A stretch of DNA of 62,994 nucleotides, filler included, from Dimargaris cristalligena (lineage: Eukaryota): NCBI GenBank assembly GCA_003614675.1. It is 24 parts of 24 records of this genome, joined end to end, with 100 filler letters (N's around TTAATTAATTAA, not from the genome) between each part and the next. Parts side by side here need not be neighbours in the genome. Positions count along the whole stretch, not along the records: positions 18,618 to 21,161 come from ML004180.1; 23 more parts are not named here. One strand, given 5' to 3'. Under the pieces are notes generated by a model. The model saw nothing but the letters and a program-made list of their open reading frames with translations. It searched no databases and was not told the origin of the DNA. Of the stretch, positions 1 to 62,994 are shown piece after piece. The position numbers and the translations under genes are program-made. The number at the start of each line of letters is the position of its first letter. Positions within the stretch are counted from its first letter, which is position 1.

Positions 1-888
1 GACAAGCACTATAGTAATTGGCTGACGATCTACAACGAGCTGACGCAGGTAGCGGAGAAGGAGGATGGATTCAACGTTCTAATTGGAAACACGGCGGCGC
101 TGATGACGCCGGCTGCGACGATTCCGGCTGCGGAGCTTTACGTGCCTCTGATTTTCTGGTTCAACAGGAACCCGGGTCTTGCGCTGCCGCTGATTGCGCT
201 CATGTATCACGACGTCAAGATCAACATTTCCTTCCGCCCGGCTGTGAAGTTTTACAAAACTTCCAATAATAATCCGCTTGCCACCATACCGGTGCTCCAG
301 AATGTTTCACTTTACATCGATTATATCTTTTTAGAAGCACCGGAAAGAAGAATGTTCTCACAAATGAACCATGAGAACCTTATTGAGCAACTCCAGTTTG
401 ATAGAGAGGAGTCTTACTCGAATGCGAGCATCATGCAAAAGCTCAACTTTTCACACCCGACAAAAGAACTTATCTGGGTTATTCAACCGGATGTGAACGT
501 TGTCAGTGGTGTCAACAGGTGGATGGACTTTACCGACAACGGTACCGGTCCGAACCCGTACGCTGGAAACGACCCTCTAGTGGACGCCAAGATTCAGCTC
601 AACACTCACGACCGTATCAGCACCCGTGCCGCTGCATACTTCAATTTGCTGCAAGCTTACTACCACCACAGCAGGTGCCCCTCCACTGGTATCTACCTCT
701 ACTCATTCACTCTGGAGCCCGAAAAGCACCAGCCTTCTGGGTCAATCAATATGTCCCGTATTGAAGGTGTGAACCTGAAAATGACCCTGTCAACGGGCAC
801 TTCTCCGGTTCGTGTTTACCCGTACGCGGTGAATTACAACGTTCTCAGAATCACTTCAGGGATGGGTGGGTTGGCATACACAAATTAA
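1..888 (+). CDS. MCP: Nucleocytoviricota (NCLDV) double-jelly-roll major capsid protein, 5'-truncated at the contig start
   Basis: Frame 1 is open from base 1 (DKHYSNWLTIYNELT...). It contains the hallmark MCP motifs LYVPLIFWFNRNPGLALPLIAL, LIEQLQF, LNFSHPTKELIWV, GIYLYSFTLEPEKHQPSGSINMSRI and the C-terminus YAVNYNVLRITSGMGGLAYTN*. No introns. Confidence 0.97.
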   Translation, partial: DKHYSNWLTIYNELTQVAEKEDGFNVLIGNTAALMTPAATIPAAELYVPLIFWFNRNPGLALPLIALMYHDVKINISFRPAVKFYKTSNNNPLATIPVLQNVSLYIDYIFLEAPERRMFSQMNHENLIEQLQFDREESYSNASIMQKLNFSHPTKELIWVIQPDVNVVSGVNRWMDFTDNGTGPNPYAGNDPLVDAKIQLNTHDRISTRAAAYFNLLQAYYHHSRCPSTGIYLYSFTLEPEKHQPSGSINMSRIEGVNLKMTLSTGTSPVRVYPYAVNYNVLRITSGMGGLAYTN

Positions 889-922
889 AGTAACATCTGA
901 AGTCAGAATGTGTTCGGGAAAT

Positions 923-1132
923 GGATAATTTAGAAAAACAGAAAAAAAGGAATGCAAAACACAAACATCAAAATAATGCTTATGTTTTATACCTAAAGTT
1001 GCTTCCTATTCTATCGATAGAGGATTCAAAATTATGCAAATATTCAAAGGATGAGCAAGTTGAATAATTTTAAAAAAACACAACAAAAAGAGTGCAAAAC
1101 ACAAACATTCAAATATGATTATGCTTTATACT
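923..1132 (+). repeat. Imperfect ~70-bp direct repeat downstream of MCP (923-993 and 1062-1132)
   Basis: GATAATTTAGAAAAACA...TGCAAAACACAAACATCAAAATAATGCTTATGTTTTATAC versus GAATAATTTTAAAAAAACA...TGCAAAACACAAACATTCAAATATGATTATGCTTTATAC. Confidence 0.8.
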
Positions 1133-1701
1133 TTCGTAATTATTGATATGATTATCTCGACGATATGTCAACGAATGTATATTTTTCATCAAATGAAAGC
1201 ATTCGGAAGCTGCTCGATGGGGATGTTTCGTTGATGTTGAAAAGTTTCACAGCAAGAAGTGAAGGCGATACGAAAATTTCTTTCAATAAATTTTTATGGG
1301 GCATTCCACATCAAAGTGGATCAGTCGTACGAATAAAAAGATGAGCAAGATTATCAATAGTGAAACAAAACGGCTTTTAAAATCAAACTAGGGCAAATGT
1401 AATGTTCACAGTTTGTTTTTATCGATAAATATAATTAAAAGCTATAAATATTTTGGGAAAACACTCCTTTTGTATTAATAAAACCTACAGACAGTGTTTC
1501 ACGACTCGGGAAAGTGCCGAAAAGCTTAAGGAAAAAACTCTGACCATGATTGAATCCAGTATTCATTCATTTACTTGCGATACTTGCAATACTTGCAAAA
1601 AAATGGGATTTGAAATTTATGTCAACGGATCGCAAAATTTTCAGAAAGTGCGTGCAAAGAAAACTGATATAGATTCACAGAGCACAAAAACCGGCAAACA
1701 T

Positions 1702-2573
1702 TCATTTTTTGTAACGAAAATACCATCCGCGACACGGAATATTTTTGTCAACAATGTTCTTGAATGTAGTACGTGATATTTGGAAATTTTTAATGACGTT
1801 TTGAATGGAATCATATTGCTCTTCCACACAACCATTAAAAGATTTCATTCTTTCAATTCGTATTCCTTTAACTTCCCTATCAGGCAATGTATTATTTGCC
1901 AACCATGCCTGTCTTAGTTCCTCCGAGCAATCATTGTACATTTTGTAAATATGACCGTGAGATGGTGTTCCGTTTTTAATGGCATTGCTCATTGCTGATT
2001 TCGAAGACAGTTGTGCTTCTCGTGCAGCGGATATTTGATCTGGAAAGACACTTTTAATCACGGTAGCATGTTTGTCTAACTTGGCTACCAGACCTATCTT
2101 TGGCTGACGCACATCTTTGTTTGTAGGTGGCATATCTGGCTGAATTATGGTTTCATCCTGTCCAGGTAATATTTTGAACCAACGATAGCCTTTATAGATG
2201 CTGCAATTTTCTATAGCCTTTTTGATTGGTGAAGCAGCTGAATTCTTGAAAACGCGCGAAGCGTGTATCTCTCCGGAATAAACCGCTTTCAAAACAAATC
2301 CGTCCGGTGTTTCCGCTATTCTCTGAATTTTATAGCCACGACTATTCATTCTTGTTTTGATTTCATATTCCATGCCAGAAGAAGGAATTGTAATATGTAT
2401 TTCCCCTTCCGAAGAACAATTGTTTATTTCGTTTTGTTCGGCACTGTCTTCTGTTTCATTTTGTTCGTCTTCCTGAGATAGAGTTTCTTCATGAAGAGAA
2501 TGATTCAAATTCTGGTCATAAGGAGGAGGTTGAATAGACAATTTTGCAATTTCCAATTCGAGAAACTTTTGTT
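1702..2573 (-). CDS. Viral protein with three C-terminal NUMOD1/IENR1-like DNA-binding repeats (resembles NCLDV Bro-N-associated proteins), 5'-truncated
   Basis: Frame is open to the contig end. Three ~55-aa repeats end in IKKAIENCSIYKGYRWF, MSNAIKNGTPSHGHIY and FKNIVDKNIPCRGWYF. Intronless, AT-rich, convergent with MCP. Confidence 0.7.
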
Positions 2574-2673
2574 NNNNNNNNNNNNNNNNNNNNNNNNNNN
2601 NNNNNNNNNNNNNNNNNTTAATTAATTAANNNNNNNNNNNNNNNNNNNNNNNNNNNNNNNNNNNNNNNNNNNN
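2574..2673. other. Artificial contig spacer (N44-TTAATTAATTAA-N44), first of 23
   Basis: The same 100-nt spacer with stops in all six frames recurs about every 2.6 kb. Contig lengths fall from 2573 to 2486 nt. Confidence 0.99.
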
Positions 2674-4500
2674 CTGATCCAAGACTCTTCCAGTTCCCAT
2701 GAGAGTCTTCCCAAGGCAAAGCCATCCAGTTGGATTCCTTACCTATCCACACCTTAGTCTCAGTAGTATTTTCCTAGGGACCTTCCTCTGGAGCTGTCCC
2801 CACATATATATAACCAAGCCCCCACTGGGATTGGTTCAATTCCTTAGCTTATCCATACCCCCCAGTTTACCCTAATAAACTCTATATATGCTCACTATTG
2901 TGCCAGTGTTTTGAGGTACCTCCATTCTGGGATTAAGGCTGGGGTTGAACTCCCCACTCCCCCCTGGGCTGGAAGGTTCACCAGATGTTAGTTTCAAGGG
3001 GTCAGTGCCTGGGTGGAACATAGAGAACTTGGGAAATGGTCCTTCAGCTAGTCAGATTTGCTCAGAGCTGTTATCAGAGGTTGAACTGGGGTATGGTGGA
3101 AAATGTTCCATGTGAATCAATCCTAGACTCCCATTGTTAGAGTTAGGTACTGGAGGAGCCATGGTGGCTATGTACTAATGAACTGGTTGTAAAAAAAAAT
3201 AGAGTAAAATAAAAGTAGGTAAAAAATGTGGTAAGTTCACCACACCGAGGATAGGCTTCTAATGGTAGGTAAGGCTTAGGCTTGGCCAAGTGGTCTCTAG
3301 CATTAGGATAGGGACATGGTACTAACCAATAAAGGATAATGCAGGTAAATGTCAGGGATATGCAGCAGGCACACTTACTAGTTAGTACAAGGGGGGTGAG
3401 TATACTACCATAGGCAAAGATAGTATTCCCCTTCCATGGGACAAACTAGGTGTTTTCCCTCACCATATGATGCCTACACATGCCAAAACCCACCACTACA
3501 CATCTTAAGTGGGTAAATGGAAGATCCTGTTTTGATGATCATTGTTTTGCCCTGGCCACTTCCATTTTTTGACTGACCTGCTACTCATTTCTATCTTTAT
3601 TAACTGCATGATTCTGGATAAGTCAGCAGGACTAAGCCTTCACATTGGCATAAGAGAGCAACATCAAAGTTCTCCCTTATTTATATCTTATTTTCCATGA
3701 ATGCCTCAGAGGATCTGTGGTATTCTTATCTTCTAATTTCCATTCTTCCATATCTCTTTTCCCCTTTTTCACATATCTTTTAAACTTAAAGACCCAACCA
3801 GTTTTCCCCTTTGTGGTTTTATGGTTGTTAGTCCATTTAAGGACATGGTCCAAATGTCATAATACATGTTTAGTTCATGTTTTCATTATATATATATTAA
3901 CTTCACCCAGTATCAGCCAAAGACTTCAACCAGAAGTTGATTTTATGTTTTTCTTATACCTTTTATTTACTCTATTTTTTTTTACAACCAGTTCATTAGT
4001 ACATAGCCACCATGGCTCCTCCAGTACCTAACTCTAACAATGGGAGTCTAGGATTGATTCACATGGAACATTTTCCACCATACCCCAGTTCAACCTCTGA
4101 TAACAGCTCTGAGCAAATCTGACTAGCTGAAGGACCATTTCCCAAGTTCTCTATGTTCCACCCAGGCACTGACCCCTTGAAACTAACATCTGGTGAACCT
4201 TCCAGCCCAGGGGGGAGTGGGGAGTTCAACCCCAGCCTTAATCCCAGAATGGAGGTACCTCAAAACACTGGCACAATAGTGAGCATATATAGAGTTTATT
4301 AGGGTAAACTGGGGGGTATGGATAAGCTAAGGAATTGAACCAATCCCAGTGGGGGCTTGGTTATATATATGTGGGGACAGCTCCAGAGGAAGGTCCCTAG
4401 GAAAATACTACTGAGACTAAGGTGTGGATAGGTAAGGAATCCAACTGGATGGCTTTGCCTTGGGAAGACTCTCATGGGAACTGGAAGAGTCTTGGATCAG
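2674..4500. repeat. 535-bp perfect inverted duplication (2674-3208 / 3966-4500), probable amplification fold-back chimera
   Basis: The contig start CTGATCCAAGACTCTTCC... is the exact reverse complement of ...GGAAGAGTCTTGGATCAG ending at 4500. The arms look identical although they consist of old, decayed repeats. Confidence 0.9.
3401..4278. mobile_element. 878-bp element (probable solo LTR, family E) nested in a family-A LTR, 5-bp TSD GTGAG
   Basis: GTGAG at 3396-3400 and 4279-4283. Termini TATACTACCA...TGGCACAATA. Homologous copy at 55735-56689. Confidence 0.7.
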
Positions 4501-4671
4501 TGAGTTGAGTATTTGGGGTGCAAAGCATTGGGGTCAAATGAGTGGGGTTATAAATAAAGGATGACCCCATAGGACCAGGGGTGACTATGGGAGGGTTAAT
4601 ATGGCACTATAAGGCCTAATAAGGATGGATAATTGTTAAGTCCAGATTAAGTCAGATTAGGAAGGCTAACA
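4279..4671 (-). mobile_element. Family-A LTR, remainder after the nested insertion (other part at about 3245-3400)
   Basis: Matches the copies at 19659-20240, 42388-42972 and 45938-46519. Confidence 0.8.
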
Positions 4672-5045
4672 AAAGGTAATGGGGATTCTGAGAGGGCCCT
4701 GTAGGGATGTAGTAGTTGATGAGACATATGCCAGGTGCCCCCCAAAAGCGAGAATTAGGGAAATAGGGGATGATGAGTGGTAGTAGAGCAGGGGTGAGAA
4801 AGGCCCTAAACTATGATGGCTTCTTTTGTTAATATAAAGCCAAATTTATAGTTAGTATCAAATTATCGTCTATCTCCAGGTGGGTTAGAGTTGCTGTAGA
4901 TCAGAGCCCAATGGTTAGGCTGATTGAACTAGGGTGATTTACATCTATAAATGCCTCAACAATGAATAGTAGTAATAAATGGGGAATGGTCACCCCAAAT
5001 TCACTTCTCCCCCTCCCACCCTAGTCACCAAATAACCAGTTTCAA

Positions 5046-5245
5046 TGTCACCCCTCCTAATCCGGCCTAATCCATCCACTAATGATTGCCGTTATAGTAG
5101 GCCATATAGCACCATATTGTACCCCCAGTCCTAATGGGCCGGACATCATATATCATCTTACCAGCTGGACCCCCCCCAGAGTTCACACTACTCACTCCTA
5201 GGTGATCTTAGTGTCTTCCAGTTCCCATGGAAGCCTCTGCTTGTA
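5046..5245 (+). mobile_element. Family-A-related LTR start, truncated by the contig end
   Basis: TGTCACCCCTCCTAATCCGGCCTAATCC matches the LTR start TGTCGCCCCTCCTAATCCGTCCTAATCC after the integrase at 31918 (minus strand). Confidence 0.75.
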
Positions 5246-5345
5246 NNNNNNNNNNNNNNNNNNNNNNNNNNNNNNNNNNNNNNNNNNNNTTAATTAATTA
5301 ANNNNNNNNNNNNNNNNNNNNNNNNNNNNNNNNNNNNNNNNNNNN

Positions 5346-5433
5346 AGAAAAAAAGCCACTTCATACCCTGCATAATAATAATAATAGTAATATAATTAGT
5401 GTGGCTTATAGGGGGACAGTACACCTTGCCACA
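5346..5433 (-). mobile_element. Family-B LTR end inserted into a Gypsy integrase
   Basis: Begins TGTGGCAAGGT on the minus strand. Matches 24531-24614. Interrupts the pol frame after PFDLEEW. Confidence 0.7.
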
Positions 5434-7860
5434 CCACTCCTCTAGATCGAACGGCAGGGTACAGTCTTGCCCATAGACTAAACGGTAAGGGCTGAATCCC
5501 GTCGTGGCTTTCACAGTAGTCCTGTCCGCCCAGAGCGCTGTATGCAGAAACGTAGGCCATTTCTCGGGTTGGTCGCGACACAACTTCTTCAGGCAACCGA
5601 CAAGGTCTCGATGGCCATGCTCAATCATGCCATTTGTCTGCGGATGGTAAGTGGTCATGAACTTCAGGGTAAACCCATCCTGTCGAGTGGCCCTTGCCAC
5701 TATCTTTCCCCATAATTCTCCACGATCGGCCAGAGTTTCTCCAGGGATACCGAACCGCGAGATGACATCGTCATACAGAAATTGGTACATGGTGGCGCTA
5801 CACTTATCGATGAGGGCACGCGCTTCCACCCAGCCCGTCAAGTCATCCCGGGCTACTGCGAGATATCGGTGTCCTTCTGTTGCCTCTTCGAGTTCCGTGA
5901 GATCGATTCCTATCCGGCTGAAGAGAGTGGATCCAATTGTCACCTTGAGGGGTACTTGAACGGTCCCGTAGGGGTTGTGCTGACACAAGTCACAAGTGCG
6001 GATGACTTGCTCCACGTCTCTATAGAGCTTAGGCCAGAAAAATCGACTGGCACACATGCGATACGTAGCTTTTACACCTCGGTGACCGCTAGGGTGTCCC
6101 CCGTGTATGCTGGTCACCACTCGGATTCGTTCATCGGGATTACTGATGACTCGTCGTGGCAATCCGAGTCTCTCGCGTTTGAACAACACTCCATGGCTCA
6201 TTAGATACTGTGAACTCTGGCGTCGGATTCCGGCTCGCTGCTGTGGTTGAGTGTCTTCTGGGAAAGTTCCTTCCTGGAGGAACCGAATGATTGCCTCAAA
6301 ATCCCCGCCGTCACGTTGACGGGCTTGTTTCACTTCGCTGACTCCGAGGTAGTCGCCAGGATCTGTTAACACCTCGATTTTCACGGTATTCACACCCGTG
6401 CTTCCGAAACCGTCTTCTCCTCTGTCACCAATGAGGTCCTCCTGCGGTACCCGAATCATCTCAGGCACAGCAAAGTGCTCTAGCACGAGCTGAGCGACAC
6501 GGTCTCCTTGGTGAAGGTCTTGAACTCTGTTGGACTCGTTCGATAAAATGATGCAGATTTCGCCTATGTATCCTGGGTCAACGACTCCCCCCCCCACTCG
6601 AAATCCTCGAAGTGCCAGACTACTGCGGTCGGCGACTCGGATATATGTTCCCTGGGGCAGAGTGCAGTGCAACCCTGTTGGGATGCGCTTCACCTCGCGT
6701 GGCTCAAAACGCGCATCTATGCGAGTGGTCACATCAAATCCCGCATCGGTTGGGTGTTTTAGACTAGGTAGGGGCATACCATCTCGTAAGTATACCTTCA
6801 GCTGGCCGACTTGAGGTGGTTCTCCCAGCCCCTTTGTTGGCAGTCGACTGAGCGCGTCAGCCACTGGATTGTCGACCCCCTTGATGTGGCGGATCTCGAA
6901 ATCAAATATCTTCAAGTATCCTATCCATCGGCTAGCTACATCTCCAGGTAAGTCGGGACAGTTGATTAACCCAATGAGAGGTTGCGCATCTATCTCCAAG
7001 ATGAAGAAAGTGCCGTATAAGTAGCGCTGCAACTTCTTCACCATCATGTAAGTGGCAAACAGCTCACGCTTGATCTGGGCGTATCGACGCTCCCGCTCCG
7101 AGAACAGGTAGCTCTCGTACCATACCACGTATTGATTTCCTTCGTCATCCGCTTGTCCTAGCACTGCTCCCGCACCGGTAGGACTGGCATCGGTAGTGAG
7201 CACAAGAGGAGGAGCGTCCTTCCCGTACCTAGGGTTCTTAATGAGCGGTGCCTGTGTGAGAGCCTTCTTCAAGGTCGTAAACGCTTCTTTGTGTTCTGGG
7301 CCCCAATGGTACTGGATCCACTGTCGGGTCAGGGCATAGAGGGGTCCCGCTATTATCGAGAAATGAGGTATCCAGATTCGCAAGAACTCACACGTGGCGA
7401 TAAAGGATCACACTTCCTTCGCGTTCGTCGGCCGGGTCCATGCAAGCACCGCAGCTATCTTGGAGTCCGTCGGACATCTTCCCTCAGTGGTACACATGTA
7501 CCCGAGTACCTCGACTTTTGTCATACCAAAGGCCGACTTCATGCCACTGATGACTAGCCCGCTCTTCTGCAAGTCGGTAAGCACTTCGACTACGTCGTTT
7601 GCATGACAGATTACCTTTCGCCGAATTCCGGTGACCTCTTCTTCTCCGACTTGCTTCAGCAATCGGGTCTTCACCACTCCATTGTCCACGAATAGGGACA
7701 AGCGATCCGGCATGTGCCAATGGAGTACAGAGGTTAACACTCGTTGAAATGTACTTACGCTGTTAGCCCAGCCCATGGGTAACCGAGTCATCTGGACCAG
7801 ACCTATGGGTGTGTTGATAGCGAAGATATCTCGGTGTAAAGAACTGAAATCAAATCCTTG
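5434..7860 (-). mobile_element. pol: Ty3/Gypsy pol (RT - RNase H - dUTPase - integrase), pseudogenised
   Basis: RT motifs RLPMGWANS and FVDNG (expected xxDD). In-frame TGA at 7408-7410. RNase H LTTDASPTGAGAVL...NPVADALSR. Integrase H-x-GHRG...CDLC, GIDL, ADRGE, HPQTNGMIE. Confidence 0.92.
6390..6800 (-). CDS. dut: Trimeric dUTPase domain in frame within Gypsy pol
   Basis: All five dUTPase motifs in order: AGFDV, RSSLA, GVVDPGYIGE, GDRVAQL, RGEDGFGSTG. Boundaries approximate. Confidence 0.93.
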
Positions 7861-8014
7861 TTTCACATTGAATTTATTGGTTACCCGAGTATTACCTATC
7901 CTTTGACATAAACCNNNNNNNNNNNNNNNNNNNNNNNNNNNNNNNNNNNNNNNNNNNNTTAATTAATTAANNNNNNNNNNNNNNNNNNNNNNNNNNNNNN
8001 NNNNNNNNNNNNNN

Positions 8015-8410
8015 ATCATGGAAGCTAGCCAGTGAAACACACTTGTCGTCAACAGGGAATGCATTTCCAACGACGGGGCCAACCTCATTGTTAGGCGACA
8101 CGCATGTTTGTAAACGATCCACGATATCGCGTAACTGCATACCTATACGATCCAGTTCGTCGCCGTTTAGAGATTCAAACACAGATTTGAGGGTAACCCC
8201 AGGCACATGTTCCATCTCGATGATAAATCCTTCGTCGGTTGACTCGTATGCTCGGATGACCCGTGGGACTGGAACACCCACCGAACGAGCCATATCCATC
8301 ATTTGGACCTCATGTTGTGCCACTCGGGAACCCTTCTTAATCACCACGCCGTTGTCGGATAATAGAACGGTCGCACCCGGCTGCTTGGCAAGTAAAATGG
8401 TATTATCCTA
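8015..8410 (-). CDS. APH/choline-kinase-like phosphotransferase, partial exon
   Basis: VIKKG...EVQMM...VPVPRV...IEMEHVPGVTL pattern of APH-like kinases. The frame starts after a TAG splice acceptor and runs off the contig. Confidence 0.65.
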
Positions 8411-9231
8411 CACGTTTAATGGGTATTGAATGTAAATAGTAATGGGTAATTCACAATGCCGGTGGTATATTGTATAATTAATACCCCTAGCAGCAATAAT
8501 GGAACTCACCACCCTCTCGATTTAGCGGAGTCTATTGGTGAACTAATTAGATGTAGTATGCAAAGGGGTGGCAGAGATGAACTTACGGAGTCGGCCGCCT
8601 TGTTGAGGATGCGTTTGGCGTTTTCTGCCTCGATTTCGGAAGCAGAGAGGGGGAGTTGGTCGTCCATGCTGAATGGAATTGACCGAGTCGAAAGTGGAGT
8701 AAGCGAGCGTGTGGAGGCTGTAAAGCAGAGGGGGGGTCAGAGGCAAGCGTAATGCAATAGCCCGGAAATGGAATTAAGCCAACGGCCAAAAATGAAATGG
8801 AGGCAGACGGGTGGGATAGTCAGAAGGCTTAATAAGATGATGTGTGCGAAATTCGGCCTGGCTGCATAAGTCTTTAAAGGACATATGTATGGGAAAATAG
8901 GCGGGATATTTATTTTTAACTAGTAGTATTTACCACATCAAATGGACTTTTCGTTATACAGCTTGACAATCCCTTTCCCATATGAATCAAAATAATGGAC
9001 AATGAATAAGCCCGCGCTGCTCCATAGTAACGACATCAATATCCAAGTTGGTAGAGCTTAGCGAGATTCTAGTTTATTTTATACAGGAACTATAGTATAA
9101 TTGATTTCAGCGCCATGTAGACAGAAAGGGTAATGGTCAGTTTATTCAGGGCATCGTGCAATAGGAAAGTAAACGATATATAATAAACACGACACAGTTT
9201 GGTGGCTCAAAATGGTTAAGGACATTTCTTA

Positions 9232-10518
9232 TCAATGTTGCGAATACAATTGCTGCTTAATTTGACTATTCATTTTCTCGACGTATTTTTCCATGCTTTC
9301 TTTGGTCGATTCGATGTCACTCGGAAGGTCGATTTTACCAATAGTAAGGTGCTGCGAGGCCTGGCTTTTGAACTGGCGGAAATCTTCACAGCGATAGCCT
9401 TCTTTATCCGTCAAATACTGAAGCGTCACGGCCTGGTTACCAACATCCCAATCTAAAGCGTAGATAAAGAGGGGTGTCGATATGGTTACAGCTCTAGATA
9501 TAGCGTAGGAAAGTTTTTGATTGTTTCTTTTTTCCCTCTCTTTTCCATCTATTTCGGCGGTGGTTGGCAAGCTGCGAAGTAAAGTGTTTTTATATTGGTT
9601 GAAGGCATCCCTCCATTTTTTCGGATTCGACTCTTGGAGGTTTGTCGGCTGGTGGAAAACTATCCCCGAAAGAAATCGGCATTTCATAATTATTCCTTCG
9701 AGGATTGCTTGTTCCATGTGGCTCGAATGATCGAGGTTAACGTCAGCGGATAAACCATAAGATGTCTGCTGGTCATTAGTACTGGTCTGTCCCGTTTGCA
9801 ATTCGATAGGTGGATTCGCCGAGCTGGTGCCAATTAATGATCCAACTGGAACCTTGGGTGCGCCTGAATATCCTACCTCAGCCATGCTATTGTAGTATAC
9901 GTTCGTGGCCGAACCATGGGATGTCACCATTGGGTTAGTCCCATGCCTATCAATATTAAAGTCACCCTCCACTGGCTGGTAGAATTTCCTCGGATTCGGT
10001 TGAATATGGCGTTGCCCTGGATTAAGGCTGACACTTGGCCATAGGCCTGCCTGTTGAAGTTCAGCTAATGTATTTTGCCAATCGGGATCATCAGGGTCAG
10101 GGTGACTAGTCGTGGCTCCCTCTGGGTCACTTTCAAGTGCAGCCTTGAGTTGGTCGAAGGTGAGTTTGTTGGGGCCAGATTGACCGGCGTCGGGGAACCC
10201 ATTCCCCGTGGGTTCATATGGATATAGGGGACTAGTGCTTTCTAACTCCGGGGTATAGAGAAGATCCATCACAATGTCTGGCCAATGATGATCACCATCA
10301 TTTTGGCCACCAGCGGTGCCCTGCGGTTGGTTTGATGGGATATAACCGGAGTAACTGGGAAGCGGGGTGCCCATGCTCGACAACGATAAGCTACTGGCCA
10401 TTAGACATGCCATCGCCCAGCCAATTTTACTAATGATAATTTTGGCGATTATTTTGGAGAGTGGGGAAGGTAAGACTAGGTAGGGTGGAGATAAGGGGAA
10501 TGAAGTACAATATACCAA
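9232..10518 (-). CDS. Hypothetical protein, possibly secreted; start uncertain
   Basis: 428-codon open frame with a hydrophobic stretch near the N-terminus (GWAMACLMASSLSLSSMG). No recognisable domain. Confidence 0.55.
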   Translation of the reverse strand: MVYCTSFPLSPPYLVLPSPLSKIIAKIIISKIGWAMACLMASSLSLSSMGTPLPSYSGYIPSNQPQGTAGGQNDGDHHWPDIVMDLLYTPELESTSPLYPYEPTGNGFPDAGQSGPNKLTFDQLKAALESDPEGATTSHPDPDDPDWQNTLAELQQAGLWPSVSLNPGQRHIQPNPRKFYQPVEGDFNIDRHGTNPMVTSHGSATNVYYNSMAEVGYSGAPKVPVGSLIGTSSANPPIELQTGQTSTNDQQTSYGLSADVNLDHSSHMEQAILEGIIMKCRFLSGIVFHQPTNLQESNPKKWRDAFNQYKNTLLRSLPTTAEIDGKEREKRNNQKLSYAISRAVTISTPLFIYALDWDVGNQAVTLQYLTDKEGYRCEDFRQFKSQASQHLTIGKIDLPSDIESTKESMEKYVEKMNSQIKQQLYSQH

Positions 10519-13500
10519 AAATGATATTGGTAAATTAGGTTAAAAGTATGACAAATATACTTAGTAATACANNNNNNNNNNNNNNNNNNNNNNNNNNNNN
10601 NNNNNNNNNNNNNNNTTAATTAATTAANNNNNNNNNNNNNNNNNNNNNNNNNNNNNNNNNNNNNNNNNNNNGAAAACTTGTTTCTCTATCTTTCTCCTTC
10701 TTTTATTCCTTCCTACCATCCGACCCTATTAGTTTATTCTATTTTTACTATCAAAATTTGTCTCTGCCGTGTTCTTTACACATGTGCATGACGACTTTCG
10801 GTTATTGCAGACCGTGGACTTGTCCAATTGGCGTAATAAGTATTGCCAATAAATAACAAAACATCGACGGCATCTATCAACGATAATAAGATGTAATGAT
10901 AAGGAATTCACCGAAAAATAGGCCGGACTTTTAAATGCAAGGAAGGATAGTGGGCTTTTTAATGCAAACCATGAGTATAAAGAAATGAATAATATTTTGT
11001 TAGTTTTTTGTGGGCGCCACAGTATAGGCAGTATTTTTTTGTGGGTAAATGATGGGAATGATACCGCCAATGCATACCATGGCATATTCCACCCTCTGAC
11101 AATGAGGACTGGCTGTCCATAGTCCAGGGACAAGTACTGACCTCCGGATGGCACTACAATTGCTCTAGGAGGCTCTTTCCCATTGTGCATTGTCTTATAT
11201 AATATACCGTCTATATCTATATTGGCCCTTTCCCATCTTGACAGACTGACACGTAATAGTTTCAATGGGAGGGCATATATATGTTACCATCAGGATGGGA
11301 TCTTACAGTACTAGGTTTAGGGATGTGGATGGGTGTCATGGGCTCTTTTGTAGGGCGTCTCGGCATTGAGGGAGGTATCTCTTGGCTGACAGAGGGAGAG
11401 AGAGGGAGGGACGTTAGCTGGGTAAGAAGAATCAAGCTGTGAATGGGGTATAATAGCAATCGAACTATAGAAACATTCAATAAACAACATAAATAACGCC
11501 GCCTTTTGAATAGTGTATTTATTTTAACAATGATTGCAGTGAGATTATAAATCGTACAAGGAAAGTAAAGAAATGTAAGGTATATCCAGAACACCCTTAT
11601 CTCTTTCGAAGGGGACTCTCGAACCAGGGACATAAAGCAGTCGTCTAAATTTACCAATATGTATTCTACATGTCAAATAGACGTCTTACAATCAGCATAA
11701 CACATTTTCATTCAAACAAGTGGTAACATAGACCTTCCAAGGGCGCGGAAATATTCACCAGAATCGGCATGTCATTGAAAATCAGTGGTCAGCATCCAAA
11801 TAATCAATAATCGTCGATTTGTCATCGTAATCATCGACTGAACTGGTAGTCAGATATTCGAAGCCAATTGGTGACCATCTCACGGAACTGCACTAGGGGT
11901 TACTTATTTTCGTAACACCTGGTGGGCAAAGACCACTTTGTCCAGTAGACTAATAAAGCAACTGTTGTATTGGCCAAGTAACTTGGTACTGGGTCAGTAG
12001 TGAATATATGGCGGAGGGGTCCTTCAAGTACCTATCAAGGCGAGGTAGTTGATAATAATAGTGTCTTGTTCTGCCACAGCAGAAGCACCATGCCAGCACC
12101 ATATTTTATTTGCGTGGCAACTAAAGTAAGGCACCCGGTTGTAGTAGGACCAATTGTCCAGCGTGAGAGTAAATATTTACTATTATTGACCAAAATGACC
12201 TGGGAGAAGTGGTCTGTATGAATGGATACTGGGACATAACTAAGTTCATTAGTGCGTCCAGTAATATAAAAGCAGCGCCAATATATTGGAAGCCTGGCAG
12301 ATACTTCATTTTTTATGCATACCCATTGGAATTTGGCCAGCGCCTCCTTTCATCTAACCTTTTCCCCTCCTAATAAATTCACGATCCAACCCCGGCCGCT
12401 GTTTTTCGTTATGCTAGACGCAAGTGTGGGCTACTGGGAAGATTCTTCTTCTTTCAAGTTTCGTGATTTGGTACTAGATACATGAATCAATGCCAAATCC
12501 GTTAATTATATTTATATATGCATTTACACCTGGGGGGTGAATGGGTGGATGAAGGATTAGCCTGGCATTAATCTTCGAGAACTGGGGATGTGTATTCACA
12601 ATGGCCATTAGACACTGACCATTTAAACCTAGCAGGTGATGTAACCTACCTGAATAAAATAGGGAAGACCCTCATGTAAAAGGCTGGAACTGTAGGAGGG
12701 CTACCATTGTGACATTAGGAGCCGTATGGCCCAGCAATTAAGTACCCTACAGTCCACCAGCAGTACTTTTTGTTACTTTTCTATATACACCCATTCAGGG
12801 CATTTCGACGGTGAACAATGGTACAGCCGATAAGGAATAGCTGCCCAGCCAAGAGTAGTACCATTCTCCCCAGTGTCAGCAGATAAGCCCTTCATCATAT
12901 GGGGGAGTGCTACCTAGCCGGATACTAAATTCGTTTTACTTTTCCAGCGGTCATAATAAACAAAACTGAAACTGGACATCTTTCAACCTTGGTTGTAATC
13001 TGGGAATATAAACAAACACTACCATTATCCAGATACACACGGTGTATATTTTAGATTCCCATCCAACATCATTACTTAATCTTGCTTAAGCTTTTCATCT
13101 TTTGGTATTCCTTCAGGCCCCAGAAAAACCAATGCCGTTAATGTTAATAACCTCCATATGGGTGAAGTTCAGCTTGGTTGTATAAGGTTTTAACCGTTAT
13201 GTGTTTGGGAAAATCGGCGGGATGTTTNNNNNNNNNNNNNNNNNNNNNNNNNNNNNNNNNNNNNNNNNNNNTTAATTAATTAANNNNNNNNNNNNNNNNN
13301 NNNNNNNNNNNNNNNNNNNNNNNNNNNGCCGAGAGGGTATATTATAATAGCCGGAGGCAAGCTGTTACACATGGGCGTCTAGCTGCATACCCAGGAGCAC
13401 TAGGAGTATGCCGAGTGCGTTCGAAAGCAGCCTGGTGTAATATACAATCACAATATAGAGTGGAAAGAACAAATGGCGAATGACGGTTATACTAAGCGTG

Positions 13501-15639
13501 ACGCTACTAGTCTTTATATAGTGTATCTTTACATAGGAACGGCACTAAACCATTAAGATTCCTTGGATTACTCAGATTGACGCCCGCTCATGTTTGAAGT
13601 TCAGGGGGAAGAGTGTAAGTGCAGCGTATTGCGCCTTTTCCAGCCCCATTAGCCCGACCAAGACACGATGCTTCTAGGAATATTCGATATACCGCACTAA
13701 GGGGATCTTACGCTTTTCATTGAATACCGGGATTAATTTCTTGGGGATACTCTTAACATAGTGGCTCATGTAATCAGCCTTTGATCATTACCGAACATCC
13801 CACGTACAACAATTGTTTACCTTCAAAGATAAGTTTAGTATAGGCCCATCTACGTGTACCAGGTGCCTACAGAGCTATGGCCCGTAGCCAGGCAACATGG
13901 CTTACCAATGTTTACCAATCACGCTACCTAATCGACCGACGGTAATCGGGCCATGGGCCACTATTCCCCGCACCTATGAAAGTAAACTAGATACCCTTGA
14001 TTATTCAGAGTGGAAATGCGGCACGAGATGGGTATATGGACACACGACTAGCCCCAACTAATCTTTTCCCGCCGAATAGCCATTGTTGTTCTTTCCACTA
14101 CGGCCATCGGGGTTGGCAAGAGGGAGGGGTCGCGTAGCTAGCGGCATTTTAAATAAAGGAGGAGATTCCACTCGATTTGCATTGATTTTCAAAATGAATC
14201 TTGCCAGCGGGGATAGTCTTTGGGAACTTCCTGTTATACCTCCCTTTTTCTCGAACGACACTCTTTATAGCTGCAATCCAAGGTGGAATGTCGCATTGGC
14301 CATTATCGATGCATTCTGAGACCATTTTGCGGGTGCGGGGCTATACCCGTTGTCCACGCCCACAGTCTCCCAAATTAAGTGCATCTTATTTTAAAAATAG
14401 CCCCACTCAAAGCGGCAAACTAATCCTTCCACAGCATTGGCGAGGGAAGGGGTAAGGCCTAATATACCTGCTGGACTTAAAGCCGCACAACGAGAACCAA
14501 TTCTCCTCACCAATCGTCGGTTAGTATTTGCGGAGGGCTAAATGTTAGGTTAATCAGATACAAAAACCCTGTCACTTGCCCCCTTTACGATTGTATATAC
14601 ATTGTCGCTGTGAGCCAATCTGGTGCTATTTCAGCTAGCCACGTATGTAAATAGGCAAACCGACCTTGAGTGGCTATTTTATTCACCGATCTAATTAAGC
14701 CGCCGATTCCATCTATCCCTACTGATTATTCGTAAAGTGAGGACGAGTAGCAACCATCGGCCACTCTACTCCCAATTAGGCCAAGATGTGACAGCATTGG
14801 GGAAGACTATAGATGTTTAAAACTGGTCTTCGCTTGGGTATCCCATTTGATGAGTACCAAACCCTTCACCACAATTGAGTTTTATTTGACTCGCCGACAA
14901 TTGGGCTAACATGTATCGTCACCTTCCTCTACCACAACTATAACATGGAAAGTCCCATTTTTGAAGAGGCTTATGGTGAGGAATCAGCAGGTTACAACAA
15001 TATACGCATATTATAGGGAAAAGAAGAGAATTCCAAAATCCCTGATAGGCTACAATCGCCACACAGATTGCCCGCCGATCCACGTCAATCTAGGGTGTGA
15101 TTCGTGGGGATATGGATGGGCCAAAATGAGTAGGCGGACCCTGCTAAGTTACCGAGCGGTCCTCCTTTAATATTGGCCACACACAAAACCCTTAAAGAAG
15201 TTGATGGGCTGTGTATCCAGTGATTGTTAAGGGAAATGGAGGCTTGAAGGCGGCGACCTTTCTCATTCATCTACCCATATATAATACCCCGGCTCCGTCT
15301 GGCCCTCCAGATTGTTAACTCGATAATACCCTCTTCCACTCCCCCTATTATTGTACGATATCCATCGGCGTACAGGCTATGCCACCTTCTTTTTATGACC
15401 TGCTAATATTATCCGTATCACTTCTAATCATTTGTATTTATTGTGACATTTAGTAATATTCACAACCCTACCCCTCCCCTCCGAAGACCTTTACCATTTA
15501 CTTTAGCCCATGTGCCCAACTATTGACCACCTCACTATTTAAACTCTGCTATTCTAAATAATCGTTTAGTGGCCATTATACATATATTGCTGTTAATATT
15601 TCTGTTCCTTTCATCAACACACCATATCTTCCTGTTATC

Positions 15640-15872
15640 ATGCGGGTAACCATTAGCTTAGCATTATGTCTACCCCTGCTTGGGGCTGTATTCCCCCTCT
15701 CCACTCGTGGTGCTGATGTAGACGTTGGTCGGTTCGACCATTCGAGTATCTATTTTAACAAGGCGTTATTTATCCTGGGCGGCCAGGTAGACCATAATGG
15801 CACGCTAGCCAGTAGCCATCTGTCGTTGGACCTGGCGACCCCCTTTAACACCGACCAACCCCCATGGATATA
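15640..15872 (+). CDS. Secreted or membrane Kelch-repeat (galactose-oxidase-like propeller) protein, N-terminus only
   Basis: Signal peptide MRVTISLALCLPLLGAVFP, then RFDHSS...LFILGG...SLDLATPF...PPW, typical of fungal Kelch proteins. Confidence 0.7.
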
Positions 15873-16562
15873 NNNNNNNNNNNNNNNNNNNNNNNNNNNN
15901 NNNNNNNNNNNNNNNNTTAATTAATTAANNNNNNNNNNNNNNNNNNNNNNNNNNNNNNNNNNNNNNNNNNNNTTTCTAACGAACCCGATTTTTATTTGCA
16001 ATCACTTTGCATCCATTTTGCGACACAGTTGACATTCATATTTTTCATTAGTATTTTTGAAGCTCTTGGGGAATCGTAATTACTTGTTCCCTAAAACCCT
16101 CTACACAGTTTGCCACGAATTCTAGCACCCCCGGATCCAACCAGTCTACGTTCTTGAGCATTTCCGTACCTGTTGACCGGTGACCCTCTATTGTGGTGTC
16201 TTAGCGGCCCTAGAAGGAACTCAGGGCCGTTTAGCAGATCCCTAAGCCTAGTATGTCGAGAACAGAGTCACTCGGCACAACACAAGCTCAAGTAGGAATC
16301 TGGAATGCCCTACATTGAGTTTGGTTGTAAGTATTAAATGTGTATTAATATTACTGGGTGGAAGGGGGTAGGTCAGTTGGAGATTGGTGGATATCTCTAA
16401 GTAACCATTATTATTGAATACTGTAGTCAATTGGCTGTATTTTAGGTGGCTAAAAAGAAAGGGTATAGTACGATTTTATAAACTATCATACCTAGACAGA
16501 AGCAGGGAATAATTAAATCAATGGTGGGGCATAGTTTCAATATAATTCCCAACACAATCAAT

Positions 16563-16591
16563 ATCTCTCTCTCTCTCTCTATATATATATA
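16563..16591. repeat. (TC)n(TA)n microsatellite
   Basis: TCTCTCTCTCTCTCTCTATATATATATA. Confidence 0.85.
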
Positions 16592-17107
16592 CTATGAGTT
16601 GGCATTCCCCGTCCACTTTCCTGCCCTCTCTGGTCTCATACTAATGGTGGAATCCTAAAAGGTACATCCCGGACTAATATAAGTATCAAATCAAATCCTC
16701 TCCTGAGAGGGCTTATCATTGTTTTATCATTTAGATATTATCGCTGACTTCTCTTTGGATTTTTTTATCTGATATCCCTTGGCAAGTTACTGCCTCACTT
16801 TTTATATTTTACCATAAGTACCACCACTTTTATCTTTATCCAACGCGGTGATACTCGCGCGCTCTCCCAGTTAGTCCAATACCATGGCTGCATCCTTCAC
16901 CGGAACGGATTCTTCCTGTATAGAGGGTATCTCATATTCTTCTGGTAGAGAGCCAGCCTCAATAAAGTTAAGTCATGCCGAAGGGAGGTGACGCTCTCCA
17001 CTTACATTCCCAAGTCCAACAGCAAACACATGTATGCCAAATTTCTCCTGAATATATACATTTATTATTATTAAACTGCTATTATACTAAGGTAAATATG
17101 TACTAGC

Positions 17108-18517
17108 TTAAACTAATAGAGGTCGGTCACTTCGTCCGTTCGGGTCCGGGTAAGTCATACTTGGAATCCCAATGTCGCTGAAGCCCGATTCCGGAAGATC
17201 GCTGTAGTCTAGCGCGTCATAGTATTCGTCATCGGATGCCCCCTCATTATCGCTGAGAACTGATTTCAGAGGATTATCATTGAGTTCCTCTTCATCGCCA
17301 ATTGATCTTAGCTCCATCAACTGAGCGTTGGTGGGCCACTTAACCAGCTTACCCCTCAATCTAGGGTCTGAGCTCTTGGACATTCCAGGGGTGGGTGTAT
17401 ACTCCTTTAATCCCCAATAGTTACTGTGATCCGCAATACTACAGTTCATTAAAGATAGATCAGGAGAACATGCAGGATCGTTGGCAAACGCTTCGTCGTT
17501 GTACAAACATTGGATGGTGTGTTTCCCGCCTGGAAGGATGTAAATTTCGATTTTGGCGTGTAAATAGGTGCCCAGTAGGTGGACATTAGGAACTAAGTTG
17601 AATCCAGAGGTTACTAAAGTGCTCGGAATTAGTTGCTTATTGTACTGTTTCACGAATTCCATATTACCGACTGGCGGACTTCCAAAAGTTACCAGATGAG
17701 GCTTTAGGACGCCCTTGTATTTGGAGACGAGCGGGTAGTCAAAGGCAGCCAGGTTGGCAATGGCTGCAGCAGTCAAAACAAGTGAGTGATGCAAATATAC
17801 AATATTTAGGGTTTACAATTAGACATGACAAGGGTAAATGCAGATTACTAAGCACGAACTGTGCTATATTCGCCCAATTGTGGTGTAATTAATGTCGATC
17901 GAATTGTGGATGCGACTATATATAGCATGCCAAAACATGGGAGTTTCCAACCATATATTACCGACTATAAGAGCAGGCAAGTCCAAGCATACTGGATCCG
18001 TAAAAGTAGGCCGGAGAACCCCCCCCCCCCCCATAATTACTTACCGCCACCCAGGGAATGCCCTAGAAAGTACATGTTTTCGCTCTGGGGTTCGCCATCA
18101 TCTTATCGAGGGCTGCAGTATAAGGCTTGATGCACTGGCTATAGACCGAGAGGAATCCTTTATGGATCGGAATATCCATATTACCCGGCCAAGTAGTTGG
18201 CCAGCCTATGGCATCGTACACAAACGTAACCTTGGTTTTGGGGGTGGAGCCACGGAATGAAACATAAATAGTTTCGCCCGTTCTGTCTTCAGCCACGAAC
18301 CCACGGCAAGTGGCCGTCGATGGACTTTCAAAGGCAATTACGGACCCGGTATTTATAAAACCATCCTTCCCAACTTCCTCGGCCAATGTTTCCATGAGTC
18401 GATAGGCGGTAAATGCGTAACTAATGGATGAAGAACAAAACAGATACGTGTAGTGCCATCCGGAGGTCGGCACTTAACCCCGGACTGTGGATGGCCAGTC
18501 CTCATCACCAGAGGGCG
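17108..18517 (-). pseudogene. Class-3 lipase (alpha/beta hydrolase), probable pseudogene
   Basis: IYVSFRGS and IHKGF. GHSLGG follows after a 1-nt frameshift near 18080. GT-AG intron 17764-18044. Then TFGSPPVGN and DHSNYWG. The catalytic DxVP reads NLVP. Confidence 0.8.
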
Positions 18518-18617
18518 NNNNNNNNNNNNNNNNNNNNNNNNNNNNNNNNNNNNNNNNNNNNTTAATTAATTAANNNNNNNNNNNNNNNNNNNNNNNNNNN
18601 NNNNNNNNNNNNNNNNN

Positions 18618-18699
18618 ACTCGTCAGGGGCGTACTTCCGATAAGTGCGAAAAATAGATAAAAAATAAAAGTAGGTAAAAAATGTGGTAAGTTCACCACA
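18618..18699 (-). mobile_element. Family-C LTR-like repeat end
   Basis: ...AAAATGTGGTAAGTTCACCACA, also at 3206-3244, 26287-26442 (inverted), 42283-42382, 45028-45326 and 55358-55707. Confidence 0.75.
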
Positions 18700-19658
18700 A
18701 TAGCCACAAGGTGGTAATTAAGCTTTTGACAACATTAGTTACAAAACTGATTTTGGCTAATGCAAACAATGAGAATCATACATTATAGAACACACCAGAA
18801 ATGAGCATTCAGGATGAGGTATATTTCAAAATGATGGCTATGCTTTGCCCACAGGTATGTCTGATTGGATTATTGACAAGGCAAGCCAGTGAATGGTAGA
18901 TTATATTAAAATATTCCAATCCTAAAGTGCATATAGTGAAATATCTACCATTAGTACCTAGGCACAGTCAGTGGTAAACTGTATAGATAATATTCAAACT
19001 GTGTACCCTTCCCTCTGTGGACAGTAATAGGCTGATTCACTAACAGTGTTGCTACTATAACAATCAATGTAATGTGGTGGGGGAGGCTTGCAGATATTAG
19101 CTACTATAAAAACAAACAGCTCACATTACCTCCAAATATTTGCAGGCTCTTTTTATTAGTTACTTTCATAATAATAAATCTACTCTATTACTATAATTCC
19201 CACTGTTAACACATAATAGGGCTCACTATTCTGAAAATACTATCATGGTGGTTAACTACTTTTAATCTACTAAGGGTTTACACAGGTAGGTTCCTATTAG
19301 ATATAGTACTGGGAATACCCTTAACCAATATATTACTTGTCAGGTACAGGGAAAAGAAATAGTAATTCAACAACAAACAATAATGGGCTTATATTTACTA
19401 TCAATAGGATATACTGGAGTTCATTTTTGGTGGTAGATATGTTAGTATGAATGAATATACTATAATGCAAAGCCTTAGTGTATTAAAGTAAATGAAAGTA
19501 AAGAAAGCTGCAAGAGTTACATGGAATACACTCTGCTATGTGTTTTATTATATGATTATTGACTGTGAAGAAAGATGGGATATACTTATCTCTATAATGG
19601 GAGAATCTCTAAGAATATAATTTGATAGAGGTGTGAGCTGCCTTTCTAACAAGATGGG

Positions 19659-20240
19659 TGTCACCTGAGTTAACCACTCTTAGTCTGTCAAGAGTCCTGG
19701 GGATAGGCTTCTAACAGTAGGTGGGGCTTAGGCTCAGCCAAGCAGCTACTAGTATTAGGTATGGGGCACAGTACTAACCAATAAAGGCTTAGGCAATCAG
19801 GTATGCAAGGGACATGCAGCAGGCACACTTACTGGTCAGTATGAAGGGGTGAGTGTATATAGAGTTTATTTGGGTAAACTGGGGGGTAAGAATAAGCCAA
19901 GGAATTAAACTGGTCCTAATGGGGCTCAGTTATATATATACAGGGACACTCCAGAGGGAGGTCCTAAGGGAAGGATACTACTAAGGCTGTAGAATAGATA
20001 ATTAGGTAGACTGGATAGCCACAGGTATCTGGAAGACTCTGATGGTAACTAGAAGAGTCTAACAGATTAGCACTTGAGTGATTAGTGTAAAGGGGTGGAG
20101 TCCAGAAGGGGAAGGGTTATATGATATAGGATGATCATATAGTACCAAGGGTGACTATGGGAAGGTTAATTTGGCACTATAAGGCCCAATAGGGACATAT
20201 ACTTAGGCATCTGGATTAAAGAGGATTAGATGGTCTGATA
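19659..20240 (-). mobile_element. Family-A solo LTR (~580 bp)
   Basis: TGTCACC...TCTGATA termini. Multicopy in the window and essentially CpG-free. Confidence 0.85.
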
Positions 20241-20737
20241 TATAGTATAATTTATGAATTGTAAAGAGGAAGAAGACAAAGAGGGCTACTATTCATCTTA
20301 AAAAAATTATTATAAATATTATATGTAATTCCATAAAAATAAAACAGAAAAACCCTTTGAAGATAATGAAATAATGGTGAATTACACAGAAAACTCAGGA
20401 ATATAATACAAATATTTCAACTGATTAAAAGTTTATATGAAAAAGAATTCACATAAGTTCAAAGCTAGTAAATAAATAGATAAAAAATACATCAATAATA
20501 AAATAATGCCATACATTAATTATAGTATAAATATGAGCTAAATAAAGATTAATTAGCTTTATATAGTAATTACTAATACATAACCTTAGTACTAGGTGTT
20601 GTTGAGGGAAAAGGTACTATGTTACTATAAGGCTGAATATTAACTGTTTCCCCCCATCCTACTGAAACGTAATAGCATCTGAAATAAAAAATATCAGAAA
20701 AGAAGACTGTAATGCTCATTTTTGACAAAAATGAGAA

Positions 20738-20810
20738 AGCCCAATGCGGGGGTCGAACCCGCAACCTTGAGATTAAGAGTCTCACGCTCTACCGATTGAG
20801 CTAACCAGGC
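20738..20810 (-). tRNA. trnK: tRNA-Lys (CTT)
   Basis: GCCTGGTTAGCTCAATCGGTAGAGCGTGAGACTCTTAATCTCAAGGTTGCGGGTTCGACCCCCGCATTGGGCT folds as a cloverleaf with anticodon CTT and a GTTCGA T-loop. No encoded CCA; downstream T-run as for Pol III. Confidence 0.95.
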
Positions 20811-21261
20811 ATCTTGTTTTCGTTTGCTTCATTTTTATGTACCCAAATTTTTGGCTACTCGTTTTCGAACCGTTCACGACTATCCATCCATCGATTTCGA
20901 CCCTTCGGGCACCCGCAAGACTGCCCGAAACGACGCCCCGACTGTCCGACCCGTCCACCAGAACGACGATTACGTGGACACCCCGACGATCTATTGAACA
21001 TTCCGCCGATTCTGTGAACATTTCGAAATTCGCATCTCAGATCTGAGATCTCATTCGAATATCGAATTTCGAACTCGGCCCTAGCGATTTCGACCACGTT
21101 GCTACCGTACGACCGCGACGACCGGCCCACTATGCCGCCCACTCGAACTGGTGCTAGTGCTNNNNNNNNNNNNNNNNNNNNNNNNNNNNNNNNNNNNNNN
21201 NNNNNTTAATTAATTAANNNNNNNNNNNNNNNNNNNNNNNNNNNNNNNNNNNNNNNNNNNN

Positions 21262-21558
21262 TTTCTTTCTGTGTATCATTTTTCTTTTATCTTTTTTTTA
21301 TACAATAAAATTACCTTTACTACCACTTGGGTTACTTGGATTCTTTATGCCTCTGAAGTTGTGGTTGCCAAGGAAATGGTCCTTTTGAGCTTCCAAACAG
21401 GTATTTCTATTACTTTGGTTTAAACTAGTTTTATTTTATCATAAAAATATTATATTTTTAAATATTTTCATTTGAGTAACAAACCAGTTCGCCTGGAGAA
21501 GCCACCCTGCCCTTTTGATATATTTTGTTGTTCATTTTAGTGGCTTGATACCACCACA
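21262..21558 (+). mobile_element. Family-B LTR part inserted into a Copia protease
   Basis: Ends GATACCACCACA. Reverse complement of about 23919-24220. Confidence 0.7.
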
Positions 21559-22943
21559 CTGTGACACCACCACAGGCTTATCATTTGCCAGGGTTATAGT
21601 ACGGGATTCAGGGCTATATGTGTCAAATATGTCACGGTGGGGGCAATAATGTTTTGATGCCCCAGAGTTAATGATTCATGCCGCTCGGTTTGCATGCCCG
21701 TCAGTTACTTTGAAGGCAAACTCATCCTTTTCTTGGACCAATTTAATGGTTGGCTCATGAAGATCCTGTTTATCATCAGATTTCTTGCCTTTATGGAGTT
21801 TGTTTGAGTAATACCCATCAGTACTGTGGGTGTTTACCTTGTGAATATCACAGTAAACTAGTGTCCCCTTTTCCTTTTTGAGTTTTGTTGCCTTCTTCTT
21901 TCCCTAACCGGTGAATTGCCCATGCTATTGTCTGCTGCCTCAATCAGTGACCTTCATGGCTGATTCCAAAGCTACTGGTGTACTCTCATTATGGTTGAGA
22001 TGGTCCTCAGCTTGGATGAAGGTCTGAACTGCAGAGTCAAAGTTGTAGGTCTCAAGCTCGCGACAGTGCCATTGTGAGACATACGATTGGTAGGCAGGGT
22101 CCAGTGATTGTAAGAGGAGGAGTGTTTGGTGTTGGTCTGCTGATAGGTTTTATTCAGCAATACCATCATCCAAGGTCTTGATAGTGGTTGCAAGATCTCA
22201 GATACTCATGTTGCCTTGACAAAGTCTGGCTATCTCCCTGTACATGTGGATCACTTTCATAGTTGGCATTTTGGCATATTGCTTTGCCAGTCTATCCCAG
22301 ATCTCTTTTGCACTTGTCTTAGTTGGGAATGAGTCGTTAATACCTTTTGGTAGTGAGGTACAGATAACAAAAGTAGCTTCACGGTCCTTGTGATACTTTT
22401 CATCGACCATGGGGTCATCACCCTTTTTCTTGCGACTCGGGAGGGATTCAGTTGTGACTTCCCAAAGATCTTCCATTTCGAGGAAGATCTCCATGTATGA
22501 GGCCCAGCTCTTGTAGTTGGTCTCTTCAAACACAGGGATAGTACAATCATACTGAGTGTTTCTCATCTTGTCTTGATAGGTGTTGGATGGATGGATGGAT
22601 GAATAAGTGTGTACAGACTTTTGCACTTTGGTGTACTTCTGTGAAGTAAATAAGGTTTTATATTGTGCTTTATTATTAAAGAACAGCAGGGCTCATAACC
22701 TGTTGGAATAATTGTAAGAATAAAAACTGCAATCTTTATTATATGGGTAAATAATCACTAGTAAAAGATTGTAATGAATATAGAAGAAAGCCGCAAAGGT
22801 AAAACCAACAACTCCAGTTGAGTTGTTTTATTGAATAGTGGACACACCCATAAGAATGGAGGGGATGTGGCTATTGTATAGTGAATCAAATAGTGCTCAA
22901 AAGAGCAGAATGAGAATCACAGTTAATCATGTGATCTCTAACA
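21559..22943 (-). mobile_element. Ty1/Copia 5' portion (LTR, PBS, gag, protease), decayed
   Basis: 243-bp LTR 22701-22943 (TGTTAG...CCAACA). PBS GGTTATGAGCCC at 22689-22700, the copia-type half-tRNA-iMet primer site. Gag NYKSW...EDLWEV. Protease relic *IINSGASKH (from WxxDSGA). Confidence 0.88.
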
Positions 22944-23435
22944 CCCAATACTATAGGATCATCCTATATTATATAACCCTTTGCCTTCTGGACTCTACCT
23001 CTTCCCACTAATTACTTGAGTACTGATCCAAAGACTCTTCTGGTTACCATCAGAGTCTTCCAGACCCTAATGGCTATCCAGTTGGCCTATTTACCTATAC
23101 CTTAGTCTTAGAAGTATTATTTCCTTAGGACCTCCCTCTAGAGTTATCCCTGCATATATATAACTGGGCCCCATTAGGACTAGTTAGATTCCTTAATTTA
23201 CTCTTACCCCTTAGTTTACCCCAATAACTACTATATAAACTCACTCCCCCTATACTGACTAGTAAGTATACCCACTGTATGTCCCTCACATATTATTGTG
23301 CTTAGCCTTTATTAGTTAGTACTATACTTTATTCCTAAAGCTAGTAGCCTGTTTGGCTGAGCCTAAGCCCCATCTACTATTAGAAGCCTATCCTTGAGAC
23401 TCTTAATAGACTAAGAGTAGTCAACCTAGGTGACA
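22944..23435 (+). mobile_element. Family-A LTR (partial; target of the Copia insertion)
   Basis: Reverse complement of 19659-20150; ends GGTGACA. Confidence 0.8.
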
Positions 23436-23918
23436 CATTGGTCCCCAAACATGAAATATGCACTGTTCCCCATTATAAACTGAACCACTTGTAAACAAGC
23501 TACTAGTCTACTTATTGTAGGTTCCCCTTTACCAACTAGTCCTCTGAGCTGGTTTAATTAATTGCATATTAAATAATTTAAAGGGTTTCCCACACTTAGT
23601 ATCACTAGGATAAATAATAGCAATAGCTGGCTGGTGGTTCATTCTGCAAAATTGTTCAAAATGACCTCCATTTCACCCTTTCTCTATTATTATCTTACTT
23701 ACCCTCGTAGCTCACATATCTTGGTTATTGGTGTATAAAGCCAACTCCGCTGCATAAATCGAGTGAATGGATGCGCCTCGAGGCGGTTGTGGTCGTGATG
23801 GAGNNNNNNNNNNNNNNNNNNNNNNNNNNNNNNNNNNNNNNNNNNNNTTAATTAATTAANNNNNNNNNNNNNNNNNNNNNNNNNNNNNNNNNNNNNNNNN
23901 NNNAGCAGCCATGGTCAC

Positions 23919-24614
23919 TGAGTGGTAGTATCAAGCTACTAAAATGAACAATAAAAATGTATCAAAAGGGCAGGGTGGCTTCTCCAGGTGAACTGGTTTG
24001 TCACTCAAATAAAAATTCAGTATAAAATACTTTTTAATAAAAAGACCAGTTTAAACTAAGTAATAATAATACCAGTTTGGAAGCTTAAAAGGACTATTTC
24101 CATGGCAACCACAAGTTTAAAAGGTATATAAATCTAAGTAATCTAGAGTAATAGTAAAAGTAGTTTTATTATAAAGAAAAAGATAGAAGAAAATTGATAC
24201 CCTAAAATTGACATACAGAAAAAAAGAGGAAAAAAAGTTTGCCTTATATATGAAAATGCACACTATTGTATGTACCAATTACTTGCATGAGTGTGCTAAT
24301 CAATTGTATGCATGGCCTGATCACCTGCATTGATAGTGCATATTATCCCCTAAAAATGTGAAGACTTTTAGTTTTATAATAAAAAAAATACTAAGCTATT
24401 ATCTGTATAAAACAGAGAATTATTAAAGCCAAATAGCCTGCAGTGAACCTGCATAACTAATTAAAAAGGGAAAGAGGATTTATAAAGTAGAACCAAAAAA
24501 GTAAAAGATAGGAATAAAACTAGTTATACCAGAAAAAAAGCCACTTCATACTCTACATAATAATAATAGTAATTTAATAAGTGTGGCTATAGGGGGTTAG
24601 TCTACCTTGCCACA
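23919..24614 (-). mobile_element. Family-B solo LTR (~700 bp)
   Basis: One end matches 5346-5433 and the other matches 21262-21558. Confidence 0.7.
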
Positions 24615-26542
24615 CTGCTTTGCTTCCAAATACATTAGATTATATAATTTTTAGTCATGGTATGCATTACACATTCTTCCTTTGGCTATTGCATCATCCA
24701 TATTTGTACAGCAGCTGACACAAAAGTAAGGAGTCAGTTAACAGTTAGAGAACATGGTGGAATAGATATTAGTTAGTGGTATAAGGTGGACTACCAACTG
24801 TATCTGAATGGCCCTGAATATGCCTATGCCAAACCATAATTAGGGGTGGCCTCATACCCCCCTTCTTATCCAATGCCCTCCACTTCCACCAAATTGGGCA
24901 TACCTTTTCTATAGGGGATTGAATTCCATGGCAGTTTTTTCTAAAGGCCAACTTAGTGTAGTATTTATCCTATTCCACCCAGCTACATCAACTGACAACT
25001 TTATTACCCAGGATTTAGAGGGTCAGTGGGGGATTAATATTGTTTATTAGATGGGATTAAGCACCACATTACTGCAGCACTTGGCTTTCCTGAATTGCGG
25101 CTAAGATGGAGAAGATTATGAAAACTTAAGGCAAAAGTACTTATAGTAATAGCTACTAAGTGATACAGCCATAGCTGCAATGAACTACAACAATAGCCAT
25201 AAGCAGCTATGAGTATTAAACATTCCAGGCAGTTATACAAAAAAATGCCTGAGTATCATATGTTACTACTACTGGGAAAATAATATGAATCTAAATAGCA
25301 CTTGTCTTAGATATAGTTATCCAAAAGACTAACTGGCTAAATAGTAGATGCCACTATCAAAAGACAGTATTTCCAAGGTAATAGAATATAAAGAAACCAC
25401 CAACCTGGGTATATATAGTATGAAGAGAAATATGTAAAAGGACTAGTAGCTAAAGATATACCCAGAGGGACCTAAGTACATAGTAGTCCAAAGAGGGGGG
25501 ATAAAGTAAGTGAGAAATGATCATCAAGAGGACCAAAAGTATAATAGGCTATCTAGCCACTACTTAAATAAGTGAATACTAAAGAGTAAACTAAACAGAC
25601 TAGGTATGTAGAAGGGATACCCAAGGTAGTATCTAGGAGGTAAGAATAGAAAACATAGACTTATATCCAAAACTATAGAAGAAAGTAATGGAATAGAAAG
25701 GACTACATTATATAGTATCCAATCCTATAAAAGTAAGTAATCAGTAAGTATATAAATAATAGGAGTAACCAAATAATATTTGGTAATAGAGGGTTAGAAA
25801 AGACTAAGTATTATTTGGCATCCATTATTAGAAAGGATAATAGTATTGTAGCCATCCCAGGAGGAGTTAATAGATATGTAATAAACAGGACTAAATTATT
25901 GGATACTATTACTAGAAAGGACAATAGTATTATAACTATTCTAGGTGAAGTTATTAAGGAAGTATGAGTAATAAAAGGAAGGTAAATAGTACCCTATGAA
26001 TAATAAATATATATAAGGGAAAAGAAAGTAGAGAGGGTAGCATAATAGAAATTCTACTAAAGACTTATTTGATAAAAGAAGCAAAGTAACCATACTACTA
26101 GTAATTAAGAGCAGTATCTAGTGGAGAGTAGTACTTGTCATCCTTAACAAAGGCAGCCTTATCCTCTAGGAAGTAAACTAACTAAGGCTCTGGGTCAAAT
26201 AGCTTACATCTAGTAATATAAGAGTGTTGGTAGCCTATACCACACCTGGTACAGTAGTACTTCAACCAAAGAGAGCCACACCTCATGTAGTGAACTTACC
26301 ACATTTTTACCTACTTTTATTTTTTATCTATTTTTACACTTATCAGAAATACACCCCTGATGAGTGAATGAGCCCCTGCCCCTGCCCCTGATGAGTATGG
26401 TCATTTTTCCTCCATTTTTCATTATTATATTGTTTTTTCTATNNNNNNNNNNNNNNNNNNNNNNNNNNNNNNNNNNNNNNNNNNNNTTAATTAATTAANN
26501 NNNNNNNNNNNNNNNNNNNNNNNNNNNNNNNNNNNNNNNNNN

Positions 26543-27511
26543 CAGGAAATGATGGCAGACCCGGAAACCAACGAAATCATGATCAACCGCCACGATGTCG
26601 TGTACCGCGAGCGGCGCGGTGTGATGGAGCGCATCGAAGGGCTGGCGATCGCGCCTGCCGCGCTCGATACCGCCATCACGGTTCTGACCAATATCAACGA
26701 CAAGGATCAGGCGCCGCTGCTCGATGCGCGCCTGCCAGGCCTGCGCATCGCAGCCGCCCGATTCCCCGTGTCAATCCACGGCGACATGATGTCGATCCGC
26801 AAGCACTCCGTGCGGCGCATCGCCTTGGATGATTACGTGCGCAACGGTGCTTTCGCCGTGTTGCCCGCCTCGCAGAACCGCTTCATCGGCCGGCAGGATC
26901 GGACTGTTCTCGACCACGCCGCTGAAGGCGGCGAGGCGTTGATGCGCTGCCTGCAATGGATCATGCGCCAGCGCTACAACATTGTGTTCTCCGGCGGCAC
27001 CTCATCCGGCAAGACCACCCTGCTCAATGCGTTGCTCGAAGCGATTCCGGAATCCGATCGCATTGTCACCATCGAGGACACCGCCGAACTGAAGATCGCT
27101 TTGCCCAACTTCGTGTCGTTCGAAGCGAACCAGAACATCACGATTCGCAATCTCATTAAGTTCGCACTGCGCATTCGGCCCGACCGCATCTTTGTGGGCG
27201 AGGTCCGGGGCGCCGAGGCCTTCGACCTGGTGGAAGCACTGAACACCGGGCATGACGGCTCGATTTGCACACTGCACGCCACGAGCGCGGATGAAGCGCC
27301 CTACAAGTTGGAGTCGTACATCCGCATGAGCGAGGAAGGCCGCCTGATCGCCACCGAGGATCTGCGCAAAAAGATCGCCTCGACCTTCCGCTTCTTCTTG
27401 CATGCCGATCGACAAGGTGATGGCACGCGCGGGCCTGTTGAGCTCCGCGAAGTGCTGGGCGTTGAGGACGGCCGCTACAAGACACGCCTTTTGTTTTCCC
27501 GTTTCGCCTAA
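26543..27511 (+). CDS. virB11: Type IV secretion ATPase VirB11/TrbB (bacterial), 5'-truncated
   Basis: Walker A SGGTSSGKTT, Asp box IEDTAEL, Walker B LRIRPDRIFVGEVRG, His box NTGHDGSICTLHA. GC-rich bacterial codon usage. Confidence 0.93.
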   Translation, partial: QEMMADPETNEIMINRHDVVYRERRGVMERIEGLAIAPAALDTAITVLTNINDKDQAPLLDARLPGLRIAAARFPVSIHGDMMSIRKHSVRRIALDDYVRNGAFAVLPASQNRFIGRQDRTVLDHAAEGGEALMRCLQWIMRQRYNIVFSGGTSSGKTTLLNALLEAIPESDRIVTIEDTAELKIALPNFVSFEANQNITIRNLIKFALRIRPDRIFVGEVRGAEAFDLVEALNTGHDGSICTLHATSADEAPYKLESYIRMSEEGRLIATEDLRKKIASTFRFFLHADRQGDGTRGPVELREVLGVEDGRYKTRLLFSRFA

Positions 27512-27528
27512 TCAACCAGGAGTCTGTA

Positions 27529-27945
27529 ATGAACGTTCTGTCCCAACTGCACCGCATCACCAACCTCGTCACGCAGGGCTATCTCACCACGCACTCGCGC
27601 CTTGCGGACACGAAGCAAGCGATTCACGCGCAGGTGGATCGTCACCGCAGCTTGATCCGCAGCGTGCTGTTGGCGCTCTGGATCGAAGCCATCCCCGGCC
27701 TCGCGCGTGCTGGCATCTGGAACGGGGGCCTGTGCAACATCTACCAGCAGGTGCTTGACAACGAACTGATCATGATCGTGTCCCTCGCTGCATTTGCCGG
27801 GGCGTTCATCTTGTGGCTGCTCGATGACGGCCACAGCAAGATCAAGCAGAACATCCTGCGCGGGTTCGTCGGCACCATGGCGCTGATCAACATGCCGGTG
27901 CTGTGGTCGCAGCTCTTTAACAAGGGCGTGGCCTGCACCGCCTGA
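27529..27945 (+). CDS. virB2: VirB2/TrbC-like pilin precursor
   Basis: AGGAG RBS upstream. Long leader ending ...LARA, then two hydrophobic helices. Lies between virB11 and virB3. Confidence 0.7.
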   Translation: MNVLSQLHRITNLVTQGYLTTHSRLADTKQAIHAQVDRHRSLIRSVLLALWIEAIPGLARAGIWNGGLCNIYQQVLDNELIMIVSLAAFAGAFILWLLDDGHSKIKQNILRGFVGTMALINMPVLWSQLFNKGVACTA

Positions 27946-27950
27946 CGATC

Positions 27951-28307
27951 ATGACTACCGCGATCGAAGCCGGCACGCCGGCGGCGGATACGCCCGCCGA
28001 CTCCCTGTCCGTGCCCATCCGCAAGACCATGCTCGAAAAGTTCCTGATGGGGGGCATTGACAGGAAGCTCTGCGCCGGCGAGCTCGCCATCCTCATATTC
28101 ACCGCCGTAGGCCTGCGCAATCCGTGGGTCCTGCTGGCGCTTCCGCCGACGCATCTGATCCTGTGGCTCGCGACGAAACGCGATCCTGACCAATTCAACT
28201 GCTATTTGCGCTACAGCAAACAGGGCGACTTCTACGAGCCGCGGCCGATGCTTCGCCAGACACGTAATGCTCGCCCCAAGGGCTTCGCGCGAGGTGAACT
28301 GTGCTGA
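27951..28307 (+). CDS. virB3: VirB3/TrbD T4SS membrane protein
   Basis: PIRKTM...LMGGIDR, hydrophobic core, KRDPDQF...YLRY. Overlaps the start of the next gene. Confidence 0.85.
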   Translation: MTTAIEAGTPAADTPADSLSVPIRKTMLEKFLMGGIDRKLCAGELAILIFTAVGLRNPWVLLALPPTHLILWLATKRDPDQFNCYLRYSKQGDFYEPRPMLRQTRNARPKGFARGELC

Positions 28308-29074
28308 ACAACCCTACGCTCTCGCCGTTCGACCGAGAATCGCTTACACAGATCGAGGAACGCCTAGCAGGCCGGAGGCGATCGACCGCTGAGCTCGTGC
28401 CGTGGCTATTCAAGTACAGCGATTTCATGATCGCCAACAAGGATTCAGCCTTGATGGTGTCCTTTGAATTCACGGCACCTGATTCCAACAGCATTTCCAT
28501 GACGGTGATGCGTGAACTTTACGAGCACGTCGCCGCCAGCCTGGGCAACCTGTCGCGCTATCCTATCTCGCTCTGGTGGACGGTCCATCGGCGCTTGGAT
28601 TCGCGCTATGTCACCCTGCCCATGCCGGACAAGGTTGCGCAGATGGTCGACGACGATCGGCACGCGAATTTCTTGGCCGAAGGCAACTACGTCAACCGGC
28701 ATTTCGTCACGTTCTCGCTTCTTCCCCAGGTCGGGCTCGACGCATTCGCCTCGCGCGTCATGCATGGCGTTACGCATGACGACCTGTCGATCCCGAGCGC
28801 GCTCTGGGAGGCCGTGCGTGCCACGTTTTCCGACCAGTACCAGTTCGCCTACACGCAGTCCGAACTGGAGGCTGCTGTTGAAACCTTTGAATCTATCCTG
28901 CACGGCTTCGCTGCAGACAACCCGCACATCAAAATGCGGCGTCTGGCCGGCAAGCGCCTCGGCGGATTTATGCACGCGGTCTGCTCCCCGCCAAGCGATC
29001 ACATCACTGAACTGGACATCCCGGAAACGCCGGCACTCGACCAGGCGATGTGCGACACGGAAATTACGCCCTTC
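28301..29074 (+). CDS. virB4: VirB4/TrbE ATPase N-terminal part, truncated by the contig end
   Basis: ELVPW...NKDSALM.SFEF.APD N-terminal pattern of TrbE/VirB4. Coupled to virB3. Confidence 0.85.
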
Positions 29075-29174
29075 NNNNNNNNNNNNNNNNNNNNNNNNNN
29101 NNNNNNNNNNNNNNNNNNTTAATTAATTAANNNNNNNNNNNNNNNNNNNNNNNNNNNNNNNNNNNNNNNNNNNN

Positions 29175-29309
29175 CTCTTTCGAGTATAAATACTCCCCCT
29201 TGCTGCCACCTCTTGGAACAGCAAGTCTATTATCACCTTTCCCTTTTTATCACCTATCTTTTTGAATAAAGTTCAGTTTTCAAGGGTTTGAGTATTGTTC
29301 TTTATAACA
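29175..29309 (+). mobile_element. Family-D LTR 3' part
   Basis: TATAAATA, AATAAA and a terminal ...ACA. Near-identical at 37053-37170 and 44895-45026. Confidence 0.75.
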
Positions 29310-30050
29310 GGTACAGTACTAACTAATAAAGGTTACAGTAGGTATATGTAAGGGATATGCAGCAGGTATACTTACTAGACAATATAAGGGGGAGTGAGTA
29401 TATATAGAGTTTATTGGGGGAAAACTAAGGGTAAGAAAGGCTGAGGAATCTAACTAGTCCCAATGGGGTCTAGTTATATATATACAGGGACAACTCCAGA
29501 GGGAGGTCCCAAGGTAAGGATACTGTTGGAAATATAAATATGATGATAAATACAATTACCTTCAATTGCAACTATAAAGATTTAAAGAAGAGAGAAAGAA
29601 CCGCAAGGGGCAAGGCTAGATGCCCACAGTTGGTTTTATTGAATTGGATAATAGCACTAATAATGATTAGGATGAAGTCCCAGGTATAGAATGATATAGT
29701 AATGGCTAGAATATAGTCCCGAGTATAGGATAAGCCAATCACAGGGATGGAATCAGTGGGATGGGGGAAATGAATTTCCAACAGATACTACTAAGATTAA
29801 GTGGATAGGTAAATAGGCTAGTTAGATGGATGCTAGTATCCAGAAGACTCTAATGGTAACTGGAAGAGTTTAATACATTAGTACTAGAGTGATTAGTAAG
29901 AAGAGGAGGTGTCTGGTTGGGGGGAGGTTATATAATATAGGATGATCCCATAATACCAGGGGTGACCATAGGAAGGTTAATATGGTGCTATAAGGCCAAA
30001 TAGGGTTATACCTAAGCCAGTTGGATTAAGGTGGATTAGATGGTCTAATA
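29310..30050 (-). mobile_element. Family-A LTR (partial) carrying a nested solo LTR
   Basis: Colinear with 19765-20240 apart from the 29524-29783 insertion. Confidence 0.8.
29524..29783. mobile_element. 260-bp solo LTR (Copia-like) with 5-bp TSD
   Basis: Perfect 10-bp terminal inverted repeat TGTTGGAAAT...ATTTCCAACA. GATAC duplicated at 29519-29523 and 29784-29788. Confidence 0.9.
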
Positions 30051-31804
30051 TCACCCTCACTGTTGAGAAATAGGGGCCATGCCTCTGTCCTTGAACTAGT
30101 ACTAATCTAACTATACTAGAAGAGGCTGATACTGTGTGCACTGCTTGGTATAGCAGTTGATTGACTAGGCCATGCAATGCTACCCCCATCTATCAGAAGC
30201 AAAAATACATTTGACCTTGCTGCAATACCAAGGAAACACCATTGTTCACTTACCCACCAGACCAATGTACTTGTCACACTATTGGCTCAAGGTGAACAGC
30301 TTGATAAGGTACAGCAGGGAACACACATTCCCAAGACCACTGTTGTCCGACTTACTGTGGTACGGATTGCCCTTTGCATCTCTACCTATACACCAATTGC
30401 CAGCAAGTGACACCCTTTTTAAGGAAATCACCTCCTGCCCACTAGGTTAGGTCACCGACGATCTAATCTCCGGTCAATCAAGCAGATCACCGTATAGATC
30501 CCGGTAATATATAATTCCGCACTAGTGCTAACCCGTTGATTCTCATGCATCTTGGTTTTCCTCGTGGGTTCGCATTCTCGTCTTGAAAAGTATATCCTCC
30601 GCTATTAGTTAGTAGATGATAAACCTCGATGCCCACAGAAGGAGAATGTGGCTGGCCTTTTTGTTAAACTGGTTGATTGGAACTAATACTCATGAATTTT
30701 GACTAGAAACGGCAGTTCATTCGTGGACACTCCAGTAAATCCTGCCATTTCTGAGCCGCCTGGTCGTCCCTATATTGGCATATAGTGGTGGGGCGGGGGC
30801 CATTTGCCGACGAATGTCATCCTAACGATATTGCGTATGCCTCCACACGGCTAAGAAAAAGATGAATATACACTGCGAAGCGCCTTGTCATTTGCGAATA
30901 GTGCTTATAAACTACTTTACTATCATGGGAAAGACTGATGCTTCATGCTATGGTGACTCGGTTTAATAAATTATTTGGAAGGGGGGTACAGCAGCAGCAA
31001 GACACCAGCATACTCATGGACGCAGGTGGCACTCTGACGAGGGAAGTGCTATTTTCTGGGTTCCATTAGGGACAAACGATGGTCAAGAGAATACAGAGTG
31101 TATGCCTGTAGTAAGGCCCTGCTATATTGTACGCACGATTGGGAAAGCGGCAGCACTTGCCGAAGCAATGTCTTGTCGTATAGATTGGATTACCATGACG
31201 GGGTCGGTGATGTTTTATGCTTTACAGTAGCAAATAGTGGATAGCCATTCCTAAATGAGCAACGGTATTGACTAGCCCTGTTCATCTATAATGGATTTCA
31301 GCAGATTAACTTCCGGGGGATTAGAGAATACAGGTGAAGGTGTAGCCTTGTAGGGCAATCCCCGCCCCCCTCACCTCCCCTGTATTCTGGCAGCTTGGTC
31401 TCCGTGGAGGCGTTGGTCCCGACGGCTGTTTGATTTGTCGGGAGAATATCGCCTGGCCTTGCTCATCCATACACCGCAGGCGGGTGTAGATTAGGGAGGG
31501 ATAGGGTGATCCTAATTGAAAGCCGGATCTGCCCCGCAGAAGCCACAGGCAACACTCCGGTATTTACTCCTTAAAAATGGTATATAAAGGCCAGACAGTG
31601 TCACTTAATGAACTTATACTTCACACTTTCTCTTCACTTTATTTCTCGATTGTCGTGCAATTTGTACGACTTTCGATTTCCAATAGGTTGCATTTGGATT
31701 GGTTNNNNNNNNNNNNNNNNNNNNNNNNNNNNNNNNNNNNNNNNNNNNTTAATTAATTAANNNNNNNNNNNNNNNNNNNNNNNNNNNNNNNNNNNNNNNN
31801 NNNN

Positions 31805-33165
31805 GGGCTATCAATGATGTTCGGCCTGGTTAGGGCCGGGGGGTATACTATGGCGCTATACGGCCTGATATGACGGCAGTCATATCGGTTGGATTAGGAC
31901 GGATTAGGAGGGGCGACATCACCCTCTCCTACTGGAGCCTCGTCCTCGAGGCCTTCGACGAATGGAATGATCTGGTCGCCAGAGACGCGCTCCTGCGGGC
32001 GGCGCTTGTCGTGTATTGCGGGGGCGATGGTGTATGTATTACCACCATGGATGCCTTCGATGGTGGCGGGGCCTTTGAAGGGGGCTTGTAGTGACAGGGG
32101 CCCATGGGGAACTCGGATGAGAATGCGGTCGCCAACGCGGTACTGGGTCGGGTCGGTCGACTTAGGTCCTGTTTTATGCCGGACGTGTTGGTAGGCATCG
32201 TGGAGTCGGTTACGCAGTTCGTCTACATAGGTGGACCCGGTGGAGGCCCGTAGAGCATCTGGTTCGGGGTTCAGGGCGACGTCAACTGGCATGCGTGGGT
32301 CGCGTCCGTACATCAGGTAGAAAGGTTTATTCGCGATGACCCGGACGTGTGCGGTTCGGTAGGCAAACAGATGTAACATAAGGTGTTCGTCCCATTGAGG
32401 GTCATCACCAGAGGAGTGTTTTGCAATCATGTGCTTCAAGGTCCCGTTCAGGCGTTCGATGGCTCCGTTGCTTTGCGGGTGGTAGGGCACGGCTAGGCAG
32501 TGGTCTACTCCGAGGAGTCGCAGCGTCTGCCATAGGATACTGGCGGTGAACTGTTTCCCGCGATCGGAGACCAGAATGCGGGGGCAGCCATGAGCGCTGA
32601 TGATATCCTCGATCAGGAATTGAATGACGGCCTGTGCCGTTATGGTGGGAACCGCTCGTGCAAAAGGCCATCGGGTAAAGTAATCGACCGCGATAATGAT
32701 AAACTTGTTGCTGTTTCGAGTGGTCGAGAAGGGGCCGATGATGTCGATTCCCAAACGGTCGAGCGGTCCAGTGAGGGGGGTGACCAGTTGCGCCGGCAGC
32801 GGGGGGTTTTGTTGGTGACGTTGGCACACCTCGTATCCCCGGATGTGCTCCTGTATGTCGTTGTTCATTGACGGCCAATAGACCGTCTGGCGGAGGTGAT
32901 GGAGCACTGTTTCTACTCCTAGGTGCCCTGCACCAGGCCCTTCGTGGGCGGCCTCTATTGCAGCGGCCCGGTGAGTTTTCGGCAGCACCAAGTGGTTCTG
33001 TCCACCGGGGCCTTGCTGATACAGCAGTTGATCGTGGATCACAAAGGTTTGATTCTTGCCGCGAAATCGTCGGAATGCGCGGTCTCCCATTCGGTCCCGG
33101 AGTAGGGTCACTTCGGGGTCTGAGAGTTGGTCCCTGAGCATCTGGGCCGGTGGTATGGTCACGGC
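31805..33165 (-). mobile_element. Ty3/Gypsy integrase with PPT and start of the 3' LTR (young, CpG-rich)
   Basis: ORF 31894-33162 with H...GHLG zinc motif, GIDIIGP, SDRGKQF, HPQSNGAIERLN and KGPA. Polypurine tract AGGAGAGGGTGA directly before TGTCGCCCC at 31918. Confidence 0.92.
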
Positions 33166-35744
33166 GAGGACTCTCGGTGGGGCATTGGAATTGGAATTGC
33201 CATGTGGATTTACGAAAAAGACAATCCAATGGGCAAGGTGAAAGAATCATTCCAGAGACCCGGCTTTATATATGCAGCCATGATGTCTTTATCGCCACTA
33301 TTGATAATTAGAGTACAGATTGGATTGGTAGTAGTTTCTAATGTTGTATTGTCTTAAATTTACGGCCAGTTACCCTGTCTCATCCATATAGTCATTTCAT
33401 AAACCACCCCATATATATATATAGGCCAACTGCCGCTAGTTTATATCAACATACAAATTTATAGATATTTTAAAAATATATGGCAAATATGGAATGACAC
33501 TGACAACCACCACCCAAGAATTGTCTATTGGGTGGTGGAGACCGTTGTTTGGCCTCGGTCTGCCTCTGTTAGTTTAGCAGAGGGGTCGTGTGACAAAATC
33601 CCTCCCTAATATATGGGAAGGACTATTGTTCAAGCCTATCCCCGAGACTCTCAACAGACTAAGAGTGGTTAATTCGGGTGACATAACTGGATAACCATTT
33701 GGGAAATTTGGATTTTATTACATTATAAGTGTTGAAATTATCTGTCTAACATTAATAAGTAGTGGGTGTAATACTAACTGGTGCAGAGGGCCCCTACAAG
33801 CAAAAGGGGCTGTTGAAAATAGTATAGGCAATGTAGTGGGGAGGTATGGGAGAAAAAAGTAGGAATGTGTAGGTTGTGCTGCCGTGGGCAGCCGGCCAGA
33901 GGCCGTGTAAGCTCCAGCACATATTGCTAATCCAAAAAGTAGTCATACTTTGGATAAATTCAAGGCCACCAGACAATTGACGAGTTATTTCCATGGGAAC
34001 GGTCCGGGGTCATTAATATTATTTTATTTCTTTATGCTAGCTGATTCTCTTTTCCTTCAGCTTTCCAAATTATACTTCCATTTACTTTTCCATCTATTAT
34101 TGATGAAGTTATAGGTCGTCAAAGTCAATGATGATTTTAAAGCCATGACAATTGACCACCTCATATTACCACTTTTATGCTATGACAATCCTTTATGAGT
34201 AGGGCTTGGGAATAACCAGTCTCCGGTGGAATCCTTCTTGGAGTCACACCATACAATTGCTTAAACATGAATTCCTTTTTTATCAATATCCGACATGAAG
34301 AAGGACTGGGAAGACTGTGTCTTCCAACCTTANNNNNNNNNNNNNNNNNNNNNNNNNNNNNNNNNNNNNNNNNNNNTTAATTAATTAANNNNNNNNNNNN
34401 NNNNNNNNNNNNNNNNNNNNNNNNNNNNNNNNAAGTCGAGGTTGCGGTTCGGCATACGGCTGGTCGGAATACCGATAGCACCGCACCCCTCGGCGTCTCC
34501 CCCGGCCCCAGAACCAAGCCGGTCCTAAGGACAACTGCACCACTAAAGGGCCCCCCCGGCCTACCCAAGCCACCCGCCGCCCGCATTTTCGAGGTGGTCG
34601 AAAGCCCCGAAGTTGCTATATAATCTCAGCACCTCGTAGTTTAAGGTGGATAATACACTTATAGAGAAACCAATCTATGGGAACTCCACCTAATACCACT
34701 TACAACGGATAAGTAAACCAGAATTATCCACTTCTGTTAAATCCCCCTCCCCCTCCCGACCACACTCGCTTCATTCATTGACACTATTTTAGCGAGTGGT
34801 TGTTCTTTGACTAGGACACCGCAGCTAACCAATGGCGAGTCCATTGACATTGAAATATATTTATAAAGTATGCATTACTTATTAGTTAGATAGCACTATC
34901 ATCATTATCAATAAATTTACATGCAATTATTACGCGCAAGGCGGATTCGGCCTTCACTTTCACTTATATTAAAGATATACTCGATTTTCAGGAAATTGTA
35001 GTGGGAACATTTCGGAGTAACCCGACTTTTAGATTGAGGAAGGGGGTCCACGGTACTCGAATTTCTCCGATACAAATAATTTCGCAGGAAAATAAAAGTA
35101 GGACAGTGTAATTATTCGCCTGGCAAACTAGTTTCAAAGAATTTTCCTAATAAGAAACTGCCATTTATAAGTAATATTAAAAGATACTCGGCTTCAACTT
35201 GGTGTGCGCATTGCTACTCTTCAACCGCCCTAAACTGGTTTAAAATGACACCAGCCCGAAGATTCGAACGAATTATTAAATAAGCAGATATGTATGACCG
35301 CGCGGCAAGAAATGCCCAGCATCTTATTACTAATAAAATAATTAGCGCCACATGGCTATAATATATAAAATGGAGTTTATTGGGATATTATCGTACTATA
35401 ACGGATTGGATAGAATAGCTACCCAACCATTTGATATAATGTGAGGAAGGTCACATTTAGGACAGGAGGAGGAGGCTGACACGGCGGTCTGAGATTATTT
35501 AGCGGGTGGTGTTATAGAGAGTGTGAGGGGTGCGGGCAGGAGATGCTGGCGGGATGGGTAGGGTCGGGTGGGGTGGGCTCCATCTAGAGGATTTGGAGGA
35601 ATCCTTAAGATAATAATAATCGAGTGCGCTAAGCGGGGTCAAGGAAGAACCGAGCAACGATATAGCTTACACCAAGGGTCACTGTCGAATCCTTCTTTGG
35701 TGGGCTAACAATCAAGCGCGATCCGAGATTTGGGATGTGGAAAA

Positions 35745-35954
35745 TTACAAGCAGTTGATGAAGTGGCCGACCTGGACACACTTGGTGGAAGCGGGGCACT
35801 GGAAGCTGACGGGCTTGTTGTTGTCGCAGACCAGGAAACCCAGAGGATAGTCACCTCCGCAAGTCATGTGGCCGCTGGTGCACTCGGGGTGGGCGATGGT
35901 CACGGAGACGGCAAGGGCGAGGATGGCAGTAGCGACAGCGAAGATGACCTTCAT
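35745..35954 (-). CDS. Small secreted cysteine-rich protein, CBM19-like (putative chitin-binding)
   Basis: Signal peptide plus six Cys: CxxGxxxC...FLVC...FQCPASTKC...C. Strong C-ending codon bias. Confidence 0.8.
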   Translation of the reverse strand: MKVIFAVATAILALAVSVTIAHPECTSGHMTCGGDYPLGFLVCDNNKPVSFQCPASTKCVQVGHFINCL

Positions 35955-36100
35955 GGTGGGTAGGGGGTTGGGTGGGTGGAAGGGAGGAGAAGGGGAGAAG
36001 GGAACGGTCGGCGAAGCTACTGTCGAATGATGATGCGCGAGTGGAAAGGCGATGAGTCGAATGTGGGATGGAGATACCTAAACGGGCTTCCTCCCGTCGA

Positions 36101-36108
36101 TATTTATA
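36101..36108 (-). promoter_or_regulatory. Probable TATA box of the CBM19-like gene
   Basis: TATAAATA about 150 nt upstream of the ATG, followed by a pyrimidine-rich leader. Confidence 0.5.
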
Positions 36109-37170
36109 CTCCCGGAATTTAGTGTCCGGGCTACTTAACAGGATCCGCTCAGCCTGAGTTGGTTGCCGCCATTGACCAAGACCCGAGAGTATCGAATATT
36201 TCGACCGTCTCATTTTTAGAGCTACGGCCCAATGATTATGGTGTAGCCGTGTTTTCTTTGAGATGTACAACTCCCTCCTCCTTCCTCTACCCCTTCAAAC
36301 ACCCACAGATATGCAATGCGCTTAGTCAACTCTATTGCCTTTGCACACTAACAATACACCTTCCCTAGGATCCGACCTGATAGTACCTGGCTGCATGGTT
36401 GAAATGGCCTAAAGTCCAGGAGACTAAGTGCATTTCCTAATTGAGCCCCAAGGAACAACAGGTACGTCCATGACCACCACGTCCCTCCTGGTTCACCCCG
36501 CCTCCTCCCTACCCTTATCCCCAGGTGATCATTTATGCATTCAAATTTGCCATGACCTTATTCAGGCCAATCTAATAAAAACGGTCGGATGGCGGTCATA
36601 TCCGAGAATGCCCCTAAGGAGAGAATGAAATAAAATGGGTTCCTAACCTCCTGAGCCTCCAGGCCCATGTCTTTAATATAATGCTATTAATATCGGGTGG
36701 TTAGAAGTGCATCGCATTCCCCTATCTATTATCTACCCTTATACCCTCAGCTAACGTGCAGGAAATGTCACATATGTTCCGGAGTTTCTCCCGACCAGAT
36801 GTAACGGGTCCCAAGCTACTATACCCAGAGACCAACTAGGTACCCAACCGCCAACCGCCACCCGGTCTATTTTCAGTTTTCCTAAACGTACGCACATCCA
36901 ACCAACTTAAATGGTTGGCAAAAAGGTGCATGGATTCATTATAATAAATGTGNNNNNNNNNNNNNNNNNNNNNNNNNNNNNNNNNNNNNNNNNNNNTTAA
37001 TTAATTAANNNNNNNNNNNNNNNNNNNNNNNNNNNNNNNNNNNNNNNNNNNNAATACTCCCCCTTGCTGCCACCTCTTGGAACAGCAAGTCTATCATCAC
37101 CCTTCCCTTTTTATCACCTATCTTTTCAAATAAAGTTCAGTTTTCAAGGATTTGAGTTCAGTTCTTTACA

Positions 37171-39162
37171 GTATTCATGCTCATTATTAACCTCAATTGG
37201 GGGTGGAGGATCTTGAGTGTGACCAGTAATAGTATTTTCAGTAAGGGGTTCAAGGAGGGAGACATAAAATACATGGTGTATACTCATTGATAGTAGTAGG
37301 TCTAGGTGATAAGCCCATTGGCCAACTTTGGCAATGATAGTAAAAGGGCCTAGGCAGTTGTAGTTAAGCTTTGAGTTAAGTCAGGTGGTCTTGATGTGTT
37401 TTCAAAGGAGCCAGACTTTAGAGCCAATAGACAGGTTAGGCTCAGGCAGTTGTTTATGCTTGTAAAAGGCAGCATACTGGTGGTTTGTAGATTCAATATT
37501 CTTAACTAAAGAATTGTGAACCTCAATTAGTTCTGAAGATAGGTCAGTTACTGCAGGTGTATTACATTTTGTAACTGCAGCAGACATTGGTAATGTAATT
37601 AGGTGATGGGTAGTATTGGCAAAGAATGGGCTAGTTTTGGTAGTTGAGTGTTTTGAGTTATTGTAAGAAAATTCAGCAAGGGGAAGGAGGTCAACCCAAT
37701 TATCCTGGAGGTGGTCACAATAGAAGCAAAGGTATTATTCTAGGACCTAGTTTACCCACTCTGTTTGGCCATCTGATTGGGGGTGGAAGGCAGTTGATAT
37801 GTTTTACTTGATATGGAGGAGTTCCATCAGGGCAGACCAGAAATGAGAGGTAAAGGTTGAGCCTCAATCTGAAACAATATTAATAGGGAGGCCATGGTGT
37901 TTATAGATATGGGTTAGGAATAATTGGGCTGTAGTATGGGCATTAACATTGTCAGTAGTTGAAATAAAGTGTGCCATTTTAGTAAAGTGGTCAACAACTA
38001 CTAGTAGTGCAGTAGAGCCACTGGAGGCTGGGAGGCCAACAATATAATCCATAGAGATTGATTTCCAAGGGCCTTCAGGGATTGGAAGGGACTGGAGTAG
38101 TCAATAAGGTTTGTGACAAACTAGTTTACAGTGATTACATTAGTCACAAGAGGATACATATTCTTCCACAAATTGGTGCATCTTGGGCCAGTAGTAATTC
38201 TGGGATAGTAGTTCAAGGGTTTTAGCTTGGCCAAAATGGCCAGCAGTTGGGGAATCATGGTGATCTTGGAGTAAGCGTAATTTGATACTGGTAGTGTTAG
38301 GGATATAGATAAGTCCATCATAAAGAATAATATCATCAACCAGGGAGAAAGGTGGTAGGTTATTGGTATTTTCGGTTGGGGAATTGGGTAATGGGTTATA
38401 TAAAGAAGCTAGCACTTTAGCCAGGGCAGGATCAGATGTATAACTAGTACATATATCATCAATAAGAAAGGAAGGGGAAGTTAAGGTATTGAGGGTACAA
38501 ATAATAAATTAGTCAGACTTTAGTAGTGCTTGTGAACTATTACACAAGGTGTTACTCCCCTCCTTAGGGACAAAGTCAGGGTGGTGAGATAGGGCATCAG
38601 CCTTGCCATTCTTATGGCCAGGGATATACTTAATAACAAAGTCACAGTTAGCCAAAAGTTGGGCCCAGTGGACTTAGTAGTGATTTAGGGATTCTGTAGT
38701 GGTAAAATACTCTAGGTTCTTATGGTCAGTGAGTATTGTGATTTGGAAATGAGCACCCTCAAGGTAGGCACACCATACCTTGAAAGACTCCACTATTGCT
38801 AACATTTCCTTATTATAAATTTCATAGTTCAGTTCAGTAGGAGTGAATTTACGAGAATGGAAGGTAATAGGGTGGAGAAGACCATCATCATCTAGTTGAG
38901 AGAGGACTCCACCAATGGCAAAGTCAGAGTCATCAGTTTCAATAGTTATAGGCTTAGATAGATCAAAGTATTGAAGGACCAGGGCTGATGTAAATGCAGA
39001 TTTAAGGGCATCAAAGGTAGCTTGGGCTTCAGGTGACCAATCCCATGGAGTATCCTTATAAAGGAGGCAAGTGAGTGGTACTATAATTAATAAGAAATTT
39101 CGAACAAATTGGTGGTAGAAGTTGGTAAGACCTAGGAAGGACTGGATATGGGAGAAGTTCAA
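37171..39162 (-). mobile_element. Chromovirus-type Ty3/Gypsy pol pseudogene (RT end, RNase H, integrase, chromodomain start)
   Basis: [75 protein letters not shown]...PPPPIEV. Many stops and frameshifts; nearly CpG-free. Confidence 0.92.
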
Positions 39163-39699
39163 TCAAGCTATATAATGATTTGAATGAAAGTTCCAATTGA
39201 TGCAGCGGGACTATTTTTTTATCGAAACGGGAAATAGGCACATCAATGGGACTTTTTTTAAAAATGAGGGAAAAATGATCCCTGACCCTGTGATCAATCA
39301 TAAGACCTATAATAAATCTATGAATAATGACTCAGGAAAGCCAAAAAAAAAAGTGTACTATGTAAATTGATGTCTAGCAACTGGATTAGTGAAAAATTAG
39401 CTTTCTTTAACTACTTTTTACTATTTTTCAATACTTTAGAGCTACTTTCCACTACTTATTAAAGGACTATTCCTATACTGAATTAATTTACAATAAACTT
39501 AAACTTTCTTTTATATATAATCTTGCAGCTAGTGTATAGAAACTGTGTTTTTTTAATCAAACTACCCTTCNNNNNNNNNNNNNNNNNNNNNNNNNNNNNN
39601 NNNNNNNNNNNNNNTTAATTAATTAANNNNNNNNNNNNNNNNNNNNNNNNNNNNNNNNNNNNNNNNNNNNCCTATCGATAAAGCATTTACTTATTTTGA

Positions 39700-40071
39700 T
39701 CATTTCGATTCCTGAAAAAAAGGATTGTTCCTTGAAATTTTGTTATTATTTTTTACCAAAGAGAAATTCAACTTGCAAGGCACCGTTGTAAAATCTTCGT
39801 GAATATTTGACAAACCGTAAAACTCAAGAGGGTCATTCAAGTGGCAATCGTTAAAATGCCTCCGAGGATATTGCAAAATCATACCAATGTTTTCCAATTC
39901 TTGACGTGTTTTCCGCGTTGTCTTGAGAAGATGGACGATCTCTTTATGACAATTTTCAATATATGACTTATTTGCTATACTTGCGTCGTATACATTTTCA
40001 TACATTTCAGAAATCTCAGCGGCTGACAATAACGCAATGTTTTTGTCTTTCAAGATACTCAAAATCATCAT
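39700..40071 (-). CDS. Hypothetical protein on a putative viral contig
   Basis: 123-aa intronless ORF in a gene-dense AT-rich contig. Confidence 0.55.
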   Translation of the reverse strand: MMILSILKDKNIALLSAAEISEMYENVYDASIANKSYIENCHKEIVHLLKTTRKTRQELENIGMILQYPRRHFNDCHLNDPLEFYGLSNIHEDFTTVPCKLNFSLVKNNNKISRNNPFFQESK

Positions 40072-40224
40072 TTACAGATATCAATATATGACGATTTTTA
40101 TTATTTAGCTCGTTTTTCATTATCGTACATCTTTTGCAAATTTTATGACATTGGAATCAACTATGAAAAATATCTATCGATAAATAAAATAATCAGATGC
40201 GGTGATTAGGAATTTGAAAAGTGT

Positions 40225-40938
40225 TCAATTTCGAAAACAATTTTTTTTCAAGCACGCTTGGAAAGAATGTTTTGTTATATCTGAATTTCCATAATAGTGC
40301 AAATTTAAAAGTATGTTTTGATATGCATTTTGATGAGTTTTGTCCAACTCGATAGCTTTCAAATATAATTCTACAGCTGAAGAAAAATCACCAAGAACTC
40401 CACGTAAATGTCCAATGTTTACATATATCTTCGCCAACATAGCTTGTGAAGGTTGCAGTTCGATTGCGCGATTAAAACAATCAAATATTTTTGACATGTC
40501 CTTGAACTCTTGACTATGCAACAAAGCTAACCCCAATGCGTTTAAAAGATCAGCAGATTGAGGACATTTTTCCACCGCAATTCTACAATATTGCAACTCT
40601 AAACTGTGCAAGCGCAACGTTCTGTAAACATCTATCAACCCTATGTATCCCATCTCAAAACATGGATCTGCCATTAAACACTTTTGATAATAAGAAATTG
40701 ATTTGTCGTAATCTCCATACTTCGTGTGATATATGAATCCATAGTTGTTTAAGACGTCTGGACTTTCCGAATCATATTTCATAGCTTCGTCAAGATAACT
40801 GACAGAATTATCAGGGTCAAATATACAAAGACATGTGCATGCCCTGACCATCTGTTCTTTGATTTTTTTATATTCTGCTCCTTCATGACATACCATTTTA
40901 CTCGTGTTCGATAAAATGCTTTTTGCTTTTTGAATCAT
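40225..40938 (-). CDS. TPR-repeat protein resembling the N-terminal half of SPINDLY/GT41-type glycosyltransferases; possibly frameshifted or truncated
   Basis: TPR signatures DVLNNYG, DLLNALG, IYVNIG...AVELYLKAIELD, then AYQNILLNLHY. An upstream ATG at 41017 would join the frame if the A7 run were A6. Confidence 0.8.
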   Translation of the reverse strand: MIQKAKSILSNTSKMVCHEGAEYKKIKEQMVRACTCLCIFDPDNSVSYLDEAMKYDSESPDVLNNYGFIYHTKYGDYDKSISYYQKCLMADPCFEMGYIGLIDVYRTLRLHSLELQYCRIAVEKCPQSADLLNALGLALLHSQEFKDMSKIFDCFNRAIELQPSQAMLAKIYVNIGHLRGVLGDFSSAVELYLKAIELDKTHQNAYQNILLNLHYYGNSDITKHSFQACLKKNCFRN

Positions 40939-41241
40939 TTCTGCGCGAGAAAACTGTATGCCACTTTCGAAAAGTTCGTTCGCATGTTCTATGTGTTTTT
41001 TTAATGTACAATTCCATTCTTGACTGTCTTCTTATTTAAGTTGAGAACATTAATGTTTCTTTTTTTTTCACCACGTTTTGCTTATATTTTTACTTTCCAT
41101 TGTGTTTGTACTTTTCTTTTATCGATGATACAATCCGAAATTTGAATGTTGGCCGAAAACATGATGCATCATATCAAGTACCAATGTCCGCAACTCACGC
41201 GTTTTTTTTATTATTTGGTATAATTAAACCACAAGACAAAA

Positions 41242-41559
41242 ATGGATTACCTCAACTCTTATAATCAAAGCATTAATAACTTTATGAGTCCGTTGGACAA
41301 TCCTCCGGTCATGGCATTCCTAAAACTTTTTTTGATTGTTTACGGTTCAATGATTGCACCTCATCTTCCTGATTACATTTTGAAATGGTTCAACTTTGTA
41401 CCCTTCAAAATATTTGTCCTCTTCCTCATTGTTTGGACTTCCAATCACGACCCCACTGTGGCACTTCTTATCGCGGTTGGCTTTACTGTGTCCATAAATG
41501 TTCTGTCTGGCAAAAAGGCATTCGAGGCTTTCCGAGGGGTCAACACATTGGGAGTGTAA
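41242..41559 (+). CDS. Small multi-pass membrane protein resembling a conserved NCLDV hypothetical family
   Basis: LDNP...LFLIVYG..IAPHLP...F...FKIFVLFLI...DPTVALLIAV pattern, which I recall from giant-virus proteins (not searched). AAAAATG start context. Confidence 0.65.
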   Translation: MDYLNSYNQSINNFMSPLDNPPVMAFLKLFLIVYGSMIAPHLPDYILKWFNFVPFKIFVLFLIVWTSNHDPTVALLIAVGFTVSINVLSGKKAFEAFRGVNTLGV

Positions 41560-41592
41560 ACGAATTTTATATTTATCTTTAGACACTAAAAA

Positions 41593-42182
41593 TCAAACTA
41601 TGGCACAATCCAAATGTTTGACAGCACTTGTTCTTGATATTTTGCTTTCCCCATTACAGTCCTTTTGACGTTTCTGTTGATCTGAAAATGATCCTTGTTG
41701 ATCTAAAAATGAACTTTCTGTCGGCAACACTCTGTCCTTGTTGATAACTGGTGCAGAAATTTGAAACATATCCATCAATCCAGTAACACCTGATGAATTT
41801 GGTTCTGATTTCGAACTCGAACTCGACGACGTTTTCCAAATATTGATATTTGGTTTTAAGCCCTGAAGAGCGATCGCATTGGATACTGCCAGATTTTCGT
41901 GAACTTTTTCATCCAACATTTTCCATTTTAGATAATCATCTACGTTCCCGTCAAAAGTGGTTGAAAAGTTTTTGATTGATAAAGCCTGTGAATCTGCTGC
42001 TATTCGACTAACTTCTGCCGCCTTTTGAACTTTGTAAAGTTCAGCGTCTACCTCTTTGGTATTTTTGTAAAAATCAGCATCCACCATTGTCAACTTCATT
42101 TCATTTTCACTTTTCGCAATATTGACTTTGGACTCGTTCTCCAATCTATTCTTTGCAATCTCTGTGTTCAATTCAAGCTGGG
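41593..42182 (-). CDS. Flotillin-like (SPFH family) protein, C-terminal part, 5'-truncated
   Basis: Ala/Glu coiled region, then YLKWKML...LAVSNAIALQGLKPNINIWKT, matching the plant/fungal flotillin tail (LAxxNAxAxxGLxPKIxxWxT). Confidence 0.75.
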
Positions 42183-42387
42183 NNNNNNNNNNNNNNNNNN
42201 NNNNNNNNNNNNNNNNNNNNNNNNNNTTAATTAATTAANNNNNNNNNNNNNNNNNNNNNNNNNNNNNNNNNNNNNNNNNNNNCAGGGGCAGGGGCTCATT
42301 CACTCGTCAGGGGCGTACTTCCGATAAGTGCGAAAAATAGATAAAAATAAAAGTAGGTAAAAAATGTGGTAAGTTCACCACAGCCAG

Positions 42388-42972
42388 TATTGCCCAGGTT
42401 AACTACTCTTAGTCCATCAAGAGTCCTAAGGATAGGCTTCTAATGGTAGATGGGGTGTAGGCTTGGCCAAGCAGGTTCTAGCATTAGGTAGGGGTACAGT
42501 ACTAACTAATAAAGGCTACAAATACAGGTACAGGCAAAGGATATGCAGTGAGCACACTTACTAGTCAATACAAGGGTGGTGGGTACTTATGGAGTTTATT
42601 AAGGTAAACTAGGGGGGTAAGAATAAGCTGACTCATCTAACCAGTCCCAATGGGGCCCAGTTATATATATGTGGGGGCCACTCCAGAGGGAGGCCCCAGG
42701 GGAAGGATACTACTAAGACTAAGATATGGTAAAATAGGCCAATTAGATAGCTGTTAGGGTCTAGAAGACTCTGATGGTAACCAAAAGAGTTATTGAATTG
42801 GCCCTCAAGTAATTAGTATGAAGCAGTGGAGTCTGGAAGGGGAATGGTTATATGTTATAGGGGTGATCCCATAGTACCAGGTGTGGTCATGGGAGGGTTA
42901 ATATGGTTCTATAAGGCCTAATAAGGATAGACACTAACATATTGGGATTAAGGTAGATTAGATGGACCAATA
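42388..42972 (-). mobile_element. Family-A solo LTR
   Basis: Colinear with 19659-20240. Termini mutated to TATT...AATA. Confidence 0.85.
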
Positions 42973-44119
42973 CTGGCATCTAAATTTACTAAACAGCTTA
43001 TATGTCTTTCCCCATATATCTCTATTTTATTTTATGCCCTTATTTGACTAGTTAACCAAATAACTGATTGGCAGCAAAGTTAATTCCTGTGATATTCAAA
43101 ATCTTTTACCCATTCAGTTGGTAAGCTCCACATTAGTAGATAGCTGACTTCACTTGCAAAAAGAAGTTCCTGAGTATATAAGTAAAATCCAATAGGACTA
43201 TTAATACTATGTTGCAAGAGGTAAAGTCTACAGTACAGAGAAATAGTGCAATAATTAGAGCTATATGATTACCTCCCTGGAACCCTACCACACTAGTGTC
43301 AAAGCTATTGAGGCAGAATGGGGGTATATCTAACTTAACCAGGACCTGGGTGAAAAAGAGCAGATGGACCTCTTCCTACTAGCCCAGATGTTAGCCATTC
43401 AACCTGCTGATGCTATTTACCAAGTCATGGAAAATCTAGCCCAGAGTACCATGGAACTACAACCCATTTATACTGCACTAGGCTTGTACATATATGATCC
43501 CATCTGTATACTGGCCAGTGAACTGATATCCCTGAATGGGTTGGATTTGCCCAAAGTCTTTCATAATGTTGTTGTGCAGGAATCCTTGTGGGGGATCATT
43601 GTGATTCTGACCTTCAAGGGGAACTTCCTCAAACTGAAGGATCTGGCTAGAAAAATCCATAGTGGTGCACTGCCCTTTCTCTATGAGGTAGTGACATTGA
43701 TTGCCTATCTGATGCTAGAGTATGGACTAACTCAATATCATGACTGGGCTCTCAAAAACATACTCTATCCTATCAATGATCAGACAATGGCCTTTTATTC
43801 AGTTTTGAGAAAGTAAGTAACTTACTTAATATGGCAGAAGTTTATCCAGTCTGTATAACAAGAAATCCATTTGATGAGGCAAATATTACTGGTTAAAAGT
43901 TATTCTCCCATATATTACCCCATATACATATTGTGTAAAATATTATACAGTTGGGTTAAAGTTCACCCATATCCTAATTAGAGGCTACTTAAATAATCCC
44001 CAAAATGCAGACGACCCATTCCATCTCAATAGTGAAGCCTGTTGCCCCTGTCAGGATAGTCCCATACCTTGGGTTATCCAAAACATAGACATATATAATG
44101 AATAAAACATATTTGGGTA

Positions 44120-44679
44120 CTATCAGCCCTCCTAATCCAACTTGATCCAGACCTAACAATCACCCATCCTATTCTCACCTTATAGCACCATATTGACCCT
44201 CCCATAGTTACCTCTGGTACTATGGGGTCATCCTTTATTATGTAACCCCACTCATTCAACCCCAATGCTTTGCACTCCAAACACTCAGCTTGCTGATCCA
44301 AGACTCTTCCAATTCCCATGAGAGTCTTCCTAATGTGAAGCCATCTGGTTGGATTCTCTACTTATCTACACCTTAGTCATAGTAGTATTTCCCTTGGGAC
44401 CTCCCTCTAGAGCTATCCCTGCATATATATAACCAGGCCCCACTGGGACTAGTTCAATTCTTTAGCTTATTCATATCCCCCAGTTTACCTCAATAAACTC
44501 TATACACTCATTTCCCCTTATGCTAACTAGTAAGTGTGCCTTCTGCATGTCCCTGACATTTACCTGTATTTGTAGCCTTTATTGGTTAGTACTATGCCCC
44601 CATCCTAATGCTAGTAGCCTGCTTAGCTAAGCCTAAGCCCCACCTACTGTTAGAAGCCTATCCTTAGGACTCTTGACAG
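44120..44679 (+). mobile_element. Family-A LTR, near complete
   Basis: Reverse complement of 45960-46519. Confidence 0.8.
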
Positions 44680-45937
44680 TGTTGTGGTCACAATTAATAC
44701 CACAGGGTAATATAGCCTGATAACCTTATCAGGGCCAACTGGAGCAGCCTCAGTCTAGTGGGAAAAACTAACTGGCTAAGGGAAACACGCACTTNNNNNN
44801 NNNNNNNNNNNNNNNNNNNNNNNNNNNNNNNNNNNNNNTTAATTAATTAANNNNNNNNNNNNNNNNNNNNNNNNNNNNNNNNNNNNNNNNNNNNCTCTTT
44901 CAAGTGTAAATACTCCCCCTTGCTGCCACCTCTTGGAACAGCAAGTCTATTATCACCTTTCCCTTCTTATTATCTATTTTTTCAATTAAAGTTCAGTTTT
45001 TAAGGATTTGAGTTCAGTTCTTTACAGATAGGTAATACTTGGGTAACCAATAAATTCAATAAAAAATAATGGAAGGCAAAAAAGGAAAGGGAGAAAGCTA
45101 TTTTTAGCTGCATTTTGAATAGAGGTACAGTCTGATCAGGGGCAGGGGTGCATTATAGTTAAGGGTATATAATATACTAATAGAAAAAGTACTATACTAA
45201 TGGAAATAGAGGAAAAATGACTATATTTGTCAGGGGCAGAGGCTCATTCACTCATCAGGGGTGTACTTCCATTAAGTATAATAAATAGATTAAAAAAAAG
45301 TAGGTAAAAATGTGGTAAGTCCACTATAAGGGTACTAAAAGGTGCCACCAAATAGTAAAAAAGGGAATGCCAATTGGTAAATGGGAGTAGCCAACTGGAA
45401 AATGGGAGATAGAGATTCCCTTTTTTGCATGGTGAATGTAGTAAAAGGGAATGGGGCCCTAAGGCCCTGAAATTCAAATGGGGAATTGACATTGGCCAAT
45501 GTGGGCCAATGGGAATCCAAATTCAATTGGGATTTTAAATTAGGAAATGGGAGATGAAGATCCCCAAATTCAAATGGGAATGTCCAATGGGCAAGTGGAA
45601 ACCATGCTTACCCAAATTTGAATGGGCCTGTGCATTCCCTCCAAGTGGGCCAATGCTCACCCAAATTTGAATAGGCATGTACATTCCTTTAAAATAAGTT
45701 ATTAATAAATTAAGTTAAAATAGACTATAGGTTCCTAAAGGGAGTTTAATTACCCCTAAAGTCAAAATTTAATAGGTAAAAGGATGGATAGATAGTATAA
45801 AGGAATACTACCTATCCCAATAAACTGGTTGGACTGGCCTAAAGTACTGCATAAAATTACTTGAATATTACTACCTATGGGTAAAATTTGTCACTCACTA
45901 GGCTGGCAAGGAGCTAGTGAATAAATAAACAGGGTAG

Positions 45938-46519
45938 TATCACCTGGGTTAACCACTCTTAGTCCATTAAGAGTCCTAAGGATAGGCTTCTAATGGTAAG
46001 TGGGGCTTAGACTCAGCCAAGTGGGCTATTAGCATTAGGATGGGGGCATAATACTAACCAATAAAGGATAAGTGCAGGTAAATGCAAGGGATATGCAGCA
46101 GATACACATACTAGTCAATATGAGGGAGTGAGGGTATATAGCTTATTGAGGTAAACTGGGGGATATAAAGTAGACTAACTCATTAAATTGGTCCCAGTGG
46201 GGCCCAGTTATATATACATGGGGAGAGCTCCAGAGGGAGGTCCTAAGGGAAATGCTACTAAGTCTAAGGTATAGGTAGATAAAGGATCTGACCAGATGGC
46301 TTTGTATCTGGAAGACTCTCATGGGAACTGGAAGAGTCTTGGATTAACAGGTTAAGTATTTTGTGCAAAGCATTGGGGCCAGAAGGAGAAGGGTTATATA
46401 ATGAATGATGATCCCACAGTACCAGGGGTGACTATGGGAGGGTTACTATGGTGCTATAAGGCCTAATAAGGGTGGATGATTGTTAAGTCCAGATTTAGGT
46501 CGGACTAGGAGGGCTGACA
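45938..46519 (-). mobile_element. Family-A solo LTR
   Basis: TATCACC...GCTGACA; colinear with the other copies. Confidence 0.85.
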
Positions 46520-46525
46520 GATATA

Positions 46526-47358
46526 CAGTGGCTCCAATAAATGTATTAATGTTTTACAATTTTGAATTTAAAAAACCAATTACTCAGCACCTAGGAAAGC
46601 TATTAATAAATAAATACCACCATAAGAAAGCCCTGTGTCTCTAGTATACCTGTGTAAAGCCATTTTTTTTACTGCTATTTTAAACAGCAAGAAACAGGAA
46701 TTTAAAAAATATTGGTGCATTAATATACTTATCACAGTTATTGTAAAAAAAAATATAGATTTTCCTCTCTGGCCATAATTATTAATATAGTGGTATTTGT
46801 TTTTGATGTACAGTATTCCTATGCATTTTACACCTTCTTCTCATTATTTTTATATATTTTTTACACATTATCTTCATAAATCCCATCCCTAAGGCCACTG
46901 AAAACAACATCCTCCAGTACCTCAATAATGGTGAAAGCAACTGGAAAATCACCCAGATGCTTGGTGTAAGCCTTACCCCAGCCCAGTGTATTACCAATAG
47001 GGTGTGTTCAGGTTGTATTATTACAAAATTAGGCCATCCTCCTAAGTGAACTGAGCAGTTTAGGTAGTAGTATGTAAGTCAAATCACAATTAGGGGGAAG
47101 GAAACTGCTGTAGAGATTACCAAATCTCTTGAAAAGGAGCTTGGGGTATCTGTGCATCCTAATATAATATGGAATGTACTCTGTACAAAGGGATTGGGTG
47201 CTATAGTTAAGCCTAAAAAAACCTTTTTATCAGCAAGAAATGTACAGGTGTGTCTTGCCTGGGCAATTGCCCACAAGGATTATACTTTAAGTGACTGGGA
47301 GTGTGTTATATGGTCATACAAGACAAAGATCAATCAATTTAGGTCAGATAGGTACTGA
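46526..47358 (+). mobile_element. Tc1/mariner DNA transposon, left end and transposase pseudogene
   Basis: TA|CAGTGG terminus at 46524-46531. HTH relic (ENNILQYL...ITQMLGVS) and KPKKTFLS...LAWAIAHKDYTLSDWECVIWSYKTKINQF (from WxxVIWSDETKIN). Confidence 0.85.
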
Positions 47359-47504
47359 TACATATGGGAGAGGTTCAACTAAGCTGTATAATGAAAAATC
47401 TGTTNNNNNNNNNNNNNNNNNNNNNNNNNNNNNNNNNNNNNNNNNNNNTTAATTAATTAANNNNNNNNNNNNNNNNNNNNNNNNNNNNNNNNNNNNNNNN
47501 NNNN

Positions 47505-48959
47505 TGGTACTTCTGATTCTCGCAATTCCGATTTACTGTTTACATTATTCCCTAATGCCGACCAATTGCACCAAGTGGCTCGCCAGGCGGGCGTTACGCC
47601 GTACACTCTCATCAGGGCTGCCTGGTCCCTCCTACTAAGCCGATACACCGACCAGACCGACGTGGTGTTCGGTAACACCGTTTCTGGGCGGGCCCTGCCT
47701 CTCCCTGGTATCGATTCTCTTCTGGGCTGTTTCATCAACACCGTGCCTTTCCGAGTCTCTTTGAAACCTGGAATGTCGGTAATTGAACTTGTCACGGTGA
47801 TACACCAAAGCGCCCAGATGATGGTCCCCTTCGAACACCTGCATCTAGCCAATGTCAATGAGTGGGTTGATGGTGAGGTTCGCCCAAGTGATATGTTCAA
47901 CACATTGTTGGTGTACGAAAACTACCCTGACACCGGCTTGGAGAGTCTAGAACATCCGGTTACGTTCACGGACAGAACCTTTTTGGAATCGACCGACTAC
48001 CCCTTGGCCGTCATTGCCCAAGTTGAAAATGCCCAACTAACGGTGAATTTGAACTGGAGTACGCCCGCATTTGACCGGTGCTATATGGTGACTCTTTCGC
48101 ACCACCTAACCACCCTCTTTTCTGACATGGTCTCCGCCTTGGCTAATTCAAATGGGTATATATCTATCAAAGACCTCTCGTTACTCTCCACGAGTGAAAC
48201 GACCCTGGTCACTGAGCAGCTTGCCCGCCCCCATTTAGCCATTGATTTTGAGATATGTGTTCCAGACCTATTCACCCGAACGGCCCATTCAATCCCTGAC
48301 ACAATTGCGGTCGAGTTTAACGACTTACAGTGGACTTATAGAGACTTGCACATCCGGTCCGTAAACTTGGCCCACCATTTACTGCTATATGGGATCAGGT
48401 GGGAAACACCCATTGGCCTAATTATTGACCGGGTTCCCAGCACCATTGCCGCCTATATGGGGGTTGGTTTGGCCGGCGCTTCTATTGTACCGATTGACCC
48501 CGCTTTCCCCTGTGACCGCATCCACTATATGGTGGAAGACTGTGGTATTCGGCTAATTTTAACCAATACAGCTGACCAGGCCCAATTGGACACCATTCAA
48601 CAAGCCCTCCCTGACGTCGAATTCCAGACCATTGACTCCTGGCTCTCACTCCCTGATGTTCCTTGTAACAGGTTGCCCGCTCTTCCTAATGTTCGCACCA
48701 CCGACCTGTCACATATCCTTTACACGTCAGGCACCACTGGTCGGCCCAAGGGTGTTCAGTTGGAGCACCGGGTCATGGCCAATTTTGTCCAACAAGTAGA
48801 ATCAACGATTGGCATTACCTCTGGGCTGCGCCTGATGCAAAATATGGCCCTGACGTTTGACTGCGCACTTTTGGAGATCTTCATCGGTTTATGCAAAGGG
48901 GCTACGCTAGTTTTGCGTACCGACCTCCTGGATACCCTGCCCCGGGTGGATGCCTTGGT
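47505..48959 (+). CDS. NRPS fragment: second half of a condensation domain and first half of an adenylation domain
   Basis: DVVFGNTVSGR, GCFINTVPFR, FNTLLVYENYP, A1 WTYRDL, A2 GASIVPIDP, A3 YTSGTTGRPKG, A4 FD. Intronless. Confidence 0.93.
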
Positions 48960-50012
48960 GGCATTAGGGAATAATGTAAACAGTAAATCGGAATTGCGAG
49001 AATCAGAAGTACCAGAAGGTTTCGGTAAGCATAGCTCGGTGGGCTGTTCCACATCCCGCAGGAAGTCCTTCCAGAAAGCTTCGGCTCCTTTTTTGTCTGA
49101 ATTTTGAAGATAGGATACATACTCATGGAACGAAGTAGCCGAACTAGAGGTCAGTTCGACATCTCCTTGAAGATGCGATCGGAGCTGGTTTAACATAATA
49201 CCGATAGACCACCCGTCTATGAGCGAATGGTGGATAGTTAGTAGATAGCGGAACAAGTCGGGGGCCATCTGCTTAACGAATATGCGTAGGAGTGGCTCAT
49301 TCAGCTTAAACCCTTGCGCAAGGTTAACCTTTAGGAAGTTCTCCTCGCTGGAAGCCCCAAAATCAGACCAATCGTTAACTACATGCCAGCCAAACCGGGG
49401 TTTTCGAGCTACCACTTGCACACCCTGGCAGTTGGTATTACTCCAAGAAGTGACAAATACGGTGCGCAGTATGGCATGATGGCTGACGACAGCCCTGGTG
49501 GCAGTCTGTAGCTCATCGGAGTTCGATACACCAGCTACCGTGAAAGCCATTTGGACGAGATATTCAGTGGGTTCCTTGGCCGTGGCCGTCCACATGCCCT
49601 GCTGCATGGGCAACATGGGGTAGAGATCCTCGATATCGTGTGGGAAAAGACCAACAGTGGCAAGTTCGGCCTCGAGTTTAGCCAATTCGGGGAGGGAGGT
49701 GTTCAGACTGGGGAAATCTGACGGGGTCCAGAGAGATTTTGGATGCGACTGATCGAGATAATGTACGATATCTACCAGAGACTGTCGAACATGGTCCAGG
49801 AGAGACGCAATAACATTTGTTGGGATGACCTCGGGGCAGTAATAAATCATGAACGTTAATCCATCAGGGGTTGGTAATCCAACCACCTCCAGTACCTGTG
49901 GACGAAGTTCAGACATGTCACATATGGCCAGGTTGGTCGTTAATTCTGGACGGAGGATCCAGGGGGCTCGGCCGTGCATGGACAGGGTCCCGCTACTTGT
50001 TGTGTGACCCAG
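48960..50012 (-). CDS. NRPS fragment: tail of the preceding (epimerisation-like) domain and first half of the same condensation domain
   Basis: WTPSDFP linker, IEDLYPMLPMQQGM, HAILRTVF, HHSLIDGWS. Ends in GTSDSRNSDLLFTLFPNA, which is also how the + strand fragment begins. Confidence 0.9.
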
Positions 50013-50346
50013 NNNNNNNNNNNNNNNNNNNNNNNNNNNNNNNNNNNNNNNNNNNNTTAATTAATTAANNNNNNNNNNNNNNNNNNNNNNNNNNNNNNNN
50101 NNNNNNNNNNNNCTGTGTCATTGCGGGGGGTATTTCTCTGGATTCAACTTAAATAGCAGACCCTATACAATAATGGATTATGGGAGGGTACGGATTGCAG
50201 AGTAGGGGTTTTTTTGTAAATTTTTAGAATGGACACAGAAGAGCTCAAATAGTAATATTTGTGAATTGATGGGTGACCATGGTCGGTTTATCCGATGTAA
50301 TAGAATTTCCTTCAAATAACCCCCCATCTATAAATCGGCACTTACC

Positions 50347-51805
50347 TTTTGTGATAGTTTGATTAAGTGGCCCGACTGAACCAGGACATTAAGATAATCG
50401 ATGGCCTTGGTGCGTGAAATAGCAGCCTCTCGAATAACGTCATGTAGATATCTAAATAGTCAGTAGTTAAGTCGATAATAAAATTGGCGGACGAAAGTTA
50501 AATATGAGCATGATGTATTTAAAAATAATAAACACATTATTCAAAACCAATTTTTCTTAATAAAATGGGCATATAAAATCGGAAATCAGGTACTTACAAT
50601 CCATCCTTGTTCTTGAAAAGACCTTTCACGATCATATCGATATGGCCTTTATGAGGCTGCTCGGAGAAAAAAGCATGTATTGGAATCAATCACAGAAGGG
50701 TGGCTATTAGATATGATTTAAACCGCTGTTGTTTGCCATAGTGGGGCCAGCTCGGGCAATTATTATTGTTCTGGTAATGGTCTGTCGGTTGGGGCTTGGG
50801 CCACGACAACATCTGGCTTACCTGGTCATGGAATCGACTGGGGAGGCTGTCCATGATCTTTTTAATCGAGATGGACGCCGGTTTCCGGTCCGGTTTAGTG
50901 CGCTAATAATAGGTTGAAAGGGTAGGATCGGAATTGCATAATTAATACGAATGAATGGAATACAAGGGCAATCGATTTGCTTCGCTAAGCCATTCGGATA
51001 AATTATATATTCTCCAAATGAAGTGATATGTTCATGTATTCGAATATAGTAGAATCTAACCTGACTGGACGCCCTAGATTTGGAGGCCGGCGGTCGACCC
51101 GTCTGTGTTACTGAAGGCGGTCGCAGTCTTGACTCTAATAGAGCCGGCTCTGGTTCCTCGGGCAAAGGCGTGGGGCTAGCAATCGGAGATGGCGGAGCTT
51201 CGACCGGAGCAGGGTGGGCTAGGTCTATCGGATATAGCATTTACCGATAGGATAGATCGTCAGTTTGTAGGTATTGGTTGGTCAAGAAATTAGTCCAGCG
51301 TCAGATTGAACCAGTGACCATGATTACTTGGAATAAAGTTAACCCTCAATAATATGCTTCCACTGCTGCTCGAATCCAAGTCTTACCATAGCTCTCGGGT
51401 AGTGGTGCCTATTAGCATTAGTAAGTACATTTGTTTGCAAATGCGGTTTTTTATAGAAACCAAATACAATACAGCCTTAAATTAGCCTTAAGTAACAGCT
51501 GCGTGGTTCAAGGTTTGCAAGATGGGGACGGTTTTTGGTAATGGTCGGCCTATGCGCGTATAAAACCATAAGAGAGCGGGGCCAGTTGGCTGGAAAAGTT
51601 AAAAAAAAACAGTGTCCAGACTTACCTCTGGAAAGTCAACAATCCGGGTGTTGGCCTTAATGCCCTGTAGAAATGTGCCGAAACTCACGTTGAATTGTAC
51701 AAATTGTTCGTTTAATGCCTGCAGTGTGCGCATGTTGTCCTGAAGGTCGCTCATTTTGACCGCCATGTCCTCAAGCGGACCTTCGATGTAGTCGAGAAAA
51801 TTCAT
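50347..51805 (-). CDS. DAM1: DASH/Dam1 kinetochore complex subunit Dam1, multi-exon; 3' end uncertain
   Basis: Exon 1 (51805-51626) MNFL...LQDNMRTLQALNEQFVQFNVSFGTFLQGIKANTRIVDFPE, then a GTAAGT donor. Micro-exon APLPESY near 51408-51387. Further GT-AG exons downstream. Confidence 0.75.
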
Positions 51806-52143
51806 GTTTGGGCGATTGAGTAAAAGGTGACTGAGTCCAAACAAGGAATGGTGAATGGAGGAGTCAATGAATAGTAACTAACTCGAAATGCTTCTTGCAA
51901 CACCTTGTATGAGCGGGGCTGGAAGTAGTGGCTCAACAGGTAAGTCGTGAGGTAAACATAGCCCATTCCACAGAAGCCATGTTTGTGATTGATTTAGTAG
52001 AATTTCGGTACAACTGTATACGTTTGTGGGTGAAAACTCCGCTTGATATGGCGGATCATTTTTTTAACTGATGCGGAAAAATAGTACACTGATGGGTCTT
52101 TTTTAGGAAAATGGTGGGCAATTGGCTACCAAATAGGCAATTA

Positions 52144-52619
52144 CATATGGGAGAGGTTCAACTAAGCTGTAGAATGAAAAATCCGTTGGATTATAACCTA
52201 GTACCGAGTAGGGCAGGATGAAGTGTAAAGAAAATAGTGCTGAGGGGAGCGGGCATGAATACATAATAACTATAGGCATATTAGTAAAATAATAATATTT
52301 TATTTAAAGATACAGAATCCTTCTCCACTGGGTGGGTGGTTAGTTTTATTCCTCTGGGGTGAGGTGTGGTTCTTGTGGTGGCAAGGGAGGGTCGTCCTCT
52401 TCCATTAGGGGGGTTAGTTGGACCCCCTATACATTGGCATGTTGTTGTTCTGAAGGAGAGTACTGTGGGGTCAGCTATCCTTCTGATTATGAGGGTTGGG
52501 GTTTCCCCTTAGTTGCAGGATAAAGCAAATATTATTGGTTAAAAATAAATCTTACATATATTATCCCATATATTTATCATTTAAAACCTTATATAGTTAG
52601 GTTAAATTTCACCCATATA
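52144..52619. mobile_element. MITE-like element with degenerate terminal inverted repeats
   Basis: ATATGGGAGAGGTTCAACTAAGCTGTAGAA versus the reverse complement of the other end, ATATGGGTGAAATTTAACCTAACTATATAA. Ends recur at 13155-13227, about 43915-43971 and 47360-47404. Confidence 0.55.
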
Positions 52620-55600
52620 NNNNNNNNNNNNNNNNNNNNNNNNNNNNNNNNNNNNNNNNNNNNTTAATTAATTAANNNNNNNNNNNNNNNNNNNNNNNNN
52701 NNNNNNNNNNNNNNNNNNNAATTTATATTAAATGGCTAATACTGTTGTCTACTTTGCTTTATATTCACATTTCCTCCTGCACCTACACCCATTGCATAAT
52801 CGTGCGACCTTGTATCGCTCTTCTTGCCCTAGAAGTTAAATATTCTGTTGCATTGCCTATATTGCAAGTCTGGGGGGTAAGTTCAACCTCGCTAACAGGG
52901 GGACACCCCGCCGGCACTGAACTTGCTGCGTTCCGTTAATATACCAGATAATTGGCTAGGAACCATACTTACCAACTCTGTGGATCTACGAGCATGTATT
53001 TTTTTTGGATTTGAGCCCCGATGCATCACTATGGGGTCCTATCTAAAAGTGTATACTCTGAACACCCCTCTGCCGTATGTCGACTGACCGTCAGACCAAT
53101 AATCACCCCCCTAACACAAGCTACTGGGCATTTATTTTAATTATTCCAGGCTAATATGTCCTGGATTAATGTTTTCCATCTTTCTTGCTTTTATAAATAT
53201 CCAGTCTATTTATTGAATTTTGGTATCTACATTTTAAAACCGCGGGTCGCCTTTAAACCACAACATACGTAGGCCGTTAGGAAGGGCATTACCTAATCTC
53301 TTATAGAAGTGACTGGCATTCCCCCAAACCATGATGGGAATATTGACACATTTCGATTATATTGCATCTTGATTGACTGGGATGCCACGCCTCTTCTCAG
53401 TAATTTATTGGGTGATAGTGTACCTTGAGTTGGATTTCACGCATCGTTAGGCGATTGGTTTTAGTAGCCTTAGGTCCAAGAAATTAGACAAATGATTCGT
53501 ATATTTTATATGGACACGGTTCAATTGTATAAATGAGCCCCAAAATATTCCTAGTTCTACCATATTTAGCCAGAAGCTATAATCCTATTATGTAGAGATG
53601 CCTTTTGCCCAATTTTGACTAGATTTATCTAATATACATTGTACCATGCGACAAGTCCGTTTCCTATTTCGGGGCAGATTCTTTAAAACCCCGAAACATC
53701 CATGAACATGTCCATATATCTCTTCGTTTACATAAACTACCATTGGCTCAATCAAGATGATGCCCTCAGCAAGCTATTTTCGTCCATAATACAGCAGCTA
53801 TATTTGTTACCCACTGTTGGCTGACCTATCCCCATCAAAGAAACATAATTATATTGTTAAAAGAGCGTGAAGTATGAGCGGTTTTTATTAAGGAAAGAAT
53901 ATAAGTGGTATGAACTTGCAGAAGCGATGTGAACGCTAGTAAACTGAAGAACAAGAATACGTACCCGATGCTTATTTATATGGACCGTAATAGGCATCCG
54001 GGAAAGCTAAGGAGGGTCAATAACATATTCATCGGACCTTCTGGAAAAGTGTTCTAGATGACAGAATTAGTGGTGTCCTCAGAGGGTGTCAATTTACCAG
54101 GGGTCCCTATGCTAGACATGTAGCTGGAATGAATCCCCAGTCAAAGATGCTACGGCTGGAACATCAGGATTAGTGGAATCCATGGGGTCCAAAGGAACCT
54201 CGCTACTTTGATGCCCGGGGTCTGACCCTGTGTTGGCTGCGGATGTAACAATATAAATGCAGATCTCACTAGGTAGTGATAGTTACTTAACTTCGGTTTA
54301 TCGATAAGATGCCATTCAATTGGTGTATTAAACACGATTTACCATATCAAATATTGATAGGCCCATTTTTGAGGCATACACATCTGCATTTGACTAAAAT
54401 GAACCTTCCTGTCAATACAGTGTATGAAGAAAAGTAAGGGTTGTCTTTCCTAGATAATTAGGAGCGGGAAATTATATAAGGGGGTAAATGAGCGTGTAGA
54501 ATGCGTACGGCAGAAGTTATTAAAGGTTACATATCGAAAATTCCTTTCAATGAGGCAAAAGCCGCTGGCTAAAACTGAATACCCCGCAAATTGCCTCATA
54601 CACATATCACTTAAACCCTTGTACGGGCGGGTTGAATGTCCCCCATATGTATATAGTGGAAATAAATTGGGGACGCTTGAAAGGCAAGTTAGCCTACCGC
54701 ATCGATTCTAAATTTATCTGTGCGGCTTGAGACTGAAGATACAAGACCCCGGGCCATGGTCTCGCCTGTCCGCCTACATAACACAGCCAAGAGGAGGGAG
54801 GGTAGCAGGGGGAAATGTGAATATAAAGCAAAGTAGACAACAGTATTAGCCATTTAATATAAATTATGGCTGCCTGGCTGGTGTGTAGACTATTTATCCG
54901 CTCGGTGATAAATGGTCCGGGCCCCCGAGACCAGCTGACCACACTCCATTACTATAGAATAGGAGGGTAGACCGTAGGCAATCAATAGCCGATGTAATAA
55001 TAGCGAATACAGGGGGGGGGGTAAAGTTTACCCATAGCCGCCTAGCCCGCACTAGATCGGGCGCCTACTTAGTTTCTATAAATAGTCTGATTGCCCATAT
55101 AATATACCGCCCATTGGCCAGTGTAGACTCTGCGCGAAAATGGTTTGCGTGGAAGCTAGTAAAATAGTCTTGACGACAGTTTCGGTGAAGGTTCTATGTG
55201 TGTCTTTAAAGCTGGAGTGGTANNNNNNNNNNNNNNNNNNNNNNNNNNNNNNNNNNNNNNNNNNNNTTAATTAATTAANNNNNNNNNNNNNNNNNNNNNN
55301 NNNNNNNNNNNNNNNNNNNNNNGGGAGGGGAGTTCCCAGATAATAGTATTAGTCATCACAAAGGATAGGTAATACTTGGGTAACCAATAAATTCAATGTG
55401 AAATAATAGAAGGGTAAAAGGGAAAAAGAGAAAGCTAATTTTAACTGTACTTTGAACAGGGGTGCAGTTGGGCCAGGGGCAGTGTGAATGTAGGGGTACA
55501 GTCCGATTAGGGGCAGGGGTGCATTATAGTTAAGGGTATAAAAATATACTAATGGAAAAAATACTATACTAATGAAAATAGAGAAAAAATGACTATACTT

Positions 55601-55707
55601 ATTATGGGCAGGGGCAGGGGCACATTCACGTGTCAGGGGCATACTTCTAATAAGTGCAAAAAATAGATAAAAATAAAAGTAGGTGAAAATGTAGTAAGTT
55701 CACCACA

Positions 55708-57137
55708 CACAGTACTAACCAATAAAGGCTTATGTATACTGCCATGGGTAGGTACAGTCTTCTACTTCCATGGGAATTACTAATTGTTTTCTTTTGCCAC
55801 ATGATGCCAATACACACTGAATAAACAGCAGCTACTTCAAACACTTATCTGGAAACTACTTATCCAGTCAATCCTATTTTCAACCCTGCCTATTTCCAGT
55901 CCTGCTGACTGAACTGTTACTTCCATATTATCAGTGTTTGTTATTACAGATGAGTTAGAAGGAACTCCTCTCATGTGGAAGTAAAGTTGGTAGTGTTGAA
56001 GCTTATCCTTATCCTTTTCCTTATTCAGTTACCATGAATGCCTTGGTGAATCCAAGGTATTTCCACTTTCCATTTTATTTAGCTATTTTTAGTAAAAAGT
56101 TCAAACTTAAAGACCCAGCTAGTTTTCCCTTTGTGGTTTTATGGTTAGTCATCTATCTGAGGATGATATCTGAGATTCATAGCTTAAGTTTAATTTATAG
56201 TCCTATTTTATATATATATATAGTCCCCCTGTTGGCCCTTAAAATGGCAAGTTATCTTCAAGATAAGCCTTATTATTCAGAATAAATATCTGTTCTTAAC
56301 TTCACCCAGTGACTTATCCATTATCAGCTGAAGACTTCAACTGGAAGTCCATTTTACATTTTTCTTATTCATTTTATTTACTTCATTTTCTCTATAAGCC
56401 TGTTTGTTAGTACACAGCCACCATGGCACCCCTAGTTCCTAACTCCAATAATGGGAGTTTAGGATTAATTCATTTGGAACATTTCCCACTGTACCTCAGT
56501 TCATGCTCAGACAGTAGTTCTGACCCAGTCTGACTAGCTGAGGGACTATTACCTGAATTCTCAATGTTCCATGTAGGCACCAGCCCCTTGAACCTGACAT
56601 CTGGTGAGCCTACCAGCCTGGCAGAAGGCAGGGGATCCAACCCCAGCCTCAGTCCTGGAAGGGAGGTACCTCAAACCACTGGCACAATATTAAGTGATCA
56701 GTTATGTAAGGGATATGCAGTAGGCACACTTACTTATTAGTATAAAGGGGTGAGTACATATAGAGTTTATTGGGGTAACTGGGAGGTAAGAATAAGCTAA
56801 GGCTCAAACCAGTCTTAATGGGGGCCCAGTTATCTATATGTGGGGACAACTCCAGAGGGAGGTCCCAAGGGGAATGCTACTAAGACTAAGGTATACTAAA
56901 TAAGCTAACTGGATGGTCATGAGGGTCTGGAAGACTTGGGTGGTAACTGGAAGAGTCATCAGATTAGCACCAGAGTGAGTGGCGTGAACCTAAGAGTCTG
57001 GAAGGGGGATAGTTATATTGAATAGGGTGATCCCATAGTACTGGGGGTGACCATGGGAGGTTACATATGGTGCTATATGGCCTAGTCAGGATGGACGATC
57101 ACTACACCTAGATTAAGTCAGATTAGAAGAGCCAACA
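55708..57137 (-). mobile_element. Family-A LTR with nested family-E element (55735-56689)
   Basis: TSD-like TTATG/TTAAG flanks. Homologous to 3245-4671. Confidence 0.75.
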
Positions 57138-57751
57138 CACTGATCCCAGTACTATTAACAGTGTTCACTTCAGCCTGGTCCATCCCAACTACTTGCTGTA
57201 CAGTTAATTAATCAGTTTTATATTTTATCACTACCCAACTATTCATGCCCAGCCCCTATCCCCCAAGTTCCATCATTTCTTACCATGAAGTTGCTATCCT
57301 TTAGCATCCTGGGCATAGCCATACCAGCCATATTTTCTGCCAGTCTCAGAGTCACATTGCTTAACTTAAACCCCTCAGCTGCTTGTCCCCACATTAACTG
57401 TGACATCAGCAGCCCCTGGATTCAGGAAAACTGAGCAATCATATAGGCATCTAACACCAACTGTAAGGTCATCAAGGCCACCCTGGACAAGTTTGTGCAT
57501 GAGAAAATTGCTCAGGCTGATCAAAGTACCCATTCTGGTATGGAATGTGCCAATTACCAAACTAAGTTAATAAATTACCTCTGAGCTAAACTGCTGCCCC
57601 AGGACCATCAGGACAAAGTTGCTGAGTCCGACCAGCCCAAGCTCCCACATCTCCACTGATGCATGCCTGCACACAACTGTGGTGAATATTCCAATTACTG
57701 TGTTAGTGATAATTGCTGTGACCAATGTTGTTTCTGTCCAATTAAATGGAG

Positions 57752-57820
57752 TGTCGCCCGAGTTAACCACTCTTAGTCCGTCAAGAGTCTCGGGGGTAGG
57801 CTTCTAACAGTAGGCGGGGC
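57752..57820 (-). mobile_element. Family-A LTR terminus, CpG-intact copy
   Basis: TGTCGCCCGAGTTAACCACTCTTAGTCCGTCAAGAGTCTCGGGG. Confidence 0.8.
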
Positions 57821-57920
57821 NNNNNNNNNNNNNNNNNNNNNNNNNNNNNNNNNNNNNNNNNNNNTTAATTAATTAANNNNNNNNNNNNNNNNNNNNNNNN
57901 NNNNNNNNNNNNNNNNNNNN

Positions 57921-59633
57921 CGCGCTACAATATTATACACCTTGATTGGGACTTTTTATCACCTTGCAGCATTTGGTTTCATGTTATTTTACTATACTAT
58001 TATTTAATAAACTGGCTCTATTACTCATCATATTGCAATAAATAGTAGCACACCCATAGAATAAAGGACAAGTGACACCATTGAGGTAAAACCAAGCCAA
58101 GGTCATTGAGGGACTATTCATTATTGATATTCTAGTGGCCTTATATAATTATTGCAAATCCTGCAGTCTAAAATCCGACTCAGTGGTGGTGACCACAAGC
58201 GCGGACCTTCTGGTATTAGCGTAGGCCATGGGTGCTGGCGACTATTGGTAGTAACGAATTCAAAATTAAATAGAAGTTGGTCACACGGTTTAGAGCAACT
58301 AGAAAACCACTGTGATGCGTGAGCTGCTAGGATAAAAAAAAACATCATCCTTTTATCATAATTTAATCTGCGTATAACAAAGGCACTGCTTGATCTTCTA
58401 AATCTAATATCTAATTGACATTAACATATGACTATCGGTAGCTATCTTTCTCAGAGATTGGGTGTGATTCTGTTGGGAAGGAAGGCCTGGGTGAAAAGGG
58501 ATGACTGCTTTCAACCTTGTCAATTCTCTTTAACCAAAAGGACTATCCAGTTTGATTTACTATACTGAGTGTTGAGGGGGGCGGAGTAGCGTGTTCATCA
58601 TTCAATTGGCTTGTACTGTAACCGTCATAAATACTCCCAATGACTGTAATATTCAGGTATTCCAATATGCAGCCCTCACTAGCTTAAACTCAGGGCTCTT
58701 CCCAACTCTCCCGTTCCAATTCATTGCACTACTATTTTTTTTTTGGAACTCCAGGCAAATGGTTGCCGGGGAATACTGTTGAAGAGTATATTCCTACGTG
58801 TTCTTTATCCTATCCTATTTTCATCTAATTTACGTTAGTTTATTCTGCTATCTGTCGTAGTCTTTAATATAAGAAATGATTAAAGGGCTACGCCTCGGAC
58901 GAGTTTACAAGAGATAACACACAAGCAGTTGATGCGAAGGGCACTTTATAGATAATGATAAGGGGGATATCCAATAGATCGAGTTAACTATAAAAGGGGG
59001 TATAGAATAAATGGTAATTAACTGAAGAATAACTATAGGAATTGGCTCGGCTTTATATAGCCGAGCTGACTAATGGTAAAGGCATTGAACCAGCATAGAA
59101 GATGCTAGAAGACTCTACTAGATAGTAATATGTTAATGTCAATTAGATATTAGATTTAGAAGATCAAGCAGTGCCTTTGTTATACGCAGATTAAATTATG
59201 ATAAAAGGATGATGTTTTTTTTTATCCTAGCAGCTCACGCATCACAGTGGTTTTCTAGTTGCTCTAAACCGTGTGACCAACTTCTATTTAATTTTGAATT
59301 CGTTACTACCAATAGTCGCCAGCACCCATGGCCTACGCTAATACCAGAAGGTCCGCGCTTGTGGTCACCACCACTGAGTCGGATTTTAGACTGCAGGATT
59401 TGCAATAATTATATAAGGCCACTAGAATATCAATAATGAATAGTCCCTCAATGACCTTGGCTTGGTTTTACCTCAATGGTGTCACTTGTCCTTTATTCTA
59501 TGGGTGTGCTACTATTTATTGCAATATGATGAGTAATAGAGCCAGTTTATTAAATAATAGTATAGTAAAATAACATGAAACCAAATGCTGCAAGGTGATA
59601 AAGCCCTGGTCGAGGTGTATAATATTGGAGCGC
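57921..59633. repeat. Long inverted repeat: 475-bp identical core (57955-58429 / 59128-59602) with diverged extensions
   Basis: Identical 75-aa ORFs on opposite strands (58121-58348 and 59209-59436); arms compared by eye. Confidence 0.92.
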
Positions 59634-59798
59634 ATCCCAAGAAATGGAGGGGCGGTTGTGGCTAAGCGATAGTTAGTAAATAAGAGCCTTGGAAACTATG
59701 TCCCAATTATGTGGCTTCCAATACGGGTTAGAATGAGATTCCAGGCTGCTCAAATCGGAACATAAGAAAATGGCAACAAATCGAACAATTAAAAAAGG

Positions 59799-60278
59799 TC
59801 AAATCTCCCGAACAACCGACAGAAGGGCTTCGAGGTCGTCTAGATGGGAATATAAACGAACCCGCTCAGGAAATCCGTCATCACCTGGGCTAAAGTAGAT
59901 CGAACGGTCAGGAAATGACAGTATACCGTGGGGATAATTCCCCTCAAGCATATACGCGGACAGTAGCAGTTCACCAGAACATTCCTTTGTGTCACTCTGC
60001 ATACACTCGATGACAAGTTTCGGGATTCTATTGTAAAAGAGCGTTAAAGTGATAGCATGACGACCGAGGCAAAGATGTCGTTTGCTATAGATATGGTATC
60101 CGTTAATAAACGTCTTGTTAGTGACACTGATAATTCCAAATACGAGCGCGCCCACATCGTATTCATTTCCCGTCCATATACAAGACGTCACCATTCCGCG
60201 CAGGCTCTCCATAATGTTGCGCGAGACCACTAATTGGTAACCAGAAGTGCCCGAACCAGAATCGTTGAAATCGGCCAT
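59799..60278 (-). CDS. Hypothetical protein
   Basis: 159-codon ATG-started ORF in CpG-normal sequence; no motif recognised. Confidence 0.4.
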   Translation of the reverse strand: MADFNDSGSGTSGYQLVVSRNIMESLRGMVTSCIWTGNEYDVGALVFGIISVTNKTFINGYHIYSKRHLCLGRHAITLTLFYNRIPKLVIECMQSDTKECSGELLLSAYMLEGNYPHGILSFPDRSIYFSPGDDGFPERVRLYSHLDDLEALLSVVREI

Positions 60279-60508
60279 CGAAACAATAACTTAGAACTCG
60301 AACGTGTCGATGTTGAAACCGAAAGGGGGCGGACAAATGTCGCAACGTACGACGGTAATGTAAAATAATATATAGAAGATAAGCGTTAGAAACGAAACAA
60401 AAAGAAGCNNNNNNNNNNNNNNNNNNNNNNNNNNNNNNNNNNNNNNNNNNNNTTAATTAATTAANNNNNNNNNNNNNNNNNNNNNNNNNNNNNNNNNNNN
60501 NNNNNNNN

Positions 60509-60577
60509 TATGGCGCTATACGGCCTGATATGACGGCGGTCATATCGGTTGGATTAGGATGGATTAGGAGGGGCGAC
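60509..60577 (-). mobile_element. Young LTR start, near-identical to 31849-31918
   Basis: TATGGCGCTATACGGCCTGATATGACGG...GGAGGGGCGACA. Confidence 0.85.
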
Positions 60578-61369
60578 AAAGGCCAACTGATCCTATATTG
60601 AACTACTGTCGTTGGTCAATGAAGGCACGGTCTTTTTAAAAAAGGGGAGCATTGTCTTAATATTGAAATAGTTTAGAAAAACCCAATGCACCCTAGTTAC
60701 TGTGTTGAGCACTTCACTTATTGGCCTCAATCTTGCGGTGCCTCGTTTTTTTAGACTGCCTTTTCTTTTCCAAGGATTTACAGTAGATAACGTAAATGAG
60801 GGCCTCGCTTGAAAACCATTCCCCAACTTCAGCCTACATGAGAATAGTAAATTATTCTACAGTGTGGTATAGTTTATCCACCCAGCCTCTTGCACTTTTA
60901 TCCCCCCCTTCAACTATATAATCCACCTATTGAAGTAGGAGCAGGCAAGCCTTGGCAACGGTTAATTAATTAGGTGAAGCTCCCTAAGTTATTTTACAAG
61001 AGTAGCCGAGTTTTCGAAAGGCGTGTTTTATTGATGACAGGGTAAACAAAAAAGGTCTTATTGGGACCATCCCAAAAAAGATTAGGGTAGTAATGCAAAC
61101 ATGTGCAAATGAACAGTGTGATTCAGCGAATGCGCAACGGGTTGCAAAATGCCCGATTTTACAGACTGATGGGACATGTAGATGGTTGAATTTGAATATG
61201 AACTAAACAAATTGGTGCTAACTGAAGGTATGGAATATATTGTGCTAGTCAAAATGGCGGAATTTAACTTTGCCGAGTCATCTCGAAACAGAAAATACAG
61301 TGTTTGGGAGGAAACGGGGTGGGCGGATAAATAATAATAAAACACAAGTGTGGGGGTGCTGGGCCTTCA

Positions 61370-61597
61370 TTAATCTTTGGAGACTCCACTCTGGTCGAAT
61401 CCTTTTGTTGACGCAACACTAGGCATACTGAATTGCAATGACGTTTTCCCGCTACCCAATTGGAACGCATTTTGAACAAATGCAACAGGACTGAGGCCTC
61501 GTCTATGGGGTTTCAATGGGATGGAAGCATCCACTTTGGCCAAGAGAATAACGAGAGAGGCGGTTAAAATAGTAGCAAATTTCAGTGAGGCAACCAT
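61370..61597 (-). CDS. Putative small secreted protein
   Basis: MVASLKFATILTASLVILLAKVDA signal-like sequence followed by a dibasic RR. Confidence 0.4.
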   Translation of the reverse strand: MVASLKFATILTASLVILLAKVDASIPLKPHRRGLSPVAFVQNAFQLGSGKTSLQFSMPSVASTKGFDQSGVSKD

Positions 61598-62994
61598 GCT
61601 GGACAATGTAACTCGTACAGGGGGGAGAGGATTGGGTTGGAGGGTAGGAATTGTTTCAAAAATAAAATCAAATAGCGAAAGAAATCAAGCAGAGCAGCGG
61701 TCAGTCAACTCAAGTAAGTTATATCAAAAATCAAATAAAATGCTTATTAATTGGCGTAGCGGTGGTATAGTGGATAGAAAGGTTGAAATATAATGTAGAG
61801 ACTTTGAAGGGTGATGTTTAGAGTATGGGTGGTGGATAGGTGTATTTATAATCGGGATATGGAAATGCATTTGGAGAGGGGAAGGGAGCACTGCTCAGAA
61901 ACACATGATGGTACCGCGGGTATTGCCTTCTTTAAGCCGACCCACCTCCATACTCTTAGCCTTGTTTCTTTTACTGTTTTATTAAATCCTGTAGAGCACC
62001 CTTTGTTATGAACCATTCATTGCCTATATAACCAGGGTTGTCAATCACCTGCATTGCCAACTCGTTAATTTATAAATCGAAACAATACCAGATCCCATAT
62101 GACTGCGGCATTGTATAGGGAGCGGGTTATAAAGAGAGGTGGATTTCGTGGGTCCCTTTGAGCAATGGTTAGGTAAAAGGGAGGGTGATATGGCTGGCGG
62201 ACGGGCCGATGGGGGAGGGGCAATTGAAGGAACGCAAGGCTGGAGGCTCTACGCCTACATTGATCCCAAACTGATTTGCAGTGGCGTAGGATAGTCAACA
62301 AAGAGAGTCCCGGGCAGGGCTGCATTGTTAGAGCGTGATTGAATCTATCCTACCTTCCCTTCACCTTATAGCATGAGTTAAAAAATTTGGCGATGAATAC
62401 GATAATGGGTGAGGGGGAGACACCCCTCCATCATACCGAAAACCTATCCGGGTCGCTCTATTTCAGTTCAGTTTAGCGAAATGCTATCGCCCACCCATAA
62501 TGTAAAGGATATATGGCTAACTGTATTCCCAACACAGAAAATGAGCATTATCATCCTTCGCTGGGAGATACGCCTCACTATTGTTAAATTGAATATTACA
62601 ATATAGATGGGAGTGGTGTATAATGGCACATCTGCACTCGCAGTCTCGGTCATCGCACTGGGCATGGCTAATGTGTTAGCTACACTTTCTAAAGGATGTG
62701 AAAACTAGGGCTATTATTAAAAAACCATGCCGGCCCCTTTATCAGATACATTAGATCAAAAACATTTACATATTGAAAAATATACGGCGAGTGAAATAAA
62801 ACCTTGAAAAAATAAAAAGTTATAACACCAACTATTCCCAAGTAGTCACCCACCTCAGTACTAAATTGGCTGATAGATACTTAAATTCGCAGATCTAACG
62901 GGATACGGTGCAAACAGCTACATATGGTCCAAAGACCCCATGTTGTGCAATAGCAGGAGAATAGTGAAAAGGAAAGTTTAAACAGTAATAAACG

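Follow-up and report, generated by a model that had tools for sequence, protein, structure and literature searches.

Two partial genes on contig 1

The window, by which we mean the whole stretch of 62,994 nucleotides that was analyzed, consists of 24 unlinked contigs of ~2.5 kb joined by a spacer of the form N44-TTAATTAATTAA-N44, and the finding described here is confined to the first of them (contig 1, positions 1-2573). This contig is a genuine scrap of a giant-virus genome, in which part of a capsid gene lies next to part of a putative selfish nuclease gene. Its features are as follows.

1..888, plus strand: 3' part of an NCLDV major capsid protein (MCP) gene, identified by Pfam, blastp and conserved columns; 5' end cut by the contig end
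247..357, plus strand: patch of 10 base differences from a 1258-nt contig of public run X1 that is identical elsewhere; the same 10 are seen in run X2
889..1701, no strand: AT-rich spacer, GC 0.319
1198..1303, no strand: alternative joint that goes back 106 with 7 extra letters, in contigs of all four compared public runs
1486..1487, no strand: probable mis-join or inversion breakpoint, from a contig of run X1, with loose ends at 1418 (X1) and 1486 (X2)
1702..2573, minus strand: 3' half of a nuclease-family gene, residues 283-571 of a 571-aa MSV199/T5orf172-type protein; stop at 1702-1704
1705..1872, minus strand: putative DNA-binding module 3, residues 234-289 (VIA-align)
1939..2100, minus strand: putative DNA-binding module 2, residues 158-211 (AF2, block pLDDT ~90)
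2170..2343, minus strand: putative DNA-binding module 1, residues 77-134 (AF2, block pLDDT 85-90)

The MCP frame is open from the first base of the contig and runs for 295 codons (1-885) to a TAA at 886-888, with a GC content of 0.494 and a GC3 of 0.617. In Pfam it matches both Capsid_N (PF16903; 2.5e-23, 83.2 bits against a cut-off of 24, profile positions 92-207 of 207) and Capsid_NCLDV (PF04451; 1.9e-47, 162 bits against a cut-off of 34.8, profile positions 1-196 of 196). With both profiles above their curated cut-offs, the product is, as judged from its sequence, an NCLDV double-jelly-roll MCP, a protein whose trimers tile the icosahedral shell. The gene is incomplete, and its first jelly roll lacks the N-terminal portion. 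By blastp the fragment is 81% identical to P0172, a relative that is intact and 406 aa long, over residues 112-406. It therefore starts at the equivalent of residue 112, about 111 N-terminal residues have been lost at the contig end, and what is left represents the last 73% of the protein. A contig from run X1 reaches 828 nt past base 1. A sequence-only reading of this DNA had called the recovered part uninterrupted, and its 295 codons indeed contain neither a stop nor an intron. This is not trivial because the MCP gene is split by insertions in five of nine distinct related contigs (L005, L006, L007, L009 and L010), with group I introns found at gathering score by Rfam in all three split contigs that were searched. 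The window gene spans four insertion sites and carries no insertion at any of them, and Rfam returned no match at E<=1 on 1-2573.

The second gene (ORF2) lies on the minus strand and comprises 289 codons (1702-2571; GC3 0.311), the frame being open at the contig end. Over these 289 aa its product is 100% identical to a 571-aa Blyttiomyces helicus protein (P0288, BDK51DRAFT_27879) whose gene sits on a 13,168-bp contig, and because it matches the tail of that protein letter for letter, the recovered part is intronless. It also shares 40.6% identity over 219 aa (tblastn 4.9e-49) with a 553-aa ORF of L005, a related metagenome contig. Homologues were found only among longer proteins, with none of similar length, and no relative was confirmed in IMG/VR. 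The sequence-only reading had seen here a convergent, intronless NUMOD1-repeat gene. The absence of introns holds for the recovered part, but the convergent orientation is probably an artefact (see below), and Pfam finds no NUMOD1 (PF07453) match even at E<=10, the only hit being HTH_7 at E 0.22. Rather than a NUMOD1 gene, ORF2 is best seen as encoding the DNA-binding half of a protein of the MSV199/T5orf172 nuclease family. The catalytic domain would lie outside the window, at residues ~138-234 of P0288, a protein in which the GIY-YIG and T5orf172 profiles are weakly matched (16.7 bits against a cut-off of 22.6, and 14 bits against 20, respectively). The L005 homologue scores 21.0 bits for T5orf172, against the cut-off of 20. 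Look-alike clusters of P0288 in the Atlas (score 0.94, 189-197 shared features), which serve as a lead only, are 100% viral and mostly from Nucleocytoviricota, and T5orf172 occurs in 48-74%, MSV199 in 28-37% and NUMOD1 in 11-14% of their members.

Structural modeling predicts three small modules in ORF2 that resemble the DNA-binding ones of I-HmuI and I-TevI. All three have a strand-strand-helix-helix-strand arrangement, and module 1 of the AF2 model is similar to module 2 (z 5.9, 0/500 shuffles). For module 2, the best VIA-align match is a DNA-binding protein (8b6e_B; Z 7.0, rmsd 1.8, 51/52 residues). Module 3 aligns with residues 117-172 of I-HmuI (1u3e_M; Z 5.5, rmsd 3.7, 55 aligned) and with residues 199-244 of the I-TevI DNA-binding domain (1t2t_A; Z 4.9, rmsd 2.9, 46 aligned), scores that stand above the next row (3.8) and below the VIA-align trust level, Z values of 5-7 being a common range. 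A Foldseek search of the ORF2 model against the PDB gave no match at E<=0.001, with I-HmuI at a probability of 0.41.

The spacer between the two genes contains a 72-nt imperfect direct repeat (922-992 and 1061-1131, 83%); neither the spacer nor the 16-nt core of the repeat was found in contigs L001-L010 or in the other 23 contigs of the window. The joint at 1198..1303 points either to a variant with a tandem duplication or to a tangle in the graph. As for those other 23 contigs, no second viral contig is recognizable among them, since tblastx against viral loci, which is a limited test, yielded three short, low-scoring rows. Contig 13 encodes a retroelement integrase (Integrase_H2C2 + rve) and contig 11 is bacterial-looking (60.6% GC, T2SSE 1.3e-37), which makes this a mixed assembly. 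The fungal markers that the sequence-only reading had cited from the same assembly have no physical linkage to contig 1, the window being a series of separate N-joined contigs.

Gene order around 1486/1487

In contig 1 the capsid gene and ORF2 converge, an orientation that is contradicted both by run X1, in one of its contigs, and by the gene order of L005. In the X1 contig, a 945-nt stretch connects 1274-1486 with 2573-2339 of the opposite strand. Coming from the left, the sequence goes on past 1486 through the 5' side of ORF2 over these 945 nt, in the direction of the capsid gene, and the DNA that precedes the rightward sequence from 1487 in this run is unlike the window. The 945 nt equal 846 nt, corresponding to the 282 missing codons of ORF2, plus 99. 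In L005, the capsid gene and the ORF2 homologue are co-directional and 670 nt apart. Judging from the depth bins, positions 1487-1548 are covered by no X2 or X4 contig, and the sole contig of X1 at this place departs from the window to the left of ~1487; a gap in contig cover across 1486|1487 proves nothing by itself. Four of the 24 contigs (2, 19, 21 and 23) begin with a stretch that recurs, reverse-complemented, further inside the same contig (61-542 nt, 98-99.8% identity), and fold-back joins therefore do occur in this assembly.

The convergent layout is probably an inverted mis-join, on the evidence of one contig of one run together with the loose ends, and a real inversion variant among copies at 1486/1487 is a possible alternative. 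If it is a mis-join, the native order would be capsid gene, about 700 nt, and nuclease gene, all in the same direction. This is also a warning that the assembly contains inverted mis-joins and that gene order on its short contigs is not trustworthy.

Relatives and sister copies of the capsid

In a careful MCP tree of 48 rows, which has no named cultured virus as an anchor, the window MCP pairs with P0002 (RKO92191.1) from B. helicus (support 100/95), and both join P0185 and P0189 in a group supported at 100/100, in which P0002 and P0189 are labeled B. helicus. A larger 34-row clade (100/99) contains the window, the giant-virus MAG contig L001 and all nine fungus-labeled rows, which represent six zoosporic genera (Blyttiomyces, Gonapodya, Catenaria, Polychytrium, Allomyces with three rows, and Quaeritorhiza). 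None of the 14 rows on the other side of the tree is fungus-labeled. A quick tree of 75 rows, in which distant rows were kept, agrees with this picture (41-row clade at 99), and eight of the nine organism-named rows among the 120 matches listed are zoosporic fungi. The nearest capsid relative of the window MCP is from B. helicus; P0002 is 91% identical to it over residues 1-212, and P0189 75% identical. The sequence-only reading had proposed a giant-virus lineage tied to fungi, and the phylogeny supports this by grouping the window MCP with capsids from zoosporic fungi, the nearest named relatives all being such fungi rather than algal or amoebal viruses.

Its further suggestion of a possibly undescribed lineage is not supported, since the lineage is already known and the clade has been published as Mycodnaviridae, a giant-virus lineage of fungi (Myers et al., PLoS Biol 2026, preprint 2024; PMC13533422). 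As described in that article, Mycodnaviridae correspond to the MY_02 (formerly IM_02) clade in a concatenated seven-marker (GVOG7) tree, with Allomyces arbusculus Burma1F mycodnavirus 1 as an example and Allomyces javanicus among the hosts (PMC13533422). The contig 1 clade appears to match them, by its capsid gene only. Blyttiomyces is not named in the main text of the article (PMC13533422). A 2026 preprint on host prediction lists it among the hosts of fungus-infecting giant viruses, and gives ribonucleotide reductase small subunit and glycosyltransferase genes for a Blyttiomyces-associated virus. Public records already name B. helicus proteins as capsid.

Decay of the capsid copies was assessed by counting deviations at conserved columns, a test in which 135 of 136 reference rows passed the fill filter and the median was 2. 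The window MCP, with its open frame, is unchanged at all 36 columns conserved at >=95%, and deviates at five of 75 columns at the 90% level (including Y126N, G135R and P219A), which is a mild hint of relaxed constraint. Its sister copies are clearly degraded, which we take as a sign of endogenous relics. At columns conserved at >=90%, P0002 deviates at 24 of 72 and its tail has diverged after residue 284, while P0189 (9 of 61) and P0185 (4 of 70) each have an internal gap as well. Between the diverged tail of P0002 and the intron region of L005 there is a weak match (E 0.003), no more than a hint that P0002 runs on into a group I intron. Compared with the annotated B. helicus capsids P0002 and P0189, which have lost conserved residues and part of the C terminus, the window copy retains both in full, and it lies on a different and much shorter contig than theirs.

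Near-identical pieces of the stretch were found in runs of three coded studies (six holder rows), and 39 of 50 pieces are at least 99% alike in the four compared runs, whose reported depths are not copy numbers. Half or more of the sampled words occur in five of the six holder rows, four of these five being separate samples of coded organism A, and no RNA run is among the listed holders. The patch at 247..357 marks either a recombination tract or another capsid copy that is nearly identical; when read as codons, the alternative letters mostly restore residues of the sister copies P0185 and P0189.

Origin of the viral DNA and comparison with known systems

We consider that contig 1 is probably a piece of a Mycodnaviridae-type genome in a chytrid, either B. 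helicus or a very close relative, where it is most likely integrated or latent and one of at least four capsid copies. Neither end of the contig reaches host sequence, and the sequence-only reading was correct in that no virus-host junction is visible on it. The open and conserved window capsid fits a live virus as well as it fits a young insert. It is possible, though we find it doubtful, that the same kind of virus was instead infecting the sequenced chytrid cells in a free form, replicating or episomal. Such an infection would be consistent with an open capsid frame unchanged at the 36 strongly conserved columns, with two virus-typical genes and no host gene on the contig, and with the variants of both genes in X1 and X2, which could represent a mixed virus population; moreover, apparent active replication has been described in one Allomyces isolate (Myers et al., PMC13533422). 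However, the sister capsids labeled B. helicus contain gaps, tails that have diverged and substitutions at conserved positions, and they look like relics and not like packaged genomes.

A giant virus of another eukaryote in the sample, or carry-over between libraries, with no tie to the fungus, is an improbable source. The assembly is mixed, as the bacterial-looking contig 11 attests, contig 1 is only 2.5 kb long and has no host gene, and the near-identical, low-depth pieces in runs labeled with two other coded organisms from two other studies (X4 and X6) could be carry-over. Yet the 100/99 clade that holds the window also takes in all nine fungus-labeled capsid rows, which come from six zoosporic genera, eight of the nine organism-named rows among the 120 matches listed are zoosporic fungi, and the four related copies group tightly together (100/100). 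In addition, an annotated B. helicus protein encoded on a 13-kb contig is identical to ORF2, and four of the five holder rows (out of six) with half or more of the sampled words come from coded organism A. That the capsid gene was domesticated by the host after horizontal transfer, the virus genome being gone, is highly improbable, because although in three isolates the capsid gene stands on fungal contigs with no other viral gene (Myers et al., PMC13533422), the neighbor here is a second virus-typical gene, several capsid paralogues are decaying and the host-prediction preprint gives further giant-virus genes for the Blyttiomyces-associated virus.

Within the preferred reading of viral DNA resident in a chytrid, a mechanism can be proposed by analogy with the homing endonucleases of phages and giant viruses. 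ORF2 may be a selfish gene that has settled next to one that is conserved and essential. The missing N-terminal half of its protein would carry MSV199-like and GIY-YIG/T5orf172-like domains, and the product would cut genomes that do not have the ORF2 gene, which would be copied in during repair and would drag flanking capsid sequence along. Both the nuclease activity and the homing are steps that we infer from this analogy. The most extended scenario, which we regard as unlikely when all its parts are taken together, is that of a still-competent latent mycodnavirus of an uncultured chytrid in which ORF2 is an active free-standing homing endonuclease. Its cuts would drive gene conversion between capsid copies, which would explain the 247-357 patch, and it may act with the group I introns found in the last codons of the capsid gene in relatives (intron-less or collaborative homing).

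To our knowledge, giant viruses of fungi were unknown until recently, and a chytrid capsid gene would for that reason have been striking in 2018. The lineage is now named and has been shown to persist in zoosporic fungi (PMC13533422). Contig 1 adds little, namely one more well-preserved capsid copy beside decayed ones, and a nuclease neighbor typical of selfish elements at capsid loci.

The best solved relatives of the capsid by sequence are those of PBCV-1 (Chlorovirus), MCPv1 (2.4e-63, 217.6 bits) and Vp54 (about 3.6e-50 over nearly the whole fragment), whose structures are available (PDB 8h2i, 3kk5 and 1m4x) and which carry the same two Pfam domains. However, they are far more distant than the fungal-clade and metagenome relatives (350-594 bits), and the host of PBCV-1 is an alga. 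Near-identity to a known algal or amoebal virus was rejected on this comparison. As for ORF2, it would share with I-TevI, I-HmuI and the MSV199/T5orf172/NUMOD1 proteins of NCLDVs a common plan, in which a nuclease domain is followed by repeated small modules of the helix-turn-helix type, and it adjoins a conserved essential gene that bears group I introns in relatives. It differs from known homing endonucleases in that Pfam finds no NUMOD1 match and in that the catalytic domain is weakly recognizable in P0288.

Giant-virus DNA resident in host genomes, with intact and decaying copies side by side, is known from the giant endogenous viral elements of green algae and the latent phaeoviruses of brown algae. 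Contig 1 and its sister copies resemble these in combining both kinds of copy, and differ in the kingdom of the host and in that residence in the host genome is here a probable reading. A further likeness is to Mycodnaviridae. While that lineage is defined on seven markers (PMC13533422) and we have 2.5 kb with the capsid as the only hallmark gene, the contig was found inside the assembly of a zoosporic fungus, and its capsid clusters with those of Allomyces, Catenaria, Polychytrium, Gonapodya and Quaeritorhiza and with a giant-virus MAG contig. For Mycodnaviridae, "viral fossils and active infection" have been described (PMC13533422), and the occurrence here of intact copies together with relics agrees with this.

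Capsid gene on contig 1 and its relatives

Contig 1 opens with a single uninterrupted frame, which bears out the sequence-only reading that it encodes the C-terminal part of an NCLDV major capsid protein (MCP), and carries a second gene, ORF2, on the minus strand.

Features of contig 1
1-885: single open frame, 295 codons, MCP
1-336: Capsid_N (PF16903) match, Pfam, 2.5e-23
886-888: TAA stop of the capsid gene
1702-2571, minus strand: ORF2, 289 codons, open at the contig end

The capsid frame, which also matches Capsid_NCLDV (1.9e-47), is equivalent to residues 112-406 of an intact 406-aa relative, and about 111 residues have thus been cut away by the contig end. Capsid_N is precomputed on nearly all relatives among the matches listed, and we take PF16903 to be the same model as IPR031654. 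Section 14 of PMC13533422 reports that IPR031654, the N-terminal capsid model, gave no fungal matches when searched, in contrast to the Capsid_N match of the window protein.

Scanning 1.84 billion representatives with the capsid fragment returned 6,833 matches at E<=0.001, the second being a protein of Gonapodya prolifera (58%). Among the best 120 matches of similar length, nine carry an organism name: eight zoosporic fungi (Blyttiomyces twice, Catenaria, Polychytrium, Allomyces javanicus three times, Quaeritorhiza) and one MAG with a cyanobacterial label. The remainder are metagenome proteins, with up to 83% identity. Near-identity to a known algal or amoebal virus is not what we find, the best solved relative, the PBCV-1 capsid variant MCPv1, reaching only 217.6 bits, far under the fungal-clade scores.

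From an alignment of 140 rows we built two trees over the window's 295 columns, both without named cultured viruses, placement relative to Imitervirales and Algavirales being taken from the literature. In the careful tree (48 rows, long distant rows excluded), the partner of the window is the Blyttiomyces helicus capsid copy P0002 (support 100/95), and these two group with P0185, a sister copy on a 7,251-bp contig, and a further B. helicus copy, P0189 (100/100). All nine fungus-labelled rows, from six genera, fall together with the giant-virus MAG contig L001 in a 34-row clade (100/99), and none of the 14 rows outside it has a fungal label. The claim of a fungus-associated giant virus holds. 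The quick tree (75 rows: the window, all named rows, P0170-P0199, every third of P0200-P0287 and ten distant representatives, after removal of rows with <150 filled columns) is concordant, with SH-aLRT values of 95, 100 and 99, and places one distant representative inside the fungal clade.

As for gene structure, the intact relative was mapped on loci of close metagenomic relatives, which amount to nine distinct contigs since L001 and L004 are the same. The capsid gene is split in five of them (L005, L006, L007, L009 and L010). Three loci were searched with Rfam, and each contains group I introns at gathering score (RF00028, 52.8-67.6 bits): one in L005 and four each in L006 and L007.

Insertions and introns in relatives' capsid genes
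L005: 3716-5630 (1.9-kb insertion), 6349-6672
L006: 6986-7432, 7950-8290, 10683-10996, 11120-11431
L007: likewise

The 1.9-kb insertion of L005 encloses a 327-aa ORF in which an HNH-like motif can be made out by eye; Pfam did not confirm HNH in this ORF. In L005, there is also an intron within the last codons of the capsid gene, immediately ahead of a free-standing nuclease gene. The window copy extends across four of these insertion sites with no interruption at any, and Rfam gives no match on contig 1.

A nuclease-family gene and its orientation

ORF2 has no Pfam match, and no relatives of similar length were found. Its matches are longer proteins: residues 283-571 of a 571-aa B. helicus protein, encoded on a 13,168-bp contig and named MSV199 domain-containing in UniRef, are 100% identical to it, and four other proteins of 520-616 aa show 28-40% identity. 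The 571-aa protein has GIY-YIG and T5orf172 signals, both sub-threshold, while the 553-aa homologue in L005 (40.6% identity over 219 aa, 4.9e-49) passes the T5orf172 cut-off (21.0 bits vs 20); in one distant relative, the same tail is joined instead to Bro-N and a DUF559-type nuclease. In an AlphaFold model computed on six aligned rows (mean pLDDT 71.9, most folded blocks 85-92), a disordered linker is followed by three strand-strand-helix-helix-strand modules. Modules 1 and 2 are alike in sequence (score reached by none of 500 shuffles), modules 2 and 3 marginally so (13 of 500), and modules 1 and 3 are not alike. Foldseek returned nothing significant for this model. The top rows of a wide VIA-align search, with Z values within the range the tool calls common, were the small DNA-binding protein 8b6e_B (Z 7.0), the I-HmuI DNA-binding tail (5.5) and the I-TevI DNA-binding domain (4.9), the next row scoring 3.8. 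As a lead only, Atlas look-alikes of the full protein are wholly viral clusters (100%), mostly Nucleocytoviricota, whose members carry T5orf172 (48-74%), MSV199 (28-37%) and NUMOD1 (11-14%). The description of ORF2 as a NUMOD1-repeat gene was right in spirit, but the NUMOD1 profile itself has no match even at E<=10. In our reading, ORF2 is the DNA-binding half of a putative free-standing gene of homing-endonuclease-like type, belonging to a family frequent in giant viruses; homing itself is a hypothesis. Third-position GC differs sharply between the capsid gene (1-885, 0.617) and the nuclease-family gene (1705-2571, 0.311), as would fit a mobile gene lying next to a core gene that is highly expressed.

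The second gene had also been described as a convergent intronless neighbour; the minus-strand open frame is real, but the gene order is doubtful. This stretch is present in six public runs from three coded studies, and all four runs that were compared contain near-identical pieces (in run X4, 10 of 10 pieces are >=99% alike). A 1,393-nt contig in run X1 goes from window 1274-1486 through 945 non-window letters to window 2573-2339 on the opposite strand. The N-terminal half of the nuclease gene absent from the window amounts to 282 codons, or 846 nt, so that this contig fits an order of capsid gene, spacer, 99 nt and entire nuclease gene, the two genes being co-directional. L005 has the identical order, capsid gene then nuclease homologue, with a 670-nt gap. 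A second X1 contig covers window ~1487-1984 with unlike DNA ahead of it, and run X2 has a loose end at 1486. Moreover, four of the 24 contigs open with the reverse complement of their own internal stretch (98-99.8% identity).

Terminal inverted matches
2674-3215 vs 3960-4500
57922-58436 vs 59121-59633
47505-47565 vs 48955-49014
52720-52780 vs 54805-54865

Such matches are either terminal inverted repeats or artefacts, of fold-back assembly or of amplification; on the latter reading, we take fold-back joins to occur in this assembly. The convergent arrangement is quite likely an inverted mis-join, the alternative being a true inversion among copies. Both genes exist in more than one near-identical copy: in X1 and X2, a contig that is identical elsewhere carries a patch of 10 differences at 247-357, and the far end of the gene has variant letters.

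Runs X4 and X6, from coded organisms B and C in two other studies, contain near-identical contig-1 pieces at low depth, for which a virus in common, carry-over between libraries or a single organism filed under different labels may be the reason.

State of the capsid copies and of the other contigs

Departures were counted at columns conserved among 136 reference rows. The window copy departs at 0 of 36 columns (>=95% conserved) and at 5 of 75 (>=90%), the reference median being 2. P0002 departs at 24 of 72 columns and diverges totally past residue 284, P0189 at 9 of 61 and P0185 at 4 of 70, the last two each missing an internal stretch. Counting the window copy, the organism thus has at least four capsid copies that are related; the three sisters look decayed and the window copy looks sound. 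Decayed paralogues argue for endogenous relics. A young insert, a latent genome and a live virus are all candidates for the sound copy. The decay of its sisters and the published pattern incline us, by a modest degree, toward contig 1 DNA being integrated or latent. The caution that host linkage was unproven stands: 2.5 kb does not decide between integrated, latent and free.

The window of 62,994 bases is not a single molecule; its 24 contigs of 2,486-2,573 bases are separated by spacers (N44-TTAATTAATTAA-N44), the first at 2574-2673 and then every ~2.6 kb. Features on different contigs are therefore unlinked, and nothing past 2573 is physically tied to contig 1. The other contigs are mixed in GC (0.335 to 0.606). 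Of ten long ORFs scanned with Pfam beyond contig 1, four had no match; others matched TPR repeats, a lipase fragment and the domains listed here with the Rfam hits.

Features of other contigs
Contig 13: retroelement integrase (Pfam)
Contig 19: NRPS condensation/adenylation domains (Pfam)
Contig 11, 26543-29074, 60.6% GC: type II/IV secretion ATPase (Pfam, T2SSE 1.3e-37)
62817-62935, minus strand: 5S rRNA (Rfam, 72.5 bits)
20738-20810, minus strand: tRNA (Rfam, 66.1 bits)

Contig 11 is probably bacterial DNA within the same assembly. In contig 19, NRPS condensation domains lie on both strands in overlapping frames (47506-49104, plus; 48759-50012, minus), which, together with its 61-nt terminal inverted match, suggests another inverted join.

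Comparison with published fungal giant viruses

According to the accessible text of Myers et al. (PLoS Biol 2026, PMC13533422), capsid homologues occur in 17 of 141 fungal genomes, confined to zoosporic lineages except for one mycoparasite, and both relics and active infection are described. The clade is named Mycodnaviridae there, defined by a seven-marker tree that also takes in three MAGs from the former IM_02 lineage. The main text of that paper, as available, does not mention Blyttiomyces, and our literature search returned no paper pairing this genus with Nucleocytoviricota or with capsid. A 2026 host-prediction preprint, in the portion available, describes fungus-infecting giant-virus genomes under the order name Mycodnavirales and lists Blyttiomyces with Allomyces, Chytriomyces and Synchytrium. 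The suggestion of an undescribed lineage is thus superseded: as far as these two sources go, this kind of virus has already been published as Mycodnaviridae, and Blyttiomyces is already on record as a host genus.

Follow-up and report, generated by a model that had tools for sequence, protein, structure and literature searches.

How does a complete dUTPase come to lie inside the polyprotein of a retrotransposon of the fungus Dimargaris cristalligena, is this arrangement genuine, and where could the domain have come from? The locus belongs to a window of 62,994 nucleotides from assembly GCA_003614675.1, in which 24 short contigs are joined by N44-TTAATTAATTAA-N44 spacers; the assembly is highly fragmented, with 2.5-kb contigs making up the window, and the contig of interest (5346-7914) measures 2,569 bp. 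Our preferred reading, to which we assign a probability of about 0.8, is that it holds a dead, truncated copy from a D. cristalligena family of Ty3/Gypsy-type LTR elements, whose Pol carries a complete, in-frame dUTPase of the trimeric type between RNase H and the integrase zinc finger. The pol fragment lies on the minus strand, which corrects the original prediction, and spans about 5437-7834 as one reading frame apart from one in-frame TGA (Table 1). Along the minus-strand frame of 5347-7914, a partial reverse transcriptase (RT) is followed by RNase H, the dUTPase, and the zinc finger and core of the integrase. The extent first proposed, 5434..7860, coincides with the boundary between pol and repeat at 5434, but its end at 7860 overshoots pol, taking in about 26 bases of the adjoining repeat.

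Table 1. Features of the contig, in window coordinates
Feature	Position	Strand	Remarks
Flanking AT-rich high-copy repeat piece	5346..5434	.	stands in place of the remaining integrase
Integrase	5437..6138	-	H2C2 zinc finger and catalytic core; truncation follows LPFDLEE (5437-5457)
Integrase motif MIEHGH	5611-5628	-	
Integrase motif ADRGE	5716-5730	-	
Integrase motif GIDLTE	5893-5910	-	
Integrase motif CDLCQ	5980-5994	-	
Integrase motif HGGHPSGH	6082-6105	-	
Linker and integrase N-terminal extension	6139..6393	-	aligns with P0001 residues 333-420; also in dUTPase-free relatives
Trimeric-type dUTPase domain, complete, five motifs	6394..6774	-	PF00692, TIGR00576, PDB 4oop
dUTPase motif 5, RGEDGFGSTG	6394-6423	-	
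dUTPase motif GDRVAQL	6487-6507	-	
dUTPase motif 3, GGGVVDPGYIGEI	6556-6594	-	
dUTPase motif DRSSLA	6613-6630	-	
dUTPase motif AGFDV	6730-6744	-	
RNase H domain of RT	6844..7305	-	ends in NPVADALSR (6844-6870)
In-frame TGA between RT and RNase H	7408..7410	-	aligned P0001 residue is Arg
Reverse transcriptase, C-terminal two thirds	7411..7834	-	RVT_1; catalytic motif FVDN (7681-7692)
Flanking high-copy repeat pieces	7835..7914	.	stand in place of the RT N-terminal part

The backbone shows the RT, RNase H, integrase order of a Gypsy-type Pol in a single frame. Pfam profile searches recover RVT_1 (PF00078, E 3.6e-9), RT_RNaseH_2 (PF17919, E 2.6e-24), RT_RNaseH (PF17917, E 3.7e-19), Integrase_H2C2 (PF17921, E 7.4e-16, at 5974-6138) and rve (PF00665), the last at an E of 1.1e-4, which falls short of Pfam's own cut-off. 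The RNase H is 54% identical to that of P0001, a JGI metagenome protein, and the integrase 47% identical over residues 346-657, while the RT region shares 33% identity with P0002. At the RT catalytic motif the window copy reads FVDN in the place aligned with FVDD in P0001 and FLDD in P0002. The TGA is spanned without differences by a contig of sequencing run X1, and a contig of run X3 covers the same place. Domain and direct-repeat searches of 5346-7914 found no LTR, no gag or aspartic protease upstream of RT, nor any long direct repeat, the sole direct repeat being a chance-like 20-nt pair; the pol homology begins in mid-RT at 7834. The window copy is certainly non-functional, because gag, protease and LTRs are missing, RT is without its N-terminus and integrase without its C-terminus, a TGA stop interrupts the frame, and Asn has replaced Asp in the RT catalytic motif. 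Thus, the initial description of a Ty3/Gypsy retrotransposon with a complete dUTPase was right as to the Gypsy pol order and the completeness of the dUTPase, but the element itself is a truncated, mutated and dead pol fragment rather than a whole retrotransposon.

At both ends this fragment is cut off by high-copy, CpG-poor repeats unrelated to pol. The piece at 5346..5434 is 87% identical to window positions 24531-24615, and the pieces at 7835..7914 match 45002-45060, 55359-55406 and 37145-37170, in each case on CpG-stripped contigs; the CpG observed/expected ratio of the window copy is 0.92. Summed contig depth amounts to 3e4-1e5 for the repeat at 5346..5434 as against 8-22 for the pol part, and reaches 1.6e5-3.5e5 at 7835..7914. 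Many contigs stop matching at 5433-5435 and then diverge. Contigs in all four runs join 5433, 5435 or 5443 to 7834 or 7835 with short sides of 23-27 nt, and these joints were first read as a deletion derivative or as a single repeat copy enclosing pol; sides of less than 30 nt fit two separate repeat pieces equally well. The flanking string NVKQGFDF, which aligns weakly with an RT motif of P0002, was likewise rejected as RT: the stretch recurs as a repeat module on other contigs, and the copies of a further run, X5, read the true YDQ motif there.

The domain between RNase H and integrase matches PF00692 with an E of 2e-24 (86.2 bits against a cut-off of 22) and scores 107 bits with TIGR00576, above the cut-off of 102.55; with the bacterial equivalog NF001862 it scores 88.7 bits, below the cut-off of 103. 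Its best match in the PDB is the plant dUTPase 4oop (E 1.4e-24), in which PRSG and DADYRG stand against ADRSS in motif 2 and DPGYIGE in motif 3 of the window copy. The five dUTPase motifs, with the catalytic Asp in motif 3, were all located in a single frame between NPVADALSR and the integrase zinc finger, just as predicted. Motif 3 has its Asp and Tyr, the RGxxGFGSTG arm is present at the C-terminus, and in an 84-sequence dUTPase alignment the window copy keeps four of the four invariant and 17 nearly invariant columns. A 14-residue linker separates the domain from ADALSR, and the pol frame reads through it. Trimers of dUTPase are known from solved structures. A three-copy model of the domain scored 0.83 (best control 0.00), with pLDDT of at least 79 and agreement between runs of at least 77% of contacts, and its interface takes in residues of motifs 2 and 3, although the model may here be recalling solved dUTPase trimers; among proteins of solved structure, 21 of 30 one-chain pairs and none of 23 single chains attained the mark set for the trimer score. 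Judged by its sequence, the domain would hydrolyze dUTP. In active copies of the family, it would be expected to trimerize while still part of Pol or once the element's protease has cut it free, and, as has been proposed for its lentiviral counterpart in the same position, it would hydrolyze dUTP close to where reverse transcription takes place and so leave less uracil in the cDNA.

The element was assigned to its host by NCBI names, by the shared flanking repeats and by the organism code of five runs; the published genome project of D. cristalligena describes the fungus as grown with a host fungus (PMC6784888), and bacterial-like and giant-virus-like contigs are present in the assembly as well. 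The window copy is accompanied by relatives. P0255, which bears the NCBI name Dimargaris cristalligena, starts at the end of RNase H, FDFEIRHIKGVDNPVADALSR, and continues directly into a dUTPase 71-73% identical to that of the window copy. P0256 (69%) and P0103 (49%, also named Dimargaris) were placed by dUTPase sequence alone, so that the position within Pol is established for the window copy and, on the RNase H side, for P0255. The four form one clade with support of 100/97; the contigs carrying P0255, P0256 and P0103 (RKP34075.1) are 5.6, 6.3 and 7.9 kb long, respectively. Contigs of X5, from another study under the same organism code, differ by 4-11% from the window copy, and in hand translation their loose ends continue as genuine pol past both truncation points when compared with P0001 and P0002, reading ..YDQIPIDPRD before RDIFAINTP at one end and LPFDLEE followed by RTWISLPWN at the other. 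By this evidence, copies more complete than the window's exist. The X5 contigs are without cover at 6464-6635, inside the dUTPase, which may reflect divergence or filtering. Forty of the 153 X5 differences are listed in the integrase, 20 of them synonymous and 22 at third codon positions; the differences listed are the best supported and not a random sample, and they may hint at selection among copies.

Could the combination of RNase H, dUTPase and integrase be an artefact, namely, an assembly or whole-genome-amplification chimera of a cellular dUTPase gene with retrotransposon DNA? The fragmentation into 2.5-kb contigs, the single-cell amplification used in the species' published project (PMC6784888) and the NCBI annotation of the contig, which consists only of a 129-aa stand-alone dUTPase-like protein, P0092, would agree with such an origin. 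Yet a single frame crosses both junctions with pol homology on each side, and the dUTPase has neither a stop nor a start of its own. Chimeric junctions had been named beforehand as the outcome that would refute the arrangement; instead, both are spanned intact by contigs of three runs (X1, X3 and X4, from two samples of one study, with X1 possibly the source of the assembly). The X1 contig (2,457 nt) covers 5406-7860 with no differences, the X3 contig (2,219 nt) covers 5406-7623, and two X4 contigs cover 5407-6595 and 6587-7393. The recurrence of the RNase H-to-dUTPase junction in P0255, on another contig and at 71-73% identity, already contradicts a chimera, which we consider barely credible. 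Only slightly less remote is the idea that the genuine domain was kept for a task other than dUTP hydrolysis, such as structural spacing or regulatory binding, a case that has been made for some viral dUTPase-like proteins. It draws on the dUTPase-related region of bovine immunodeficiency virus, reported in PMC4261571 to be needed although inactive, and on P0256, in which Gln replaces the motif-5 Arg. However, the catalytic-motif columns are all kept in the window copy and P0255, the TIGR00576 score exceeds its cut-off, and the conservation pattern is that of active enzymes: of the 23 columns in which conservation across 80 other dUTPases reaches at least 85%, the four copies leave 21 unaltered, as against 36 of the 111 remaining columns (Fisher p 1.5e-7).

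The preferred reading, a genuine enzyme domain within Pol, raises the question of its source. P0001, the closest pol relative (47-54% identity), has 22 residues where the window copy has 157. None of 91 pol matches of near length lists PF00692, while all 91 carry subsets of the Pfam families of the window pol. A six-frame search found a dUTPase in none of 80 related metagenome loci (30-50% identical; positive control 2e-57), and in all 65 loci that span the RNase H-integrase junction it comprises 43-73 residues versus 205 in the window copy; these loci came from an alignment-based scan, an earlier single-protein scan having given no relative. A protein search over residues 150-480 gave 13 matches, among which only the Copia-type P0242 lists a dUTPase and a full-length protein of the RNase H-dUTPase-integrase type is absent, an absence that weighs little as evidence. 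Because none of the 80 related Gypsy loci carries a dUTPase, a lineage-specific capture is supported, loss in all sampled relatives being the less likely alternative; the ancestor of the family would then have captured a dUTPase gene once. Regarding the donor, the host, a bacterium or a giant virus had been proposed, and the placement of the Dimargaris clade leaves it unnamed. Viral contigs scanned with three Dimargaris dUTPases gave no match, and nothing in the analysis tied the clade to a giant virus. The nearest row to the clade in a careful 80-row tree is a 168-aa protein with weak support (94/80), and a tree that joins the clade to the fungal cellular type survives the AU test (p 0.358); since that grouping is left standing, we do not claim that the domain is "not host-derived."

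A more serious competitor, albeit still an unlikely one, holds that a different retroelement, itself dUTPase-bearing, supplied the domain when RNAs packaged together recombined, in which case no independent capture took place. Retroelement-borne dUTPases are common among the best matches, with retroelement domains in 6 of the 24 proteins scanned; a Basidiomycota cluster of the ESM Atlas, discussed below, contains dUTPase, Integrase_H2C2 and RT_RNaseH together; and a quick 217-row tree unites the Dimargaris clade and P0167, a metagenome Gypsy protein with the layout PR-dUTPase-RT-RH, in one group of 15 rows (SH-aLRT 87). When the RNase H and integrase parts were compared with 187 dUTPase matches by BLASTP, P0167 and P0255 were the only proteins found. 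Against such a transfer, the 80-row tree parts P0167, the Copia-type and the other element-borne dUTPases from the Dimargaris clade, and the identity to element-borne dUTPases (33-40%) is no higher than that to cellular enzymes. The independent capture originally suggested gains from both the dUTPase-free relatives and the placement of other retroelement-borne dUTPases elsewhere in the tree.

Taken further, these results could mean that, in a mycoparasitic fungus of early divergence, a Ty3/Gypsy lineage both old and diversified reinvented the lentiviral Pol layout independently, with subfamilies 49-73% identical, an enzyme under purifying selection and, perhaps, continuing activity, a proposal to which we give somewhat less than even odds. 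The family may still be active because the window copy keeps its CpGs (0.92) in a genome that strips them from old repeats and because there are longer copies, 4-11% diverged. If this holds, uracil in retroelement cDNA would be a recurrent selective problem well beyond animals. Of more immediate consequence, at least four gene models called stand-alone "dUTPase-like protein" (P0255, P0256, P0103 and P0092, the gene model on the contig of the window copy) are best read as probable retrotransposon Pol domains, which should not count as cellular nucleotide-metabolism genes in comparisons of this reduced parasitic genome.

The combination of dUTPase and Gypsy element is no new principle and is already known in fungi. 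The initial view that dUTPases are rare in LTR retrotransposons falls short of the literature: sections of PMC2864245, PMC5408684 and PMC6431247 describe fungal, rotifer and planarian Gypsy elements with a dUTPase, and a portion of PMC11105155 reports Pfam dUTPase enrichment beside retroviral families in another zoopagomycete. The elements of higher fungi, i.e., PosPlaTy3-3, -4 and -5 of Postia placenta, those of Phanerochaete chrysosporium and Tmt1 of Tuber melanosporum, likewise encode a Gypsy-type Pol that includes a dUTPase in frame, for which the authors argue independent acquisitions from different sources (PMC2864245, in the part dealing with these elements). By the published descriptions, the dUTPase of the PosPlaTy3 type lies at the Pol N-terminus, at the Pol C-terminus or between PR and RT, whereas that of the window copy lies between RNase H and integrase; moreover, the hosts of the PosPlaTy3 and Tmt1 types are Basidiomycota and Ascomycota, and that of the window copy belongs to Zoopagomycota. 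The RNase H-dUTPase-integrase order is not among the positions given in the text of PMC2864245; the supplement tables of that paper or Novikova and Blinov 2008 could already describe it. The rotifer elements Juno, Vesta and TelKA and the giant Gypsy elements of planarians (PMC5408684 and PMC6431247, in the relevant passages) share a Pol dUTPase with the window copy, but theirs lies between PR and RT.

A parallel in layout may come from the ESM Atlas, in which a cluster of 51 eukaryotic proteins of 447 aa, most commonly from Basidiomycota (feature score 0.93), shows PF00692 in 100%, PF17921 in 94% and PF17917 in 55% of its members; a second cluster of 135 members has dUTPase and Integrase_H2C2. 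Because its proteins combine these three domains at a length that leaves no room for RT, the Basidiomycota cluster probably has the RNase H-dUTPase-integrase order, a lead drawn from domain content. Beyond these, the position is that of the non-primate lentiviruses, as had been noted from the outset: in FIV, EIAV and visna/CAEV, the stretch of pol from RNase H to integrase encodes a dUTPase between the two, a homotrimeric enzyme of about 130 residues that is released from Gag-Pol (PMC4531489 and PMC2238898, in the passages on this enzyme). The backbones differ, the RNase H and integrase of the window copy matching only the Gypsy-type families PF17919/PF17917 and PF17921. Since the backbone is of Gypsy type and the match of the domain to the FIV enzyme (1f7d, E 3.6e-19) does not surpass those to plant, algal-virus and poxvirus enzymes (about 1e-24 to 1e-23), the likeness to lentiviruses appears to be convergent. 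The D. cristalligena family adds a fourth insertion site, that of the lentiviruses, to the dUTPase captures by Gypsy elements, one of which is now placed in Zoopagomycota, and it strengthens the case that such captures are a recurrent, convergent answer to uracil incorporation in reverse transcription.

The feature contig (window 5346-7914; 2,569 bases, G+C 0.518) carries on its minus strand one long pol frame with a single stop, in which a partial reverse transcriptase (RT) is followed by RNase H, a dUTPase, and an integrase. The five dUTPase motifs proposed to lie in frame between NPVADALSR and the integrase zinc finger could all be located by coordinates, and the domain passes both Pfam and NCBIfam's model of the dUTPase superfamily (107 bits; cut-off 102.55). 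Its matches among solved dUTPases (E 1e-24 to 1e-18) include enzymes of plants, an algal virus, vaccinia, yeast, human, FIV, and EIAV, and it keeps all invariant and nearly invariant columns of an 84-sequence alignment. The original prediction of a Gypsy element with a dUTPase is thereby borne out in its domains and their order, but has to be corrected as to strand, which is minus, and extent, since only a fragment of the element is present.

Features of the pol frame and of other contigs in the window
Feature	Position	Strand	Evidence
RVT_1	first in pol frame	-	Pfam E 3.6e-9
RT_RNaseH_2 / RT_RNaseH	second	-	Pfam E 2.6e-24 / 3.7e-19
dUTPase	third	-	Pfam E 2e-24, profile positions 4-129 of 129
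Integrase_H2C2	fourth	-	Pfam E 7.4e-16
rve	last	-	E 1.1e-4, under Pfam cut-off; 47% identity to P0001 integrase
dUTPase motifs (five)	6730-6744, 6613-6630, 6556-6594, 6487-6507, 6394-6423	-	
NPVADALSR	6844-6870	-	
Zinc-finger His pair; Cys pair	6082-6105; 5980-5994	-	
Gene model P0092	6394-6780	-	129 aa
CpG-stripped contigs	2674-5245, 23904-26442, 37053-39570, 42283-44794, 44895-47404, 55323-57820		
NCLDV major capsid protein fragment	1-888	+	Capsid_NCLDV E 1.9e-47, Capsid_N E 2.5e-23
289-aa ORF	1705-2571	-	no Pfam family
Secretion ATPase contig	26543-29074		T2SSE E 1.3e-37
Other Gypsy-type integrase	31897-33246	-	Integrase_H2C2 1e-15, rve 9e-13
NRPS fragments (47505-50012): condensation + adenylation	47506-49104	+	
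NRPS fragments: condensation	48759-50012	-	
Class-3 lipase fragment	17111-17812	-	E 5e-5
TPR-repeat protein	40228-41031	-	

The possibility that the dUTPase junctions are chimeric was tested against sequencing runs compared through Logan contigs. A single contig of run X1 covers 5406-7860 with 0 differences, one of X3 covers 5406-7623 and has a single additional C within a nine-base G/C run (6586-6594), and two of X4 cover 5407-6595 and 6587-7393. These run contigs are not fully independent: a single study, with two samples, yielded the runs, and the assembly itself may derive from X1. Stronger evidence against a chimera comes from P0255, a 174-aa gene model on another contig (5,641 bases) that NCBI names Dimargaris cristalligena; it begins with the last 21 RNase H residues (FDFEIRHIKGVDNPVADALSR), which are followed at once by a dUTPase sharing 71-73% identity with that of this copy. 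Spanned in three runs, and with the RNase H-dUTPase junction repeated in P0255, the junctions are not chimeric; comparison of the two sequences indicates that this junction is a family trait.

The copy itself is dead, because pol homology is truncated at both ends (starting upstream at HRDIFAINTP, 7834, and ending downstream after LPFDLEE, 5437), Pfam and direct-repeat searches found no LTRs, gag, or protease on the feature contig, a TGA stands at 7408-7410 where the metagenome pol relative P0001 has Arg, and the RT catalytic motif reads FVDN as against FVDD in P0001 and FLDD in P0002, another pol relative. Judged from the codons, both changes look like CpG transitions. This copy is not CpG-depleted (observed/expected 0.92), unlike six other window contigs (0.01-0.09), which have no long ORFs and carry pieces of the repeats flanking the pol fragment. 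The outer 88 and 80 bases of the feature contig are AT-rich pieces of these high-copy repeats; they recur at window 24531-24615, 45002-45060, 55359-55406, and 37145-37170, on contigs nearly without CpG, and have a summed contig depth of 1e4-3.5e5 (four runs) as against 7-22 for the pol part (X1, X3, X4). Contigs in all four runs also join the flank pieces directly (5433-5443 to 7834-7835), skipping the 2.4-kb pol, with a shorter side of only 23-27 nt. The pol fragment may lie either within a single repeat copy, for example as cDNA taken up at a break, or with a separate copy on each side.

P0001, the closest pol relative (54% identity over RNase H, 47% over integrase), has 22 residues at the place of 157 in this copy. 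PF00692 is listed in none of the 91 pol matches of near length and in one of the 13 longer ones, which is Copia-type. A scan of metagenomes, queried with this pol aligned to seven relatives, returned 80 loci that are 30-50% identical; at an E threshold of 1e-3, none of them shows a dUTPase in any of the six frames, with a profile that scores 2e-57 on the window. Equivalent points in the 65 loci spanning both sides are 43-73 residues apart (median 68) as against 205 in this copy. A single gain of the dUTPase by the Dimargaris family's ancestor is the economical reading.

Four Dimargaris copies, namely this one, P0255, P0256 (115 aa, 69% identical), and P0103 (RKP34075.1; 103 aa, 49% identical), the last two also named Dimargaris cristalligena by NCBI, form one clade, with SH-aLRT 98 in a 217-row quick tree and 100/97 in a careful tree of 80 rows hand-chosen from the 217. 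The trees leave out matches that cover under 90 profile positions, as well as P0092, whose sequence equals the query. Of 23 columns conserved to at least 85% in 80 other dUTPases, 21 show no change across the four copies, compared with 36 of 111 other columns (Fisher p 1.5e-7), a sign of selection; the two that do change belong to motif 5 (in P0256 and P0255). Contigs of run X5, which belongs to another study of the same organism, are 4-11% different from this copy among the 8 pieces listed (905 further). By hand translation, their loose ends read as pol past both truncation points (YDQIPIDPRD upstream, RTWISLPWN downstream), matching GYDQ...RD in P0002 and ETWLTIPW in P0001, so more complete copies exist. 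The X5 integrase differences (20 of 40 listed synonymous and 22 of 40 at third codon positions, the listing not being a random sample of the 153 in all) are no more than suggestive of selection among copies. In the public gene models P0092, P0255, P0256, and P0103, annotation is limited to the dUTPase portion of the Pol frames, presented as a stand-alone "dUTPase-like protein"; P0092, on the feature contig, begins at a Met inside the frame and stops at a point where the frame actually continues. As a useful by-product, such models of Dimargaris cristalligena are best taken as retrotransposon domains.

The host, a bacterium, a virus, and another retroelement are all possible donors of the dUTPase. 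An exhaustive search of 1.84 billion protein representatives gave 25,050 matches, and the best single-domain ones outside Dimargaris are only 43-49% identical. Retroelement domains occur in 6 of the 24 longer matches scanned, in layouts other than RNase H-dUTPase-integrase (PR-dUTPase-RT-RH, Copia-type, Pol_BBD-dUTPase, and dUTPase then rve), and retroelement-borne dUTPases fall in several different groups of the careful tree, away from the Dimargaris clade, which attaches weakly (94/80) to an unnamed 168-aa protein. The sole named fungal cellular enzyme in that tree, from Penicillium, falls in another group; a tree constrained to unite it and its neighbor with the Dimargaris clade is 14.8 log-likelihood units worse, and the AU test does not reject it (p 0.358). 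As for a viral source, no relative of the Dimargaris dUTPases was found in the viral contigs searched, nor any link between the domain and a giant-virus capsid fragment on a neighboring contig. That fragment, the C-terminal 295 residues of the capsid protein, adjoins an ORF on the opposite strand of its contig (1-2573; G+C 0.40, CpG observed/expected 1.05) and represents either an integrated piece of a virus or a virus sequenced alongside.

The window (62,994 bases) joins 24 contigs of 2,486-2,573 bases in falling length order, separated by N44-TTAATTAATTAA-N44 spacers, and is no single chromosome stretch; G+C ranges from 0.335 to 0.606 and CpG observed/expected from 0.01 to 1.25. The contig with the type II/IV secretion ATPase (G+C 0.606, CpG observed/expected 1.25) looks bacterial and would be either a contaminant of the assembly or DNA of an associated bacterium. 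The other Gypsy-type integrase shares only 28% identity with that of the feature contig, is of a different family, and lies in an ORF without dUTPase. The NRPS fragments on the two strands overlap by about 350 bases, and the TPR-repeat protein is on a contig with G+C 0.347.

Trimeric-class dUTPases assemble as homotrimers in which adjoining subunits contribute motifs to the active sites. A three-copy model of the dUTPase domain scored 0.83 (best control 0.00), with runs agreeing in at least 77% of contacts, pLDDT of at least 79, and a modeled interface that includes motif-2 and motif-3 residues. In a calibration that used two copies, 21 of the 30 proteins whose solved form is a pair of one chain attained this mark, and none of the 23 whose solved form is a single chain did; because dUTPase trimers have already been solved, the pass indicates likeness, not proof. 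The lentiviral dUTPase at the RNase H-integrase position is described as being cut from Gag-Pol and lowering dUTP, with less uracil in cDNA (PMC4531489). Most likely, the dUTPase of intact copies, and of these only, would lower dUTP and uracil incorporation into cDNA in the same way.

The feature is thus real: it is the decayed remnant of a Gypsy family that bears a dUTPase and is specific to this lineage. Its significance is modest. Gypsy elements of Phanerochaete, Tuber, and Postia are known to carry dUTPase domains at the Pol N-terminus, at the Pol C-terminus, or between PR and RT, with independent acquisitions already proposed (PMC2864245); the rotifer elements Juno, Vesta, and TelKA and planarian giant elements have the dUTPase between PR and RT (PMC5408684, PMC6431247); and PF00692 is enriched together with retroviral families in the zoopagomycete Entomophthora muscae (PMC11105155). 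Two ESM Atlas clusters, a eukaryotic one of 51 members (commonest Basidiomycota, 447-aa; dUTPase 100%, Integrase_H2C2 94%, RT_RNaseH 55%) and one of 135 members with dUTPase and Integrase_H2C2, tentatively suggest that the RNase H-dUTPase-integrase layout is already in public protein sets. A prior description is possible; in the literature excerpts available, lentiviruses and ERV-L-type elements were the only ones described with that position (PMC4531489, PMC2238898). The Dimargaris family represents a new positional variant of the known Gypsy dUTPase captures, in a fungal phylum for which these excerpts hold no such description, and the position taken by its dUTPase is that of the lentiviral enzyme, reached by convergence.

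Follow-up and report, generated by a model that had tools for sequence, protein, structure and literature searches.

Repeats in this Dimargaris genome lose CpG, and later CpA, to C-to-T change, while its genes keep their CpG. The process works like methylation-linked transposon decay with an added RIP-like CpA component, and it is not to be filed as RIP, because CpA is not its main target and the mutations are neither clustered nor biased to one strand. The features of 5mC-linked decay are there: CpG loss is symmetric and falls in repeats, genes retain CpG, a DNMT1-class gene is present and the loss is gradual. Those of a Dim2-type mitotic mutator are not: profile searches returned no DIM-2-class enzyme, and CG is not spared.

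The window and its host

The window is the whole stretch of DNA that was analysed, 62,994 nt with filler included. It comprises 24 contigs of about 2.5 kb each, with N spacers between them, from an assembly of 30.65 Mb in 2,220 contigs, and besides fungal genes and transposons it holds a contig with a giant-virus capsid gene and a secretion operon of bacterial appearance. The five best hits of the host DNMT1 are from Tieghemiomyces, Dimargaris and Dispira, at 60-65% identity, and the top hit of an NRPS piece in the window is from Dimargaris, at 76%. These marker hits point to a Dimargaritales fungus, outside Dikarya, as the host, placed to order or genus level. This agrees with the first-pass annotation, which had supposed an early-diverging fungus.

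A Ty3/gypsy LTR family with young and old copies

The repeat at the centre of the analysis is an LTR of ~580 bp with the hallmarks of Ty3/gypsy elements: TG...CA termini, a 5-nt target duplication, an adjacent polypurine tract and integrase. There are 1,002 candidates genome-wide, of which 40 were scored, at about 82% identity; 17 LTR pieces in a 600-kb sample, which includes two contigs chosen for known copies, scale to ~870 in the genome. The copies in the window and their neighbours are as follows.

19659..20240, minus strand (element sense): old Ty3/gypsy LTR copy, 582 nt; 0 CpG; ~82% identical to the 40 scored copies
22949..23436, plus strand: old LTR copy (matched part), inverted relative to 19659; 80% identical; 0 CpG; 16/26 CpA sites changed
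29310..30056, minus strand: old LTR copy interrupted by an insertion of ~260 nt; matched blocks 29310-29524 and 29784-30056
42388..42972, minus strand: old LTR copy, by alignment to the LTR family
44115..44679, plus strand: old LTR copy, truncated at one end and inverted relative to 19659, by alignment to the LTR family
45938..46520, minus strand: old LTR copy of a different subfamily, by alignment and clustering
56697..57138, minus strand: old LTR copy, partial, by alignment
57752..57820, minus strand: young CpG-rich LTR end, cut by the contig end; 5 CpG in 69 nt; 100% identical to 13 other full-length matches, mostly near contig ends
31805..31919, minus strand: young LTR copy, other end, adjoining intact integrase; 7 CpG per 100 nt; 92-98% identical to 39 other places
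31897..33246, minus strand: Ty3 integrase frame of the young element, intact, CpG kept; Pfam Integrase_H2C2 and rve; CpG o/e 1.01
60509..60578, minus strand: fragment of a young LTR end, at the start of a contig; 97% identical to 31849-31918
20738..20810, minus strand: tRNA-Lys, just past the CpG-free zone; the first CpG beyond the 19659 LTR is at 20668

The young copy at 31805-31919 has a polypurine tract and an integrase next to it, and from these the orientation of the 19659 copy was deduced. Young CpG-rich copies persist mostly as contig-end fragments that are 92-100% alike. A transversion-free 5-nt target duplication flanks 10 of the 37 old copies with recognisable ends, and the 19659 copy has no clean one; its lack in the other ~27 may mean that LTRs at different sites have frequently recombined.

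The first-pass annotation had arranged four LTR termini in a series. All eight terminus motifs were found (57752, 19659, 42388 and 45938; 57776, 19683, 42412 and 45962), and the linear order proved wrong: the 57752 end is from a young subfamily that shares only ~75% identity with the old copies and differs from them by 8-10% transversions, and the old copies decayed independently. The young LTR was likewise rejected as sole ancestor, being a separate subfamily.

Substitution spectrum in old copies

Forty-six distinct old copies, each with at least 480 aligned nt, were clustered on transversions, giving a subfamily of 21 that includes the 19659 copy and groups of 5 and 4; the other 16 entered the pooled run only. 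Changes were polarised by column frequencies among the old copies. At 26 inferred former CpG sites, the 21 copies read TG 201 times, CA 193, TA 133 and CG 3 (of 530), with 13 other. Outside former CpG, C-to-T change in these copies amounts to 201/752 at CpA (27%, if anything an underestimate, because majority polarisation limits any site to 50%, and from observations that shared ancestry makes non-independent), compared with 128/2260 at CpC and 123/1864 at CpT (6-7%); T-to-C change stands at 3-7% and transversions at 1-2%. Pooling all 46 copies gives 28% at CpA and 7% and 8% at CpC and CpT. The site-level median is 0.29 at 36 CpA sites versus 0.05 at 197 CpC/CpT sites (p=1e-16), a 4.3-fold excess at site level (bootstrap 3.4-5.5). 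The rank order is CpG >> CpA > CpT ~ CpC. These aligned copies bear out the earlier claim of C-to-T change at both CpG and CpA: CpG loss is near-total, and transitions are not confined to it. The CpA changes have no preference for 5' context (0.23-0.35), which speaks against APOBEC-type editing.

The first-pass annotation also drew on TpA richness. Old copies are indeed TpA-rich (TpA/ApT 1.53), but young LTR fragments already stand at 1.39, so this is weak evidence. TpA/ApT and composite RIP indices, which hardly tell old LTRs from young ones, were dropped as evidence; TpA-based indices mislead here.

Order, strand use and timing of decay

CpG goes first, and CpA follows at roughly 1/8 to 1/18 of the CpG rate. 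In young fragments, where inherited changes were counted more than once, CpG-to-TpG change stands at 100/1405 (7.1%), CpA at 15/966, CpC at 22/2200 and CpT at 10/1373, on mixed strands; the CpA excess in these young copies is not significant (15/966 vs 32/3573, p=0.10). CpG loss rises gradually with age, from 7% in young copies through 26% and 88% in pol copies to 96-99% in old LTR subfamilies, and one Ty3 pol copy retains 29/39 CpG. The order follows from the 4- and 5-copy groups, which have lost 96% of CpG and only 9% and 16% of CpA, at similar transversions in the 4-copy group. Expressed as hazard per C, the values are 1.6-2.6 or more for CpG and 0.09-0.32 for CpA.

Is this RIP proper? Strand choice at former CpG is binomial (p=0.76 in 21 copies, p=0.71 in 46), and TG or CA at neighbouring former CpG are the same 190 times and different 183 times, without runs, so strand-processive bursts are not seen. 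With CpG leading CpA ~8- to 18-fold, no strand bias or runs, and neither RID nor DIM-2 found in the profile searches, the label of RIP proper is not supported. TA at former CpG (133/530, 25%) is about as frequent as CpA-to-TpA change at original CpA (27%), and the two are correlated over the 21 copies (rho 0.80); one CpA process therefore suffices for the double hits.

The CpA load ranges from 11 to 54% across the 21 copies, is overdispersed (p=2e-7) and does not track transversions, T-to-C change or CpC/CpT changes. Dividing the hazard values, CpG loss per cytosine is ~95-170 times the rate of rare transversions. This ratio exceeds that of vertebrates, and so high a value could mean an enzyme-driven step. 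Two old LTRs split by insertions of ~300 nt (L172:8023-8893 and L182:7108-8008) have kept 13/30 and 7/32 CpG and carry CpA hits at 3/24 and 3/30 sites; their partial escape fits either a homology-length threshold or shielding by neighbouring active chromatin.

Restriction to repeats

The excess of C:G-to-T:A change is confined to repeated DNA. Six repeat-filled contigs have a CpG o/e of 0.01-0.09 and gene contigs 0.6-1.25; by class, the values are 0.90 for ORF windows, 0.79 for CpG-bearing non-ORF windows and 0.02 for old LTRs. The split is sharp, with 22/1200 windows below 0.05 and most at 0.6-1.2. In the same 600-kb sample, 19/24 CpG-free stretches of at least 300 nt match a repeat, compared with 17/150 control windows. 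The change is thus targeted to repeats, as the first-pass annotation had proposed. Its contrast between CpG-free repeats and CpG-rich genes stands for the six contigs and fails for intact Ty3 pol, at 0.92 and 1.01. Three further features serve as a second family and as controls.

37400..39150, minus strand: decayed Ty3 pol, second family; RT_RNaseH; 4/39 CpG columns left; CpA excess; three copies at 91-100%
5347..7407, minus strand: intact Ty3 pol with dUTPase, young-repeat control; CpG kept, o/e 0.92 (5346-7914)
47505..48950, plus strand: NRPS gene piece, gene-duplicate control and host marker; 80-85% paralogues; Dimargaris 76%

Private changes among the three pol copies of the second Ty3 family fall at 45/221 CpA, 24/235 CpT and 12/232 CpC sites (p=9e-6), with CpT somewhat raised. 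Genes are affected mildly at CpG and not at CpA. Five NRPS paralogue pieces (80-85% identity), which are genes under selection, retain 4-5 CpG per 100 nt; at their third codon positions, C/T differences by following base are 0.30 (G), 0.22 (A), 0.21 (T) and 0.18 (C), and there is no CpA excess (40/186 vs 60/315, p=0.56). In the intact pol at 5347-7407, the dUTPase sits between RNase H and integrase.

Flanks

CpG is depleted beyond old copies as well. Among flanks in which the sample analysed here showed no repeat (38/74 old, 30/58 young), the median distance to the first CpG is 266 nt beside old copies (38 flanks) and 48 nt beside young copies (30 flanks; p=2e-7). CpG per 100 nt climbs from 0.05 beside old LTRs to ~3.7 at 800-1,000 nt, and is 2.0 beside young LTRs. 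Of three flanks checked genome-wide, two hold other repeats, which weakens the case for a halo that reaches into single-copy DNA; the third is single-copy and CpG-free for 368 nt. In ten clean target duplications, 7/9 mismatches are CpA/TpG-to-TpA (contexts read by hand). The decay likely spreads past the element.

A second sample

The region G000:C51:10001-20000 was compared with run X4, which comes from a different sample and study; eight contigs among the matches listed cover 7,992 nt. They differ from the assembly at 10 positions, with per-contig counts in agreement, and 7 of the 10 fall within 1,529 CpG-free nt, a ~10-fold excess (p=0.0007). One 621-nt CpG-free stretch carries six of these, two CpG and four CpA transitions, which are small numbers; the seventh is at CpC. 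This stretch has a 78% paralogue, and the X4 contig was taken as orthologous because it is 99% identical and at single-copy depth. A 208-nt piece inside an old LTR was reproduced by an independent run with no difference. Since the second sample differs ~10 times more often in CpG-free DNA, this comparison argues for a C-to-T process that is recent and not an artefact.

Methylation and heterochromatin machinery

Genome searches with the profiles PF00145 and TIGR00675 returned two genes only: a DNMT1 with RFD, BAH and methylase domains (G000:C729) and a short methylase (C715), which by its motifs we take to be DNMT2-like. The DNMT1 gene runs off its contig, and its C-terminal part is missing from the assembly. 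The best DNMT1 structure matches the Dimargaris DNMT1 orthologue at 330 bits, and the 9baq entry, presumably DIM-2, matches it at 94 bits. Of the genes that the first-pass annotation proposed to look for, DNMT1 is thus present, and neither RID nor DIM-2 came out of the PF00145 and TIGR00675 searches of an incomplete assembly, which can miss genes. There are also three Pre-SET genes. One of them (C1239) combines chromo, Pre-SET and SET domains, the chromodomain-like stretch being read by eye, and is a putative Clr4-type H3K9 methyltransferase.

Relation to known systems

How does this decay compare with that of other fungi? Transposon decay by CpG-to-TpG change with DNMT1/Masc2-class enzymes is described in Microbotryum and rusts (PMC4352252), where C-to-T change is likewise restricted to repeats, CpG is dominant, a Masc2/DNMT1-class gene is present and RID was not found in that survey; it is at CpG only there, whereas here there is a clear second class at CpA, with no 5' T preference. 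Within the 10 genomes surveyed, the CpA signature appears only with RID/Masc1, and Masc2-only species show CpG only (PMC4352252). The transposable elements of Tuber melanosporum share our pattern of predominant CpG and secondary CpA (PMC4352252, Table 2), but this ascomycete carries both RID/Masc1 and Dim2 (PMC4352252), which the profile searches did not find here. Zymoseptoria tritici offers CpA-directed C-to-T change in repeats by a DNMT1-superfamily enzyme, Dim2-dependent and mitotic; it spares CG and has both Dim2 and rid, whereas in our case CG is lost fastest and the enzyme found is of DNMT1 type (PMC8016269). Neurospora RIP, in its RID and DIM-2 branches, also favours CpA among non-CpG contexts and affects flanks; in contrast, CpG is the main target here, profile searches found no RID and the decay looks gradual (bioRxiv 344036).

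Closer to the host, repeat-restricted 5mC is reported for Linderina pennispora (same subphylum) and Phycomyces (PMC11258239). These are also early-diverging fungi with methylated repeats, Phycomyces at CG plus some CHH, but what is reported there are methylomes (PMC11258239), whereas the evidence here is a mutation spectrum. RIP indices are reported with caveats in Entomophthorales (PMC11105155). A Dimargaris genome stands in the species table of a 1,239-genome screen, and its label is absent from supplementary file 14 of that paper (PMC12543289). Our search, with most subscription papers outside it, found no literature on repeat decay, RIP or DNA methylation in Dimargaris.

Mechanism

What drives the decay? 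In the reading that we consider best, and moderately probable, heterochromatin guides methylation by DNMT1, strong at CpG and weaker at CpA, and deamination follows. Transposons would be marked as heterochromatin by the Clr4-type H3K9 methyltransferase; a single DNMT1/Masc2-class enzyme would methylate their cytosines, chiefly at CpG and less so at CpA; and methylated C would turn to T site by site on either strand, perhaps by passive deamination. CpG would go first, to TG or CA, and these products together with original CpA would then go to TA at ~1/8 to 1/18 of that rate, while the mark would extend somewhat past the element and differ among loci. What has been observed is the spectrum, its order, the random use of strands, the restriction to repeats, the recent activity and the genes themselves; the existence of 5mC, its writing at CpA by DNMT1, passive deamination and the stage of the life cycle are inferred. 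The CpA part of the decay is not yet explained by the DNMT1-methylation reading, against which stand the overdispersed CpA load, decoupled from the neutral clock, the non-significant CpA excess in young copies, the high ratio of CpG loss to transversions and the 10-genome survey, in which Masc2-only species have CpG change alone (PMC4352252). The earlier argument that 5mC deamination does not readily give CA-to-TA change is not supported: CpA methylation would give it, and Dim2-dependent mitotic CA-to-TA change is described in Zymoseptoria (PMC8016269).

The overdispersed and clock-independent CpA load instead favours two layers, in which CpG methylation decay would be joined by an active CpA-to-TpA mutator working in repeats during vegetative growth ("mitotic RIP", like that of Zymoseptoria Dim2), by DNMT1 or an unseen partner. 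To this we give a minor though real chance. It draws further on the very high CpG-to-transversion ratio, on the 4/6 second-sample differences of CpA type in one CpG-free stretch and on Zymoseptoria, where >98% of C-to-T changes in Dim2-positive material fall at CA (PMC8016269). Zymoseptoria spares CG, however, which here is lost first, and the profile searches returned no DIM-2-class gene. Locus-variable CpA methylation would by itself yield overdispersion, and CpG retention and low CpA load coincide in partly escaped copies, as one targeting system predicts. True RIP, in which a RID-like or heterochromatin-linked enzyme, triggered by pairing before meiosis, would turn C to T in duplicated DNA atop CpG decay, is improbable. 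It would account for the repeat restriction (19/24 vs 17/150), for the partial escape of two LTRs in short halves, as a length threshold predicts, and for a preference for CpA whatever the 5' base, known also from Neurospora, where the DIM-2 branch mutates single-copy linkers (bioRxiv 344036); RIP indices are also reported in Zoophthora (PMC11105155). But two profile searches found no RID, and dozens of young copies persist at 97-100% identity with scattered CpG changes. Strand bias and runs are missing, which many weak rounds would hide, and NRPS paralogues lack a CpA excess (p=0.56), where selection would purge mutated genes. The 1,239-genome screen reports RIP-like signatures in ascomycetes only (PMC12543289). 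A genome-wide mutation bias, old age, or an amplification or assembly artefact is very improbable and largely refuted: fold-back chimeras occur in the assembly (2674-4500, 57922-59633) and non-coding DNA is mildly CpG-poor (o/e 0.79), yet windows split sharply (22/1200 below 0.05), independent runs reproduce the CpG-free stretch, including the 208-nt LTR piece, and genes show no CpA excess.

The CpA signature in fungal repeats has been tied to RID and to ascomycetes (PMC4352252; PMC12543289). That a Dimargaritales genome in which only DNMT1 was found has a clear CpA class loosens this link: either DNMT1 of fungi can itself deposit mutagenic methylation at CpA, or RIP-like mutators are not limited to Dikarya. 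It is conceivable, though we think it doubtful, that this Zoopagomycota fungus has an active RID-independent repeat mutator, a lone DNMT1 (or a partner) that would cause far more C-to-T change at CpG and CpA than passive deamination does and would still be at work between isolates. In that case RIP-like mutagenesis would be older than RID and Dikarya.

Other features of the window

A Copia-type gag remnant at 21262-22600 has an intermediate CpG o/e of 0.28 and represents another partly decayed family. A piece of a giant-virus major capsid gene (Pfam Capsid_NCLDV) lies at 1-888 on the contig 1-2573, with a CpG o/e of 1.05 and no repeat-type decay, and a second AT-rich contig, 39671-42182, also keeps its CpG (o/e 1.03) without such decay. 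The contig at 26543-29074, of 61% GC, carries what reads by eye as a type IV secretion/conjugation operon (VirB11-, B2-, B3- and B4-like) and is probably bacterial contamination. Near-perfect fold-back repeats run from contig ends at 2674-4500, 47505-49014, 52720-54865 and 57922-59633, and are typical of amplification chimeras.

Follow-up and report, generated by a model that had tools for sequence, protein, structure and literature searches.

Contig 16 (positions 39671-42182) is very likely a fragment of a Nucleocytoviricota genome from the same viral lineage as contig 1 (1-2573), which encodes a major capsid protein (MCP), carried in or with the cells of the Blyttiomyces helicus assembly. 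Both contigs lie in the window, the whole stretch of 62,994 nucleotides that we analysed, in which 24 contigs of about 2.5 kb each are joined by N/TTAATTAATTAA spacers and which protein identities assign to a B. helicus assembly. The initial annotation had named contig 16 a second giant-virus contig from the same source as the MCP contig, and this is borne out by the family of its small membrane protein P0003, by a bin name shared between relatives of the two contigs, by their co-occurrence in sequencing runs and by a common intergenic motif. Contig 16 encodes an ORFan, a tetratricopeptide-type (TPR) protein, a three-helix membrane protein and the C-terminus of a lineage-specific flotillin-like scaffold. 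The two membrane genes may act in building or remodelling viral membranes, and TATCGATA, which lies upstream of start codons, would be a promoter element specific to the lineage. The giant-virus reading draws its support mainly from one gene, that of P0003, the only one of the four open reading frames (ORFs) for which giant-virus relatives were found.

Composition and genes of contig 16

Contig 16 is AT-rich and retains CpG, as the initial annotation had described it: its GC content is 0.347 and its CpG observed/expected ratio is 1.03, compared with 0.01-0.09 in six other contigs of the window. It is depleted in TpA (observed/expected 0.58), as is contig 1 (0.62), in which CpG is likewise retained. 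Four intronless ORFs fill 1994 of its 2512 nt (79%), and the convergent pair is separated by a short spacer, so the dense packing noted at the outset holds in full. The features are as follows.

39671..42182, no strand: contig 16, whole; AT-rich, CpG-retaining, TpA-depleted, densely coding, giant-virus-like
39700..40071, minus strand: ORF1, 123 aa, an ORFan (from the ORF listing)
40225..40938, minus strand: protein with TPR repeats, 237 aa when counted from the first ATG (from Pfam TPR matches)
41242..41559, plus strand: small membrane protein P0003, 105 aa, three long hydrophobic helices (from the ORF listing and a structural model)
41560..41592, no strand: spacer of 33 nt separating the convergent genes for the membrane protein and the flotillin-like protein
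41593..42182, minus strand: flotillin-like SPFH/Band 7 protein, C-terminal 195 residues (about residues 227-421), running off the contig end

The contrast with the gene-sparse contigs of the window is also real, as a stop-free frame of at least 200 aa is present in only 8 of the 24 contigs. Pfam identified LTR-retrotransposon, bacterial and NRPS pieces among those of the long-frame contigs that were checked, and a contig of GC 0.61 with a T2SSE ATPase is clear non-fungal material in the window. Contig 16 contains no tRNA and no Rfam match. Its ORFs match only TPR families in Pfam, together with one sub-threshold match to PBDC1; none of the four is an NCLDV hallmark (MCP, PolB, A32 ATPase, VLTF3, D5 primase-helicase and others) by Pfam.

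ORF1 matches no Pfam family at E<=1. It has no relative in an IMG/VR scan, which as a single-protein query reaches close relatives only, and no tblastn match in the 106 fetched loci. Its best Atlas score, 0.86, is a lead only, and a single-sequence AlphaFold2 model (pLDDT 48) is unusable. The TPR frame stays free of stops upstream to 41031, with no start codon in that extension. The 237-aa protein contains tandem 34-residue TPR motifs, with Pfam matches in the range 1e-12 to 1e-15 (TPR_8, 6.5e-15; TPR_1, 1e-13; TPR_2; TPR_17) and PDB matches to consensus TPR proteins (up to 2.5e-50) and to the TPR region of OGT/SPINDLY. No relative was found in the IMG/VR scan for close relatives or, by tblastn, in the 106 fetched loci. 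The protein is generic, and TPR content is not diagnostic for a giant virus.

Judged by its relatives, P0003 is a member of a large, unnamed membrane-protein family associated with giant viruses. The family comprises 1358 representative clusters at E<=1e-3 and has no Pfam family, and look-ups of 20 of its members returned no informative cluster names. Relatives occur in 25 IMG/VR loci, 17 of which are named GVMAG, and several of the rest sit on contigs of 50-357 kb; metagenome matches number 172. The neighbourhoods have the character of giant-virus DNA. One locus with a P0003 relative (L001) has a large subunit of ribonucleotide reductase (RNR) and a YqaJ-like ORF, and in another (L032) three family paralogues occur together with a triple-domain mRNA capping enzyme and the small subunit of RNR. 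Among the 107 neighbour ORFs in the metagenome loci, SFII helicases, RFC, Topo II and XRN are frequent, and an MCP lies within 10 kb in two loci. An AlphaFold2 model of P0003 is all-helical (pLDDT 80). Its best eight fold matches in BFVD come from Edafosvirus, Yasminevirus, Faunusvirus (twice), Catovirus, Terrestrivirus, Hokovirus and Fadolivirus, each with a probability of 1.00 and only one with E<=1e-3. These uncharacterised membrane proteins have the same helical fold by Foldseek at 17-36% identity, but most are longer than P0003 (177-462 aa) and have extra C-terminal parts. This family, which counts over 1300 representative clusters and lacks a Pfam model, marks giant-virus DNA in metagenomes and may be of use beyond this genome.

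The fourth gene is harder to place. The 195-residue fragment is 100% identical to RKO94274.1, a 421-aa protein on a 21,955-bp contig of B. helicus, and 82% identical to the paralogue RKO94436.1 on a 25,239-bp contig of the same species. The flotillin-like label is used because the full-length identical protein (P0001) carries Band_7 (PF01145, E 1.9e-10) at residues 11-157, a domain that falls outside contig 16; the fragment alone has no Band_7 match in Pfam. What the initial annotation called a flotillin is, on contig 16, only the C-terminal part of this protein. A long, charged helical region follows the N-terminal Band_7 domain. The sole PDB relative is flotillin-2, which is very divergent (E 1.1e-3, 41.5 bits), and Pfam Flot (PF15975) has no match at E<=0.1. 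The nearest Atlas neighbours are mixed SPFH clusters, and the nearest feature clusters are largely bacterial. Word-based protein searches turned up nothing beyond the two B. helicus proteins, whether queried with the fragment or with the full-length sequence. The fragment has no relative in the IMG/VR scan (close relatives only) or, by tblastn, in the 106 fetched loci, and neither paralogue has one in the metagenome scan, which also reaches close relatives only. One of two large viral records checked, a 683-kb giant-virus bin (G002), has a Band_7 gene (52.5 bits); tblastn of the flotillin-like proteins finds no match in this record at E<=1e-3. The claim that the gene content fits an NCLDV therefore stands for the membrane protein, which falls in a giant-virus family, and lapses for the TPR protein, which is not diagnostic, and for the flotillin-like protein, for which no viral relative was found in these searches.

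Relation to the capsid contig

Contig 1 carries a viral capsid gene (Capsid_NCLDV, 1.9e-47; Capsid_N, 2.5e-23), and its coding features include the following.

1..888, plus strand: NCLDV major capsid protein, C-terminal 295 residues (from Pfam)
1165-1344: ORF of 59 aa

A further contig 1 ORF, of 284 aa, has no tblastn match in the 106 loci. The likeness of composition claimed for the two contigs is confirmed: their tetranucleotide correlation is 0.90 (0.92 without the MCP), a value similar to that between halves of a single contig (0.87), compared with 0.71 or less between contig 16 and each of the other 22. Their dinucleotide distance is 47, and all others are 124 or more. Such agreement is not unique to this pair, because 35 unrelated AT-rich giant-virus chunks compared with contig 16 as a control gave a median r of 0.81, with one at 0.91. 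Composition alone says that contig 16 is AT-rich giant-virus DNA and not that it comes from the same genome as contig 1. Shared 11-12-mers are barely above background.

A second connection comes from the relatives. The best IMG/VR relatives of the contig 1 MCP (72%, locus L107) and of P0003 (54%, L001) are both named GVMAG-M-3300015360-128, a common record name that may not represent one genome. At a GC content of 0.32-0.33 these contigs are AT-rich; they encode a capping enzyme and RNR and have a YqaJ-like ORF. They differ from contigs 1 and 16 in having no synteny with them beyond the MCP and the membrane protein, a CpG observed/expected ratio of 0.6, and no enrichment of TATCGATA (one copy, inside an ORF, in L001 and none in L107).

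Sequencing runs provide a third. The share of contig 16 words found is 0.95-0.98 in runs X1-X4, which are four samples of organism A, 0.85 in X5 and 0.55 in X6; X1 holds 98%. Both contigs co-occur in X5 and X6, which represent two further studies. Contig 1 is covered in 26 of 30 bins in X5, where 10 of 10 pieces are at least 99% alike, and in 17 of 30 in X6. In X1, contig 1 is present only as several MCP variants of 90-99% identity over 1-993, at a depth of 22-145, with nothing beyond 1032; where contig 1 is uncovered in X1, X5 or X6, its absence is not proven. Neither contig was found in run X9, a blank that is likewise no proof of absence. Because X1 has contig 16 together with variant MCPs only, more than one related virus or copy must exist, and contigs 1 and 16 do not necessarily belong to a single genome. 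In the proposal that both contigs come from the same virus, 'same virus' may mean the same lineage.

The runs also bear on a different origin, in which contig 16 would be giant-virus DNA with no link to the chytrid that got into the single-cell-type libraries and then passed through assembly and annotation as fungal. Its source would be a virus free in the environment, one that infects another microbe in the sample, or carry-over between libraries. Near-identical sequence occurs at a depth of 2-4 in runs labelled with two other organisms, from two other studies, which could be library carry-over. The GC 0.61 contig shows that non-fungal material is present in the window, and we saw no host-virus junction. 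Against this, contig 16 recurs almost completely in four different organism A samples, MCP variants reach considerable depth in X1, and there are several diverged copies (flotillin-like paralogues at 82%, MCPs at 90-99%). A resident virus family, or one in persistent association, explains this better than a stray particle does. We consider an unlinked virus unlikely.

A palindrome shared with environmental relatives

The initial annotation had pointed to a motif common to contigs 1 and 16, and this proved sound. TATCGATA occurs six times in the window against 0.94 expected, a count reached in none of 100 shuffles, and twice each in contigs 1 and 16, where a first-order Markov model predicts 0.033 and 0.037 copies. 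All four of these copies are intergenic. Their positions, with that of a variant, are listed below; none has a strand.

39673..39680: TATCGATA at the left contig end, 19 nt past the ORF1 stop
40175..40182: TATCGATA, whose extended form TATCGATAAATA also occurs in contig 1 at 1420; 42 nt past the TPR stop and 103 nt upstream of the start codon of ORF1
41120..41127: one-mismatch variant TATCGATG, between the divergent TPR and membrane-protein genes
1012..1019: TATCGATA, intergenic in contig 1, within the 12-nt perfect palindrome TCTATCGATAGA
1420..1427: TATCGATA, intergenic in contig 1 (TTTATCGATAAA); the ATG at 1546 follows 118 nt downstream

The TATCGATG variant keeps an ATCGAT core at 41121, precedes the ATG of the membrane-protein gene by 114 nt and is an inverted match to the copy at 40176.

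The motif is rare in giant-virus DNA at large: 107 giant-virus loci have 0.045 copies per kb, and just 3 of 329 chunks of 2.5 kb contain two or more. It is enriched in the closest relatives of contig 16: six copies in L028, three in L070, two in L030 and one in L029. These 12 copies are all intergenic, and most of them either separate divergent genes or precede an ATG by 66-113 nt. In L028-L030, which are metagenome contigs, the membrane protein is 58-62% identical to P0003, while the L070 copy is only 38% identical. All four loci resemble contig 16 in GC content (0.38-0.41), TpA depletion and intergenic TATCGATA, and their consensus, cTATCGATAg, is the form at window position 1012. Their neighbouring genes differ from those of contig 16 (patatin, PS decarboxylase, hydrolases and an AAA ATPase), and none of the loci has a homologue of ORF1, the TPR protein or the flotillin-like protein.

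From its position about 65-120 nt upstream of start codons across the clade, we infer that TATCGATA is a putative lineage-specific promoter element. It could alternatively act as a terminator, as copies in contigs 1 and 16 lie 19-124 nt behind stops. We rank this reading below that of a promoter because most copies in the relatives lie between divergent genes, with no stop nearby. The Drosophila DRE, which is bound by DREF, is TATCGATA. The same palindromic 8-mer stands in promoter regions there, which is a resemblance only. Among the papers listed in a literature search for TATCGATA with giant-virus terms, none contains the motif; other listed matches look like primers or cloning sites only. 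This clade-specific palindrome could help in binning and is also a promoter candidate open to testing.

State of the viral DNA and comparison with known systems

The initial annotation spoke of transferred genes, and contig 16 could be an endogenous viral element of some age, or an island of host genes with a viral origin, that now evolves as fungal nuclear DNA. Insertions ranging from a single MCP to contigs of nearly 350 kb are reported in zoosporic fungal assemblies (PMC12247965); public annotation files these ORFs as fungal proteins, and there are multiple diverged copies. All four ORFs of contig 16 are nonetheless intact, and its intergenic motif has been kept in common with free environmental relatives. 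Its composition is that of AT-rich giant viruses and unlike that of the other 22 contigs, with CpG at the expected frequency where six of them are nearly CpG-free. Because the ORFs are intact, the motif is shared and the composition is that of a giant virus, the evidence points to recent entry or no integration, and we judge an old endogenous element improbable. It is more improbable still that contig 16 comes from a contaminating bacterium or another cellular organism with compact genes: TPR and SPFH proteins are common in bacteria, and the Atlas clusters nearest the flotillin-like protein are largely bacterial, but the membrane-protein family occurs in giant-virus bins and named giant viruses, the composition twin of contig 16 carries an NCLDV MCP, and a search of 5.8 billion clusters found close relatives of the flotillin-like protein in B. 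helicus only.

Returning to a viral fragment carried in or with the chytrid, one could envision a more specific picture, which we offer tentatively as a possibility. Contig 16 may represent an undescribed giant-virus clade that has environmental relatives, is present in several diverged copies in or with B. helicus, and uses a DRE-like TATCGATA promoter, often between divergent gene pairs. Its own flotillin-like scaffold and the adjacent three-helix protein, of a kind found across giant viruses, could form a pair that organises viral membranes. In flotillin-2 and other SPFH scaffolds, the N-terminal Band_7 domain is shared with the full-length flotillin-like protein; the part encoded on contig 16 is without the SPFH domain. 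Regardless of this picture, a viral origin is probable for several proteins now filed as fungal in B. helicus: the flotillin-like Band 7 pair and the membrane protein of 105 aa. Such proteins are unsuitable as fungal characters or as evidence on fungal gene families.

The record of fungal giant viruses is recent, and any additional host lineage that carries intact, undecayed viral DNA widens the picture and offers a possible virus-host system. Literature searches found nothing that joins 'Blyttiomyces helicus' with 'giant virus' or 'Blyttiomyces' with 'capsid', and the genus is not mentioned in PMC7017919. One preprint describes Blyttiomyces proteins as resembling fungal giant-virus proteins. 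Myers et al. (PMC12247965), in the parts covered here, describe MCPs in 12 Chytridiomycota and MCP contigs in zoosporic-fungal assemblies that are gene-denser than host contigs and are mosaics of viral, cellular-like and ORFan genes. The main text does not name B. helicus (the species list is in the supplements), and the parts covered here mention neither TATCGATA nor the flotillin-like gene. Contig 16 has the dense intronless genes (79%), short spacers (33 nt) and distinct composition (r of 0.71 or less against the others) expected of such DNA. Its likeness to the Mycodnaviridae (clade IM_02 of PMC12247965) is one of gene density and mixed content; that clade is defined by placement in trees of the GVOG7 marker genes, of which the window contains only the partial MCP. 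Contig 16 is most likely a further instance of the association of giant viruses with zoosporic fungi that was described recently.

Gene content of contig 16

Contig 16, which spans exactly 39671–42182, is shown here to be DNA of giant-virus type. It shares its lineage with the MCP-bearing contig 1 (1–2573) and recurs in several independent libraries. The initial annotation described it as AT-rich, CpG-retaining and densely coded, and our measurements bear this out: GC is 0.347, CpG o/e is 1.03, 1994 of 2512 nt lie in four ORFs, and 33 nt separate the convergent pair.

39700–40071 (-): ORF1, 123 aa
40225–40938 (-): TPR protein, 237 aa
41242–41559 (+): small membrane protein, 105 aa
41593–42182 (-): flotillin-like fragment, 195 residues

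Among the four, the informative gene is that of the 105-aa membrane protein. The protein is itself present in the public protein collection, on a single 2512-bp contig. In an exhaustive HMMER search, 1358 representative clusters reached E≤1e-3, 155 of them E≤1e-10, the nearest being 76% identical; the family has no Pfam model. In IMG/VR it is encoded at 25 loci, 17 of them GVMAG-named and several of the rest on 50–357 kb contigs, and a metagenome scan gave 172 matches. At the best IMG/VR locus (L001, 54%), the gene shares its contig with an RNR large subunit and a YqaJ-like ORF. At one metagenome locus, L032, three paralogues lie within 8 kb (1608–1949, 8672–9199, 9201–9623), indicating that the family expands within genomes; they adjoin a triphosphatase-guanylyltransferase-methyltransferase capping enzyme, an RNR small subunit, a thioredoxin and a kinase. 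Across 107 neighbouring ORFs at least 250 aa long (loci L028–L059), the families seen most often are SFII helicase domains, replication factor C, Topo II, XRN exonuclease, UCH and protein kinase. These families are usual content of Imitervirales-type genomes, though none is known to be exclusive to viruses. MCP genes occur within 10 kb of the family gene in two loci. An AlphaFold2 model (32 relatives, pLDDT 80) has six helices, and its eight best BFVD matches are Edafos-, Yasmine-, Faunus- (twice), Cato-, Terrestri-, Hoko- and Fadolivirus proteins, with probability 1.00 throughout and E≤1e-3 in only one. From the GVMAG loci, the neighbouring genes, the proximity of MCP and the BFVD matches, we conclude that this gene is a marker of giant-virus DNA. 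As a separate observation, the RNR large subunit encoded at L001:561–4004, on the related GVMAG contig, is 1147 aa long and contains an insert that, by eye, looks like an intein.

ORF1 is an ORFan, with no Pfam family, no IMG/VR relative and no convincing Atlas neighbour; its single-sequence model (pLDDT 48) is unusable. Pfam and PDB matches identify the 237-aa ORF as a canonical TPR protein; its frame stays open for 31 further codons upstream, without a start codon. Translations of both, as delimited here, are absent from the public protein collection. The right-hand ORF matches the C-terminus of RKO94274.1 (421 aa, 'Band 7 domain-containing protein', Blyttiomyces helicus), encoded on a 21,955-bp contig, at 100% identity, and is 82% identical to RKO94436.1, its B. 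helicus paralogue on a 25,239-bp contig. These protein matches place the window in a B. helicus (chytrid) assembly. The 195 residues on contig 16 have no Band_7 match in Pfam; the flotillin label derives from the full-length identical protein, which matches Band_7 at E 1.9e-10 and has flotillin-2 as its only PDB relative (E 1.1e-3). A search of 5.8 billion clusters gave no relatives other than the two B. helicus proteins; the gene product is a very divergent, lineage-restricted SPFH protein. A Band_7 protein is also encoded in a 683-kb giant-virus bin (G002) that has the small membrane protein family (L026, G002:C8:26143–26706; 52.5 bits), so SPFH genes do occur in giant viruses; tblastn between this protein and the B. 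helicus flotillin-like proteins gave no match at E≤1e-3.

Relationship to the capsid contig and the rest of the window

Contig 1 encodes the C-terminal 295 residues of a major capsid protein of NCLDV type (Capsid_NCLDV, 1.9e-47). The tetranucleotide correlation of contig 16 with contig 1 is 0.90 (0.92 without the MCP gene) and that between its own halves 0.87, versus at most 0.71 with the other 22 contigs. The dinucleotide distance between the two is 47, versus at least 124 for the others, and TpA o/e is about 0.6 in both. However, 35 control chunks of unrelated AT-rich giant-virus loci correlate with contig 16 at a median of 0.81, six reaching 0.85 and one 0.91. Composition therefore marks contig 16 as AT-rich giant virus, unlike the rest of the window, and is not specific to one genome.

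Further evidence links the two contigs. The contig 1 MCP has a single IMG/VR relative (L107, 72% over 294 residues), whose contig bears the name GVMAG-M-3300015360-128. That name also belongs to the contig with the best IMG/VR relative of the membrane protein, the two GVMAG contigs being unequal in length. Contig 16 words were recovered at 0.95–0.98 in four organism A samples, 0.85 in one organism B run and 0.55 in one organism C run, across three studies. Contig 1 was compared with four sequencing runs: X1 (organism A), X5 and X6 (two other organism labels), and X9. In X5, 26 of 30 bins were covered and 10 of 10 pieces were at least 99% alike; in X6, 17 of 30 bins were covered. Since both contigs are present in X5 and X6, they travel together there; X9 had neither contig 16 words nor contig 1 cover. 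The identical sequence seen at low depth in runs with two other organism labels may also come from carry-over between libraries. In X1, contig 1 cover was confined to the MCP part (1–993), with at least three variants 90–99% alike at depths of 22–145. Several related viral copies or strains thus coexist, and the multiple MCP versions match the two flotillin paralogues at 82%. A common lineage for contigs 1 and 16 is well supported, at the level of lineage and not of one molecule.

Position 993 is a loose end common to X1 and X6; there a variant locus diverges from contig 1. The intergenic stretch of about 800 nt behind the MCP gene holds two direct-repeat families, with small ORFs of 48–76 aa between them.

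Direct repeats in the contig 1 intergenic stretch
929–975 / 1069–1115: 47 nt, 85%
1046–1081 / 1336–1371: 36 nt, 72%

The window is made up of 24 individual contigs, each about 2.5 kb long, sorted by length and divided by N/TTAATTAATTAA spacers; only eight contain a stop-free frame of at least 200 aa. Pfam identifies some of these long-frame contigs. Contigs 3 and 13 (5346–7914 and 31805–34332) are LTR-retrotransposon pol fragments, one with a dUTPase domain between RNase H and integrase; both retain CpG (o/e 0.87–0.92), in contrast to the six CpG-depleted contigs described below. Contig 19 (47505–50012) is an NRPS fragment with condensation and AMP-binding domains, whose overlapping condensation-domain ORFs on opposite strands, 47506–49104 (+) and 48759–50012 (-), may be an amplification-type inverted chimera or a genuine inverted duplication. 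Contig 11 (26543–29074; GC 0.61, CpG o/e 1.25) is GC-rich, encodes a type II/IV secretion ATPase (T2SSE, 1.3e-37) and looks like bacterial contamination of the assembly. Six contigs (2674–5245, 23904–26442, 37053–39570, 42283–44794, 44895–47404, 55323–57820) are nearly devoid of CpG, with o/e 0.01–0.09 (for example, a single CpG in 2539 nt) and no matching TpG/CpA excess (0.95–1.16). They may belong to the actual host genome, to a methylated compartment or to a different organism.

The palindrome TATCGATA

The motif noticed in both contigs is indeed common to them, with two copies in each, versus 0.033 (contig 1) and 0.037 (contig 16) expected under a first-order Markov model; all four are intergenic. 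The window holds six copies versus 0.94 expected, a count reached in 0 of 100 shuffles. The palindrome is rare in giant-virus DNA generally (42 copies in 937,553 nt; two or more in 3 of 329 2.5-kb chunks) and concentrated in loci with the closest membrane-protein relatives: six copies in L028, three in L070, two in L030 and one in L029, the protein being 58–62% identical in L028–L030. All 12 of these copies are intergenic, with consensus cTATCGATAg, mostly between divergent ORFs or 66–113 nt upstream of an ATG.

Copies of TATCGATA upstream of start codons
Contig 16: 103 nt upstream of the ORF1 ATG
Contig 16, 41120 (one mismatch): 114 nt upstream of the membrane-protein ATG
Contig 1: 118 nt upstream of the ATG at 1546
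Contig 1: 145 nt upstream of the ATG at 1165

We infer that TATCGATA is a putative clade-specific promoter element. A 3'-end signal is an alternative, as copies in contigs 1 and 16 also lie 19–124 nt behind stop codons. Our literature search found no report of TATCGATA as a giant-virus motif. The 8-mer is identical to the Drosophila DRE.

Contig 16 is probably part of a viral genome, and the palindrome upstream of each gene would drive its expression. The membrane protein, with three helices and probably conserved across Imitervirales-type viruses, would serve the viral internal membrane or factory membranes together with the virus's own SPFH scaffold, and the TPR protein would provide protein-protein contacts. 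Because the ORFs are intact, CpG is retained and the motif is conserved, the virus appears recent or active rather than an old fossil. Its DNA may be integrated, episomal or from a co-sorted particle.

Comparison with giant viruses of zoosporic fungi

Giant viruses of zoosporic fungi are already known, and contig 16 is most likely a further case. The main text of PMC12247965, which does not name B. helicus, describes such viruses and their insertions. Of 141 fungi, 17 had MCPs (12 of the 17 Chytridiomycota); the longest viral contigs approached 350 kb, and one clade was given the name Mycodnaviridae. Blyttiomyces proteins resemble those of fungus-infecting giant viruses, according to a passage in a 2026 preprint. 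To this picture our analysis makes modest additions: an unnamed membrane-protein family, a viral flotillin-like gene and a promoter-like palindrome, TATCGATA.
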